Positions 1 through 64,000 of a DNA stretch of 64,000 nt are shown here, one piece after another. A program made the position numbers and the translations under genes. How positions within the stretch are numbered: the stretch's first letter is position 1; the number at the start of each line of letters is the position of its first letter. The notes below the pieces were generated by a model that saw only the letters and a list, made by a program, of their open reading frames with translations, did not search any database and was not told the origin of the DNA. The DNA lies in NCBI GenBank assembly GCA_002269645.1, contig NIVC01003683.1, positions 1 through 64,000 of the forward strand. Direction: 5' to 3'. Source of the DNA: Macrostomum lignano (Eukaryota).

Positions 1-72
1 GAGTTCCTGCTGCACTTGAAGGACAAACATCGCGAGGCTCTGTTGCGCAATGCGGACAAGTGCTTCGCGTGA
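1..72 (+). CDS. 3' end of an unidentified gene entering from the left edge (EFLLHLKDKHREALLRNADKCFA*)
   Basis: GC-rich, coding-like frame 1 is open from base 1 to TGA at 70-72. Too short to identify. Confidence 0.4.
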   Translation, partial: EFLLHLKDKHREALLRNADKCFA

Positions 73-112
73 TAGCTTCTTCTGTACTCAGCCAACTGAC
101 TTGGTCGCAAAC

Positions 113-950
113 TTTATCTTCCTGCTGTTTCATCCCCTTCTCCCTCCTGTCTTCCCAACTATCGTCCTGTTGTTTCATCCCCTTCTCCCTCCTGTCTTCC
201 CAATTATCTTCCTGCTGTTTCATCCCCTTCTCCCTCCTGTCTTCCAACTATCTTCCTGTGTTTCATCCCCTTCTCCTCCTCTCTTCCCAATTATCTTCCT
301 GCTGTTTCATCCCATTCTCCCTCCTGTCTTCCCAATTATCTTCCTGCTGTTTCATCCCCTTCTCCCTCCTGTCTTCCCAACTATCTTCCTGCTGTTTCAT
401 CCCATTCTCCCTCCTGTCTTCCCAATTATCTTCGTTGTTTCATCCCCTTCTCCCTCCTGTCTTCCCAATTATCTTCCTGCTGTTTCATCCCCTTCTCCCT
501 CCTGTCTTCCCAATTATCTTCGTTGTTTCATCCCATTCTCCCTCCTGTCTTCCCAACTATCTTCCTGTTGTTTCATCCCATTCTCCCTCCTGTCTTCCCA
601 ATTATCTTCGTTGTTTCATCCCCTTCTCCCTCCTGTCTTCCCAATTATCTTCCTGCTGTTTCATCCCCTTCTCCCTCCTGTCTTCCCAATTATCTTCGTT
701 GTTTCATCCCCTTCTCCCTCCTGTCTTCCCAATTATCTTCGTTGTTTCATCCCCTTCTCCCTCCTGTCTTCCCAACTATCTTCCTGCTGTTTCATCCCCT
801 TCTCCCTCCTGTCTTCCCAATTATCTTCGTTGTTTCATCCCCTTCTCCCTCCTGTCATCCCAATTATCTTCGTTGTTTTATCCCCTTCTCCCTCCTGTCA
901 TCCCAATTATCTTCGTTGTTTCATCCCCTTCTCTCTCTTATCTCTTCCCA
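113..950. repeat. Pyrimidine-rich minisatellite, 43-45 bp unit (TGTTTCATCCCCTTCTCCCTCCTGTCTTCCCAATTATCTTCCTGC)
   Basis: Directly visible tandem units with small indel variants. Source of the spurious ORFs at 50-1057. Confidence 0.95.
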
Positions 951-1354
951 ATTCATCTTCTCTCCCATATTTTATTCCTCACTTTTTTAAAAACACACAA
1001 AAAAACGGGTATACGATCGAGAACTCGTACGTGTTAAGAGTATACCGTGACCTTTGAATAATATTGAATAATTGAAATATTTATTTAGCTTTCAAATTTT
1101 ATAAATATTTTGGACGCTCAATGTGGCAATCATTCAGTCTAATTTCTGAGAAATAATATCATATCATCCTAATAGAGGTTGGAGGTAAGACACGAAGATA
1201 ATGATAGAAAATCCCACAAACTTTGCCATACTGTTTCTACGTGTAAATATAATAAATATTATAAACGACAATGCACTAAGAATATAGCACGGAATTTACG
1301 TTGTTCGTTTTTTAATCTGCTAAAAATTGAAAGTCGGATTTTATGTCTGAAGTT

Positions 1355-3367
1355 TCAAGTCTGCCTCTTGAACCACCGGTAGGCAACCACGTTGTCCATA
1401 CTCACGGTCTGAAATGCGATACACGGGTCTACCTCTGACTCTTTAAGTTAAGAGTTGAGATATGGGATTCGAGCTCGGGACCTAGGATTCGAATTCAAGA
1501 AATGAGATTCGAGCCCAGGACCACTGATTCAAATTCAAGAAATGAGATTCGAGCCCAGGACCACTGATTCAAACTCAACAAATGCGGTTCTAGCTCAGGA
1601 CCACTGATTCGAACTCAAGAAATGAGATTCGAGCCCAGGACCACTGATTTGAACTCAAGAATGAGATTCGAGCCCATGACCACCGATTCGAATTCAAGAA
1701 ATGAGATTCGAGCCCATGACCACCGATTCGAATTCAATAAATGAGATTCGAGCCCATGACCACTGATTCGAATTCAAGAAATGAGATTCGAGCCCAGGAC
1801 CACTGATTCGAATTCAAGAAATGAGATTCGAGCCCAGGACCACTGATATTCGAATTCAAGAAATGAGATTCGAACTCAGGACCATGGATTCGAATTCAAG
1901 AAATGAGATTCGAGCCCAGGACCATGGATTCGAATTCAAGAAATGAGATTCGAGCCCAGGACCACTAATATTAGAATTCAAGAAATGAGATTCGAACTCA
2001 GGACTACTGATTCGAGCTCAATATGATCTTAAGTTATTCAGTGATTTAGAAAGCCCGCACGAACCACCAGCATTTCTCCGTTGGGCTCCAAGCTTCGAAC
2101 AGTTTTCATTCCAGTAGTCTTCAAGTCGCCGCCAGCGCCCACGTCGGCCTGGTAAACGACGAGTTTTCCATCATCGGTCCACTCGGTGTAGTACTCCACC
2201 TGCTTGCCCGCCATCGCCATGTCGCCCTGCACCAGGGTGTCAAGCTCGTGCACCTGCTCCATGTTGAACATCATCGTCTTGGAGCTGATGCTAATCCGGC
2301 GATCGTCCAGTCGAGTCATCGTCACGGTTGGCGTGGCGTTGGCGCCCATCTTTCGGGCCATCCACGGGGCGCCTGCATGACATTGGGGATCGGCTTGAAT
2401 CGGCTGTCTGCCTTAAGTTGGTCTGTCTACCTGTGTCTGATCCAGCCTGCCTCAGTCTGCGTCATTCTGTGTCTGCGTCATTCTGTGTCTGCGTCATTCT
2501 GTTTCTGCGTCATTCTGTGTCTGCGTCATTCTGTGTCTGCGTCATTCTGTGTCTGCGTCATTCTGTTTCTGCGTCATTCTGTTTCTGCGTCATTCTGTGT
2601 CTGCGTCATTCTGTGTCTGCCTCATTCTGTGTCTGCCTCATTCTGTGTCTGCCTCATTCTGTGTCTGCCTCATTCTGTGTCTGCCTCATTCTGTGTCTGC
2701 CTCATTCTGTGTCTGCCTCATTCTGTGTCTGCCTCATTCTGTGTCTGCCTCATTCTGTGTCTGCCTCATTCTGTGTCTGCCTCATTCTGTGTCTGCCTCA
2801 TTCTGTGTCTGCCTCATTCTGTGTCTGCCTCATTCTGTGTCTGCCTCATTCTGTGTCTGCCTCATTCTGTGTCTGCCTCATTCTGTGTCTGCCTCATTCT
2901 GTGTCTGCCTCATTCTGTGTCTGCCTCATTCTGTGTCTGCCTCATTCTGTGTCTGCCTCATTCTGTGTCTGCCTCATTCTGTGTCTGCCTCATTCTGTGT
3001 CTGCCTCATTCTGTGTCTGCCTCATTCTGTGTCTGCCTCATTCTGTGTCTGCCTCATTCTGTGTCTGCCTCATTCTGTGTCTGCCTCATTCTGTGTCTGC
3101 CTCATTCTGTGTCTGCCTCATTCTGTGTCTGCCTCATTCTGTGTCTGTCTCAGCCTGTGTCTGCCTCATTCTGTGTCTGCCTCATTCTGTGTCTGCCTCA
3201 TTCTGTGTCTGCCTCATTCTGTGTCTGTCTCAGCCTGTGTCTGCCTCAGCTCATAACCCAGCCTCCACCGCCTTACCCGCTTTCTCCATCAGCGCTGCCA
3301 TATTCTCGCTCTTGTAGGCCTTCCACACGCCGAATAGCTGAGGATTCTCTTTGCCAGCAACTGCCAT
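1355..3367 (-). CDS. Fatty-acid-binding protein (FABP/iLBP family), copy 1, about 150 aa. Exons 3367-3277, 2372-2065, 1408-1355
   Basis: Spliced product MAVAGKENPQLFGVWKAYKSENMAALMEKAG|APWMARKMGANATPTVT...EPNGEMLV|TVSMDNVVAYRWFKRQT*. FABP hallmarks GxW, 'RKMG...P.V' and terminal 'R.F'. GT-AG introns in phase 1 and phase 0, matching conserved FABP introns 1 and 3. Confidence 0.9.
1470..2025. repeat. 40-bp minisatellite (GATTCGAATTCAAGAAATGAGATTCGAGCCCAGGACCACT) filling FABP-1 intron 2
   Basis: About 13 visible tandem units. Confidence 0.95.
2452..3245. repeat. 16-bp minisatellite (CTGTGTCTGCCTCATT) filling FABP-1 intron 1
   Basis: Near-perfect tandem array occupying most of the 2373-3276 intron. 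Confidence 0.97.
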
Positions 3368-3929
3368 GGCGGCTTCAATCAAGGATTTTCACTGCGTCTA
3401 TTAAAGATAGAACGTTTAGATTTCTATTTAATAACCCTGGGAATTGAAGCTTAGTCGTTTTCAGTACTTAAATGGGGCTGTTCTTTAAAGCAGAGCTTTT
3501 CAGTATGGAGTGCTGACCTGTGTCTCTGGTGTACATTCCAGCCCGTACACTTTTACCCGTACATGCGTCGGGTGAATGGGTTGAAAGCGTTTTACACTTC
3601 TGTGTCCTCTCGTTTCTCTCATCTGCCGAAAACTCTATCCTCGCGTACCCTAACGAACGACCCCCCGTTCCTATAGCGCTTTGCCAAAACGGCGATATCG
3701 CGTCTTCCAAAGTTCCAAACTCGATTCTGCTTGCCCAAGCAGTCTAGCGGTTTATCAGCTTAGCTAAGAAAATTTTGACCCACTGCTTCTCATAAATTGC
3801 TGTTCTGTGCTCTCGCTGTTGCGATTACCGATCTTCGCGCGATGTTTCATTTCAATGTTGAGAATTGCCTGTGTATGCGAGGCTGGAGATAACATTAAAG
3901 GAGAGAGGAGAGCAAAGTACAGGTGCAGA

Positions 3930-4225
3930 GTAGAGTGGAGTAGAGTAGAATCGACCAGAGTAGAGTAAAGCAGAGTGGAGTAGAGATAGAATCGACCAGA
4001 GTAGAGTAAAGCAGAGTAGAGTAGAGTAGAGTAGAGTGGAAGTAAAGTATAGTGCAGTAGAGTACGGTAGAGTAGACTAGAATCAAGCAGACTAGAGTAA
4101 AGTATAGTATAGTTGAATAGAGTCAAGTGGAATAGAGTAGACTAGAGTAGAGTAGAGTAGAGCAGAGTAGAGTAGAGTAGAGTAGAGTAGAGTAGAGCAG
4201 AGTAGAGTAGAGTAGAGTAGAGTGG
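3930..4225. repeat. (TAGAG)n pentanucleotide microsatellite
   Basis: Directly visible; degenerate at its left end. Confidence 0.95.
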
Positions 4226-4509
4226 AAGAAGATTTTTTAAGACTGAAGAGATTTCAAAAAAAGCAAGTCTCCTATAACTGAAACAAAAACCTTATGTTTA
4301 TTTGATGTCTAAGAACTGAAATGGAATTCTGCTCTGATTATTACGTACATGTAGAATTATATTCTTCGGTAGAACGATAGAAAAGTATATTTATGTAGTA
4401 TTAAATCTTGTCATCAAGGATTGATTAGAAAACTTGTCATGCTGTCAAGGTCACGTTTCCTGTTGACCAAATGTCTTCAATAGTTGCATGCTTTCTCCAA
4501 CTCAAGCTC

Positions 4510-5455
4510 TTAGTTCTCCCGTTTGAACCAGCGGTATCCAGTCACATCTCCTTGGATAGACGTCTGCGGGGAGGTAACAGGGTCGAAGTTGGTTTTAAAC
4601 TTCAGTTTTCTGTCTGTGAATCAGTCACTCTTACTCAGTCCATGGGTCAGTCACTGCACCCTAATTGGCAGATCAGTCACTCTCCTGTCTGTGGGTCAAA
4701 CACTCACTTCTAAATGTATTTCAGATTGCTTCAAGTAATATACTCATTGTCTATACAATGGAGGATATATCTATATCTGTCAGTCCTTTTCCGGCTCCCG
4801 TAGTACTCAGGCACGTACTCTCCGGTGGTTATATTCTGAGAACAGTTAATAAACAAATTTAGCCCAGTTTCCTACCACAAGCATCTCTCCGTTGGGCTCC
4901 AGGCTGCGAATCTGCTTGATGCCGGTGTTCTTCACGTCGCTGCCAGCCGGGCCCTGGAAGAAAATAAGGCGCCCGTCATCTGTCCATTCTGTCAGGAACG
5001 TCTGCGATTCGTTCTGGAATGGTGGCTTGAATTCGACAATCTCGCCGACCACGAAGATTTGATCCATAGAGAAGATGGCCGACTTGGTGGTCATTTTGAT
5101 TTGCTTGTCGTCGACTCTAGTCAGCGTCACGGTTGGCGTGGCGTTGGCGCCCATCTTTCTGGCCATCCAGGGTGCGCCTGTGGTTTTAAAATGAACTTTT
5201 GTAGTTGGATTTAAACTTTATAATGTTTGAGACAGCTGGACCAGGGCTCCAGGATTTTTTCCGGGGGTCAACTCTTGCTTGTACAAGCGTACCTACAGGC
5301 ACAGCTGTATACAATGTATGTTAATTTATCATATATATTTTGTACCATTGCATCATGACTCGATCGCGAAACGTACCTGCCTTCTCAAGCACTGCGGCCA
5401 TGTTCTCGCTCTTGTAGGCCTTCCACACGCCGAACATTTGCTGATTTTCCTGCAT
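4510..5455 (-). CDS. Fatty-acid-binding protein, copy 2, about 144 aa. Exons 5455-5377, 5177-4876, 4563-4510
   Basis: MQENQQMFGVWKAYKSENMAAVLEKAG|APWMARKMGANATPTVT...EPNGEMLV|TSIQGDVTGYRWFKREN*. Same intron positions and phases as copy 1, canonical GT-AG. Confidence 0.9.
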
Positions 5456-7479
5456 GATGAAAATGCAAATTATTTATAAACTAGTCGAGGATTTACGCTC
5501 GCAAGAAGGCAGACAAAATCTTTCGGGCGGTAAAAGAAAAATAAAGAAATGCAACAGCAAGAGTTCAGTTGCTAAGCGACTTTCACGAATTCTTATACAT
5601 TGACAATACCCGTTTATTATCTCTTAAATTCTGGCCTGCTTGTTATCTTTTTCATGTTAAAAGTCTGGATATGGAGGACTGCAAATGCAAACGTACATGT
5701 ACGAATGTAACAGTAAATGATTTCATGCTGAAAAAGCTCACCAGACAGTCCACAGAATTTAGTCAAATGAAGTTACAGTGAAAAAGCAAGTGAAACCTCT
5801 CTTATCGCTCTTGTGGCATGCTCTAAACAGCTTAATTTCAAACATGCCGCACTAAAAGCGATTGCCAAAATGTGACTGAAATTAAATTAATAGTTAATAG
5901 AAAATTTTAATAGAATATTTATGACCCAAATAGGATGTCAAGTGCGACTCTTGTAATTTTCTTGCCCTCACGCGGTGAGCATGGTATATGTACTATCACA
6001 TACAGCATTTTCATAGGACCAGGCTTTCCACTGATTTTATTCACGATAATGCGACGCCAAATGACGGCATGCGCAGATAATCTATCTAATTTTTTTTAAT
6101 TTTAAATTAAAAAAAAATTGGGTATACCCTTTTTTAATTTGGAAGTCGGCAGGGGCAAAACTGTAACCATTTTTATTTATTTAAAACCTTCAGTTTTCGT
6201 ACCATCTTAAACCTCGAAAGCGAGTTTACTCTGGATCTATCTAATGATCTTGTACTTGTACTACGAGTACTATTAATACTACGGCTAGGCTCTAGCTACC
6301 TACGATTAAAGTTTCTACTGGTATAGGCCTATTCATTCTGTTTATTTAATTTATTAAGTCTTAAGTATTATCTGTTTAATGTATACGAATAATTAACTTT
6401 GCAACCATGCTTCAAAAACTTGCCTCTGTTCCAGTTTCAGTCTCGATTTATCAATTATATTATTAAATCTAGTGTCTTACATGATTACATGCGCATGTCT
6501 TACATGCGCAACAGTCGGCCGAGTCGGCCGATCCGGCCGACCGACCTAAGTAGGCCTAGTAGTACTAAGTAGCTGACGAGGCATTTTTAGTTAATAAGAC
6601 AGTCATAGTTACTCCTGCCGTTTACCCAAAGTTGCGTTAATTTTGCTTTAGGGTTTTTTACATGCAAGTCGCATTTTTGGCCAAAAACTACGTCGCATTT
6701 TTGTTAAAACTAAATCGCATGGCCGACCGAATTTTGGAGGTTGTGCATGTAATGGTCTTACTTAAAATCATCAACTTATTAATTTCAATTGCAATAGATT
6801 CCAATTTGTAAAATAGCCTAGAATTGTATTTTGAAATTGCTAGGCCTATCAGATTCAAAGTAATTTATTTCAGATTCAAACTGATTTATTTGCCATAGGC
6901 ATAGTCAATAGTGGCTTATTATTTGATTGCTTAGCTCTGGCTGCTCTGCCTGTGAGCCAAGTCCTTTTTGAGGTCTACTTAATTTATTAAGACTTGCTTA
7001 TATACTTATAGGCCTATCATAAAAATACCAAAAATACCAAATCTTTGTGATGCATATAAATCAACATGTATGATGCATATATTGATATAAGTCAAATATT
7101 TTAGGCCTAAAATAAATTTACAAGTATTATTATTCTACTAAGTTTAGACCTTTTAGGCCCTATTTTGTTTTGTCTTTATACTTCTTAGCATTTCAAGAAA
7201 GTAGGCCAGGCTAGGCTAAGCATGAGTCTCTGTTGCAGCTAGGCCTAGGAAGTTTTTTGCAAATGGCAATGGTAGTCCAGTGAAATAAAAAATAGTTGGT
7301 GTATCAGCTAGGCCTAAGCCTAATGGTTAAATATTTAGGCCCTATATTATAGCAAAGAAAAAGCTAACTTTGAAAACTTGCATATATTCTAAAATGATTT
7401 CAAATTTAGTCTAATATACTTTTTTTGTCCTTAGAGAACCATCTTGTACAATTTGACCTTTATTTATATTAGGCTTATA

Positions 7480-8782
7480 CGAGGATCACTCTGAAAGTTT
7501 TTGCGTTCGACCACTTTCAGCTTTCGCCAGAGCTCAACCCCCTCACATCTGTTCAAAGTAGTTGCCCTGCGTGGACACACACTTTCGCATTTGCTCAAAC
7601 CACTGCTCAAAGGCCGCAGCCCAGTCCTGTTTTGTCAGTGCATCCACACCGTCCCTGTACGCACAAATTGCGTCCTCAACTGTGGGAAATCTCTGTCCAC
7701 GAAGCCCAGCCTTCACCTTCGGAAACAGAAAAAAATCACACGGAGCCAGGTCGGGCGAGTAGGGCGGGTGTCCGACCACGGAAACATGATTTTTGGCCAA
7801 GAATGTGATGGTTCGCTGCGCCGTGTGTGAACTCGCGTTGTCGTGGTGCAGGCGAAGGCCGCGGATTCCACGTTTGGGACGCCGCTCCTGCCACGCCTGC
7901 AGCACCTGCGGCAGGCAGACTGTGACGTACCACTCCGCCGTCACTGTTCGCTGCCCATCCAGCACCACAGTCGCCATGTGGCCTGATCTGCCGAAGAAGC
8001 TGGCAAACATGGCTTTGCCGACGCTCCTGGAGCGGCAAACCTTCGTTGGTGACTCCTCACCAAAGAAGCACCACACTGACGACTGGCGCTTCGTCTCGGG
8101 GTCGTCCTGGAACACCCAGGTTTCGTCGCCCATCACGATGTCAAAAACACCATGTGCGGCGCTATCCTGGAAGTCAGCAAGCATCTGGCGGCACCACCGC
8201 ACGCATTCATCCTTCTGCTGCTGCGTCAGCAAATGTGGCACCCAATGAGCGCACAGTCGCTGTACGCCAAGGTGTTCGTGCAAAATCTTCTGCACTTGCC
8301 CGGATCCAATGCCCAGCTGCTGCTCCAATTGCACGTGGGTCACATGCCGATCCTCTTCGATCAGGCTGCAGCTCGACGTTTTCTCTAGTCGTTGCTGTCG
8401 CAGGACGTCCTTCTCGGTCGTCGTCGTCCAGGCTGCACCATCCAGCCCGAAGGTCGCGGTACCAGTTCTAGATGGTGTGGATCGAAGGCGCAGAATCTCC
8501 CAGAGCTGCCTGCATCTCCTCGTGGCATTGCTGCGTCGTGAGGCCGCGCTTGAAGTTGTAGAAAATTATGGTGCGGATGTCGCGCCTCGACAGTTCGGCG
8601 GCCATGGCTGGCAGGCGGCTGAAAACTGAATTTCAATTGCAGATTGCGTTGCTTCTTTTAAAGCTGGGCACTTGAATTTTTATATGCAAGTTGAAAACTT
8701 CTGGAATTAAGGTTTGGTGCAATTTTACGGCGCTGGCTTGCGGGGAAGTGGTCGAATGCAAAAACTTTTGGAGTTACCCTTG
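7480..8782 (-). mobile_element. Full-length mariner (DD34D) DNA transposon, 1303 bp, with disrupted transposase
   Basis: TA at 7478-79 and 8783-84. 33-bp imperfect TIRs (27/33 identical). Transposase from ATG 8605 with WVPHLLT, GDETW, HHDNASSH and YSPDLAPCD (34 residues between D2 and D3). In-frame TAG at 8470-8468 and a frameshift near 8365. Confidence 0.95.
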
Positions 8783-9596
8783 TAGGCATAGGAAAAATAT
8801 ATTATTAAAAATTTCAAGCCACAGCCAAAAAATCAAAGACATTTAAGACAAGTTAGGCCTAATTATAGTAGGTCTTTTGGCCTTTTTATAATATTTTAAA
8901 TTTGGATTTTCATAATTAATGCTAAAATATTGTGCTTTAGTTGATATTGTTTAGAATTCTTTTTGATAAAATTTAATTATTTAACAATGTTAAATAAATA
9001 TTTTATAATTATATGAATTTTTATTATAAAAAATATTTTTTGTTGTCTTTAATAATATAGTTTATATAAAGTAATTATTGATATTTTAGCTAGTTAATTA
9101 GTAGTTAATCATTTGAGGTATAACATAAAATAACAACATGAAATTAAGCTTTTTTGCTTAATTTTAAAAATTAAAAAAGTGCCAAAATTTTGACTTAAAA
9201 ACCTACACTAGACATAAGGCCTATATTTATATAAAAATTCTTAAATAATATCTTAATTCTTGTCTATTTGAAGTGATAATATAAAATAAGACTTGTTTAT
9301 ATAAGTAAGGCTGAGAAGAAATTTAGGATAATTAAAGTAGATGAAAGATACCTTTATTATAATGCCTTGTATTGTCTATTCATTGTTCTTTTTTCTTTCT
9401 TATGATATACCTTTTGATATCCTTATATAGTCTAGGTATATATAGTTAATTTTTGTAAGCTAATTATATAGGAGTAATCAGCTCTTTTAGGGGCCTTGTG
9501 ATCTTGTTTATTACTTCTGAAAAGAAATTAGATACAACAGAAATAGTAAAAAAAATGTTGGGAAAATATCATTAAATTAGTTCATTTTCTATGCTA

Positions 9597-10818
9597 TTTG
9601 TTTATTAAGAATGTTCTCATGGCAAAATTTGATCCTAAAACTTTCTAGAGCATTCTAGAAGCTAATTATATAGCTATATATATTGAGGGCAAATATAGGC
9701 TGTCTTGAGACTACTTTTTATGATTGTTGCTATCTTAGCCAGATCAACTATATAGATTTTTTTGACTTTATATTTATGGCCCATTACTCTATGACTTCAA
9801 ATTTAGCACCAAAGTAGGCTGGCATATTAACAGTGCATTTGGTGCTAATATTGTGTTTGAACACATTACACAAGATTGGTTTGCTTAGTTTTGCCAGTGA
9901 GATTTTAGCCTCAAAGATTTGCCCTAGTCAAGACATCCTGAGGTGGATGATGACTATTTGCACACACTCATTGAGGCTGACCCCTAACAAACCACATGAA
10001 TTGATGCAAGTTATTAGGGTAGGTAGACCATCAAACAATTGCTACTCATTTGTATCAACAAATCAACTAGGCAAGGTACACAAGTTGACTCAATGGACTG
10101 TACCCCATGAATTGTCCAATTGGGACTAGGAATGCAAGGCAAAGATGGCCACTTCTCTTCTTTCCTATTGGTGCACACAACTGGCTAAAGTTGATTATTA
10201 TAGGCAATAAAAAATGGTGTTTATAATATGAACATCAAGTGTTGCTAGTCATGGGTGGATGCTGATGCAACCCTTGAGCCATATCCTAAGGCCAAACTCT
10301 ATCCGCATGGTCATGCTGTGTGTTTAGTAGGACTGTAATAAAGGTGTGATCCTCTATGAGCTGCTACCACCCAATACATTGATTATGGCCAATCTATACT
10401 ACTAATAGCTAGATAGATTGGCTGCTACTATTGCATAGAAGCAACCAAATCATGGCCTGGTCCAATCTGTGCACAATAATGCTCATCCCCACACTGCCAA
10501 AGTGACTTGCCAAAAGTTACTGGGCCTTAGATGGGAACTGGTGCTTCATCCTCCATATCCCCCCTCCCCCAACTTGGCCCTAACCAATGCCTTGACAAGC
10601 AAAACTTTTGCTAATAAAAAAGCCTTGGATAACTAGCTCAACAAATTTTTTGCCTTGTAACCTAAGAAATTCTACACGGATAGCATTATGTCTCAGCCTA
10701 AAAAATGACAGGGTGATTGATTCAGATAGCAATTAACTTTTTTCCTAAAGTCCTTCCATTTAAAAAAAACTCTTGGAAGAAGGTTCTAGGAACTGTAAGA
10801 ACATTCTTAACAACCAAA
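9597..10818 (+). mobile_element. Heavily mutated full-length mariner, 1222 bp
   Basis: Inverted ends TA|TTTGTTTATTAAGAATGTTCT and AGAACATTCTTAACAACCAAA|TA. Remnant transposase motifs read in order: DWF, P*SRHP (PRSGRP), VPHEL, GNKKW (GDEKW), MLCV**D (WWD), HNNAHPH (HDNARPH), HPPY and SPNLA (SPDLA). Confidence 0.9.
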
Positions 10819-11769
10819 TATTTTGTTGATCAATTTTTCATTTGAATTAAATTTAATATAGTATGCAATAGCTTATAAAGAATATCTAGTACTTGTCAAT
10901 ATTCTATAAACAATCCCTATCAAAGATGCCAATTATATTATATGCTCTTATCAGTATTAAGCATCAGTCCATTATTAAATATTTACCTCCTAATTTTTTA
11001 TTAACATTATCAGACTGATATTAAGATTTTTACCCAATTTGCATTAATAATTTTTTGAATCAATGACAAATTCATCATTAATGTTAAAGACAATGCTAAT
11101 GAGACCAAAGCTGCAAAGAATGAACAAAAATATGTCTGACAAGAAATAAAAGTTATTTTTTTGCTTTATTTACTTTTAGTAATATTTTATTAAATATACA
11201 AGTTTTTACTTTTTTAGCTCAAATTGCTTGGATGACCTCTCTGTGTTGGCTAAAATGATAGAAAAGCAGAGGCATTTGCATTATAAAGTCTGTTTTGGAA
11301 AAGTGCAAAATTCTTATACTTTGTGTTAATACTACCAGATTACTGCTTACTAATGATTATCAGTTAACTTTTAATCAACTTAACAAATTAAGAATTAATA
11401 AGTTAAGATTTTTTGTTTTACTTTTGCTATTAATGGAAGTTAAGATTTTCATTAATGGTGACCAAAAATGGTTCTTATGTAAGTTAGCAATGAAATACCA
11501 GTTATTACTTTGAATAATAATGTTTATATCAAAGGCTCTATATAGTATTATTTTATCTTATTGATCTTAATTTATCATAGTATTATATTGAACAATAAAG
11601 CAAATATATGGTACAGTATATGATATATGATATATCTATACATTAATTATATAAGGTTAAGCATGTATTAATTGTGCTTAGGAGTTAAGAATATTTATCT
11701 CTAAATCATAAATTGATATTCTACATCCCATATATTGAATCAAACCTAGCTTCTGTAGTTTACAAGCTA

Positions 11770-12250
11770 TGCTCTGCAGACACATTGCCCCTGAGCTACT
11801 CATACTCAGCCCTCTGCAGACACATTGCTCCTGAGCTACTCATACTCAGCCCTCTGCAGACACATTGCCCCTGAGCTACTCATACTCAGCCCTCTGCAGA
11901 CACATTGCACTGAGCTACTCATACTCAGCCCTCTGCAGACACATTGCCCCTGAGCTACTCATACTCAGCCCTCTGCAGACACATTGCTCCTGAGCTACTC
12001 ATACTCAGCCCTCTGCAGACACATTGCCACTGAGCTACTCATACTCAGCCCTCTGCAGACACATTGCTCCTGAGCTACTCATACTCAGCCCTCTGCAGAC
12101 ACATTGCTCCTGAGCTACTCATACTCAGCCCTCTGCAGACACATTGCTCCTGAGCTACTCATACTCAGCCCTCTGCAGACACATTGCCCCTGAGCTACTC
12201 ATACTCAGCCCTCTGCAGACACATTGCCCCTGAGCTACTCATACTTAGCC
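11770..12250. repeat. 40-bp minisatellite (CCTCTGCAGACACATTGCYCCTGAGCTACTCATACTCAGC), about 12 copies, just upstream of the TONSL-like ORF
   Basis: Directly visible tandem units. Confidence 0.95.
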
Positions 12251-12268
12251 CTGTCTGCTGCATTGCAG

Positions 12269-12858
12269 AGCCGGTCAGCAGCCATAAGCGAGCGCGAACT
12301 GCACCGTCTGTTCGAACGGGCGCGGCGTTGCTATGTGCTGGGCAAATATGACGAGGCGACCAACTTAGCCGAGTCCGTCCTGGCCGATTGGCCCAACGAC
12401 AAGAACAGCATTGATGGCGTCACGCTGCTTGAACTGCGCAGATTTCTAGCCGACGCCTACATCGACTATGGCGAAGATAAAGCCGCCGAGGAGCACGCTT
12501 TGAAGTACGTTGAACTGGCCAGCGCTTCGGACAATAACAAGGTGCAGCAGGAGGCCTGGCTGACCCTCGGCCGTGTCTACCTGATGCTTGACTACGATGA
12601 CCCCAACTTTGGCAAGGCTAAGAAGGCCGTGTGCGCCAGCTTGAAGTGTCTGGCTAAGATGAGGAAGCAGCTGCGACCGCAGGACTTCAATATTATGAAG
12701 CTGGTTACCTATGTGAACTTGGTTAAGACCTGCAGGCCTAACGAGGTTTGTCACTGGCTGCGCGTTTTCACTAGGGGGCCTCTCTGGTGTCTGTTTGATG
12801 CGTGCCTGTCCGTCAGGAGTCTGTATTCAATTGACTTTTGTGTGTCCGTTTCTATACT

Positions 12859-12928
<70 letters not shown>

Positions 12929-12929
12929 G

Positions 12930-12982
<53 letters not shown>

Positions 12983-12997
12983 TTCTGTCTGTCTGTG

Positions 12998-13086
<89 letters not shown>

Positions 13087-16000
13087 GTCTGTCTGTCTAT
13101 CTGTCTTGGTGTATGTTTGTCTGTCTGTCTATCTGTCTTGGTGTATGTTTGTCTGTCTGTCTATCTGTCTTGGTGTATGTTTGTCTGTCTGTCTATCTGT
13201 CTTGGTGTATGTTTGTCTGTCTGTCTGTCTGTCTTGGTGTATGTTTGTCTGTCTTAGTGTCTGTCTGTCTGTCAGTGTCGTCTGATTTAAATCTCTCTGC
13301 CTTAACTACCTGTTTTTTACTGCCGTGATCTTGTCCTGGTAGCTGGTAGCTCGAGCCGAATTCCTGTCCGTATGCGACCGGTTGGTGGACCAGCTCGGCC
13401 GGGACGTGTCCGAGGAGACCCTGCTGGTGCACTGCGGCTCCAAGCTCGAGCACTACGTGGCCACCGAAGCCGTGGCCGACGGTTTCGAATTTGCTCGGAC
13501 AATGTCCGACCGGAAACTGCTGGACTTGTCGGCCGATGCCGCCCTGTACCTGAGCCTGTGCCGGTTGGCCGCGGTGGCCGCCGACAGCGGACAGCCGGGC
13601 CCCGTCAAGCAGCTGAGCCGGGCGAGTCTGTCCGTGTTCGCCCAGCGGGGCCTCCGTCAGCAGTCGCGCCTGCCGCGTGTGCAGCATCAGTCGGTTGTTC
13701 GACTGTTAAAGTGCAACCGGCTGCTGGCCAAGCTCGATTCGACTGGATCTGGCGCGGCCAGCGATGCCGGCCAGTTGAACGCCGAGACTGTCGGGGCTCA
13801 CCGGACAGCCGGGGACATCCTGCTGAGATTCCAGCTGCACGCCAGGGCTTCCGCGCACTTCGTCTGGCTGGTGAGAGGGGGGCTGTCGCTCAATAATCTT
13901 AATAATGATGGCCAATGTAAATCCTTCATCTAGAGCAGGGCTGCTTCTCTCTCCGGCCCTCGGGTCCTTTGAAACTTCACAATAGCAATCCGGCCCGCTC
14001 AAGGTTTGTGTCTCTTCCCAGATCCCCTGCTCCCTTCTACAATCTCCTCTCTCCTCTCCCTTCTCTACCTTCTCTCCTCTCCTCTCCGTCTGTCTGTTAA
14101 CGATAATAGTCCGTCATCAACTAACTAAAGTTATAGATAATGTCTATTAATTTATAATCGATAATAAATAATCTGCTGATTGCTTCATTTGTGGCCTCTG
14201 TCTGGCAGGTTGAGCAGCTCAAAGTGGATAAGCAGCGCTACTGTAAGGAACTGGCTTCAGCTTATGGCAGTTTGGCCGTCTGCTGCAGGGCCCTGGATCG
14301 CAAAGAGCAGGCCAATGAGTGCGATAGGGAAAAGCAGCTGCTGGAGGTGAGTTGGTGCCTGGATATGCTTACTGGTGAGGGTAGGGAGCGGATCATCTGG
14401 GTAGTGAGAGTAGGGAGCGGATTACCCCTTGGTAGTGAGAGTAGGGAGCGGATCATCTGGGTAGTGAGAGTAGGGAGCGGATCATCTGGGTAGTGAGAGT
14501 AGGGAGCGGATCATCTGGGTAGTGAGAGTAGGGAGCGGATTACCCCTTGGTAGTGAGAGTAGGGAGCGGATCATCTGGGTAGTGAGAGTAGGGAGCGGAT
14601 CATCTGGGTAGTGAGAGTAGGGAGCGGATCATCTGGGTAGTGAGAGTAGGGAGCGGATCATCTGGGTAGTGAGAGTAGGGAGCGGATTACCCCTGGGTAG
14701 TGAGAGTAGGGAGCGGATCATCTGGGTAGTGAGAGTAGGGAGCGGATCACCATCTAGGTAGTGGGGTGTAGGGAGCGGATCACCCTTTGGTAGTGAGGGT
14801 AGGGAGCGGGTCACCCCTTGGTAGTGAGGGTAGGGAGCGGGTCACCCCTTGGTAGTGAGGGTAGGGAGCGGATCGCAACCCGGGTAGTCAGTGTAGGGAG
14901 CGGATCGCAACCTGGGTAGTGAGGGTAGGGAGCGGATCGCAAACGGGATAGTGAGGGTAGGGAGCGGATCATCTGGGTAGTGAGAGTAGGGAGCGGATCA
15001 TCTGGGTAGTGAGAGTAGGGAGCGGATCATCTGGGTAGTGAGAGTAGGGAGCGGATCATCTGGGTAGTGAGAGTAGGGAGCGGATCATCTGGGTAGTGAG
15101 AGTAGGGAGCGGATCATCTGGGTAGTGAGAGTAGGGAGCGGATCATCTGGGTAGTGAGAGTAGGGAGCGGATTACCCCTGGGTAGTGAGAGTAGGGAGCG
15201 GATCATCTGGGTAGTGAGAGTAGGGAGCGGATCACCATCTAGGTAGTGGGGTGTAGGGAGCGGATCACCCTTTGGTAGTGAGGGTAGGGAGCGGGTCACC
15301 CCTTGGTAGTGAGGGTAGGGAGCGGGTCACCCCTTGGTAGTGAGGGTAGGGAGCGGATCGCAACCCGGGTAGTGAGTGTAGGGAGCGGATCGCAACCTGG
15401 GTAGTGAGGGTAGGGAGCGGATCGCAAACGGGATAGTGAGGGTAGGGAGCGGATCGCAAACTGGGTAGTGAGGAAAGGGAGCAGATCCGCATCTGAGTAG
15501 AGAGGGTAGAGAGCGGATCCCATCCTGACCCAATTGTCACAATAACCCCAAGCTAGTCTCCAATCTGATAACTTTATAATTTTCTAACGTCCAAGGGCTC
15601 GCCAGAAGGCAATGAGGAAGGCGACAAGGCCAACCGCAAGAAAGAGAGCGGCAAAGAAGAAAAAGACGGGAGCGATGATGAGAGCAGCAACAGCAACAGC
15701 AGTGACAACGATGAGGACGCAGATGGCGACGGCTGGACGGATGTGAGCAGCGGTATTACCTCGGGCATGTCCGATTTCCAAGTTGGCAACGAGGGTCGGC
15801 AGCCTCGCAGCCGCAATAGTCGGCCTATGGAGGCGCGGAAGAACGAATTCGGCGATACGCCTTTGCACCTGGCCGCGCAGAGGGGCGATATTAATCGGTG
15901 AGTAGGCTGGGTGAGCTCTTAAGTGCTGTCCATCCTGAGTGAGGTGTCAGTCCCACATGAGTGAGCAGTCAGTCCCTCCTGATTGAGGTGTCAGTCCCAC

Positions 16001-19000
16001 CTGAGCAAGCTGTCAATGCCTCACCTGAGCAAGCTGTCAATGCCTCACCTGAGCAAGCTGTCAATGCCTCACCTGAGCAAGCTGTCAATGCCTCACCTGA
16101 GCAAGCTGTCAATGCCTCACCTGAGCAAGCTGTCAATGCCTCACCTGAGCAAGCTGTCAATGCCTCACCTGAGCAAGCTGTCAATGCCCCACCTGAGCAA
16201 GCTGTCAATGCCTCACCTGAGCAAGCTGTCAATGCCTCACCTGAGCAAGCTGTCAATGCCTCACCTGAGCAAGCTGTCAATGCCTCACCTGAGCAAGCTG
16301 TCAATGCCTCACCTGAGCAAGCTGTCAATGCCTCACCTGAGCAAGCTGTCAATGCCTCACCTGAGCAAGCTGTCAATGCCTCACCTGAGCAAGCTGTCAA
16401 TGCCTCACCTGAGCAAGCTGTCAATGCCTCACCTGAGCAAGCTGTCAATGCCTCACCTGAGCAAGCTGTCAATGCCTCACCTGAGCAAGCTGTCAATGCC
16501 TCACCTGAGCAAGCTGTCAATGCCTCACCTGAGCAAGCTGTCAATGCCTCACCTGAGCAAGCTGTCAATGCCTCACCTGAGCAAGCTGTCAATGCCTCAC
16601 CTGAGCAAGCTGTCAATGCCTCACCTGAGCAAGCTGTCAATGCCTCACCTGAGCAAGCTGTCAATGCCTCACCTGAGCAAGCTGTCAATGCCTCACCTGA
16701 GCAAGCTGTCAATGCCTCACCTGAGCAAGCTGTCAATGCCTCACCTGAGCAAGCTGTCAATCACCCGCAGAGCCCGTCAGCTGGTGGAGGTGCACGGCCA
16801 TTCAGTCAGCGTAGTTGACAACAACAATTGGCAGCCAGTTCACGACGCAGCCACCCACGGTCACATCAACGTGATTGAATACCTGCTCGAACGCGGTGTA
16901 CCAGTCGACACGCCCGGTTGCCGCGGTTCCACCGCCCTGCTAGAGGCGGTGAGCTCCGGGCACTTCGAAGCGGCCAAATGGCTGATAGAGAGAGGCGCCA
17001 ATCCGGCCAGACGCGACGCTGACGGGGACAATATCCTCAGCCTGGCCGAGGCCTGGCGTCACGACTGCGTGGCCGACGGACAGCTCGCTGCCAGCCTGAC
17101 TGCGAACCGGTTCCGGCACTGGCTGGCCGACAGGCTGGGCGAGGTGGAGTTTCAACGGCTGGAGAAGCAGTACGAAGCTGCTCAGGCCAGGCTGAAGCTG
17201 CGCCTGGCTGCTCAGGAGGCCAGAGCCGGCGGCAAGAGCAAAGATCGCAGAGGCGACAAGGATGAGAACAAAGATCGGGACGGTGATAGGCGAGCCGGAG
17301 TGGAGAGCTATAAGGCCACGATGCGGCAGGTAGGCTAAACCTTTTCGTGTTGATTTTGTAGCTTGTCCGATGTCTGAGTAGTGAGTACTGGCTGGCACAG
17401 ATACTATAACAACTAGATGGGCCACTCAGCACATTTGCGTGTAAGCTACTTTCAGTAGAAAACTATAAATAGTAGCCTCGGGGGTTTAGCCGGTACTTTT
17501 ACCCTTGGTTAAAGCGTCGGACTCAGGACTAGAAGGTCCACTCGGAACAATTTGTGTCCTAAAATAAAGGCTGCTGACATAACTGATAAATTTAGAAGCC
17601 CAAGCTTGAAGGCGTAAACAACTTGCTAATTGGTTCAGCAATAATGTACATTAGTCAGTCACCTGACATGGGCAGCTTTAGGCTGGAATTCCGAAAAGGC
17701 AATAAAAATTGGGGCGGGGCGGGGGGGGGGTAGTGTTGGAAAGGTTCCGTTGGAGGGTTTAAGCCAAGGGGTAAGAGCCAATAAATGAGCCTTGACTTTA
17801 AAATACATTAAAATGCTTCTGTTAAAATTACTACTGAACTGAAAGTAGTTTACACGCAAATGCGCTGAGTGGCCCATCTAGTTATTCTCGTATCTGTGAG
17901 TTCACCCAGCTGTAAAATGGGTGCCAGCATTAGCCTGGGTAATTAACTTTACTGTCCCGAGCACATTTAACGGACCTTCTACTTCCCCTTCGACCCCATA
18001 TGTTCCTCGGTGCAGCTGCCATGCTGTACATCTTCAGTGGCTCACTGGCTAATGTACAATACATGACGCCTTATTTCCATAATAGTAGCTTATCGCATTC
18101 TTCCTTGCTACTAAACTGAAAGTAGTAGATCTAGTAAACAGTTGAATAAACCTAGTTTAAGCAGCAACCGTATCGTTGACAATTTCAGGTCAGGCGTAGC
18201 GCGGTTCGCGACCGGCGCCACGCGCCAAAACCGGCGCCGCAAGAGTTGGAAAGCCCGTACGCTTCTGACGCGTCAAATGATGGGCAGATGGAGCCCGATG
18301 CCGGCGAGGACAGCGAGGACAGCAGCGAAGGCCCAGCCAAGCGGCCCCGGCTGCAGTTGAAGCAGCAGAGCAGCGGCAATCGGCGCAGGCCCATGCAGAT
18401 TCTGGACGACGATGACATTGATGAAGAAGTCAGAGAACAAGAAAAAGGCCAGAAGAAGACTCCCATCTGTCTGTCTCCTCCGCCAGTGTCGGCGCCGTCA
18501 GCGCACGCGCCCGCCGCGGAGTCGGAGGACTGCAACAGTCCGGTGTTCAATCGTTCAGCGGTTGCTATGGACAGAACTGCTCAGCATCGCCGCGGACTGG
18601 CAGACGCGTCAATCTTGCCTTTTGCTGTTGACCAATTCCAGCAGCACGACCAACCGGTGCCGCTGCTCAACTCCACCATGCTGATGCCAGCCCCAGCCGC
18701 CACGGTCACCAGTCCCGACACTGCACCGTCTGCCGCCGATCCTCGCATTGCTCGCTGCCTACGCGACGCTCAGACGGCCGGCTGCCTGACCGCCGCCGAT
18801 TTCCGTCTTGGCCCGGACGGCGCCTTGCCGCTGCTGACCTGCCGGCCGGACCGGCTGACCCGTCTGGATCTGTCCGGCAATCTGCTCACCGACCTGCCAT
18901 CGCCAGCTCTGGCCAGCCTAGTCGCTTGGCAAGGCTCGGCCAGTCTGTCCGACTTGAATCTGGCCGGCAATGACTTAACTTCGGCTACTCTGTCCGAACT

Positions 19001-19487
19001 GCCGGCTATGCCGTCTCTGCGCGTACTTGATTTGTCCGAGAATCCTCTTGGCGACTCGGCCGGGCCGCATATTGGCCGACTGGTGTCCGGCTCGCCTAAA
19101 CTGGATTGGCTGCTGCTGAGAGACTGCCGTCTGACTGACAAGTTCGGCCGGCCTGGCCTGCTAAGCTCGGACAGTGTCCGACTATTGGATCTGGACGGGA
19201 ATCTGTTTAGCGACAACGGTGTCTCATTGTTAATTGATTGCGTCATCAATTGGCGCCAGTTAGATACTCTACGGCTGCGCCGGTGTCAGGTTGCCTTAGC
19301 AACTAAATATAGCAACGCGGCTGCCGTGTCTTCGGCTGCTACTGGCGGATGTTTGGCGGCCAGCCTGGCTCGCCTGCTGCAGCGGCCGGGTAGCAGCCTG
19401 CGAGTGTTGGACCTGCGCGAGAACGGCTTGAAGCCGGGAGAGTTTGCCGCGGCGGCCGAGCTTATTGCCACTCTGCTTGTGTCTTGA
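12269..19487 (+). CDS. TONSL: Tonsoku-like DNA repair protein (TPR - ankyrin - LRR), about 1100 aa. Exons 12269-12745, 13343-13870, 14209-14346, 15596-15897, 16771-17329, 18189-19487
   Basis: N-terminal ERELHRL and KYVELA...QEAWLTLGR resemble TONSL ERELRQL and QYLELA...QRAWATIGR. Ankyrins KNEFGDTPLH, DNNNWQPVHDAATHGH and EAVSSGHFE. C-terminal LRRs (LDLSENPLGD). Splice phases 0,0,0,2,0 join into one frame. No ATG found in the first exon. Confidence 0.85.
12863..13275. repeat. (TCTG)n microsatellite in TONSL intron 1
   Basis: Directly visible. Confidence 0.97.
14375..15510. repeat. About 29-bp G-rich minisatellite (GGGTAGTGAGAGTAGGGAGCGGATCATCT) filling TONSL intron 3
   Basis: Tandem units. 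A variant block recurs at 485-bp spacing (identical ORFs at 14629 and 15114). Confidence 0.95.
15998..16760. repeat. 24-bp minisatellite (CACCTGAGCAAGCTGTCAATGCCT), about 32 near-identical copies, filling TONSL intron 4
   Basis: Directly visible; only one internal variant unit noticed. Confidence 0.97.
17411..17883. mobile_element. MITE-like element with about 46-bp terminal inverted repeats in TONSL intron 5
   Basis: AACTAGATGGGCCACTCAGCACATTTGCGTGTAAGCTACTTTCAGT at 17411 and its reverse complement (2 mismatches) ending at 17883. No TSD identified. Confidence 0.65.
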
Positions 19488-19879
19488 TTGATTTATGCAT
19501 TCTAACTGCGCTACCGCTAGTAGCTATATAAGCATTTTATTATTGCTTTTTTGTCTGCTAAAGTATGAATTTCTTTATCTGATCATAAGTGACAAACCAA
19601 GTGAGAATATATTTATATGTAACTACACGCCATTCTCTTAAATGCGCCCATCTACTCTTCTTAGTAGCAAAATAACATATTATTAGAATTTACAAGACTT
19701 TGGAAGTTTTTAATGCGGCAACAATCCGCCTTTGGCTCCGACTCCAGACTGTTTTTTAAAAAAACAAATGAATGACTGAAAATTGCAGGAAAATTGGAAC
19801 CTAAATCCAGTGCGTGTGTGCATAGCGAGCAAGAGAGAAGAGGGGTGGCGCCCAGCCCCCAGACAGGCCGATAAACAGT

Positions 19880-20205
19880 TTGGCTTTTCTCTTGCCCGCT
19901 TGTGTCTGACTCTGACCTCCCTCCTTGCTGCTCTCATTGGTTGAGCCAGATTGGGGCTTCCCCCCAAGGCTGGTTTTGTCTGTCTGACTAACCTCTCTCC
20001 TTACTGCTCTCTAATTGGCTGAGCCAGATTGGGCCTGCTCCCCCTAGGGCTGGTTTTGTCTGCCTGACTTTAACCTCTCTCCTTACTGCTCTCTCATTGG
20101 CTGAGCTAGATTGGGTCTGCCCCCCCCCCAAGGCTGGTTTTGTCTGTCTGACTTTATAACCTCTCCTTACTGCTCTCTCTCATTGGCTGAGCTAGATCGG
20201 GCCTG
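19880..20205. repeat. About 80-bp tandem repeat, about 4 copies, containing ATTGG motifs
   Basis: Recurring GGCTGGTTTTGTCTG...CTCTCATTGGCTGAGC[CT]AGATTGGG. Confidence 0.8.
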
Positions 20206-20964
20206 CCCCTAGGCAGAGTTTCGTACGTATTGCGTTGCATAGGTGCATAATTTTTCCAACGGGATGCTCTCGAGGCCGCACACCCCCGACGTTTGGTCCC
20301 AAATTTTAACTGCCACATTAAATTTAAGTGACAGTACGCATACAAACTACTGAAAAAAGAGTAGAAGCTTTACTTTTTTGCAAAATTTATCGCGAGTGAC
20401 GGTTTTTTAGAATTAACAGAAACAATATCTGAAAACACGAACCGATCATCATTCAGAGCATACTTGTCGTTGTGACCCTAAAACGCCTTTCATAGGTCTT
20501 AGATAACTTATTAATCTTTTGTCGGTAGTTCATCTTCGACGCTGAACACAATAGTATTCAATAAAAGCCATTCTAATCTCTCATTCTCCTTTATCCTAGA
20601 TTTTATTATCTAAACAGTTTTCTACGGTTCCTTACCCTGTGTGTCAATTAATTAGTTTTTACTCACTGCATACTCAAGTTATGATTAATGTTAATAGCGG
20701 TTATTATTGCATTTCTATCTCTCTTTATCTGCTACGCGTTGCATTGGGACAGTTCAGTGTGAACTCAATTTATTGTTTAAATATATCATTTATAATACAC
20801 CTACTGTGTTTAATTTGTCTTCTTTCAACGGTTACTGTTTCTGTTCATATCCTTTTAAATTTTTTATCTTTTTGGGTGTGAACTTATAATGCTATTTTTT
20901 ATAAATCTTTGTCGTTTTGTTCAAGTTTTATTTTCCTAATTCATAGCTGAAAGATTTAGCCCTT

Positions 20965-21930
20965 GAAGGGAGCAGAGGTTAAAGGGGGCAGCAGGGAGAG
21001 GTTAAAGGGGGCAGCAGGGAGAGGTTGAAGGGAGCAGCGGGGAGAGGTTGCAGGGAGCAGCGGGGAGGGGCTGAAGGGAGCAGCAGGGAGAGGTTGCAGG
21101 GAGCAGCGGGGAGGGGCTGAAGGGAGCAGCAGGGAGAGGTTGAAGGGAGCAGCGGGGAGGGGCTGAAGGGAGCAGCGGGGAGAGGTTGCAGGGAGCAGCG
21201 GGGAGGGGCTGAAGGGAGCAGCAGGGAGAGGTTGAAGGGAGCAGCGGGGAGGGGCTGAAGGGAGCAGCGGGGAGAGGTTGCAGGGAGCAGCGGGGAGGGG
21301 CTGAAGGGAGCAGCGGGGAGAGGTTGCAGGGAGCAGCGGGGAGGGGCTGAAGGGAGCAGCGGGGAGAGGTTGCAGGGAGCAGCGGGGAGGGGCTGAAGGG
21401 AGCAGCGGGGAGAGGTTGCAGGGAGCAGCGGGGAGGGGCTGAAGGGAGCAGCAGGGAGAGGTTGAAGGGAGCAGCGGGGAGGGGCTGAAGGGAGCAGCGG
21501 GGAGAGGTTGCAGGGAGCAGCGGGGAGGGGCTGAAGGGAGCAGCGGGGAGAGGTTGCAGGGAGCAGCGGGGAGGGGCTGAAGGGAGCAGCAGGGAGAGGT
21601 TGCAGGGAGCAGCGGGGAGGGGCTGAAGGGAGCAGCAGGGAGAGGTTGCAGGGTGCAGCGGGGAGGGGCTGAAGGGAGCAGCAGGGAGAGGTTGCAGGGA
21701 GCAGCGGGGAGAGGTTGCAGGGAGCAGCGGGGAGGGGCTGAAGGGAGCAGCGGGGAGGGGCTGAAGGGAGCAGCGGGGAGGGGCTGAAGGGAGCAGCAGG
21801 GAGAGGTTGCAGGGAGCAGCGGGGAGGGGCTGAAGGGAGCAGCAGGGAGAGGTTGCAGGGAGCAGCGGGGAGGGGCTGAAGGGAGCAACAGGGAGAGGTT
21901 GCAGAGAGCAGCGGGGAGGGGCTGAAGGGA
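20965..21930. repeat. G-rich minisatellite with alternating units of about 21-22 bp (GGGAGCAGCGGGGAGAGGTTGCA / GGGAGCAGCGGGGAGGGGCTGAA)
   Basis: Directly visible. Source of the proline-rich pseudo-ORFs. Confidence 0.95.
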
Positions 21931-22323
21931 GTGGAATTTCTTAGCTGTAAAATTGCACATGCGGTACATCCAAGTGTGCAAAGGAAAGAAAGCTGTTTAC
22001 CTGTAGCACAGTGCGCAATCTCCCTCCCCAAGTTGGCACTCCCCGCTCAAAGTCCAAATTTATAAAATCGCTTACATATTTTTGCACGCTTTTTGTTAAA
22101 AGCAACAAAAAAGTCTAGCGCACAGCTCCGGAGTGAGGTGTGCTCAACCTACTCAGCTATCTTACCTGACTGTTATCAGGGTGACTAATAGCCTGGCTTG
22201 GAGCCGCCTAGAGGAGCCCCGCGGAGCGCTAAAACTCTTTGATTTGAGTTTCGGGTTGGCGGCAACACAGGTTAAAAAATCGATATTAAGAAGGCCTAGA
22301 AGATAGTTCGAGATCGAACCCAG

Positions 22324-23265
22324 GAGCTGCTAGCGGCCAGCGAGGAGCATGAGAGGCGGCGGCTGCTGCGGCTGGACCAGATTGCCGAGGATGGTCCGGG
22401 CGATGAGCTGGAGCTGGTGACCAGGGTCCAGTTCCAGCCAGGGCGGCCTTGGTGGCAGCGGCAGTGGAGACGATGGCGGCCGCTGATGCAGCTGGACTCG
22501 TCGGCGGGCGGTGACGGTCAGCCGCCGCGGCTCGCCGACGTCCCGTCGTCCGCGACAAGCCTGACGCCGGAGCCGCCTGAGGGCGCCTCGGTGGAAGCGG
22601 CGCGCCGACTGCTGACGGCCGCGGCGGAGCTGCAGTCTCAGCTGGACTCGCTGGAGGCGGCGCTGCGGTCAGCTGACGCGGAGAGCAGCGGCGCCGAGCT
22701 GAGCCTGACGGTCGGGCTGGCGCTGACGTCCCGGATCGCCGCGTTCCGCTCGGCGCTGGCCAGATTCGCTGTTGAACCCGCCGAGGTCGACGGCGTCGAT
22801 TCGTCAACGTGCCCGACGCTGCGGAGAATCCGGCGACTGCAGGCGGATTCTGCGGAGCGGCGGCTGGTCCGGCTGGAGAGGCGGTTCGCCGGCCTGCTGC
22901 TCAGCCGGGGTGCTCTCGCTGCCGAGTGCCGTGACGCCGACTTCAACGAGGCCGCCGGCGGCCTGTCCGAGCGTCTGTCCGAGCTGCTGACGCTGATGCT
23001 GTCGGTCAGGGCGCTGCTAGCCGCGGACGGCCCGGCGCTGGCCGAGGTTCGCGCCGCGGTGGAGGCCGCCGGCGAACTGTGCGAATCGGCAGCCGACAAT
23101 CTCGAATCGGCGGTGATCATCGACTTCCAGCTGGCTGGCCGGTTGAGACGCGCTCGCCTGATAGCCGCCGCCGTGCTGGTTGCCGCCCTGGTTGCCATAG
23201 TAACGCTGCTAGCTGTGCTGCTGGCTGTGCGGTCGTCTGGCAACGGAGCTCTGACTCCGTACTGA
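22324..23265 (+). CDS. Divergent syntaxin-like (Qa-type) SNARE with C-terminal transmembrane anchor
   Basis: LSELLTLMLSVRALLAADGPALAEVRAAVEAAGELCESAADNLESAV aligns without gaps to the syntaxin SNARE motif, followed by RLRRAR and a long hydrophobic TM segment. The frame is open from 22300. No ATG before residue 'LMQL'; candidate acceptor CCCAG at 22323. Confidence 0.7.
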   Translation, partial: ELLAASEEHERRRLLRLDQIAEDGPGDELELVTRVQFQPGRPWWQRQWRRWRPLMQLDSSAGGDGQPPRLADVPSSATSLTPEPPEGASVEAARRLLTAAAELQSQLDSLEAALRSADAESSGAELSLTVGLALTSRIAAFRSALARFAVEPAEVDGVDSSTCPTLRRIRRLQADSAERRLVRLERRFAGLLLSRGALAAECRDADFNEAAGGLSERLSELLTLMLSVRALLAADGPALAEVRAAVEAAGELCESAADNLESAVIIDFQLAGRLRRARLIAAAVLVAALVAIVTLLAVLLAVRSSGNGALTPY

Positions 23266-23489
23266 GTGATTGTTGGCTCTCTGTTGCATTTTTCGACATT
23301 ACAAGTACTGTATGCTAAATTAGTGTATCCTCAGCTTGTTCAAGCATCCTTTCACAGAGCTTGCATACTATAAGTAGTATAATTAAGAAGCTGCGTGTAT
23401 TGCCTGCGTCGCGTGTCAGAGATTTTCCGAAAATTTCGAGTTCCGAATTCTTTACTACATGTACTTCTTTGTCAGAGTGAGATGGGTCA

Positions 23490-23775
23490 CTGGACGGGTC
23501 ACTGGGCGGGTCATTAGATGGGTCACATGGGTGGGGCATTGGATGGGTCACATGGGTGGGGCATTGGATGGGTCACATGGGTGGGGCATTGGATGGGTCA
23601 CATGGGTGGGGCATTGGATGGGTCACATGGGCGGGTCATTGGATGGGTCACATGGGTGGGGCATTGAATGGTTCACAGGGTGGGTTATTGGATATGAGTC
23701 ACTGGGTGGGTCACTGGGTAGGTCACTGGATCGGTCATTAACATGGGTCACTGGATAGGTCATTAGATGGGTCAA
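23490..23775. repeat. 25-bp minisatellite (GGATGGGTCACATGGGTGGGGCATT)
   Basis: Directly visible; degenerate flanks. Confidence 0.9.
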
Positions 23776-23970
23776 AGAGGAGCAACAAAAAAACCGACAG
23801 ACAAAAAATATTTTTCTGTTAAAAATTTATTAAAATAAAATATTTAAACTACTTTTAATCTATTTTTAGTTTACAAAAACTAGCCTTAATCCCTATGTTA
23901 ACGGAAACTTAAAGTTGTCGGTTCAATTGGTTGGCAACACTTTTAAGAGCTCTGATGCTGAATTGCGAGC

Positions 23971-26564
<2,594 letters not shown>

Positions 26565-27037
26565 CCTTTGATTTTTTTCTCTGCGAAAAACGAATTTTAT
26601 CAAAAGCACTTACCGTAAATGGCTAGTCAGTTAACTTTAATCACCTCTTTCATTTCAATAGGCAGAGCTGACTACATGCCATAGACAGGGGCGTCGCCAT
26701 GGATTTTATGGTGGGGGTACAAAGCCAAGAATTCTACATGCACATGTACGCTCGTACATGTTATTTTTAGAATTGGTGTTGCCAGCGCTCGGTGATCATT
26801 TTGGCGCTGCAGGTGCTGTTTTTCGCCCTGAAGCAAAATTACTGATTTCCATAAGGGGACACAAGGTTGGGAAGGGGGACATAGAATTGGCATATGCCGG
26901 CCCCCATATCTTTTACAGAGCAGGGCAGCCAAAGACCCCTCAGTTTGATTTGGGACTCGTCAATCCGGCCCGCTCACGGTTTGTGTCTCTTCTCAGCTCT
27001 CAATTCCAGCTAAAAGTTTGCCAACGAAGTTTCGCCT

Positions 27038-27392
27038 GAAGGTTGTTGGGCGATTCACCACCGATGAGAGTCAGCCCCCTCAGCAACAGAGTGTACATGT
27101 ACAGGCCTGAAGGTTGTCGGGCGATTCACCACCGATGAGAGTCAGCCCCCTCAGCAACAGAGTGTACATGTACAGGCCTGAAGGTTGTCGGGCGATTCAC
27201 CACCGATGAGAGTCAGCCCCCTCGGCAACAGAGTGTACATGTACAGGCCTGAAGGTTGTCGGGCGATTCACCACCGATGAGAGTCAGCCCCCTCGGCAAC
27301 AGAGTGTACATGTACAGGCCTGAAGGTTGTCGGGCGATTCACCACCGATGAGAGTCAGCCCCCTCAGCAACAGAGTGTACATGTACAGGCCT
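27038..27392. repeat. 71-bp tandem repeat, 5 near-identical copies
   Basis: Unit GAAGGTTGTCGGGCGATTCACCACCGATGAGAGTCAGCCCCCTCAGCAACAGAGTGTACATGTACAGGCCT, starting at 27038, 27109, 27180, 27251 and 27322. Confidence 0.95.
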
Positions 27393-28344
27393 TACGATTA
27401 GACAGTTAAATGTCTGATGTACTTTCTGTACACTCCAGCTCTGCTCAGGAGTCAGCGTCAGCGCTTGTTGTGTGAAACTTTTGAAGTCTCATGTACCATC
27501 ATTTGAAAATTTGGAGCTATAAGGATGAGGCATCAGCCAAATGCAGTGTATTCTTATTGAGATTTTTATTGATTCTTAAAGCTCCTTAATTAACGTACGT
27601 CATTTATCTGTCTTCTGGATCATAAATCATTGGCTGCATTTTGATCACTACATGTACTACATGTACGAGAGCAGACAGACCTTATTACGAACTCCAGGTT
27701 CCACAAGCACTACTAACAATTCAGTAGTAGAATGCCAACAATTGATTTAGCAAATAATTCAGCCATTTTTAAAACAATTTTCTCAACGAATTTGACACAG
27801 AATTTATCAAATAGCGCGCATCCCTGTAATTGTGTACTTGTGTGCATATTTATTTATGCATAATAATAAATAGAAATTGCAGAACAATTTAAATTGGCAA
27901 GCTAATGAATGCCAATTATGAATAATACATTAATTAATATTAGCGCAATATGTATACATATGTAATAGATTCCGAGTGTGCTCAGCATATTTATAAAATA
28001 TGATGTACTACTATCAATAGCCTATTCTGTATATAGAGAATTTCCACACCGCCGATATACAGCTGCGTTAGCATATATTTTATGTATATAGAGATTATTC
28101 GAAAGTGCAGAATAGCAGGAAAGACTGCGGCTATATAACAGCCATTAGCGGCAATGGGTGTAGCTGTACTCATAAAAGAAGAAACCTTTGCAAGTTTTGC
28201 AAGAGAAAGGTGATGACCTGTGCCGATCGGCAGTTCAGATGTACAGATTTACAGATTTTTTATACACTGACTTAAAGATTAAATGTGTTCTATTTTAATT
28301 ATAGAACAGATGGCGCAATGCGGAATAACCCTTCAGGCAATCTT

Positions 28345-29815
28345 AGATAGCTAACTAGTAGATATTCACCTTTCATGTAGCTAATTAGTCAATATTCAGG
28401 TAGCTAACTAGCCAATATTCAAGTAGCTAGTTAGCCAATATTCAGGTAGCTAATTAGCCAATATTCAGGTAGCTAATTAGTCAATATTCAGGTAGTTAAT
28501 TATTCAATATTCAGGTAGCTAATTATTCAATATTCAGGTAGCTAATTATTCAATATTCAGGTAGCTAATTATTCAATATTCAGGTAGCTCACTAGTCAAT
28601 ATTCAGGTAGCTAATTAGCCAATATTCAGGTAGCTAATTAGTCAATATTCAGGTAGTTAATTATTCAATATTCAGGTAGCTAATTATTCAATATTCAGGT
28701 AGCTAATTATTCAATATTCAGGTAGCTCACTAGTCAATATTCAGGTAGCTAATTATTCAATATTCAGGAAGCTAATTAGCCAATACTCAGGTAGCTAATT
28801 AGCCAATATTCAGGCAGCTAATTAGTCAATATTTAGGTAGCTAATTAGCCAATATTCAGGCAGCTAATTAGTCAATATTTAGGTAGCTAATTAGCCAATA
28901 TTCAGGTAGCTAATTAGCCAATATTCAGGTAGCTAATTAGCCAATATTCAGGTAGCTAATTAGCCAATATTCAGGTAGCTAACTAGTCAATATTCAGGTA
29001 GCTAATTATTCAATATTCAGGTAGCTAATTATTCAATATTCAGGTAGCTAATTATTCAATATTCAGGTAGCTCACTAGTCAATATTCAGGTAGCTAATTA
29101 TTCAATATTCAGGTAGCTCACTAGTCAATATTCAGGTAGCTAATTAGCCAATATTCAGGTAGCTAATTAGTCAATATTCAGGTAGTTAATTATTCAATAT
29201 TCAGGTAGCTAATTATTCAATATTCAGGTAGCTAATTATTCAATATTCAGGTAGCTCACTAGTCAATATTCAGGTAGCTAATTATTCAATATTCAGGAAG
29301 CTAATTAGCCAATACTCAGGTAGCTAATTAGCCAATATTCAGGCAGCTAATTAGTCAATATTTAGGTAGCTAATTAGCCAATATTCAGGCAGCTAATTAG
29401 TCAATATTTAGGTAGCTAATTAGCCAATATTCAGGTAGCTAATTAGCCAATATTCAGGTAGCTAATTAGCCAATATTCAGGTAGCTAATTAGCCAATATT
29501 CAGGTAGCTAACTAGTCAATATTCAGGTAGCTAATTATTCAATATTCAGGTAGCTAATTATTCAATATTCAGGTAGCTAATTATTCAATATTCAGGTAGC
29601 TCACTAGTCAATATTCAGGTAGCTAATTATTCAATATTCAGGTAGCTAATTATTCAATATTCAGGTAGCTAACTAGTCAATATTCAGGTAGCTAATTATT
29701 CAATATTCAGGTAGCTAACTAGTTAATATTCAGGTAGCTAATTAGTCAACATTCAGGTAGCTAATTAGTTAATATTCAGGTAGCTAATTAGCCAATACTC
29801 AGGTAGCTAATTATT
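28345..29815. repeat. 23-bp minisatellite (AATATTCAGGTAGCTAATTAGCC) with a higher-order duplication
   Basis: About 60 units. The rare variant TATTCAGGAAGC recurs at 28761 and 29290. Confidence 0.95.
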
Positions 29816-29951
29816 TAGTGACATATTTGAAATCAATCAATGGCTAATTATCGCTCAGCCTAGAAGGCAAAGAAGAGGAATTATATAAAACTTATAAATT
29901 GGAACAATGAGAATCAATTACCCCAGCTTAAATGAATTATTTTGCAGAATA

Positions 29952-31772
29952 CTAAACGCCATTCCGCGCGGCTAACAGTGGCTCCGTGTCCATCAGCATC
30001 TGCCGCTTCTGCAACAGTTCCGCAGAGTTCGGCGGCAGTCGCTCAGCCAGCCGAGTCAAATCCATGACAGCTCGCAGGGCTGGCAGCCTGGCAGCCGGCA
30101 GCTCATGCCACAGCTCAGCCAGCAGGGCCTGATAAGCTTGCATTGTGGCGCTGTCCGCCCAGCTGTCCGGCAGGCCCGGCCGCAGTTGACGCTGGCAGAC
30201 AATTTCTTTCATTTCGTCAAAGCTCGGATCGATGCCAACAAATTCGTGATAGGGCAGGCCGTAGGGCCGCGCCGAGCCGGCCTCAGTGACCATGCGGATG
30301 CCGATCTCCCACAGCACCAGGCCCATGCTGTACACGTCAGCAGATTTATACGCCTCAAACTCGTGCCAGTTGAAGCTGTCAGCCAGCAGTTCCGGCGGCA
30401 TGTAGCGCTTAGTGCCAACCCGAGCGGACTTGGGCGGCATCTCGGGCGGCGCTTTCTCCCTAGCAACCACGGCCAGGCCGAGATCGGCTATGCAGCAGGT
30501 CAGGTTCTCCTTCACTAGGATGTTCCTGGACTTCACGTCCCTGTGTGCGATGGCCGGCTTGCCGTGCAGGCCGCGAACCTCGGTGTGCAGATAGCAGAGG
30601 CCGGACAGGGCGCCCAGGGCCAGCTGAAGGCCCAGGCGGGCTGGCAGCGGCGGCTCCCGTTGAAGGAAGTCGTGCAGCGAGCCAAGCGGGTGGTACTCGG
30701 AGATCAGCCAGAACTGGGTGCAGCCCTCCCGGCTGGTAATGTCGCTAGCCCGGAATGTCAGTATACTCTCGTGGCCAAGCGGGAAGCTGGTGTACATCTG
30801 GCATTCCCGACGGAAGCTGGCCTCATCTCTGGAGCAGAAGATCTTCACGGCCAGACGGCCGCCCATGTACTGGCCGGCCCACACGGAGCCGTAGCGGCCT
30901 TGGCCGACCTGCCGGATCAGCTTGACCTGCTGGGCGACGCTGCGATCGAATAGGAACGGCACTCCCCGACCGCTGCCAGATGACAGGTCGAAACTGGCAG
31001 TCAGGGCGGAGCTGGTCAGCGCGGTGTCGGTCACGCACTGGCTGGATAGCGAGGCCGGCAGTCTGGGATCGGCGGCTGCTGCCACCGCAATTGGCGGCCC
31101 GTACGACTGCTGCTGGTAGCTGGACGAGGGCGAAACCACCAGAGCGCCGCCGCAGTCAGCCTGGCCGCCGAGGATCCCGATGTTGACGTTGCCTCTGCCG
31201 CCGCCGCCGCCTTTTCTTCGTTGACGACGCCTGAGGAACAGCAGGAATAGCAGCGCTAAACTGACTGCCAGGGCTACGGCCATCGCTGCCACCACGGCTA
31301 GCAGGGCTGCGTGCTCCGGCGTCAGGAAGGCGGCGGCGCCCGGCGATGCAGCCGAAGCGCTCCGGCCAGATGCCTGCCTGGTTGATGCAGCCGATGGCAG
31401 CCTGGCGGTCCTGCCGGCTTGGCCAATCTCGCCAATGTCCAAGCCGCTAGTGAGATTTCTATTGCAGAAGTCCGCATTGCCGCAGCAGAACACGTTTTGA
31501 GCGCCTTCGCCGGCCTGGAGTCGGCGGGCTTTGGATCGGCACTGCATTCTGTCCAGCTCGTGATGGCCCTCGGTTCGGTTGCTGAAGCAGCCCAGCTCGC
31601 TGCTGCCAGCTGTAGGGTGCAGCTTGGCGTAACAGCTGGAGGTCGTGGCGCACTGGCCTGCCGGGCAGTGCCTGGCATCTGGCGGCTGGCAGGCGCACAG
31701 GATCACCGTGGCGTTGCGGTCGCGCAGTCTGCTGCTGCCGCCGCCTGACATTTCTGGCCCTGGGGAAGCGGA
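29952..31772 (-). CDS. TGF-beta/BMP type I receptor Ser/Thr kinase, ALK1/ALK2/saxophone-like. Ectodomain, TM, GS box and kinase are in one exon
   Basis: Cys-rich ectodomain with CCGNADFCN box, TM segment, GS region SSGSGRGVPFL, GQGRYG, AVKIF, HRDVKSRN, DLG and GTKRYM. L45 loop ASDITSREGCTQ resembles ALK2 ASDMTSRHSSTQ. No signal peptide in this exon; acceptor TTGCAG at 31773. Confidence 0.92.
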   Translation of the reverse strand, partial: SASPGPEMSGGGSSRLRDRNATVILCACQPPDARHCPAGQCATTSSCYAKLHPTAGSSELGCFSNRTEGHHELDRMQCRSKARRLQAGEGAQNVFCCGNADFCNRNLTSGLDIGEIGQAGRTARLPSAASTRQASGRSASAASPGAAAFLTPEHAALLAVVAAMAVALAVSLALLFLLFLRRRQRRKGGGGGRGNVNIGILGGQADCGGALVVSPSSSYQQQSYGPPIAVAAAADPRLPASLSSQCVTDTALTSSALTASFDLSSGSGRGVPFLFDRSVAQQVKLIRQVGQGRYGSVWAGQYMGGRLAVKIFCSRDEASFRRECQMYTSFPLGHESILTFRASDITSREGCTQFWLISEYHPLGSLHDFLQREPPLPARLGLQLALGALSGLCYLHTEVRGLHGKPAIAHRDVKSRNILVKENLTCCIADLGLAVVAREKAPPEMPPKSARVGTKRYMPPELLADSFNWHEFEAYKSADVYSMGLVLWEIGIRMVTEAGSARPYGLPYHEFVGIDPSFDEMKEIVCQRQLRPGLPDSWADSATMQAYQALLAELWHELPAARLPALRAVMDLTRLAERLPPNSAELLQKRQMLMDTEPLLAARNGV

Positions 31773-31829
31773 CTGCAAGGCAACGGGGGTCGGCACGGAG
31801 CTTAAATCTCTAGATTTATCCTCTAATAG

Positions 31830-32052
31830 GAGGGTATGGGATTATCCTCTAATAGATAAGGGGAAGCGGATTATCCTTTCTAATAGACAGGGGGCAGCGG
31901 ATTATCCTCTAATAGACAAGGGGCAGCGGATTATCCTCTAATAGACAGGGGGCAGCGGATTATCCTCTAATAGACAAGGGAGCAGCGGATTATCCTCTAA
32001 TAGACAAGGGAGCAGCGGATTATCCTCTAATAGACAAGGGGAAGCGGATTAT
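31830..32052. repeat. 30-bp minisatellite (GGATTATCCTCTAATAGACAAGGGAGCAGC) upstream of the receptor main exon
   Basis: About 7 visible units. Confidence 0.93.
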
Positions 32053-33181
32053 GAGGTTTTGGAAAAAAAATTGAAACTAGACTTTATATTATCTAAAAAA
32101 CTAAAATATCGATCTAAAAAATGCTTTAACTGTTACTCAACACTAAAAGCAGGTAAATCTAAGAATGATTGACAGTTCTAAGACACGGAAATGGTAGCAC
32201 AAAAACAATGAATACAGCTCACTCACTGGATGCTCAAAAAATTCAGGAAGTGCGCCACAAAACGTTAGGGAGTTGTAAACAGGGAGTTAGAGGCAAACTC
32301 AAGTCAGTTTCTTAAGGCCCTGTTGAATGCTGGCAAAATCTATAGAGTATCAGATATAAAGGTGTCTCGCGCTGTCGCAGCTATTTAAAAAACGCACAGA
32401 GAGAGAGAGAGAGGAGGAGGTTGGGTTTGCAGGAACGGGCCAAGGCCAGGGGTTGGACGTCAAAGCCCGGGCAGTCACACGGTGGCTTGGCTCTGAAGAG
32501 AAGAAGGAAAGGTGTGAACAGCCACACTTGCGCGCGCGGCGCAAAAAAATGAGAAGACGGGGTGTTGCCTGAACGCTGCCGCCTTTACCCGTCTTCTGCA
32601 AGCGTCCTTCAGATTCTGGCTTCACACAATTTATTTTCTGCTGCTAGACAGAATAGAGAAAGGAATTCTTGATTCTGCCAGGCACCCGGGGGGGGGGGGG
32701 TTAGGTGTCGCTGGGGAGGGTTTCGGGGACTTGCCTTTCAAAGAAAATGACGACAGACCGGAGAAAAAGAAAGAGAGAGGGTGGGTGGGAGAGACAGAAT
32801 AAGCCGCCAATACCTTCTAAAAGAGCGCTCTCACCTTCGCAACCATAAGCTGACTGTGTGTCGCAATGTGGGGCCGCTAGCCAGTCAGGGTGGAGGTAGG
32901 GGTTGGGGAACTGACAGTCACAGCCCAGAGATCCAGAGAAGAGAGAAAGAAAAAAGAAAAAGAAGGCCACCAAAGTCAGGCAAGGCCTCTCTCTATATAT
33001 ATTAATATCTGGGTAATCCCATTACTCAATTCCTCACCTCTTTTCTGTTAATGCAGCTAACTAAACTTTAGCTTTATAATATATATATATATATATATAT
33101 GCATGCAGAATAATAGAGCCGCGTCAGTGAGTGAGCGAGTGCACATGAATTATAGTTTGGTGTGAGTGTCAACTAGGGAGG

Positions 33182-33215
<34 letters not shown>

Positions 33216-33475
33216 GTAGACCTCTTCTCTTCTCAACTAAAAAAACCTCTCTATATACCCTCCCTTCTCAATTGCCCAATATTGAGTAAACACAGTATAG
33301 AAAAGCAGGCTAGCTTAGGAAAATGAGTTAGGGTGAGAAGGAGAGGTGTGACGCGCAGACAGTTAGAGAGTTTGAAGAGAGTCCAAGTGGTACAGTGAAG
33401 CCTGCATGCGAAATTGAGAACAGCGTGAATAAATAGCCCCCCTTCCTTCCCCAAGCACTGCTTTGCCTGCCTCAC

Positions 33476-33550
33476 CTCACCAATACCCAGCGCAGTGGAC
33501 AAAGAGGCGCGAGAGAGCTGGGGAAACAATAGCCATGCAGTGAGTAGCAT
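33476..33550 (-). CDS. Candidate first exon (signal peptide) of the type I receptor: MLLTAWLLFPQLSRASLSTALGIGE
   Basis: ATG, hydrophobic N-terminus and phase-0 donor GAG|GTGAGG, compatible with the phase-0 acceptor at 31773. Inference only. Confidence 0.4.
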
Positions 33551-33924
33551 TGAAGCCAGCTGGAGTGCCGTGAAAAAAGAGCGCGAACCTAATGCAATGC
33601 AATGCCGTTCTCAAACCAATGTGCAGACTTTGTGTAGACTGTTCCGGTTTCTTTTTTCAATTTTTATTGCGCCAATTACTTTAGCTGAGCCATGAGCTCT
33701 TCAATTCTTTCGCCGCTCTCTCTCTCTCTGTTTGAGAAAGAAAAGCAGCTTACCTAGAGTAAAAAAATAAAAAACTAATCAAATTGATTAACTATGACCC
33801 AACCCTTTCAGAGCACGTATTGTCGCATTAACCGCGTTCCGTCACGACTGGAAGGCAGACTAGAGATAATGAGACTGAGGCTTCTCAGCACGCCCAGCAC
33901 TTCTCTGTTGACAGAACGCCGCTT

Positions 33925-34580
33925 CCCCAGCGCAGCACCCCTTCTAGCGCAGCAACTCTCCTTCTAGCGCCCCCAGCACCCCTTCTAGTGCAGCAACTCT
34001 CCTTCTAGCGCCCCCCAGCACCCCTTCTAGCGCAGCAACTCTCCTAGCGCCCCCAGCACCCCTTCTAGAGCTCCCAGCATCCTTTCTAGAGCACCCAGCA
34101 CCCCTTCTAGCGCCCCAAGCACCCTTCCTAGCGCCTGAGCACTCCTTCTAGCGCCCCCAGCACCCCTTCTAGCGCAGCAACTCTCCTTCTAGCGCCCCAA
34201 GCACCCTTCCTAGCGCCCGAGCACTCCTTCTAGCGCCCCAAGCACCCTTCCTAGCGCCCGAGCACTCCTTCTAGCGCCCCAGCACCCCTTCTAGCGCAGC
34301 AACTCTCCTTCTAGCGCCCCCAGCACCCCTTCTAGCGCAGCTGCAGCAACTCTCCTTCTAGCGCCCCAGCACCCCTTCTAGCGCAGCAACTCTCCTTCTA
34401 GCGCCCCAGCACCCCTTCTAGCGCAGCAACTCTCCTTCTAGCGCCCCAAGCACCCTTCCTAGCGCCCGAGCACTCCTTCTAGCGCCCCGGCGCCTCTTCT
34501 GGAGCAGCCAGCAGCCCTCCTAGCGCAGCCAGCACCCCTTCTAGCGAAGCAACTCCCCTTCTAGCGCCAACTCTCCTAAA
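33925..34580. repeat. C-rich composite minisatellite (AGCACCCCTTCTAGCGC / AGCAACTCTCCTTCTAGCGC)
   Basis: Directly visible, irregular units of about 18-22 bp. Confidence 0.9.
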
Positions 34581-34974
34581 CAAAGATCTAAACACAATTG
34601 GACACAGCTTTCGCCTCTGAAATATTTTACAAGGCACACTCAAAAACATCAACATTATAAAGTGAGACGATAGACAGCGAGGCGCCCCGACCAGAGTATG
34701 AGTGAAATTTTATAGCCAGTCTTACACCACAGCTAGTAAAATTTTAGCACTTAAACGACTGTATCAAGAGCTACGATTCAACAGTTTTACAGACCACAAA
34801 AACAGAGTGTGGAGCAATTATAAGTTATTGCTTATAAGTTTCTTCCGTCATTTATAGTCTCACACTATTTCTTGAGTGTTTACTCGTCATCATAAAACAA
34901 GCTTTACTGCTTTTTATACACTCGCAAGCATTGCAGTACTGTCTGTTTGCTTGTTTTAGGCTGTTTACCTTCAG

Positions 34975-36310
34975 ATATTTCAGGGCCAAGCTAATATCTA
35001 ACCTCAGATCCTTAAGGGACAAGCTAATACTACCCTCAGATTCTTTAGGGACAAGCTAATACTACTCTCAGGTCTTTCAGGGACAAGCTAATACTACCTT
35101 CTGATCCTTCAGGGACAAGCTAATACTACCCTCAGATCCTTCAGGGACAAGCTAATACTACCCTCAGATCCTTCAGGGACAAGCTAATACTACCCTCAGA
35201 TCCTTCAGGGCCAAGCTGCTGCTACCTACCCTCAAATACTTCAGGGCCAAGTCTATACCTACCCTCAGATGATACTTCAGGGCCAAGTCTATACCTACCC
35301 TCAGATACTTCAGGGCCAAGTCTATACCTACCCTCAGATGATACTTCAGGGCCAAGTCTATACCTACCCTCAGATACTTCAGGGCCAAGTCTATACCTAC
35401 CCTCAGATGATACTTCAGGGCCAAGTCTATACCTACCCTCAGATACTTCAGGGCCAAGTCTATACCTACCCTCAGATGATACTTCAGGGCCAAGTCTATA
35501 CCTGCCCTCAGATGATACTTCAGGGCCAAGTCTATACCTACCCTCAGATACTTCAGGGCCAAGTCTATACCTACCCTCAGATACTTCAGGGCCAAGTCTA
35601 TACCTACCCTCAGATGATACTTCAGGGCCAAGTCTATACTTACCCTCAGATACTTCAGGGCCAAGCTACTGCTACCTACTCTCGGATACTTCAGGGCTAA
35701 GCTGCTCCTACCTACTCTCAGATACTTCAGGGCGAAGCCTATACCTCTCTCAGATACTTCAGGGTGAAGCCTATACCTCTCTCTGATACTTCAGGGTCAA
35801 GCTGCAACCTACTCTCAGATACTTCAGGGTCAAGCTGCAACCTACTCTCAGATACTTCAGGGTCAAGCTGCAACCTACCCTCAGATACTTCAGGGCCAAG
35901 CTGCAACCTACTCTCAGATACTTCAGGGTCAAGCTGCAACCTACTCTCAGATACTTCAGGGTCAAGCTGCAACCTACTCTCAGATACTTCAGGGTCAAGC
36001 TGCAACCTACTCTCAGATACTTCAGGGTCAAGCTGCAACCTACCCTCAGATACTTCAGGGCCAAGCTGCAACCTACTCTCAGATACTTCAGGGTCAAGCT
36101 GCAACCTACTCTCAGATACTTCAGGGTCAAGCTGCAACCTACTCTCAGATACTTCAGGGTCAAGCTGCAACCTACTCTCAGATACTTCAGGGTCAAGCTG
36201 CAACCTACCCTCAGATACTTCAGGGCCAAGCTGCTGCAACCTACTCTCAGACACACTTCAGGGCCAAGCTGCTGCAACCTACTCTCAGACACACTTCAGG
36301 GCCAAGCTGC
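34975..36310. repeat. 32-36 bp minisatellite in three sequential variant zones
   Basis: CAGGGACAAGCTAATACTACCCTCAGATCCTT, then CAGGGCCAAGTCTATACCTACCCTCAGAT(GAT)ACTT, then CAGGGTCAAGCTGCAACCTACTCTCAGATACTT. Confidence 0.95.
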
Positions 36311-37907
36311 TGCCTGGCAATGCAGTCAGAAGAAAATAAAACGGGGTTAAATGAGGCCAAGCCAAAATTTTTGGTGCGAAGTCAAATTTTAGAGTAGGAG
36401 TATGGTCGATCCGATTCCTTAACACTGCGCCTAGCTTACGCCTTGAGGCTGCAGTAGGATGGTGCAACGTTTTAAAAGTAAGCGGTCACAGAAGGCGTTA
36501 AAACTGCTACCGAAGCCTCCCATACCAGTCAGCCAGGACGTGCAGCTGGGCCCATTTGATGACGAAAAAGCCCCCACCGCCTGCTCTCCGATGCAGCCTG
36601 GTGTTTTTTACTAAAATGCGCAGATGGTAGCGCTAAAGCCACCGCCAACCACTGGCCTTTTGCAGTCAAGCCCGGCTGGCCATCTATCAGTTCAGAGGCG
36701 GCGCAAAGCGAAATACACAGATATATAAGGCAGCTGGGGAAGTGTGGAAAGCTTTCATCGCGCCGAAGCCGGATGGGATAGAGACACCACCCCCCTCCCT
36801 CCTAGCGAAGCAGTAAAACGCCGAAATACAAAATTTCCCTTCAATTTTGTCCCCCCCCCCTCTGCTACCCTCTTCCTCGACAGCCTCCCGCCCATTTGCT
36901 TTTTACGATCGCCATTTAAACTTTAACGCCTGGCGGGTTTGGGCTAGCGTTACCAACAATTAGCGAAAATATGCTCTCCATCTTCTGGCATGGAGATGAA
37001 GCCGTCAATGCCCTAGGGCTTGATCCTGGGACTTTACACTCTCCACTTAGTTTGAAAAGGGTTATTTGGTGTTTGATACTCCAGTAGAAGTGGCGCTGCA
37101 CACCTGACATCTGGAGGCCAGGGGACCAGCAATCAGTGTCCCAGATGTGCAACTGGAAATACCTTTTTAAGAAGCTATTAAAGCCATTATTTGTCAGACA
37201 GAGAGGCAGTGTTTCCTGAACCCAAGGCATCTTTTAGGTGATTTTGCGCACTTTTTTTCTGACCCAAAGATGTTGCAGAAGTCTGCAGACTCCAGGTTTA
37301 CAGATTACTTAACTTTGACAGCTACTAGAAGCCTAGAAATCACTGAAATCCTAAATAATTGTAAAAGCACTGATGCTCCAAATGAAATATGAATAAAATT
37401 TAAGATGCAAAAATGTTAATGTATCATTTTAATGTTTCTATGATAACCAGCTCAGAAGTGCTACAGAAAATTTCATAATTTTAACTTTTCTTATTCATTA
37501 ACACCTTTCTTTACTTTGGTATGCTTTTGAATTGAGGTTCAAATATATAATCTTATAGTTAGCTTCTAATATTTTAATAAAGGTTTATATCATAAATATG
37601 AAATTAAGAGCATATTTCCAATACAAGCTCCAATATCTAATAATGTTGGCCACTCTAGACCAATACAGCCTTGGATTTCATAAATAGGGAGTAGAGCAGA
37701 AGAGAAATGAATGAATCTTGCCAGTTTTAAAGCTTTTGTAAAGGGAACTTAGAGTCCACTAGAGTCAATGTCTCAAGCAAGAGATTTTCAATTCCATGTG
37801 CATCTAATGGTTAGGATTAGTAGGCTAAAGTTGATATGAATATAGCCCTAGTCATTCTTATAAAATATAATAAATGAGACACTATTATTGAACAATAGGT
37901 CAATATA

Positions 37908-38023
37908 TGAGGGGTATCCTAAAAATTCCCAGAATTTCTTTCATAGCTTTGCAATCCATAGCTCAATTTTCATGTTTATAAATAAAAGTTAAAGATAATG
38001 AATAAATTCATGATAAAGATAAT
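37908..38023 (+). mobile_element. Degenerate mariner-type terminal fragment
   Basis: TA|TGAGGGGTATCCTAAAAATTCCCAGAAT matches the TIR at 57502 at 23 of 28 positions. Confidence 0.6.
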
Positions 38024-38897
38024 CAGTGGCAGATCTAAAATTTCTTTTTGAGGGGTAGTCCAAGTTTGGGACATATACAAGTACATGCCCAACACCTATC
38101 TGATCCATCCAAACTGGATGGGTAAAATGGCCCTTGGTCCAGGTAAGTTGCAAAATCAAAAATGCAAAAAATGAAAAATTCAGAGAAGAAAAAAAGTAAA
38201 GGAAGAGAAAAGGAAAAGAAAGGAGGGAAAAAGAGAGAAAGGAAAGAGGAAGGAGAAAGAGAAAGAAAAGAAAAAAAGGCAAGAAAAGTCATATACAAAG
38301 TGAAAATTAAATTGCAATTGGGGGAACTATGTTGCAATTGAGAGGAACTAAGTTGCAATTAGGAAAAACTAAGTTGCAATTGGGAGGAACTAAGTTAAAA
38401 TTGGGAAAAACTAAGTTGCAATTGGGAGAAACTAAGTTGCAATTGGGAAGAACTAAGTTGCAATCGGGAAAAACTAAGTCGCAATTGGGAGGAACTAAAG
38501 CACAATCAAGAGGAACTAAGTCGCAATTGGGAGAAACTAAGTCGCAAATCTAGACAAAACTAAGTTGCACTAGATAGGTGAAATTTTGAGGTTGGACATG
38601 TATATTGGGACATCAATATCAACATGAAAGGTGCCAATTTTTTAGCTTTGATTTAAGCTTAATTTTTTGATCTTACAATTTTTATACATGAAAAGGTGCA
38701 AAAATGCATTTAAAGAGCTAAAATCAAGCTTAAAAGGTGCAAAAATGCCTGAAAGGGGCAAACAATGTGTGTAAGGGTAAAAATCAAGTTTTAATGGTGC
38801 AAACTTGGTTTTGGGGGTGCAATATACTCTATCAAGCTATTTTAAGGGGGAGGGATGGCCACCCCAACCTCTTTCTCCCTCCCTAAATCTGCCCCTG
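38024..38897. mobile_element. hAT-like non-autonomous element with an internal 21-bp repeat (AACTAAGTTGCAATTGGGAGG, 38320-38570)
   Basis: Ends CAGTGGCAGATCTA and TAAATCTGCCCCTG are inverted. Flanks AAGATAAT / ATGATAAT give a 7-of-8 match, consistent with an 8-bp TSD. Confidence 0.65.
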
Positions 38898-39495
38898 ATG
38901 ATAATAAATAATGCACAACTTCAAATCATAGTAATTAATAAGTCATACTAATTTATTTTTCTTAAAATTGTAATGAAATGCAAATTTAAAAATATAAAAT
39001 GGGGGTGGGTTTTAACAATTAGTGATAGCACTATAACATATAACAAACAAAGGGGCAATACTATATAACACTAGAAAATCACTAGGCCCTATAATATATT
39101 AGATACACTATACTGAACAAATTAAGCATGTATATACAATCTCCTTGATTTAAACTAGCCATGTGATTTAAGCCTCTTTTTTGACTAAATGAGGAATTTT
39201 TTAGGGCAAAGGAAGAGTCAGGATCATAGAATGCCTGCATTGGAACAAATCTTATCAAAAAAGTTAGCTTATACTACATGCTATAGCAAATCTTATCAAA
39301 TAAGTACTGAATGCTAGAAAAAATATACAAATATGAGACAGTGCATTAATAATAGTATGATACTGTACGATAGTGCTAATAGTAACTCGTTTTCTTAGAA
39401 ACTTTAGTTCAAATCTGCGCTAAAAAGAAATTACTGGTATTTTTGTTTAAATGTTGTGATTTACAAAAATATTTTTCACAATTATTTGTTTGACT

Positions 39496-40154
39496 TGATG
39501 AGAGACTCTAGTATAAATAGAAGCCCCGAGTGGGCAAAGAAATCAACTTGTGCTTTTCGTGTGTTCTAACAGTAGCTAAAAACTTGATCAGAAAATTGTT
39601 CAGAGTGTCTTATTCATTTCTATAGTAAAAACCCCAAATCGGGAGTAGTATTGAGATCCGCTACAAGCGAGAAACCGCCTCAGGGCAGTAATAGTAAATT
39701 TGCCTTAGGGCAGAAGAACCGCTTCATAGCAAGAGAAGATCACCTCAGGGCAGTAATAGTAAATTCGCCTCAGGGCAGGAGAACTGCCTCAGAGCGAGGG
39801 AAAGATTGCCTCAGGGCAGGAGAACTGCCTCAGAGCGAGGGAAAGATCGCCTCAGGGCAGGAGAACTGCCTCAGAGCGAGGGAAAGATCGCCTTAGGGCA
39901 GAGAAAGAGCATAAGCTGTGACCCTCTGATCCAGGGAACGCCCAGGACTGAGAGAATAATATTAGGGGAAGCATAGGAATAGAATAGACAGTGCTATTAG
40001 ACCGCTCAGGCCAGAAAGTACAATAGAAGTACATACGCTATCAATAGAAGTACATACGCTACTAATAGAAGTACATGCGCTACCAGTAGAATTACAATTA
40101 ACAACCAGTAGAATTGTTAAGAAGAAATAGCTTTGTAACAACTTTGGTGGCAGC
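39496..40154 (+). mobile_element. Putative LTR followed by a tRNA-Leu-type primer-binding site remnant
   Basis: TG start, TAGTATAAATAGAAGC shared with the LTR at 43057, end ...TGTAACA followed by TGGTGGCAGC at 40145. No internal ORF follows. Confidence 0.4.
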
Positions 40155-42892
40155 AAGTAAGGCTAGACAAAGGATTAAATAAGAGCCCTGGGACAAATAT
40201 AAGAATCAATATTTTCTACTTAAAAAAACTAGTAAAACTTGTATTTGAATCAGTTCTATAGAAAATGCAATATTAATATATTTAAATTAAAAAAGCCATC
40301 AAATATACAGGCAAACAAAAAAGAGCTAATAAAAAGAAATTACATGCTAATTTTCTATTTACGAAAATATTGTCTAGCTATAAGTTTTTGTCTTGCACTA
40401 TATTATGCCCAATTTCCCCACTTGCTTGCTATTGCTATTGACATCCCAGCTATTACACAAGAATGCACCAGCATGGCATATATCTACGAGCTCATAATCT
40501 AACCTCCTTTTGTGCTAGAATTTTCTATGAAAAAATATTTTCTTGACTATAAATGCTATCATTACCAACCATAACCATAGCATAAAGGGGGCCACTCTCC
40601 TAAAGATGCTATTTTCTCTAAGAATTCCTAGCATGCATAAGGGTTTTTGGCCCCTGCATTATATATATATTACTGTGTGCAATGAGACTGCCTATAGTGG
40701 CATATACGAGTATAAAAAAAATTTTAATATGCAGCCACATATAAAATCAATTTAGAAATATAACAGAGGTTTAGATTTGGCTGGATCATGGAAATTTATA
40801 ATTGGTAATGTCTTACTTTAAATTATTTTTTCAATAACTTGTTATAACAGTTTTAAAATAATTATAATACAATATATATTTTTGTAACTTTGGAGCAAAA
40901 TAAGACTCAAAAGTAAACTGATCCATGGAAAAGAACAAATTTATTTTGTTTAAACAGGCTTTATTGCTTTTATATATTATTTAGCACTTAAGCAAAGTGC
41001 TGAAAAATAGGGTGCAGCCGAAATCATCATATTCAAAATCGTCATATGATGATGACGACTTGAACAAATCTTGAAGACTTAAACATTTAAATATGACGAC
41101 TTTGACCAAAGGCAAGGGTGTATTAATTTTGGATTTTTCTACTTTCGGGCAAAAATCCCTTGCATATGCACCTATAATTTTTATATTAACTATGTCAATT
41201 AATGCTGATTCACCCCTTATTGCTGCATCAGCAATCAGGGTTGGCATTGCATTCGCGTGAATTAATCTGGAGAAATTGCGCAGACGAATCATAACGGAAC
41301 CTCCAGTCAATGGAAATGTGACAAAAATTGAACAATGAGTGGACAAAAATTAAACGTTTGTAGCAGTTTTCCTTTTAAATGAGTTATTAAAGTAATGTTT
41401 ATTAGTTCAAATATCAATTAAGTGGCACCCAACTGCCACACATGACTACTGAGAATACACTGTAAATTGTTTTAATTTGTTGGCAAACAAGAACACGCTG
41501 CCGCCATGAGCTAAGATCCTTGCGCAGCCAATGCAACACAATATGACGATTTAGTGAATGCAGCATTGTCCAATACTGAGATGATGACGATTTAGATAAT
41601 TTAGTTGTTTTTCTCATAAGCTACAGATGATGATCTGGAATATGACAACTTTGGCCAGAACCGAAAAATATACAAGCACATTTTTGCTTTTAACTTTTAA
41701 GTCTTGTATGCAGCATCCAAATATAGATAGGCCTAAGGGCCTTGGCATGTGGCATGCAATATGCATAGCCATAGGCCTAAGATTTCTAAATAATCTTGGC
41801 ATATAGCATGTAGGGTCAAAAAGTTTTGTGGCATGCATAGAACATCTTTGGGACTATGGGGGAAGGGGTGCAGTGAGGGCAAGGGGCAATTAAAACCATC
41901 ATATTAGTTGATGATCTATTTAGGCCTAATCAAAAATAGGTCTTTTACCTGTTTTGCTATTTAAAAATTTAAAATAAATTGATTAAATCTGCTTAAAAAT
42001 AAAAGACAAAAATCATAATTGGATTAGACTACTACCACTTATAATAAAATAAATCAATTGAAAAAAATAATAGCATAGGGCCTATGGCTATATAAACATT
42101 TGGTAGACAGCAGCCCTTATTACTATTACCAACTAAGTAAAAATTTAAAATACTTGAATCCAAAAGCCTAGGAGTAGGACCTAGGTTAAATAAGCAATTG
42201 GCAATTGCAAATGCAAAGTTGTCATGATATTGATAGCATTTAAAAATAGGCCCTAGCTTATTTATTTTTTTAAACTCTATTAGCCTAGGTTGACATCACT
42301 TCAAAAAACATTTGAATAGGACCTATCTACTTTAAAAAAAGCCTCGCAAGTGCTGTACTGCTGCTGTACAAGTAAGTAACCATGTATATGAATTACTGAA
42401 GTGTGTGGACTGTGGTGTGGTGTGGTGTAGACTGTAGAGAAATGAGAATATTCAACTTTTCATTAAGGCAATTATCTATTTAAACAGTACAATTAAATGG
42501 GTACCTCAGAACTTTAAAAAGCACTGAAAGTAGTTTTTGAAGTTTGTAGGTTGGCTCCGATCTCTCTCTCGATCTCTCTATCACTTCCCAAGGACTACTC
42601 AAGAAGTGCTTTTTTGTCTGGACTCCGCGCTGCAGTGACCTGCACTGCACTGCACTTGCCTTGCTTCTTTATTCATGGAATTAAAAAAACAACACCAACA
42701 AGCATGGACAATACCAACTTTAAAAAATGATTTAAATAAACTTAGATGAAAAAAATTGTATTTAAAACTTGCGATTATTGTATTTCTTCGTATAATAAAT
42801 AATACTTTTGTTTCAACTTGAAAATTTCATTCAAATTTTGAATATGCATTAGTCTTTTTAAGTTTTTTGCCATACTAAGCAAAAACAAAACT

Positions 42893-44799
42893 GACCTCCA
42901 ACACATGTTCCACACAATGGAAACCTACTGTAGACAGAACTACCTCAAAATAAATGCCAGCAAAACAAAATACATGCAAGCCTGCAAGGGTAAAAACAAG
43001 CAAATGCAAAACGACACCAAAATTCTTTACGAAATGCAACAGATAGAAGAAGTAAATGAGAGAGGCCAAGTTTTAAATTCCCGCCTTTACTATGGAAACG
43101 TATATTTTTAGAACTTTGTTTAAACGCGTCTTGTTCCCCACGCCAATTTTAGTATAAATAGAAGCGAATTTTGTGCCCAGAGAGGCAACCGAAGTTTTAC
43201 ATCTTCTGGTTCATAGGCGAATTGCCTATAAAATTGAAGAAGTGTTTCAAGCCTTCCTTCATTTGCTAGAAAACTAAGAGCGAATGCTCATTGGACAGAA
43301 GGTAGAAATTACCAAGAGAAAAAGACGAGTAGTCTAAGAGCCAATTGCGTACCTGCAAAGAGCAGAGGCGTAGAGCCAATAGAAAAGGGAGATATATCCC
43401 ATTAGTAATATTCGAATTGAACAACCAATGAGAAAGTCGTACCTGACAAGAGCAAATCCGTAAGAGGAAATTGAAATTCACCGGGCAACCTCGATCCATT
43501 GGAGGACGCTGCTTTAGGACTTAGCCACCCCCTCTCCCCCTAGCTGAACAGTGTCTTGCCGCTCGGGCACTGCGCGCTACCAGGGCAATCCGTGCTTACG
43601 TGAAAGCCCATAGTCTTACCTCAGTTACGCCGTATTTTAGTAGCTCATAACGAATCCAATAAGCTAATATAATAAAATTCTAGAATTATAGCCAAACCCC
43701 CTACAACAACTTGGTGACATCGGTGGAATAGTTTATAATAGTTAATTATCCCTGCAACAAATTTGGCGATAGCGGTGGGATTTAGAAAATAATAAAAGTG
43801 CCCTACGACATAAATGAATTTAAATACCTGGGAATCATCTTTGAACCCAATAATAGTTTTAAAAAATGCATTGCTTATCAGATGAAACAAGGTAACTCCG
43901 CCATGTTTTCACTGCTACACAAAGTAAAAGACACCACGCTGGATATTATACTTATCAGTAGACTATTTAATTCTTTGGTCACACCAGTTATAACGTATGG
44001 TTGTGAAATCTGGGGACCTCTAGCAACCTGTACTGAACTCAAGAACATCGACAAAATCCAAACAAATTTCTACAAATACCTCCTTAACCTACCTAAAAGT
44101 ACCTGCAACTCTGTTTTATACGCAGAACTTAATTTAACACCTATCTCACTTACCATCTCGAACTTTTTTCTTACATACTGGCTCAAAATCAAACATAAAA
44201 AACTGAATAGTACCACTATAGGCATCTTCGAATCAAACAACTGCCCAAACAACCCATGGAAAACCAACATCACTAAAAAACTACAAAACCTTGGTTTATC
44301 TCACCTGCTTAATTTACAAACATCGGACCCTGGTGATCACAGCTACAACAAAGATAAAACAACAATGACCACACAACTACTCATCTCCTGGGAGCGTGAA
44401 CTCTTCAAAAAAATAGAAAACCACGCGAAAGTCATGCATTACAAAAATTGCTTCATCTATAAGAATATTTTCAAGCCTAACTTAAAAAACTACTTTCCCA
44501 GTATTTTTAGAAATAAAAAACTCATAGAAATTCTGCTTAAGCTTAAAACTGAGTTCTTACCAAGCAAATACACCCAAGAAAAATGCAAACTTTGTGGCAG
44601 AGATTCATGCAATAATATCTTACACTATACAACTGAATGTGTCGGTATACTAGATGTCAGGAAAAAATACTTTAACCAAAGCCACCTGAGCACAAGACAC
44701 TTTTACAGTTTAGGCTATGCTACAAACGAAAACAAAAATAAAAAAGATTTGCTAGCTATCGAGAAGATCTATAAACTCATAGCAAATCTCCCTCCTTAA
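42893..44799 (+). mobile_element. 5'-truncated non-LTR retrotransposon (LINE ORF2 C-terminal part), split by a solo LTR
   Basis: LKINASKTKYM...QIEEVN|EFKYLG, TPVITYGCEIWG, and a C-terminal CKLC-x8-H-x4-C knuckle. The frame is continuous once 43057-43814 is removed. Confidence 0.85.
43057..43810 (+). mobile_element. Solo LTR, 754 bp, TG...CA termini, 4-bp TSD TAAA
   Basis: TAAA at 43053-56 and 43811-14. TATA-like TAGTATAAATAG at about 43150. Excision restores the LINE frame exactly. Confidence 0.75.
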
Positions 44800-46638
44800 C
44801 CGACATGAAAATTATAGAGAACACCATGTGTACCACGCTGTTGCTGACCGTCTTACACCAATTGAATCCCTGGTTACCTTGATACTTTACTTGCTATTCC
44901 CTCTTGCTACTATGCATCTCTTGCTATTAAGTCCCTACCCCTCTTCGAGTAAACAATACTGGTGCAATCTATCCCGTATTACGCGTTTATTTATGTAAAA
45001 ATTTTCTTTTTCTAATCGCGCCTTATTTTTATTTAAGCACTCTATTTTTGGTTATTTCTTTCTTACATATTTGCTTCAAAAATACCCTTCATATTTAATG
45101 CCTAATAATTGCCAGCAATCCTTTCATCTGATTTTTTTGTCTGATTAATACATATAAACTTATTTTTATCACCTACGAATTCAAGTGACACCATACTTGT
45201 CTTTTAATTCCTTACTTAAATACTTTTTGCTTTGTTTGCCGTTAAAGATTTTTGAAGTTTCGTAAAAAAAAAAATTGGCGCCCTTTCAAATACTATATTA
45301 TTGTAAAACTCGCCGGGTAAATCTCAAACACAGAAGTAAAAAAATTGACAAAAAATAAAAGTTCAGTGGCATGGAAAATAATGCTTTACATCTAAAGATA
45401 AAAGAATAATATAATAATTTTTCTACTTAAAACCACAAGTAACCCTGAATTTCAAGAAAGTATGCTGTTTGTTTTTTCGAAGAGTATTTTGACAACGATT
45501 AATACCGAAGACAAACAGTTTGTTTATTTAACTCACAAAATTGTAATTTTTGTTTTGTTAGAGTTATCTTTTTACTGGTTAGTAGTATTCATTAAAATCT
45601 TTTTTGTTTTTGATTAACATTTTGTTATAAATTGAAACTGTTTATAGTTACTAAATTTAACGTGCTATGAATCTGCCTGATTTATAATATAAACGGAATG
45701 CACGGTACTTAAACCATTTTTTAATATATATCGAAAACACATACCGTTGACGGACTGATAACGGACGGAATTTATTATTGATGACAAAGAAACGATTTCA
45801 ACTGGGTTATTTATCTTTACTGAAATTTAATATGGTGATCGAAACCTGCAAATTGAAATTGTAATATTTGACATCGATATATGTATCTAGAGTGTTCATT
45901 CAGAACATATTTTAATTAGGTAAAGGCATTGAGTTTTTTCAAATTACACGTTTGCCTCTTTACTTCAACTGAATCATCTTTTTCAATTATCAAATTCCAA
46001 ACCATACCACAAAATTAACTATACTTTCCTTTAATTTCTTGCCAAAGAAGTAAAGAACTCGAAGTATTCTCTCAGTCTCTCATTCTAGTATGTTTCTAAA
46101 AAGCTAGAACTTGAAAATTCTTATAAATTTTCCTTTTGAACTTTTGATTAAGGTTCCCATCACCGATCAAATATATTGTCTGTAGAATTATTGTATATTC
46201 CCCATTTAATTTCTACTTTTAAATACGCAAGCAAAAACAGACCGAAACAGATACTTGAACTGCACTGGACTTAGGAAGTGCAGACCATAAAAAATCAATG
46301 AAAAGCGTACAGCTACTGGCACTGGGAAAATGTAAAACAGTAAAAAACGAGCCAAAATGATGCTGGCAAAAAAAGAAAAACGGAAAAACTTGCAGATTGG
46401 AAAATACTATGCAAAGCAGATATGGCACTGAAAACTATAGGAAAAATGGAAATGGCAAAGCAATACTAAAGCAAAACTGGGAACTAAAACATATATATAT
46501 ATATATGTTTTGTCCTGTCCCTTTTCGCGGCTCCTGTACGTGCCTCCCATCAGTAGTATAAAGTAAAGTAACCACTTGACTACTCTATCCCCGTGGGAAA
46601 ACCCAGAACCTTAAGTATCAGCTGGGTACAAAAAATTA

Positions 46639-47335
46639 CAAGGGGCGTCTCAAAAGTTCGTGCAATCGATCCATTTCTACCACAGACATCGCTCTAGTGG
46701 CTGCAGCTGTTACCACAGCTGTCCTGCGACCAGCAGCAGTCGTTTCCTGCGCACTTGAGCTATCTAGCTCGTATTTGCACCTTTCTCATTTCTTAGCTCG
46801 TATTATTATAACCCCACCGCGATTGTCATCACCATTGCTTTCCCTCTTCGGTCGACGTCGCGGTTATGGGAGATGAACCGCAGGAAGAGCAGCGGTGGTA
46901 AATTAAATCTGAATGGCTGCGAGGAATGCCAGCTGCACAAGTCACCTACAGCTTGTAGACGCGTACAGCAAGGATGAACTTTGCCAGCGCGATGTGTACA
47001 AGAGGTATGATCGCTTCAAGAGTGGCTGCACTTCGATCGACTCTGAATGAGCCAAGATCTGGGAGACCCCGGAAAGTGCGGACCGAGAGCAGCATCAAAC
47101 TCATCCGTGGTCTGCTGGAAATCGATCTGCGATGGACATGCAAAGAAATGGCGGAACTCAGTAAAGTTCCTTCATCCACCATCCACCAAACTCTCAAATG
47201 CATAGAGGACCTGTGGCTGCAGTACGTCACTGTTCGATGGGTGCCGCATCATCTCGATGAGAGTCAGGAAGCTGGCAACAAGTCATCGTTGCCCAACAAC
47301 TTTCTCGACGCTATCGACGAGAAAGCAACGAGTTG
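46639..47335 (+). mobile_element. 5' half of a mariner element (truncated, frameshifted)
   Basis: TA|CAAGGGGCGTCTCAAAAGTT terminus. Translation gives EPRSGRP...STIHQTL...RWVPHHL. No DDD domain follows. Confidence 0.85.
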
Positions 47336-50026
47336 TCAAAATTGGTTGTGTATGTTGAATGACATTTACAGCTCAGCTCAAAGAGCAGGTGCTGCAGTAG
47401 CTGAATTTTGAAGTCAATTTGTGTATCTCAGAAACCATATGAGAATGAGTTGTAATCATCTTCATGGTATCTGGTATCAATTTAAAGAAAATAAGTGTAG
47501 TAATTTTAAGAATGTCAACATTAAAAATTGCCAAAATTTACAAAAAGGCATATAGACTCTCACTTTCTATTTTTGCATGTAAACACCGAGATAGCAGAGT
47601 TTAATTGAAAATGACTAAATAGAATAATATATATGGCATTCAGATTGCAAGGTAAACATATACTGCTACATATAGAAATAAATACAAATAGAAGTAGATA
47701 GACTATGCTAGTGTTACTTGTAATGAACTTAACATACTCGTACAATGAATTACGCTGCTCCTTCGGATCTAGCATTAGATATGCTTCTTAATTAAAAAGG
47801 CTTTCTAAGGGGTCATTAAATACAATTAAAATATACAATACCAGCATTCTTTTTACTTTGACCTAAGCATATGATCTATTTCTAAGGGTTCCTGCCGTAC
47901 CTATTGTCCTTTGCTTATGCTAGCCAAAACAGCATTCAAATATGGTGATATTAGAGGAACATACTAAATAGATTGGCAGGAATAAATTAGAATTTTTCTG
48001 TGGATTACTGAGCGTTAGAGCTCAAGATATACTCATAAGATCAAAAGTGAATATCATTAGAAGTGAATCATCACAGATTTTCACACAAACATAAACAAAA
48101 CTGCTTACTTAAGTATGCTACTTGGCTATAAATGGTTAAAACCCAATATAATGAACTTAATAAAGTCTATACTTCTTTAGTAAAATCACAAGAACATGCA
48201 ATGAAAAACTACTCTTTGTTTAGTATTTTTCTACATAATTAGAAGATTTGGGAACATTTACATGCTTATGAGCTGAGTAAACTTACACCTTACAGGAAAT
48301 TTTGTGCTTATGAAAAAAGTCTAAATGTAACATCAATAGGCATAAGTAAGTAACAGTGCATTGACAGTCGCAGATAAAATGGAATAACAATATTTAAAAT
48401 GTATCTGAAAGAATGAATCACTGAAGATCATAATGGTTGGCATTGTTTATCAGAAAACTTACACCTTACAGGAACTTTTTAACAGTAGACAAATATCATG
48501 CAATCGAGACAGGGCCAAATAAGTTCATAAATATTGAAAACACAGCGGTAAAACATCCACAAGCTCACAGATGAAGGTTTTCCCCAATATTTTCAGTCAT
48601 TTTCCCATAGACAAATATATTACACGTGCACAAAAAAACATTATGAAACAAAAAAACGTACTTAAGATACAAGTCAGAAAAATACGTTTTTGGTCGCTAT
48701 CGCCACAAAAAAACATAAACTTTGACTAAAAGTTTAAAAAAATATTTTTTAATCAGTTTTTTATGAACTAAATTTAAATTCATGTACAATTGCTTCTAAT
48801 TTAACAATGAAATTCCTGATGTAAGAAAAAATTTGTTTATAACTTACGTACATTTCAATCTGAGATTTACCCCGCCGCACAGATCCCATTCTATCGAAAT
48901 AATATTAATATTAAATACACTGACATATACTGGCCAAACAGGCTTCTTGCCTGAGCCAAATTACTACTACTACTTACTACTACTACTTAGTCGGGCGCGA
49001 TTAGTGCAAATTATCTATAGTCTATAGATATTGCTATATAACGTCGATGAAACTCATGCAACTAAGTTATTAAATTAACAACTCACTTGTCTTTGCCCTC
49101 TTTAAAGAAGAAAAGAAAATAGAAGAAAAAATTAAAGTAGGCCTACAAAAAGACAGTTACTAGTTAAAGCAAGCATGCGTCTGCTAATGTTGATATTTTC
49201 TAGCCTAAGCATCTTTTATTTATAGGCCTACTTCAATACTTGTACTCAAAACATTTAACTGCTCGGCTTAGGCATATTAGTATTATTAGGGGCCTATTCA
49301 ATATCGAAAATATTGCCCAGCTAAGCCTAAATAGGCCTAACTTTACATAGCCATAACATAGGCCTAGGCCCTACAAAATTTTGGCAATCTTGCAAGATAG
49401 CTCAGAAATCATTGAAAAAATAATTTAACGAACAAAACTTGAAGATTGCCAAAATTTTTTAAATTGGCCCCTATGCAAAATGTTGTTTGGAAACTGGCAT
49501 TCATTTAATAATTAATAGACCCATTTTTTAATTAAAATAGTAAATCAATGTTGAATTGTAACTATTTTATCAGGTGACTATTATTACAAAGTTAATATTT
49601 TTTGTTTATATATATACTCAGAAACAGTAAAAAGTTGCCACCCATTTGTCCCAGTGAGCATGAGTGCCTTTCGACCAATGTCTATCACCTCACTTGGCCA
49701 GCCATTTTGATATTTAAAAATGCTTGAAAAACAATTAAAACAGGTGAAAGCTTTAATCCATCCAATCTTCGCCCTCTGCTCCACTCTTCCCAATCCCTCT
49801 TCCTGCTCTTCGCCCTCCGCGTGGTGCAAGTTGCGTCACTCAAAAGTCAAACTGAGCTGGAATTTACTGTGCACTCTCAAAAGTGGCGACTTTTTAGTTT
49901 TTAATGTTGTTGAGTATATTTAGCTCATTATAGGCCTAATCTAATGTCAATATATTAAGCTAGGTCTGTTACTTTATTAATAATTAGACCTTACCTAAAG
50001 TATATTTAAGTTGGAAATTAAGTTGG

Positions 50027-50636
50027 TGCCAATAATTTCAATTTTATCCACATGGATAAATGTCAATAATGCCAGCTTATCCCCATAGCAGCTTATTGAA
50101 ATAGCTGCCACCATTCACGTCTAGCTCATATAGGCCATGTCAATAATTCCAATTTTATCCACACAAATCCATGTTAATAATTTTCAGCTTATCCTCATTC
50201 CCCACTGTGGGGACCCCATAGCTAAGATCGTGCAGCTGTTTGTGTTTAGCTTTGTGTATCAATGTTAAATTGATACTGTCATTATTATTAATATTATTAT
50301 CATTATTATTATATCTTGAATTTTTTTAATTTTGCAAGTCTCATTTAGCTTAGCTCAATCTTTGGGTCATTTGGTTGTTCTAAGCAAAGCTAGCAGCTAA
50401 GCAAATATTTAAAATTAACCCTTTTAATGACAAAAAGTTTTAGCAAAGTACTTGATACTATTCAATATTTAATACATGTAGTTTATTTAGAAGAATTGTA
50501 AAACAGTAAAAACAAAAAGACAATTTCTGAACAGATTCGTTTTAAGGTTCTTTATTCCAATTCCAATAAGCTGCCATAGGGATAAGCTGGAAATTATTGA
50601 CACAGATCCATGTGGATAAAATTGGAATTATTGGCA
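50027..50636. mobile_element. Foldback/MITE-like element with about 75-bp inverted arms and an internal direct copy of one arm
   Basis: TGCCAATAATTTCAATTTTATCCACATGGAT... at 50027, a third copy near 50138, and the reverse complement ending at 50636. Confidence 0.7.
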
Positions 50637-51719
50637 TGGGACTGTAAGGATAAGCACTTCTATTTAAGTTTGCATAGGCTCCTATTATATTATTTTTAGG
50701 CTAGCCTTTAAATGAAAAGAAGACACTATTCATCAATAGTAATTTTATATTTTTATTAGTAGGGGGCCTAAGAATGGCACAAAAATTCATTTTTATCTAG
50801 GCTAATTCAAGTCACAAAAGGCTAGGGCTAGGCCCTTGGATTGTAGACCCTTTGTTATCTGCCACTTTATTAGCCTTAGATGACAAACTAACCTAAATTG
50901 TTTTATTGTTGATTAATAAATGACAAAGTGACAAGATAAACCTAATCAATTGTTGTTTACTTGGTTTATTTTTTATGCGCAGTGTACATATGCAGCCTAA
51001 ATTTTAAGATTATCAAAGCTTCGTATATCAGAATGCACAAACCCAACCTAAATGTGCAGCTTGCTGGCAATGGGGTGGAGCGTGAGCTAAGAATACTGTG
51101 AGCAGAGCTGTGCCTATTTATTATTTTTTTCTCTCTCACTTTGTTGTGTACTTGGCACTTTCTAAATTCTACCAGACTGATTTGACCCACCTCTGGATTG
51201 TACAGTGATTTTTGCTTAAATATATTGGTGGTATGATCTTAGGTTCAGTGAATTTGCCCTGATGACGTCTAGTGTTTGACAAAACGCATTGGCTAGAATT
51301 AAACAAAGTTTACTTTTTATGTTTGTGTTGACGTTTATTTTCTTACTAAATTTTAAAATTGCACCTTGAAATTGAAAAGTAAGTGTGATAAAGAATAGAT
51401 ATAGTCATAGATATAGAAAAATTAAGTAGAATATTTGAATTAAATAAGAATATTGCAAAAAAACAAAAAAAAATTTTTTGCAAAAGCTAAGTAAAAAATA
51501 ATGCAAAAAAGAAAAAAAAGATTTTTGTAAACCAAAAAAAGGATTTATACAAGGGCATCGCCATGGAATGATAGAAGGGACAAAGCCAAGAAAAGTAATG
51601 TTGCTTTTCATTATATCTTTCATTTTGCTAATCCAAATAATATCATTTTGCACAAATTTATAATAGCAACTTTTTTCTTCATATTAGCTTTAATTATCAT
51701 TAAAAATAGACATACATAG

Positions 51720-51871
51720 GCAACCTTGGGAATCACTAAGCCATTTCTATTGGCAACATACACATGTAAGTTGCTATTGGCTAAGAGCAGTCACGTGACT
51801 ACTTTTCTATCCAATAGCAACTTACATGAATGTGTTGCTAATAGAAATGGCCAGGTGAATCCCTAGGTTGC
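51720..51871. repeat. 152-bp imperfect palindrome centred on GTCAC|GTGAC
   Basis: The left arm matches the reverse complement of the right arm along its whole length. Confidence 0.85.
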
Positions 51872-53792
51872 ACCCAAGCATGGAAATACACAATGGAAAC
51901 AAAATTTATGAACAAAAATGTAGCAAGAGTTCCACCATAGAATTCATTATAAATTATTCTATTATCTATTATCCATTAAATAATATAATTATATCTGCAA
52001 TATATTTCATTTGTTTGTATAAAAGTAAGATAAGGATATGTCTAAATTAAGATGGGTAGATATTTCACTAATTTTTATTGCTTTCAACAGTATATAAGTC
52101 TATGTCAATGTCTACTTATCTTTTGGCACTGACATAGAGCTATGGCTATGGTGAGCTAGCAGTCTTCTATAGTTTGCTGCAAAGTGCCCTAGCTTTAGAT
52201 ATTAAGGCTGATTTAGTCAAAACTACCATCCTAAACAAACTTGTAATACAATAAACTAATGTGTGTATGTATACTTTATCCCAGACATACCATATCTGCA
52301 CTAATCAAGACATCAGCTACACTCCTGCCATCTACTGCTCTTATTGTTATTGCTATTGCTACTGCTATTGGGTTGGCCAAAGTGGGAGCAAAGTTCTTTC
52401 CTCTTTACAATTTACAATTATAACTGTTTTCTTTTTTATGTAATTGTATTGTAGTTGCCTGCCTTGCAAAGATATTAATTTGCTAAAATACTTTTCTCCT
52501 TTTTCTCCTTCTCCTTTTCTCCTTTAGCATGCACATTGACCAAGTCACAAAACCTTCACTGAATATGCTATCATATAGCCATGTGTATCTACATAGACAC
52601 TAGCCCCTATGCTTTATGCTTATTTGGGTTTTTTGTGTCACAGGCTTGCCATGACATGTCAAAATTAAAAATGGCATAATAATTTTGATACTGTTATGCC
52701 AAAATGGCATAACAATTTTGCCATTATGCCATTGCCAAACTGCCAATGCTAAATCCCCAATTCCAAATTTCAATTTTGCTTTTAAATTTGTTCAAATATT
52801 ACCTTGTTTGTCACTATAATCATCCTTAAGCTCAAGTCCTCATGTCATGTTGTACATTGTGTATACTTGCTGGTTGCCAAACTGGCAAGCTATTATCATT
52901 CCTATCTGAATCTGAAAGGAAAAACTAAATATGGCCTCACAAAGTGCTATTTTCTATTTATGCCAATGGCATGTCAAAATTTGAAATGGCATAACAATTT
53001 TGACAAAAAACCTAGGTGCTCATAACTCATGTCCTATGGTGGATGTCAATAATAAATTGGTCATTTGGAAATTATAGTGTATCATTCTCGTGTAGACAAA
53101 AAGAAAAGCAATGCTAACAAAAATATAGTTTTATATTGCCAAAATGTTCTTGTCATATATATAATCATTAGTGCTAATTAATTTCTTCATCTAAGTTAAC
53201 ACAACAAGCAATCTATTTATACTTAAAAAATTGTAAATTACAATTGAAGTACAAGTCTCAAGTTGGTTCAGCTCAATGTTGTAAAAATATATAGAGTGAA
53301 AAATAGAGTAGAAAAGGATATTGTATATATAGCCTATAGTGCTCTCATTGACATAGCATGACTAGGTGATAGGGCAGCCAAGCAGGTATGGTATGTTGCA
53401 AAACTGATCAACCAAGTACCAAAAATTGTAAGGGAGTGCATAGAACAAAAATAGAACAAAACAAATAGGAAAAATCTGTAGAATATATCAGGCATAGTAT
53501 AAAGTTTTTCATTTTGATTCTAAGAGGGTTATCTAGACTATCAGTAGGCAGTAGTCATATTAGTAGTTGTCTTTCTACAGATTCAGGACTACTTTTGGTC
53601 ATTTCATTTTGTGCCTTGAAATACTTTTAAAAAGAACCAGTGTTTTCTGGTTTCAAAACTTGAAAATTTCAACATTATCTTTTAATTGTTGTTTTAACCC
53701 AGACTTTGCTTATTGCCTGAATGCATGCAAGAAAGTCTAGGCCGCTTTCTTCCCCAGGAGAAAGAATAAGCAAAGCAAGTGAAATTCAAGTC

Positions 53793-54185
53793 ATGGCCAG
53801 CGCAGACCTGCAGTGGGAGCTCATCAAGCGGAACAGCTGTTTCCTAGTCAAACGCGGCCGCAAAGCATTCTCAACTGAGGCTGGCAATCTGAAATGCCGC
53901 AACAGCTTCAATTCAAATGGCCTGATCCATCGCAGGACTGTTGGCATCGAGGCCCCGACTGCCGGCAAGTCTGGCGTTGTTCTCGTGCTGCGCAACCAGC
54001 GCCAGGCCAACCGGCCCGCCCGCAGCCACTCCCAGGTGCCGCTGCAGCGCCGGGGTCCGCGCGGCGTGCTGGGCTCCATTAAGAAGATTCTGCGACAGAG
54101 GCGCTACCGGCGCGACCTGGAACTGGCGGCTCTGCGTCGGGCGTCGGCCATTATGAGGGGCCAGCGGAAGATCGGTGGAAAGTGA
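53793..54185 (+). CDS. RPL28: 60S ribosomal protein L28 (eL28), 130 aa, intronless
   Basis: MASADLQWELIKRNSCFLVKR...STEAGNLKCRNSFNSNGLIHRRTVGIE...RYRRDLELAALRRASAI matches eL28 motifs LQW, NGLIHRKTVG and AAIRRASAI. Confidence 0.93.
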   Translation: MASADLQWELIKRNSCFLVKRGRKAFSTEAGNLKCRNSFNSNGLIHRRTVGIEAPTAGKSGVVLVLRNQRQANRPARSHSQVPLQRRGPRGVLGSIKKILRQRRYRRDLELAALRRASAIMRGQRKIGGK

Positions 54186-54399
54186 CTTGACAAACCAATT
54201 TGAGTAGCTTGCGATGAGTAAGGCTTTGCTGAGAACTGACGCTTCTCTGTGCGTTTGCTGTTTGAATTGAGATGAAGTCTAAATAAACAAATCTGACAAA
54301 ATGATTTGAGATCGAACTGTCGCTGGACTCACTCTGGCTCTTGGAATAAAACCCACATGTAGTCTTGTGTGATCTGTTGCTGAAAGAAAGGCCAAAATC

Positions 54400-56105
54400 A
54401 CAGTCTGGCTGAAATGAGAGGCGCCTCAAGTCACAGTCTGTAGTTGAAATGAGAGGCGCCTCAAATCACAGTCTATCTGAAATGAGAGGCACCTCAAGTC
54501 ACAGTCTTTAGCTGCAATAAGAGGCACCTCAAGTCACAGTCTTTAGCTGCAATGAGAGGCACCTCAAGTCACAGTCTGTAGCTGAAATGAGAGGCACCTC
54601 AAGTCACAGTCTTTAGCTGCAATGAGAGGCACCTCAAGTCACAGTCTTTAGCTGCAATGAGAGGCACCTCAAGTCACAGTCTGTAGCTGAAATGAGAGGC
54701 ACCTCAAGTCACAGTCTGTAGCTGAAATGAGAGGCACCTCAAGTCACAGTCTTTAGCTGCAATGAGAGGCACCTCAAGTCACAGTCTTTAGCTGCAATGA
54801 GAGGCACCTCAAGTCACAGTCTTTAGCTGCAATAAGAGGCACCTCAAGTCACAGTCTTTAGCTGCAATGAGAGGCACCTCAAGTCACAGTCTTTAGCTGC
54901 AATGAGAGGCACCTCAAGTCACAGTCTGTAGCTGAAATGAGAGGCACCTCAAGTCACAGTCTTTAGCTGCAATGAGAGGCACCTCAAGTCACAGTCTTTA
55001 GCTGCAATGAGAGGCACCTCAAGTCACAGTCTTTAGCTGCAATAAGAGGCACCTCAAGTCACAGTCTTTAGCTGCAATGAGAGGCACCTCAAGTCACAGT
55101 CTTTAGCTGCAATGAGAGGCACCTCAAGTCACAGTCTGTAGCTGAAATGAGAGGCACCTCAAGTCACATGATAGCTGCATGAAATGAGAGGCAACCCAAG
55201 TCACATGATAGCTGCATGAAATGAGAGACAACCCAAGTCACATGATAGCTGCATGAAATGAGAGACAACCCAAGTCACATGATAGCTGCATGAAATGAGA
55301 GGCAACCCAAGTCACATGATAGCTGCATGAAATGAGAGACAACCCAAGTCACATGATAGCTGCATGAAATGAGAGACAACCCAAGTCACATGATAGCTGC
55401 ATGAAATGAGAGGCAACCCAAGTCACATGATAGCTGCATGAAATGAGAGACAACCCAAGTCACATGATAGCTGCATGAAATGAGAGACAACCCAAGTCAC
55501 ATGATAGCTGCATGAAATGAGAGACAACCCAAGTCACATGATAGCTGCATGAAATGAGAGGCAACCCAAGTCACATGATAGCTGCATGAAATGAGAGACA
55601 ACCCAAGTCACATGATAGCTGCATGAAATGAGAGGCAACCCAAGTCACATGATAGCTGCATGAAATGAGAGGCAACCAAAGTCACATGATAGCTGCATGA
55701 AATGAGAGACAACCCAAGTCACATGATAGCTGCATGAAATGAGAGACAACCCAAGTCACATGATAGCTGCATGAAATGAGAGGCAACCAAAGTCACATGA
55801 TAGCTGCATGAAATGAGAGACAACCCAAGTCACATGATAGCTGCATGAAATGAGAGACAACCCAAGTCACATGATAGCTGCATGAAATGAGAGGCAACCC
55901 AAGTCACATGATAGCTGCATGAAATGAGAGGCAACCAAAGTCACATGATAGCTGCATGAAATGAGAGACAACCCAAGTCACATGATAGCTGCATGAAATG
56001 AGAGGCAACCCAAGTCACATGATTGCTGCATGAAATGAGAGACAACCCAAGTCACATGATAGCTGCATGAAATGAGAGGCAACCCAAGTCACATGATAGC
56101 TGCAT
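54400..56105. repeat. Two-phase minisatellite: 35-bp unit (AATGAGAGGCACCTCAAGTCACAGTCTTTAGCTGC) to about 55165, then a related 37-bp unit (AAATGAGAGACAACCCAAGTCACATGATAGCTGCATG)
   Basis: Directly visible. Confidence 0.96.
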
Positions 56106-56129
56106 GTGACTAGCTGCTTCCCCTAAATA

Positions 56130-56555
56130 GAAAATATTCCCAAGACAGCAAGCACCCCCCTCCAAAAGTAAACAACCGCAGATAGCAAGCATCCTCTAAT
56201 GCTCATAGCAAGCATCACCCCAGATAGCAAGCATCTGCAGATAGCAAGCATCCCCCAGATAGAAGCATCCACCCAGATAGCAAGCATCCTGCAGATAGCG
56301 AGCACCCCCCAGATATTATCGAAGCATCCACCCATATAGCAAGCATCCTGCAGATAGCGAACACCCCCCCAGATATTATCGAAGCATCCACCCAAATAGC
56401 AAGCATCCTGCAGATAGCAAGAATCCCTAAATAGCAAGCCTCCCTGGATAGAAGGAATCCCATACATGTAGCCAGTACCCCCCTCCCAAATAGCAAGTAT
56501 ACCCCCTCGAGAGCAAGCATCCTCCAGATAGCAAGCATCCGCGAGACAGCAAGTA
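56130..56555. repeat. Degenerate repeat built on AGATAGCAAGCATCC
   Basis: Motif recurs with variable spacing. Confidence 0.75.
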
Positions 56556-56729
56556 GCTAGTGCAAATGTTACCTCCGCTAATGCAATAATCGCTTTCTCA
56601 GGTTGTGCAACAATCCACGTCTCAGTGAGCGCAATAATCTCTTTTTTAGACAGCGCAATAATCAGCTTCTCAGCTAGTGCAATAATACTTTACTCATCAA
56701 GTCCAAAAATCGATGTCTCAGCTAGTGCA

Positions 56730-57440
56730 ATAGCCCTTTCTAATCTAGTGCAATAATCCTTGGTTTATCGAGTGCAATAATCCTTGGTTTATCAAGTGCT
56801 ACCAGTATATTCCTTGTTATCAAAGTGCGATAATCCTTGGCTTATCAAGTGCAATATTCTTTATTAGCAAGTGCATAATCTTTGGCTTATCAAGTGCAAT
56901 AATCCTTGGCTTATCAAGTGCAATAATCCTTGGTTTATCAAGGGCAGTAATCTTTGGCTTATCAAGTGCAATAATCCTTGGCTTATCAAGTGCAATAATC
57001 CTTGGTTTATCAAGGGCAGTAATCTTTGGCTTATCAAGTGCAAAAATCTTTGTTTTATCAAGCGCAGTAATCTTTGGCTTATCAAGTGCAATAATCATTG
57101 GCTTATCAAGTGCAATAATCCTTGGTTTATCAAGTGCAAAAATCCTTACAGTAATCCTTGGTTTATCCAGTGCAATAACCCTTGGTTTATCAAGTGCAGT
57201 AGTCCTTGGTTTATCAAGTGCAGTAATCCTTGGTTTATCAAGCGCAGTAATCCTTGGTTTATCAAGCGCAGTAATCCTTGGTTTATCAAGTGCAATAATC
57301 CTTGGTTTATCAGGTGCAATATTATTTGGTTTATCAAGCGCAGTAATCATTGGTTTATCAAGTGCAGTAGTCCTTGATTTATCAAGCGCAGTAATCCTTG
57401 GTTTATCAAGTGCAATAATCCTTGGTTTATCTAGCGCCAT
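56730..57440. repeat. 24-bp minisatellite (GTGCAATAATCCTTGGTTTATCAA)
   Basis: Directly visible. Source of the ALDKPRII pseudo-ORF. Confidence 0.95.
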
Positions 57441-57501
57441 AATTCAGGTCTTTTTAATTAGTTTTTTAATAAAAGCTAATAAAAAGTAGAAAACATTCTT
57501 A

Positions 57502-57823
57502 CGAGGGGTGTCCCAAAAGTTCCCGGAATGTCTAACGTAGCTCTTCAACAGAGCCATGAAATTTCACGCCCATGAAAATGAAAAACTCCAAAAATGGAGA
57601 TGAAAAAATTATTGCCATAGATTGTTGAGGTTGTGTAACACTACCCCTGACCTTTGCGCACGTTTCTTGCTGTAGCTCTTGAATAAAAAAAGATATCAAC
57701 ATGATTTTAACTTTGTATTCTTTGTGACAAAATTTCCTTTCATTTGACACCATGGGCGTGAAATTTCATGGCTCTGTTGAAGAGCTACGTTAGACATTCC
57801 GGGAACTTTTGGGACACCCCTCG
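57502..57823. mobile_element. Mariner-derived MITE, 322 bp, with perfect 73-bp TIRs and TA target duplication
   Basis: 57502-57574 is the exact reverse complement of 57751-57823. TA at 57500-01 and 57824-25. Confidence 0.95.
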
Positions 57824-58512
57824 TAGAATACAAAGTAGAAAAGATTCTTAGAATACAAAGTAAAAGTCATTCTTAGAATACAAAGTAGAAGAAATTCTTA
57901 GAATACAAAGTAGAAGACATTCTTAGAATACAAAGTAGAAGAAATTCTTAGAATACAAAGTAGAAGAAATTCTTCGAATACAAAGTAGAAGACATTCTTA
58001 GAATACAAAGTAGAAGAAATTCTTAGAATACAAAGTAGAAGAAATTCTTCGAATACAAAGTAGAAGTCATTCTTAGAATACAAAGTAGAAGACAATCTTC
58101 GAATAGAAAGTAGAATACATTTTAGAATGCAAAGTAGAAGACATTCTTCGAATAGAAAGTAGAAGAGATTCTTAGAATAGAAAGTAGAAGACATTCTTAG
58201 AATACAAAGTAGAAGACATTCTTCGAATAGAAAGTTGAAAAGATTCTTGAATACAAAGTAGAAGACATTCTTCGAATAGAAAGTAGAAAAGATTCTTAGA
58301 ATACAAAGTAGAAGAAATTCTTCGAATACAAAGTAGAATACATTTTTAGAATGCAGAGTAGAAGACATTCTTCGAATAAAAAGTAGAAGAGATTCTTAGA
58401 ATACAAAGTAGAAGTCATTCTTAGAATACAAATTAGAAGAGATTCTTAGAATAGAAAGTAGAAGAGATTCTTAGAATAGAAAGTAGAAGAGATTCTTAGA
58501 ATACAAAGTAGA
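57824..58512. repeat. 25-bp minisatellite (GAATACAAAGTAGAAGACATTCTTA)
   Basis: Directly visible. Confidence 0.95.
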
Positions 58513-59449
58513 ACCAAAGATTGGAGCTGTGCCATGCATTTTTATGATTTTTACGAGCGAGGAAATGTACGTAGAATAAAAAATTAACATAGAACCCTAA
58601 TTTTCCGAACGAAAAGCTTTATGAATATCGATAGAGCTATAAGAAAGGCACAAAATATCAAAAGATGAACATTGGATCTGCCTCCTATCGAAAGCAATAA
58701 CAACTTTTGTGCTGAAAAATTGACAACTTCCTATCTCCGTAGTGTGTTTTTCGGCGAAAAGTGGCCTACAAAACATTTACCTTAGATTTCGAGTGTTGCG
58801 TCCTTACATACCATGTTGCGTCCTTGTAAGTAGTCCTTGCATACTCGTATTTGTACTCGCACACTCCGGCTCCTGGTGCCCATGACCAGCCCAGTGAGGG
58901 GTCCAGCCAGAGCCCAGAAATGCTGAGTTGTTGTGTTTGCTAGTGCAACATCTGGAGTGGCACCCAGTCCAGGGCATCCAACATTTGCCAATACCGAATC
59001 ATAATTTCGAATTTCGAATCAAGTTAAGTATGCAGAAAGACTAGTCGAAAAAACAACACATCGAAGTTTAAATTTTGAAGACTTCAACAAAAGTTAATCG
59101 GTATATTGAAACTCTAATTTGAAGACAAAACTCCGAATTCGACTAGATAAAAGAGAACAAATTAAAACAATAAAACAACAAAAAGAAGAGATTCCCGATC
59201 CAAATCAAAATGAGAAATATTGAGCAAATTTAAAGGTACCTAAGTTAAAACTACTAGCAGTAGCATAGTAGCATACACAGTTCTCCATCACCCATCGTCA
59301 AAAAAGGTAACGGCAAAATTTAGACAGAAAATTCATTAAAAATCGGTGGTCAACTTCAAACACTAGTAAGTACAGGAAATAAGGAATTGAATGTCGCAGT
59401 TATTGGCACATGGACACAACTATAATTATCAAATTATCAATCAAAAGTT

Positions 59450-60130
59450 TCTAAATACGCACCTAACACACTTCCGGTTGAGATCCCAGTCTCTAGATAC
59501 ACGTACAACTAAGACAATTACGATTGAGGTTCCAGTCCCTAAATATCTAGATACGCCCCTAACACACTTCCGGTTGAGATCCCAGTTCCTAAATGCGCAC
59601 CTAACACACTTCCGGTTGAGGTTCCAGTCCTTAAATATCTAGATACGTACCTAACACACTTCCGGTTGAGATCCCAGTCCCTAGATACACACCTAACACA
59701 CTTCCGGTTGAGATCTTAGGCCCTAGATACACACATAACGCACTTCCGGTTGAGGTCCCAGGCCCTAGATACACACCTATCACACTTCCGGTTGAGATCC
59801 CAGTCCCTAGATACACCTACCTAACACACTTCCGGTTGAGATCTCAGTCCCTAGATACACACCTAACACACTTCCGGTTGAGATCCCAGTCCCTAGATAC
59901 ACACCTAACACACTTCCGGTTGAGATCTTAGTCCCTAGATACACACCTAACACACTTCCGGTTGAGATCCCAGTCCCTAGATACACACCTAACACACTTC
60001 CGGTTGAGATCCCAGGCCCTAGATACACACCTAACACACTTCCGGTTGAGATCCCAGTTCCTTAATGCGCACCTAATACACTTCCGGTTTAGATATCAGT
60101 CCCTGAATTCACACCAGCCTACTTCCGGAC
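59450..60130. repeat. About 42-bp minisatellite (CACTTCCGGTTGAGATCCCAGTCCCTAGATACACACCTAACA)
   Basis: About 14 units immediately 3' of the MCFD2 stop codon. Confidence 0.95.
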
Positions 60131-60164
60131 TTTCATCCTAAAGGTCACGACCTCGCCGGCCAAC

Positions 60165-60605
60165 TCAATGATCCTTCGAGTTCCGACGCTGAGCGGCCAC
60201 AAACTCCGTATAGTCAACGTATCCGTCGCCATTAGTATCCTCATCCCGCAGGATTTGATCAACAGTGCTCTCCAGATTGTGATCGCTCACCACAGAAGCG
60301 GAATTGTCGCTGTCCGAGTGTCCCCGACTGCCGTGGTCAAGCAGCGACTTGACCAGCTCGGCGCCGTCCAGCCGTCCGTTGTTATCGAAATCGTGCAGCT
60401 TAAAATAATAATACTCCTGTTGCTCCTGCTGCGAGCCCGGCCCGGCCGAGTCGCTCAGCCGGATGTCGCGCATGTGCTGGGCCAGGTGCTCGGGGCTGTG
60501 CACACCCATGGGGTCCTGCACGCTGTGGGCCCACACCGAGGAGCCGGCGCTGACGATGGCCGCGATGAGAGCAGCTAGCAGCGCATTATGGTGTAGGCGG
60601 AGCAT
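60165..60605 (-). CDS. MCFD2: MCFD2-like EF-hand ER-Golgi cargo receptor subunit, 146 aa, intronless
   Basis: Signal peptide, EHLAQHM, YYYFKLHDFDNNGRLDGAEL and VDQILRDEDTNGDGYVDYTEF: two EF-hands in the MCFD2 pattern. Confidence 0.9.
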   Translation of the reverse strand: MLRLHHNALLAALIAAIVSAGSSVWAHSVQDPMGVHSPEHLAQHMRDIRLSDSAGPGSQQEQQEYYYFKLHDFDNNGRLDGAELVKSLLDHGSRGHSDSDNSASVVSDHNLESTVDQILRDEDTNGDGYVDYTEFVAAQRRNSKDH

Positions 60606-60741
60606 TGCTGATTGAGATGATTTTGCAGTGGCAGCTGCTCGAGACTGGGGGCATGCATTTAAATGAGAATGAATCGTCACTGATTGAATTGTGGCCAGAC
60701 TGCGGCTTGCGATAACATTAATTGATAGATGGATAGATGGA

Positions 60742-60803
60742 CAGACAGACAGACAGACGGACGGACGGACGGACGGACGGACGGACGGACGGACGGACGG
60801 ACG

Positions 60804-60843
<40 letters not shown>

Positions 60844-60844
60844 C

Positions 60845-60883
<39 letters not shown>

Positions 60884-60940
60884 CACAGACAGACAGACAC
60901 TGACACTGACACTAAGACACTAAGACAGACAGACAGAAAC

Positions 60941-61023
<83 letters not shown>

Positions 61024-61112
61024 TACAGACAGAGACAGACAGACAGACAGACAGACACACAGAGACAGACAGAGACAGACAGAAAGACAGACAGACAGAG
61101 AGACAGACAGAC
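60742..61112. repeat. (CAGA)n/(CGGA)n microsatellite between the Bcl-2-like gene and MCFD2
   Basis: Directly visible. Confidence 0.97.
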
Positions 61113-61474
61113 AGGTTAAAATAACTAGATTGAAAGCTGTTTAAGAAACGCCACACGATAATAAGATTTAAAAAATACATATGTAAGTATTAATATAAAT
61201 TTTTGTATTAGCCACAAAAATCAGCCAAAAACAGTGTACAAGTATGGAAACATCAGGTAAAGGCAGCAACGTTAGGCAGCTAAACAGAAAGCATTCAATC
61301 ATCGGATGGAATGAGAGCAGCGGAAAAAACTGAGGGGAGATTCTGGCCTGTAAAAGTTCAACATAAAAATTAGCACACAAAATTCATACGAGTGCACAGT
61401 AGTACGGAAGATTATCTAATATTAGAATAATCAGTTGATCAGTGCAGATCCCTCACAGCGCACAGTCAGCCCCC

Positions 61475-62170
61475 CTACAGCCAGTTCCTGTAGGCATGGA
61501 TGCCAAACAGCATGACAGCAGCGGTGGCCGCGGAGCCAGTGACGAATCCGTACAGAAAGCTGCTCCTCTCTGTGCTGCTCAGAGACCGAATATAATTGGT
61601 GGCAAACCGGACCAGCTCTAGGAGCAGGTAGGCCAGAAACCAACGCAGCAATTTGCAGCCTAACTGAATGAAAGCCTCGGAGCCTTGCTCAACAAAGCAT
61701 TTCGCTAGCAAACAGGCCATAAAGTAGAACAGTGTTACAAAAGCTTCAAGGCTGAGCCCGTGCTCAAACAGATCTTTTAACTGTTGATGGAAGCTCTCGT
61801 AATTAAGGCTGTCCAACCGAATGCTAGCCGCCAGCTGCCTTGTGCTGTCGGCTTGCCGTGATCGAGCAAACTCATTAGCGATTTGCAGCAGGTTGCGACC
61901 GAACGAGCCGGAGTTGTTTAGAGCAGCCTGGGGTTGCGCGGTCAACAGCTGCTCAGGCGGGTGCACCAGCTCGCCAGTGGCGGCTTGCACGGCTCTTCTG
62001 GTGTCCAAATTAGCATGCAGCTGCTCCAGGTTGAGGTTGAGTAGTGCGTTGGATATTTCAAACACCTGCTGACCTTCTGTGTCCAGCTCTTCAAATTGCG
62101 GCACAACAACATTGGTCTCTTCGACTTGGCGAGACTGCCGCGCCATGTCACCGGCAGGTTTCTCGGCCAT
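61475..62170 (-). CDS. Divergent multidomain Bcl-2 family protein (Bax/Bak-like), 231 aa, with C-terminal TM
   Basis: BH3-like GRNLLQIANEF, BH1-like LFEHGLSLEAFVTLFYF (Bax: MFSDGNFNWGRVVALFYF) and a hydrophobic C-terminal anchor. AG lies 3 nt upstream of the ATG. Confidence 0.7.
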   Translation of the reverse strand: MAEKPAGDMARQSRQVEETNVVVPQFEELDTEGQQVFEISNALLNLNLEQLHANLDTRRAVQAATGELVHPPEQLLTAQPQAALNNSGSFGRNLLQIANEFARSRQADSTRQLAASIRLDSLNYESFHQQLKDLFEHGLSLEAFVTLFYFMACLLAKCFVEQGSEAFIQLGCKLLRWFLAYLLLELVRFATNYIRSLSSTERSSFLYGFVTGSAATAAVMLFGIHAYRNWL

Positions 62171-62354
62171 TGTCTAGTGGGGCTGCTCTGGAGCATTGGA
62201 AACGTTTTTTAGTGGCATTAGAACTTGTTCTACAATGAATAGTAGGTAGTCTCGCACTTTTACTATATCGCTTGTTTCTACCTTAAGCAGTCACCCAAAC
62301 TACTACCGTTATGATACAATATACATGTAGCTATACTAGATATTCTGCAGTCGT

Positions 62355-62670
62355 CGGTACCCGAGATCTGTTACGCAATCGGTACCTGAGATCTGTTACG
62401 CAATCGGTACCTGAGATCTGTTACGCAATCGGTACCTGAGATCTGTTACGCAATCGGTACCTGAGTTCTGTTACGCAATCGGTACCTGAGATCTGTTACG
62501 CAATCGATACCTGAGATCTGTTACGCAATCGGTACCTGAGATCTGTTACGCAATCGGTACCTGAGATCTGTTACGCAATCGGTACCTGAGATCTTTTACA
62601 CAATCGGTACCCAAATTCTGTTACGCAATCGGTACCTGAGATCTGCTACGCCATCGGTATCTGCGATCTG
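62355..62670. repeat. 25-bp minisatellite (CGGTACCTGAGATCTGTTACGCAAT)
   Basis: About 12 visible units. Confidence 0.95.
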
Positions 62671-63252
62671 TGTGGCGCTGCTGGCACCATACTGGCAAAG
62701 ACTCGCAGAACTCATCGAAAGCCTGCTCTCTGACGCCGGCGCCGCGCTACCCTTCTGTGCCCCTGACAGCGCATCTTGTTGCCTTCACATAATATTTCAA
62801 TCCAAGGAACTTCCTACGGGAATTTTTTCGCGGTATACTAGTCTATTAAGGATAATTGAGTAATTAACTAGAGATTTAAAATTCCACTGACATTTTCCAT
62901 ACTATTTATGGATAGAGCGGCCCGTGGACAGAACAGTACGCTCGTATAGAGAATATTAAAAATTCCAAAGAAATCTGGCGGCTAAAGAAGCGTCAGATAT
63001 AAAAATAGCAAGACGAAAATGACACAAGGCAAGGACTAGCGTGTGCGCTACACGTCCGTACTTACTATTGTACGCTATTAGCATACAGTAATTGCGCGTA
63101 TCAGTTATTCAAAGCAATAACTTCTTATTCCTAATTGTACAACCCTGGCATGGGTTTGTATGAAGCGACGAGATGCGAAGTTCCGTTTCTTATTTATATA
63201 TAAGTCAATCTTTGTATGCGAGTAATTGATATTTTACCTACTAAAAAAGTAG

Positions 63253-64000
63253 ATTGAAGCATCGCAACAACAACTGACAATTGGAAACAGCGGCAGCAAG
63301 AATAAAACGGTGGTGCCAACGGCCAAGCTAGATAGAAAGATTGACGGAGTTCAGTACACTGTCGAATTTGAACTCGCACCATTCGATAAGGGACAATGCA
63401 GATATGCCTTCAAAGGTGTCTACAAAGGCAACGGTCCGCTGGATGGTAAACCGTGCGTCACGAAGGTATTCATTAAAGAAGCGGCGCGGCACTACAAGAA
63501 CTACATGCCGGATGTAGAAGCAAGCCAGAAGGCCAACGAATTTGCAATGGCATTCAATTCTCGATATGCTAGCAGCAAGCCGCTGCAATTCATCGTCCCA
63601 AAGCTGGCCACGGTGAAGCAAATTCCCACAGGAGACAAATATGAGCATGCCAAGGTTGGCGACAGAATCCTGGTTGAAGACTTTATTCAAGGCAGTTATG
63701 AGAAGTTTAACAGCAACGGCGGCTGGCAAAGCGAAGAAGTGGCGGCCATCCCGACATTCTCGCACTTTACCTACTGGTTTTCTGAAAGTCAGTTCCTCGT
63801 GTGCGACATCCAGGGCGTCAGGACACCGACTGGCTACATACTCACTGACCCGGCCGTGCTGTCCAGACAGCAGGGAAAGTTCGGTCCTACCGACCTCGGT
63901 GCAACGGGTATGGCTGAATTCTTTATGAATCACCGATGCACCAGCGTGTGCAGCGAGTTCCCAACTCCGGTCTTCAACCAGGGCAAGAGAATCAACCGCG
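63253..64000 (+). CDS. Alpha-kinase (eEF2K/MHCK/ALPK family) catalytic domain, running off the right edge
   Basis: Plus-strand frame 1 (absent from the ORF track): PFDKGQCRYAF, CVTKVF, LVEDFIQGSYEKFNSNGG, FSHFTY, LVCDIQGV, LTDPA, FGPTDLG and HRCTSVC. Open from 63253, just after an in-frame TAG that doubles as an AG acceptor. Confidence 0.92.
   Translation, partial: MEASQQQLTIGNSGSKNKTVVPTAKLDRKIDGVQYTVEFELAPFDKGQCRYAFKGVYKGNGPLDGKPCVTKVFIKEAARHYKNYMPDVEASQKANEFAMAFNSRYASSKPLQFIVPKLATVKQIPTGDKYEHAKVGDRILVEDFIQGSYEKFNSNGGWQSEEVAAIPTFSHFTYWFSESQFLVCDIQGVRTPTGYILTDPAVLSRQQGKFGPTDLGATGMAEFFMNHRCTSVCSEFPTPVFNQGKRINR

What the first reader, a model, noticed from the sequence alone, without database searches (positions are those of the whole stretch)
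9597..10818. RIP-like CpA and CpG hypermutation of a mariner copy in an animal genome
Seen: this 1.2-kb element has only two CpGs by my count, and its changes from mariner consensus motifs are overwhelmingly C>T/G>A. Many fall outside CpG: WWD reads TAG TAG GAC (10325-10333), presumed YCQQL reads TAC TAC TAA TAG CTA, AQK reads GCA TAG AAG, and GDEKW reads GGC AAT AAA AAA TGG. Presumed Arg codons appear as TAG, implying CpG>TpG>TpA in two steps. Established: CpA>TpA is the signature of fungal repeat-induced point mutation, whereas ordinary animal methylation decay is CpG-centred. Inference: a repeat-targeted cytosine methylation/deamination system acting on CpA as well as CpG operates, or operated, in this lineage. 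The CpG-rich mariner only 800 bp away shows the process is copy- or age-specific. This is my best candidate for an undescribed system.
Basis: partly seen in the sequence, partly recalled or inferred. Interest (0 to 1): 0.85.

Follow-up and report, generated by a model that had tools for sequence, protein, structure and literature searches.

The report
Old mariner eroded by CpG methylation
A long-dead mariner transposon in what is almost certainly the flatworm Macrostomum lignano has lost its CpGs and a fifth of its other cytosines through slow, age-dependent C-to-T decay of the kind cytosine methylation causes, not through a fungal RIP-like system.

Summary
Window 9597-10818 is a complete, dead mariner with TA duplications and 21/27 inverted ends. 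It has exactly 2 CpGs where 45 are expected, and the quoted codons are real.

Against an ancestor inferred from CpG-rich relatives, 147 of 186 substitutions are C>T/G>A, and 60% of those lie outside CpG. The RIP reading fails, for these reasons:
- **CpG dominates.** C>T at CpG runs 11-21 times faster than at other cytosines. CpA is only about 2 times CpC/CpT.
- **RIP indices are negative.** (CpA+TpG)/(ApC+GpT) rises from 1.32 to 1.62.
- **Decay is gradual.** Across 21 copies, CpG loss and non-CpG C>T track transversion age in a smooth gradient, from copies with intact ORFs to this one, the oldest.
- **Young repeats are untouched.** Young multi-copy mariners keep their CpGs, including the neighbour at 7467-8782, which is absent from both paralogues.
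- **Flanks are CpG-free too.** This includes flank DNA with no detectable dispersed copies.
- **The enzymes are ordinary.** The genome encodes DNMT1-, DNMT2- and DNMT3-like genes and SRA-domain genes. No extra methyltransferase class or APOBEC-type gene was found.

This is ordinary methyl-CpG decay plus AT-biased mutation. Two points remain mildly interesting: a CAG-biased non-CpG excess, and CpG hypermutability in transposon and AT-rich DNA but not in the adjacent GC-rich genes.

The parts
9597..10818 (+). Dead full-length mariner copy of subfamily A, the oldest and most decayed of the 21 copies compared. GC is 0.385, it has 2 CpGs, and every reading frame holds 19-35 stops.
9595..9596 (.). 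Left TA target-site duplication.
   Evidence: family alignment.
10819..10820 (.). Right TA target-site duplication.
9597..9623 (+). 5' terminal inverted repeat. It matches the 3' end at 21 of 27 positions. A 6-bp deletion relative to other family copies follows immediately after it.
10792..10818 (-). 3' terminal inverted repeat.
10304..10305 (.). Surviving ancestral CpG. It is also kept in paralogues L002 and L003.
10677..10678 (.). A newly created CpG. The ancestral CG became CA, and then a T>G change in the common ancestor of this copy and L002 made a new CG. L002 has already lost it to TG.
10325..10333 (+). WWD motif now reading TAG TAG GAC. Both changes are TpG>TpA, which is CpA>TpA on the other strand.
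8783..12252 (.). AT-rich block that is virtually CpG-free (2 observed, 90.9 expected) and holds the element. It comprises a left flank with no detectable dispersed copies (GC 0.21), the element, a right flank (GC 0.24) carrying a high-copy dispersed repeat at about 11144-11473, and a 40-bp minisatellite at 11772-12252. The block is shared with two paralogous copies.
7467..8782 (-). Young, GC-rich (0.555) mariner of a different subfamily with normal CpG content (95 observed, 101 expected). It is a TA-targeted insertion absent from both paralogues. The genome holds at least 10 full-length copies at 94-96% identity.

Best explanation
The element is a very old, dead copy of a mariner family that still has intact members in this genome. 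The genome is almost certainly Macrostomum lignano assembly Mlig_3_7.

After insertion at a TA site the copy evolved neutrally, inside DNA that appears to be CpG-methylated in the germline. Two ordinary processes eroded it:
1. Deamination of 5-methylcytosine at CpG, presumably laid down by the canonical DNMT3/DNMT1/UHRF1-type machinery. This destroyed essentially every ancestral CpG. Most became TpG or CpA, and some went on to TpA.
2. A strongly AT-biased background of C>T transitions at all other cytosines, in the order CpA > CpT >= CpC, with CAG the hottest context. This pulls the copy toward the 21-24% GC of its flanks.

The insertion, with its flanks, was later duplicated twice. A young GC-rich mariner then landed 800 bp away in this copy only.

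**Shown here:** the substitution spectrum, its dependence on age, the empty sites in the paralogues, the CpG-free flanks, and the presence of the methylation genes.

**Inferred:** that CpG hypermutability reflects germline 5mC at this locus, and that the CpA/CAG excess reflects either a side activity of DNMT3 or a plain sequence-context effect.
For: **Spectrum against the inferred ancestor** (1259 b, GC 0.507, 60 CpG):
- C>T per cytosine is 0.53 at CpG (59/111, saturated), 0.311 at CpA (51/164), 0.128 at CpC and 0.171 at CpT.
- T>C is 0.015-0.041 per site.
- There are 23 transversions.
- The 60 ancestral CpGs now read 28 TG, 19 CA, 7 TA and 0 aligned CG.

**Rate ratio.** From unsaturated copies, CpG runs 11-21 times faster than non-CpG C>T (derived).

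**Gradient across 21 copies**:
- CpG retention runs from 0.99 down to 0.00.
- Non-CpG C>T runs from 0.002 to 0.22.
- Both track transversion divergence, with Spearman -0.88 and 0.91.

**Replication.** All other decayed lineages show the same order of contexts. So does young subfamily B: CpG 0.667, CpA 0.181, CpC 0.090, CpT 0.081, T>C 0.023.

**Young families intact.**
- At least 6 subfamily B copies keep a 339-aa ORF, and subfamily B copies have CpG o/e 0.74-0.86.
- The neighbour family has at least 10 copies at 94-96% identity and CpG o/e near 1.

**Composition**:
- CpA/TpG o/e is 1.32.
- (CpA+TpG)/(ApC+GpT) rises from 1.32 to 1.62.
- The composite RIP index stays at -0.73.

**Flanks.** They hold 0 CpG against 9.1 and 13.8 expected. 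The left flank matches only the paralogues.

**Ongoing and regional.**
- Flank duplicates show about 5-fold excess differences at CpG.
- The GC-rich genic paralogue comparison shows none: 3 differences at 526 CpG cytosines against 14 at 1832 others.

**Machinery.**
- DNMT1-like (E 5e-63), DNMT3-like (E 1.5e-16) and DNMT2-like genes are each present in three copies.
- SRA-domain genes are present.
- The literature reports that M. lignano retains DNMT1 and DNMT3 and has low adult 5mC (PMC11292947, PMC9246332, PMC10658182).

**Species identity.** G000 has 764,410,778 b in 5269 contigs. Mlig_3_7 has 764,424,962 b in 5270 scaffolds (PMC5730564).
Against: - No methylation data were available, so 5mC at this locus and in the germline is inferred only from its mutational footprint. 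Published adult 5mC levels are described as low.
- The CpA (CAG) excess is real and is not explained by CpG methylation alone.
- The non-CpG C>T to T>C bias, about 5-7 to 1, is stronger than usual for animals.
- The ancestor was inferred from three CpG-rich lineages of the same family, so errors at some sites are possible.
- Subfamilies A and B share homologous sites, so they are not independent tests of extended sequence context.
- The genome search skips very common words, so calling the left flank unique is a soft statement.
Confidence: 0.8

Rival explanations
1. This adds to the best explanation rather than replacing it. Transposon copies are targets of de novo DNMT3 methylation that also deposits weaker non-CpG methylation, mostly at CpA and especially CAG. 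Deamination of that mark would produce the roughly 2-fold CpA>TpA excess seen in the mariner copies.
For: - Contexts rank CpG >> CpA > CpT >= CpC in every decayed lineage and in young subfamily B.
- CAG is the hottest non-CpG context: 0.284 against 0.104 for CAA in subfamily A, and 0.259 against 0.106 in subfamily B. CAG exceeds its complement CTG.
- That ordering matches the known non-CpG preference of mammalian DNMT3 enzymes (background knowledge).
- A DNMT3-like gene is present.
- No significant CpA excess appears in flank duplicates (1.2-fold) or in minisatellite variants. That would fit a transposon-specific effect.
Against: - The effect is only about 2-fold, within the range of plain sequence-context effects on mutation.
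- Both supporting datasets come from one mariner family with shared sites.
- The flank and minisatellite datasets are small, and the first is unpolarised.
- There are no methylation data.
Confidence: 0.3
2. A RIP-like system triggered by repeats mutates duplicated DNA at CpA and CpG in bursts.
For: - There are many CpA>TpA changes, 51 in this copy.
- TpA/ApT rises from 0.58 to 0.89.
- The CpA excess over CpC+CpT is significant.
Against: - CpG, not CpA, is the dominant target.
- (CpA+TpG)/(ApC+GpT) is 1.62 and rising. The composite RIP index is -0.73, unchanged from the ancestor.
- Decay is proportional to transversion age.
- Young families with 10-19 near-identical copies keep their CpGs and their ORFs.
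- Duplicated GC-rich genes are untouched.
- All PF00145 hits fall into DNMT1-, DNMT2- or DNMT3-like groups, with none resembling RID or DIM-2.
Confidence: 0.03
3. An AID/APOBEC-type DNA deaminase edits the transposon copies.
For: The changes are strongly biased toward C>T with few transversions.
Against: - There is no 5'-T preference. TCA is the coldest CpA context at 0.131, against 0.254 for ACA.
- The dependence is on the 3' neighbour, with CpG far ahead.
- There is no strand asymmetry: 44/236 C>T against 55/223 G>A.
- The genome gave no APOBEC_N or NAD1 hit. The NAD1 search had no positive control, so absence is not shown.
- Decay is gradual.
Confidence: 0.03
4. Methylation plays no part. 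An intrinsic AT-biased mutation spectrum with a CpG context effect, plus great age, explains the depletion.
For: - All cytosine contexts decay.
- The flanks sit at 21-24% GC.
- Adult 5mC is reported as low.
Against: - An 11-21-fold CpG effect that is present in transposon and AT-rich DNA but absent in adjacent GC-rich genic DNA is hard to obtain without a regional mark.
- DNMT1, DNMT3 and SRA-domain genes are retained in three copies each.
Confidence: 0.1

Closest known systems
Methyl-CpG deamination decay of dead transposon copies, as in Alu, L1 and mariner relics in vertebrate genomes
   Same: - CpG>TpG/CpA dominates and affects both strands equally.
- CpA/TpG is enriched.
- Decay is proportional to copy age.
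- Young copies are still CpG-rich.
- DNMT1, DNMT3 and SRA-domain genes are present.
   Different: - Depletion here is more complete, with o/e near 0.02-0.04 and kilobase runs without a single CpG.
- It sits in a mosaic next to GC-rich genes with normal CpG content and no CpG hypermutability.
- The accompanying non-CpG C>T bias is stronger, about 5-7 to 1 over T>C.
Repeat-induced point mutation (RIP) of Neurospora and other ascomycetes
   Same: - The changes are C>T/G>A transitions.
- Many CpA>TpA changes create stop codons.
- The end product is AT-rich.
   Different: - CpG, not CpA, is the main target.
- CpA/TpG is not depleted.
- The RIP indices are negative.
- The process is not triggered by duplication and is gradual rather than a burst.
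- No RID-like gene was found.
CpG-centred hypermutation of transposons in basidiomycete fungi (TpCpG-biased)
   Same: It is a CpG-centred C>T decay of repeats in a genome that has a DNMT1-type enzyme.
   Different: - This is an animal lineage.
- ACG (0.625) and TCG (0.60) are hit about equally, so there is no TCG-specific motif.
- Flank DNA without detectable dispersed copies is affected as well.
Non-CpG (CpA; CAG or CAC) methylation by DNMT3 enzymes in mammalian germ, stem and neuronal cells
   Same: - Contexts rank CpA > CpT > CpC.
- CAG is the hottest context and exceeds its complement CTG, so the effect is asymmetric.
   Different: Only a 2-fold mutational footprint in one transposon family is seen here. 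No methylation was measured.
Mosaic invertebrate methylomes, with gene-body methylation and, in some species, transposon methylation
   Same: Segments with and without CpG hypermutability alternate along the sequence.
   Different: In this window the footprint lies on transposon and AT-rich intergenic DNA, not on the GC-rich ORFs. This is the opposite of the classic gene-body pattern. Only a few genes were sampled.

Membership tests
mariner (Tc1/mariner superfamily) DNA transposon | Transposase with the Mos1-type HTH and the DDE/D catalytic domain (D,D34D). | tested here: met
   - The remnant matches Transposase_1 at E 3.3e-5.
- An intact subfamily B relative gives Transposase_1 at 2.8e-28 and HTH_48 at 2.1e-16.
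- Its HDNARPH...SDYHLF spacing reads as D34D (read from the protein printed).
- In the window copy the HDN motif has become HNN and the third-D region is deleted.
mariner (Tc1/mariner superfamily) DNA transposon | Short terminal inverted repeats and a TA target-site duplication. | tested here: met
   The inverted repeats match at 21 of 27 positions, with TA on both sides.
Fungal-type RIP | C>T preferentially at CpA, with CpA/TpG depleted and TpA enriched. The usual thresholds are (CpA+TpG)/(ApC+GpT) below about 1.03, TpA/ApT above about 0.89, and a composite index above 0. | tested here: not met
   - CpG runs roughly 6-10 times faster than CpA, and CpA is only about 2 times CpC/CpT.
- The substrate index is 1.62, up from 1.32.
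- TpA/ApT is 0.89, at the borderline.
- The composite index is -0.73.
Fungal-type RIP | Triggered by sequence duplication, so that all sufficiently long and similar copies are hit, in bursts. | tested here: not met
   - Young families with 10-19 copies at 94-99.8% identity keep their CpGs and their ORFs.
- Decay scales with transversion age.
- Duplicated genes are unaffected.
Fungal-type RIP | Dependence on a RID or DIM-2 class C5-methyltransferase homologue. | tested here: not met
   All 12 PF00145 hits fall into three groups whose best matches to solved structures are DNMT1, DNMT2/TRDMT1 and DNMT3A. This is an exon-level six-frame search, so a divergent gene could have been missed.
Methyl-CpG deamination decay | CpG lost to TpG and CpA on both strands at a rate far above that of other cytosines. 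| tested here: met
   - The 60 ancestral CpGs now read 28 TG, 19 CA, 7 TA and 0 CG.
- The rate is 11-21 times the non-CpG rate in unsaturated copies.
Methyl-CpG deamination decay | Maintenance and de novo CpG methyltransferases are encoded in the genome. | tested here: met
   DNMT1-like, DNMT3-like and SRA-domain genes are present. The literature agrees.
Methyl-CpG deamination decay | 5-methylcytosine is actually present on this class of DNA in the germline. | not testable with these tools
   No methylation data are held. Reviews cite only low 5mC in adults and say the pattern is unknown in free-living flatworms.
AID/APOBEC editing | A 5'-neighbour motif (TpC or WRC), strand-coordinated clusters, and a deaminase gene. 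| tested here: not met
   - TCA is the coldest CpA context.
- The strands are symmetric.
- APOBEC_N and NAD1 gave no hits, though the NAD1 search lacked a positive control.

The most novel reading that the evidence does not exclude
M. lignano directs dense germline CpG methylation at transposons and AT-rich intergenic DNA rather than at gene bodies. Its DNMT3 also adds a weaker, CAG-biased non-CpG mark on transposon copies. Together these would act as a slow mutational inactivator of transposons: RIP-like in outcome, canonical in enzymology. This would be the first description of a methylation landscape for a free-living flatworm.
Probability: 0.3. Interest if true: 0.55.

Novelty: new member of a known kind. 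Interest (0 to 1): 0.25.

Why it matters
The finding removes a candidate for a RIP-like system in animals. What looked like RIP is the end state of ordinary methyl-CpG decay plus AT-biased mutation.

A useful by-product is a sequence-only footprint of where germline methylation has acted in a flatworm whose methylome pattern is undescribed. [quoted passage not shown]
- Transposon copies and AT-rich intergenic DNA are CpG-hypermutable and end up virtually CpG-free.
- Neighbouring GC-rich ORFs are not CpG-hypermutable.

The modest CAG-biased non-CpG signal gives a concrete hypothesis to test with a methylome. If confirmed genome-wide, M. lignano would be an invertebrate with transposon- and intergenic-centred methylation rather than gene-body methylation.

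Tried and rejected
- **Longer paralogous stretches.** I tried to fetch about 160 kb from C2930 and C873 to polarise recent mutations across the whole window. Only L071 and L072 were obtained, and L072 proved non-homologous.
- **Three-way polarised comparison.** Comparing L001, L002 and L003, flanks included, gave only 26 events, too few for context rates.
- **Unpolarised flank duplicates.** These gave a CpG excess of about 5-fold but a CpA excess of only 1.2-fold, which is not significant.
- **Minisatellite variants.** I used variants within 20 arrays of the window as an independent spectrum. The segmentation was crude, there were only 152 variants, and no AT bias appeared. CpA was 0.07 against 0.13-0.15 for CpC and CpT. 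I treat this as uninformative.
- **Second transposon family.** I looked among all held sequences for another multi-copy family to replicate the context analysis. Only the mariner is multi-copy there. Loci for the neighbour's family could not be cut out.
- **Primary paper.** The original M. lignano genome paper, which contains the bisulfite data, is not held.
- **Rejected readings:**
  - RIP.
  - APOBEC-type editing.
  - An assembly artefact, because the same decayed sequence is present in two further paralogous contigs.
  - Copy-specific targeting, because the flanks share the CpG-free state.

Full report
**1. What is at 9597-10818**

The stretch is a complete but dead mariner. It is bounded by TA/TA, and its terminal inverted repeats match at 21 of 27 positions. 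Every reading frame carries 19-35 stops. The remnant protein still matches Pfam Transposase_1. It has exactly two CpGs, at 10304 and 10677. Base composition predicts 45.0, giving a Poisson probability of 3e-17, and the lowest count in 2000 shuffles was 27.

**2. Whose genome**

The window's assembly has 764,410,778 bases in 5269 contigs. The published Macrostomum lignano assembly Mlig_3_7 has 764,424,962 bases in 5270 scaffolds (PMC5730564). The difference is 14,184 bases in one scaffold, about the size of the separately assembled mitochondrial genome. That last point is my inference.

Other features fit that neopolyploid, repeat-rich flatworm:
- The window carries animal genes: an activin-receptor-type kinase, a Bcl-2-like protein, an alpha-kinase, and ankyrin and LRR proteins.
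- Loci regularly occur in two or three copies.
- The window is packed with minisatellites.

Reviews state that M. lignano retains DNMT1 and DNMT3 and has low 5mC in adults. [quoted passage not shown]

**3. The family and a polarised comparison**

A genome search with the element gave at least 55 matches. Two of them, L002 at 97% and L003 at 90%, share the flanks. They are therefore segmental duplicates of one and the same insertion.

The other copies form two subfamilies:
- **Subfamily A** contains the window copy. Its members range from CpG-rich (L031/L032 and L037: GC about 0.50, 58-59 CpGs) to CpG-poor.
- **Subfamily B** is young. Its 19 copies lie 0.2-6% from their consensus. At least six have an intact 339-aa transposase ORF, which gives Transposase_1 at 2.8e-28 plus HTH_48.

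I inferred the subfamily A ancestor by a two-of-three vote among L031/32, L037 and the subfamily B consensus. It has 1259 positions, GC 0.507 and 60 CpGs.

**4. The substitution spectrum**

Against that ancestor the window copy has 147 C>T/G>A changes, 16 T>C/A>G changes and 23 transversions.

| Context | C>T events / sites | Rate per cytosine |
|---|---|---|
| CpG | 59/111 | 0.53 (saturated) |
| CpA | 51/164 | 0.311 |
| CpC | 17/133 | 0.128 |
| CpT | 20/117 | 0.171 |

- The 60 ancestral CpGs now read 28 TG, 19 CA and 7 TA. None is an aligned CG.
One example is an Arg codon CGG now reading TAG.
- The CpG at 10304 is ancestral. The one at 10677 was newly created by a T>G change, and paralogue L002 has already lost it to TG.
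- The CpA excess over CpC+CpT is significant. The odds ratio is 2.6 (p = 1e-4) and the rate ratio 2.10 (95% CI 1.46-3.17). Pooled over six lineages the ratio is 1.75 (1.43-2.12).
- The excess recurs in subfamily B: CpG 0.667, CpA 0.181, CpC 0.090, CpT 0.081, T>C 0.023.
- Among CpA contexts, CAG is the hottest. It is 0.284 against 0.104 for CAA in subfamily A, and 0.259 against 0.106 in subfamily B. CAG exceeds its complement CTG.
- There is no 5'-T preference. TCA is the coldest CpA context.
- There is no strand asymmetry.

**5. Why this is not RIP-like**

- **CpG is the main target.** In unsaturated copies the per-cytosine CpG rate is 11-21 times the mean non-CpG C>T rate. For example, L051 retains 60% of its CpGs with 1.2% non-CpG C>T, and L033 retains 10% with 9.2%.
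- **The indices go the wrong way.** (CpA+TpG)/(ApC+GpT) rises from 1.32 in the ancestor to 1.62, because CpG decay feeds the CpA/TpG pool. The composite RIP index is -0.73 against -0.74 in the ancestor.
- **The decay is a continuum.** Across 21 copies, CpG retention falls from 0.99 to 0 and non-CpG C>T rises from 0.002 to 0.22. Both follow transversion divergence of 0-2.5%, with Spearman -0.88 and 0.91. The window copy is simply the oldest end member.
- **Being repeated does not trigger it.** Subfamily B keeps its CpGs and ORFs. So does the neighbour's family, with at least 10 full copies at 94-96% identity.
- **The neighbour is younger.** The CpG-rich mariner at 7467-8782 is a later TA-targeted insertion. 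Both paralogues have the empty site.
- **The depletion is regional.**
  - The block 8783-12252 has 2 CpGs against 90.9 expected.
  - The flanks have 0 against 9.1 and 13.8 expected.
  - The left flank matches only its paralogues in the genome.
  - The window contains 14 CpG-free runs of at least 600 bp.

**6. The machinery**

- All 12 PF00145 hits fall into three groups of three copies each. Their best matches to solved structures are DNMT1 (5e-63), DNMT2/TRDMT1 (9e-25) and DNMT3A (1.5e-16).
- SRA-domain genes, as in UHRF1, are present in two groups of three.
- APOBEC_N and NAD1 gave no hits. The NAD1 search had no positive control, so absence is not shown.

**7. Regional specificity**

- In duplicated AT-rich flanks, transition differences per CpG cytosine are about 5 times those at other cytosines: 5.6% against 1.0-1.3%.
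- In 4.4 kb of GC-rich genic DNA compared with its paralogue, CpG shows no excess: 3 differences at 526 CpG cytosines against 14 at 1832 others.
- This is the footprint of a regional mark on transposon and AT-rich DNA. It argues against a purely chemical CpG effect.
- Selection or biased gene conversion in genes cannot be excluded as a contributor.

**8. Residual oddities**

- The CpA/CAG excess appears in the mariner copies only. It is not significant in flank duplicates (1.2-fold) and is absent from the noisy minisatellite data.
- The excess could be a by-product of DNMT3 non-CpG activity on transposons, or an ordinary context effect.
- Subfamilies A and B share sites, so they are not independent tests. 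No second family was available.

**9. Verdict**

C>T dominates, the CpA excess is real, and the contrast with the neighbour is one of age. The process, however, is ordinary, gradual, CpG-centred decay in a genome with the canonical methylation genes. It is not an undescribed RIP-like system.

Noticed in passing
window 12253-14370 and 17560-20165, compared with L071 (C2930:104001-113700): The GC-rich genic DNA shows no CpG hypermutability between paralogues. There are 3 transition differences at 526 CpG cytosines against 14 at 1832 other cytosines, with 17 transitions and 21 transversions overall. Transposon copies and AT-rich flanks, in contrast, show a 5-21-fold CpG excess. This suggests mosaic germline methylation that spares these genes.
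   Followed up: partly
window 7467-8782 (- strand): A young mariner of a different subfamily, GC-rich with CpG o/e about 0.94-0.98. It has a TA duplication and an empty site in both paralogues. The genome holds at least 10 full-length copies at 94-96% identity. In this copy the HTH and catalytic parts lie in different reading frames.
   Followed up: yes
loci L039-L047 (for example C104:279057-280301): Subfamily B of the same mariner has at least six copies with an intact 339-aa transposase ORF, canonical motifs and D34D spacing. The family was probably active recently.
   Followed up: partly
window 6838-7466, 8783-9052 and 9534-12252, compared with L002: Divergence from the paralogue is very uneven across one duplicated block: 88%, 92.7% and 98.5% identity. 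Window 9053-9533 is replaced by other sequence in L002. This points to gene conversion or a mosaic duplication history.
   Followed up: no
window 11772-12252: A 40-bp minisatellite with 12.1 copies at 97% match, shared with paralogue L002. It abuts a GC-rich ORF with weak TPR matches at 12194-13285.
   Followed up: no
window 11144-11473: A segment of a high-copy dispersed repeat, with 584 first-look candidates in the genome at about 76% identity, embedded in the CpG-free right flank.
   Followed up: no
whole window (for example 2455-3248, 15998-16761, 28372-29813, 34966-36309, 54408-56106): The density of minisatellite arrays is exceptional: 45 Tandem Repeats Finder rows at score 200 or above. 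Several arrays account for CpG-free runs at moderate GC because their repeat units contain no CG.
   Followed up: partly
window 6001-6730, and the left flank of L002: DNA that is AT-rich (GC about 0.35) yet has normal CpG content (o/e about 1.0). In L002 it carries repeated TTTCGGCGAAAG-like motifs. AT-richness alone therefore does not predict CpG depletion. This is probably a young repeat.
   Followed up: no
window 29952-31841 (-), 61475-62173 (-), 63253-63999 (+), 15983-17338 (+), 18180-19487 (+): Long uninterrupted GC-rich ORFs: an activin-receptor-type Ser/Thr kinase (629 aa), a Bcl-2-like protein, an alpha-kinase, an ankyrin-repeat protein with a 24-bp-repeat-encoded N-terminus, and an LRR protein. 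Their CpG o/e is 0.8-1.0.
   Followed up: no
mariner copies compared with the genic paralogue comparison: Non-CpG C>T runs about 5-7 times T>C in the transposon copies, and transitions far outnumber transversions there. In the GC-rich genic DNA transitions are about equal to transversions. Some force, either selection or biased gene conversion, must hold genes at 55-65% GC against this mutation bias.
   Followed up: no
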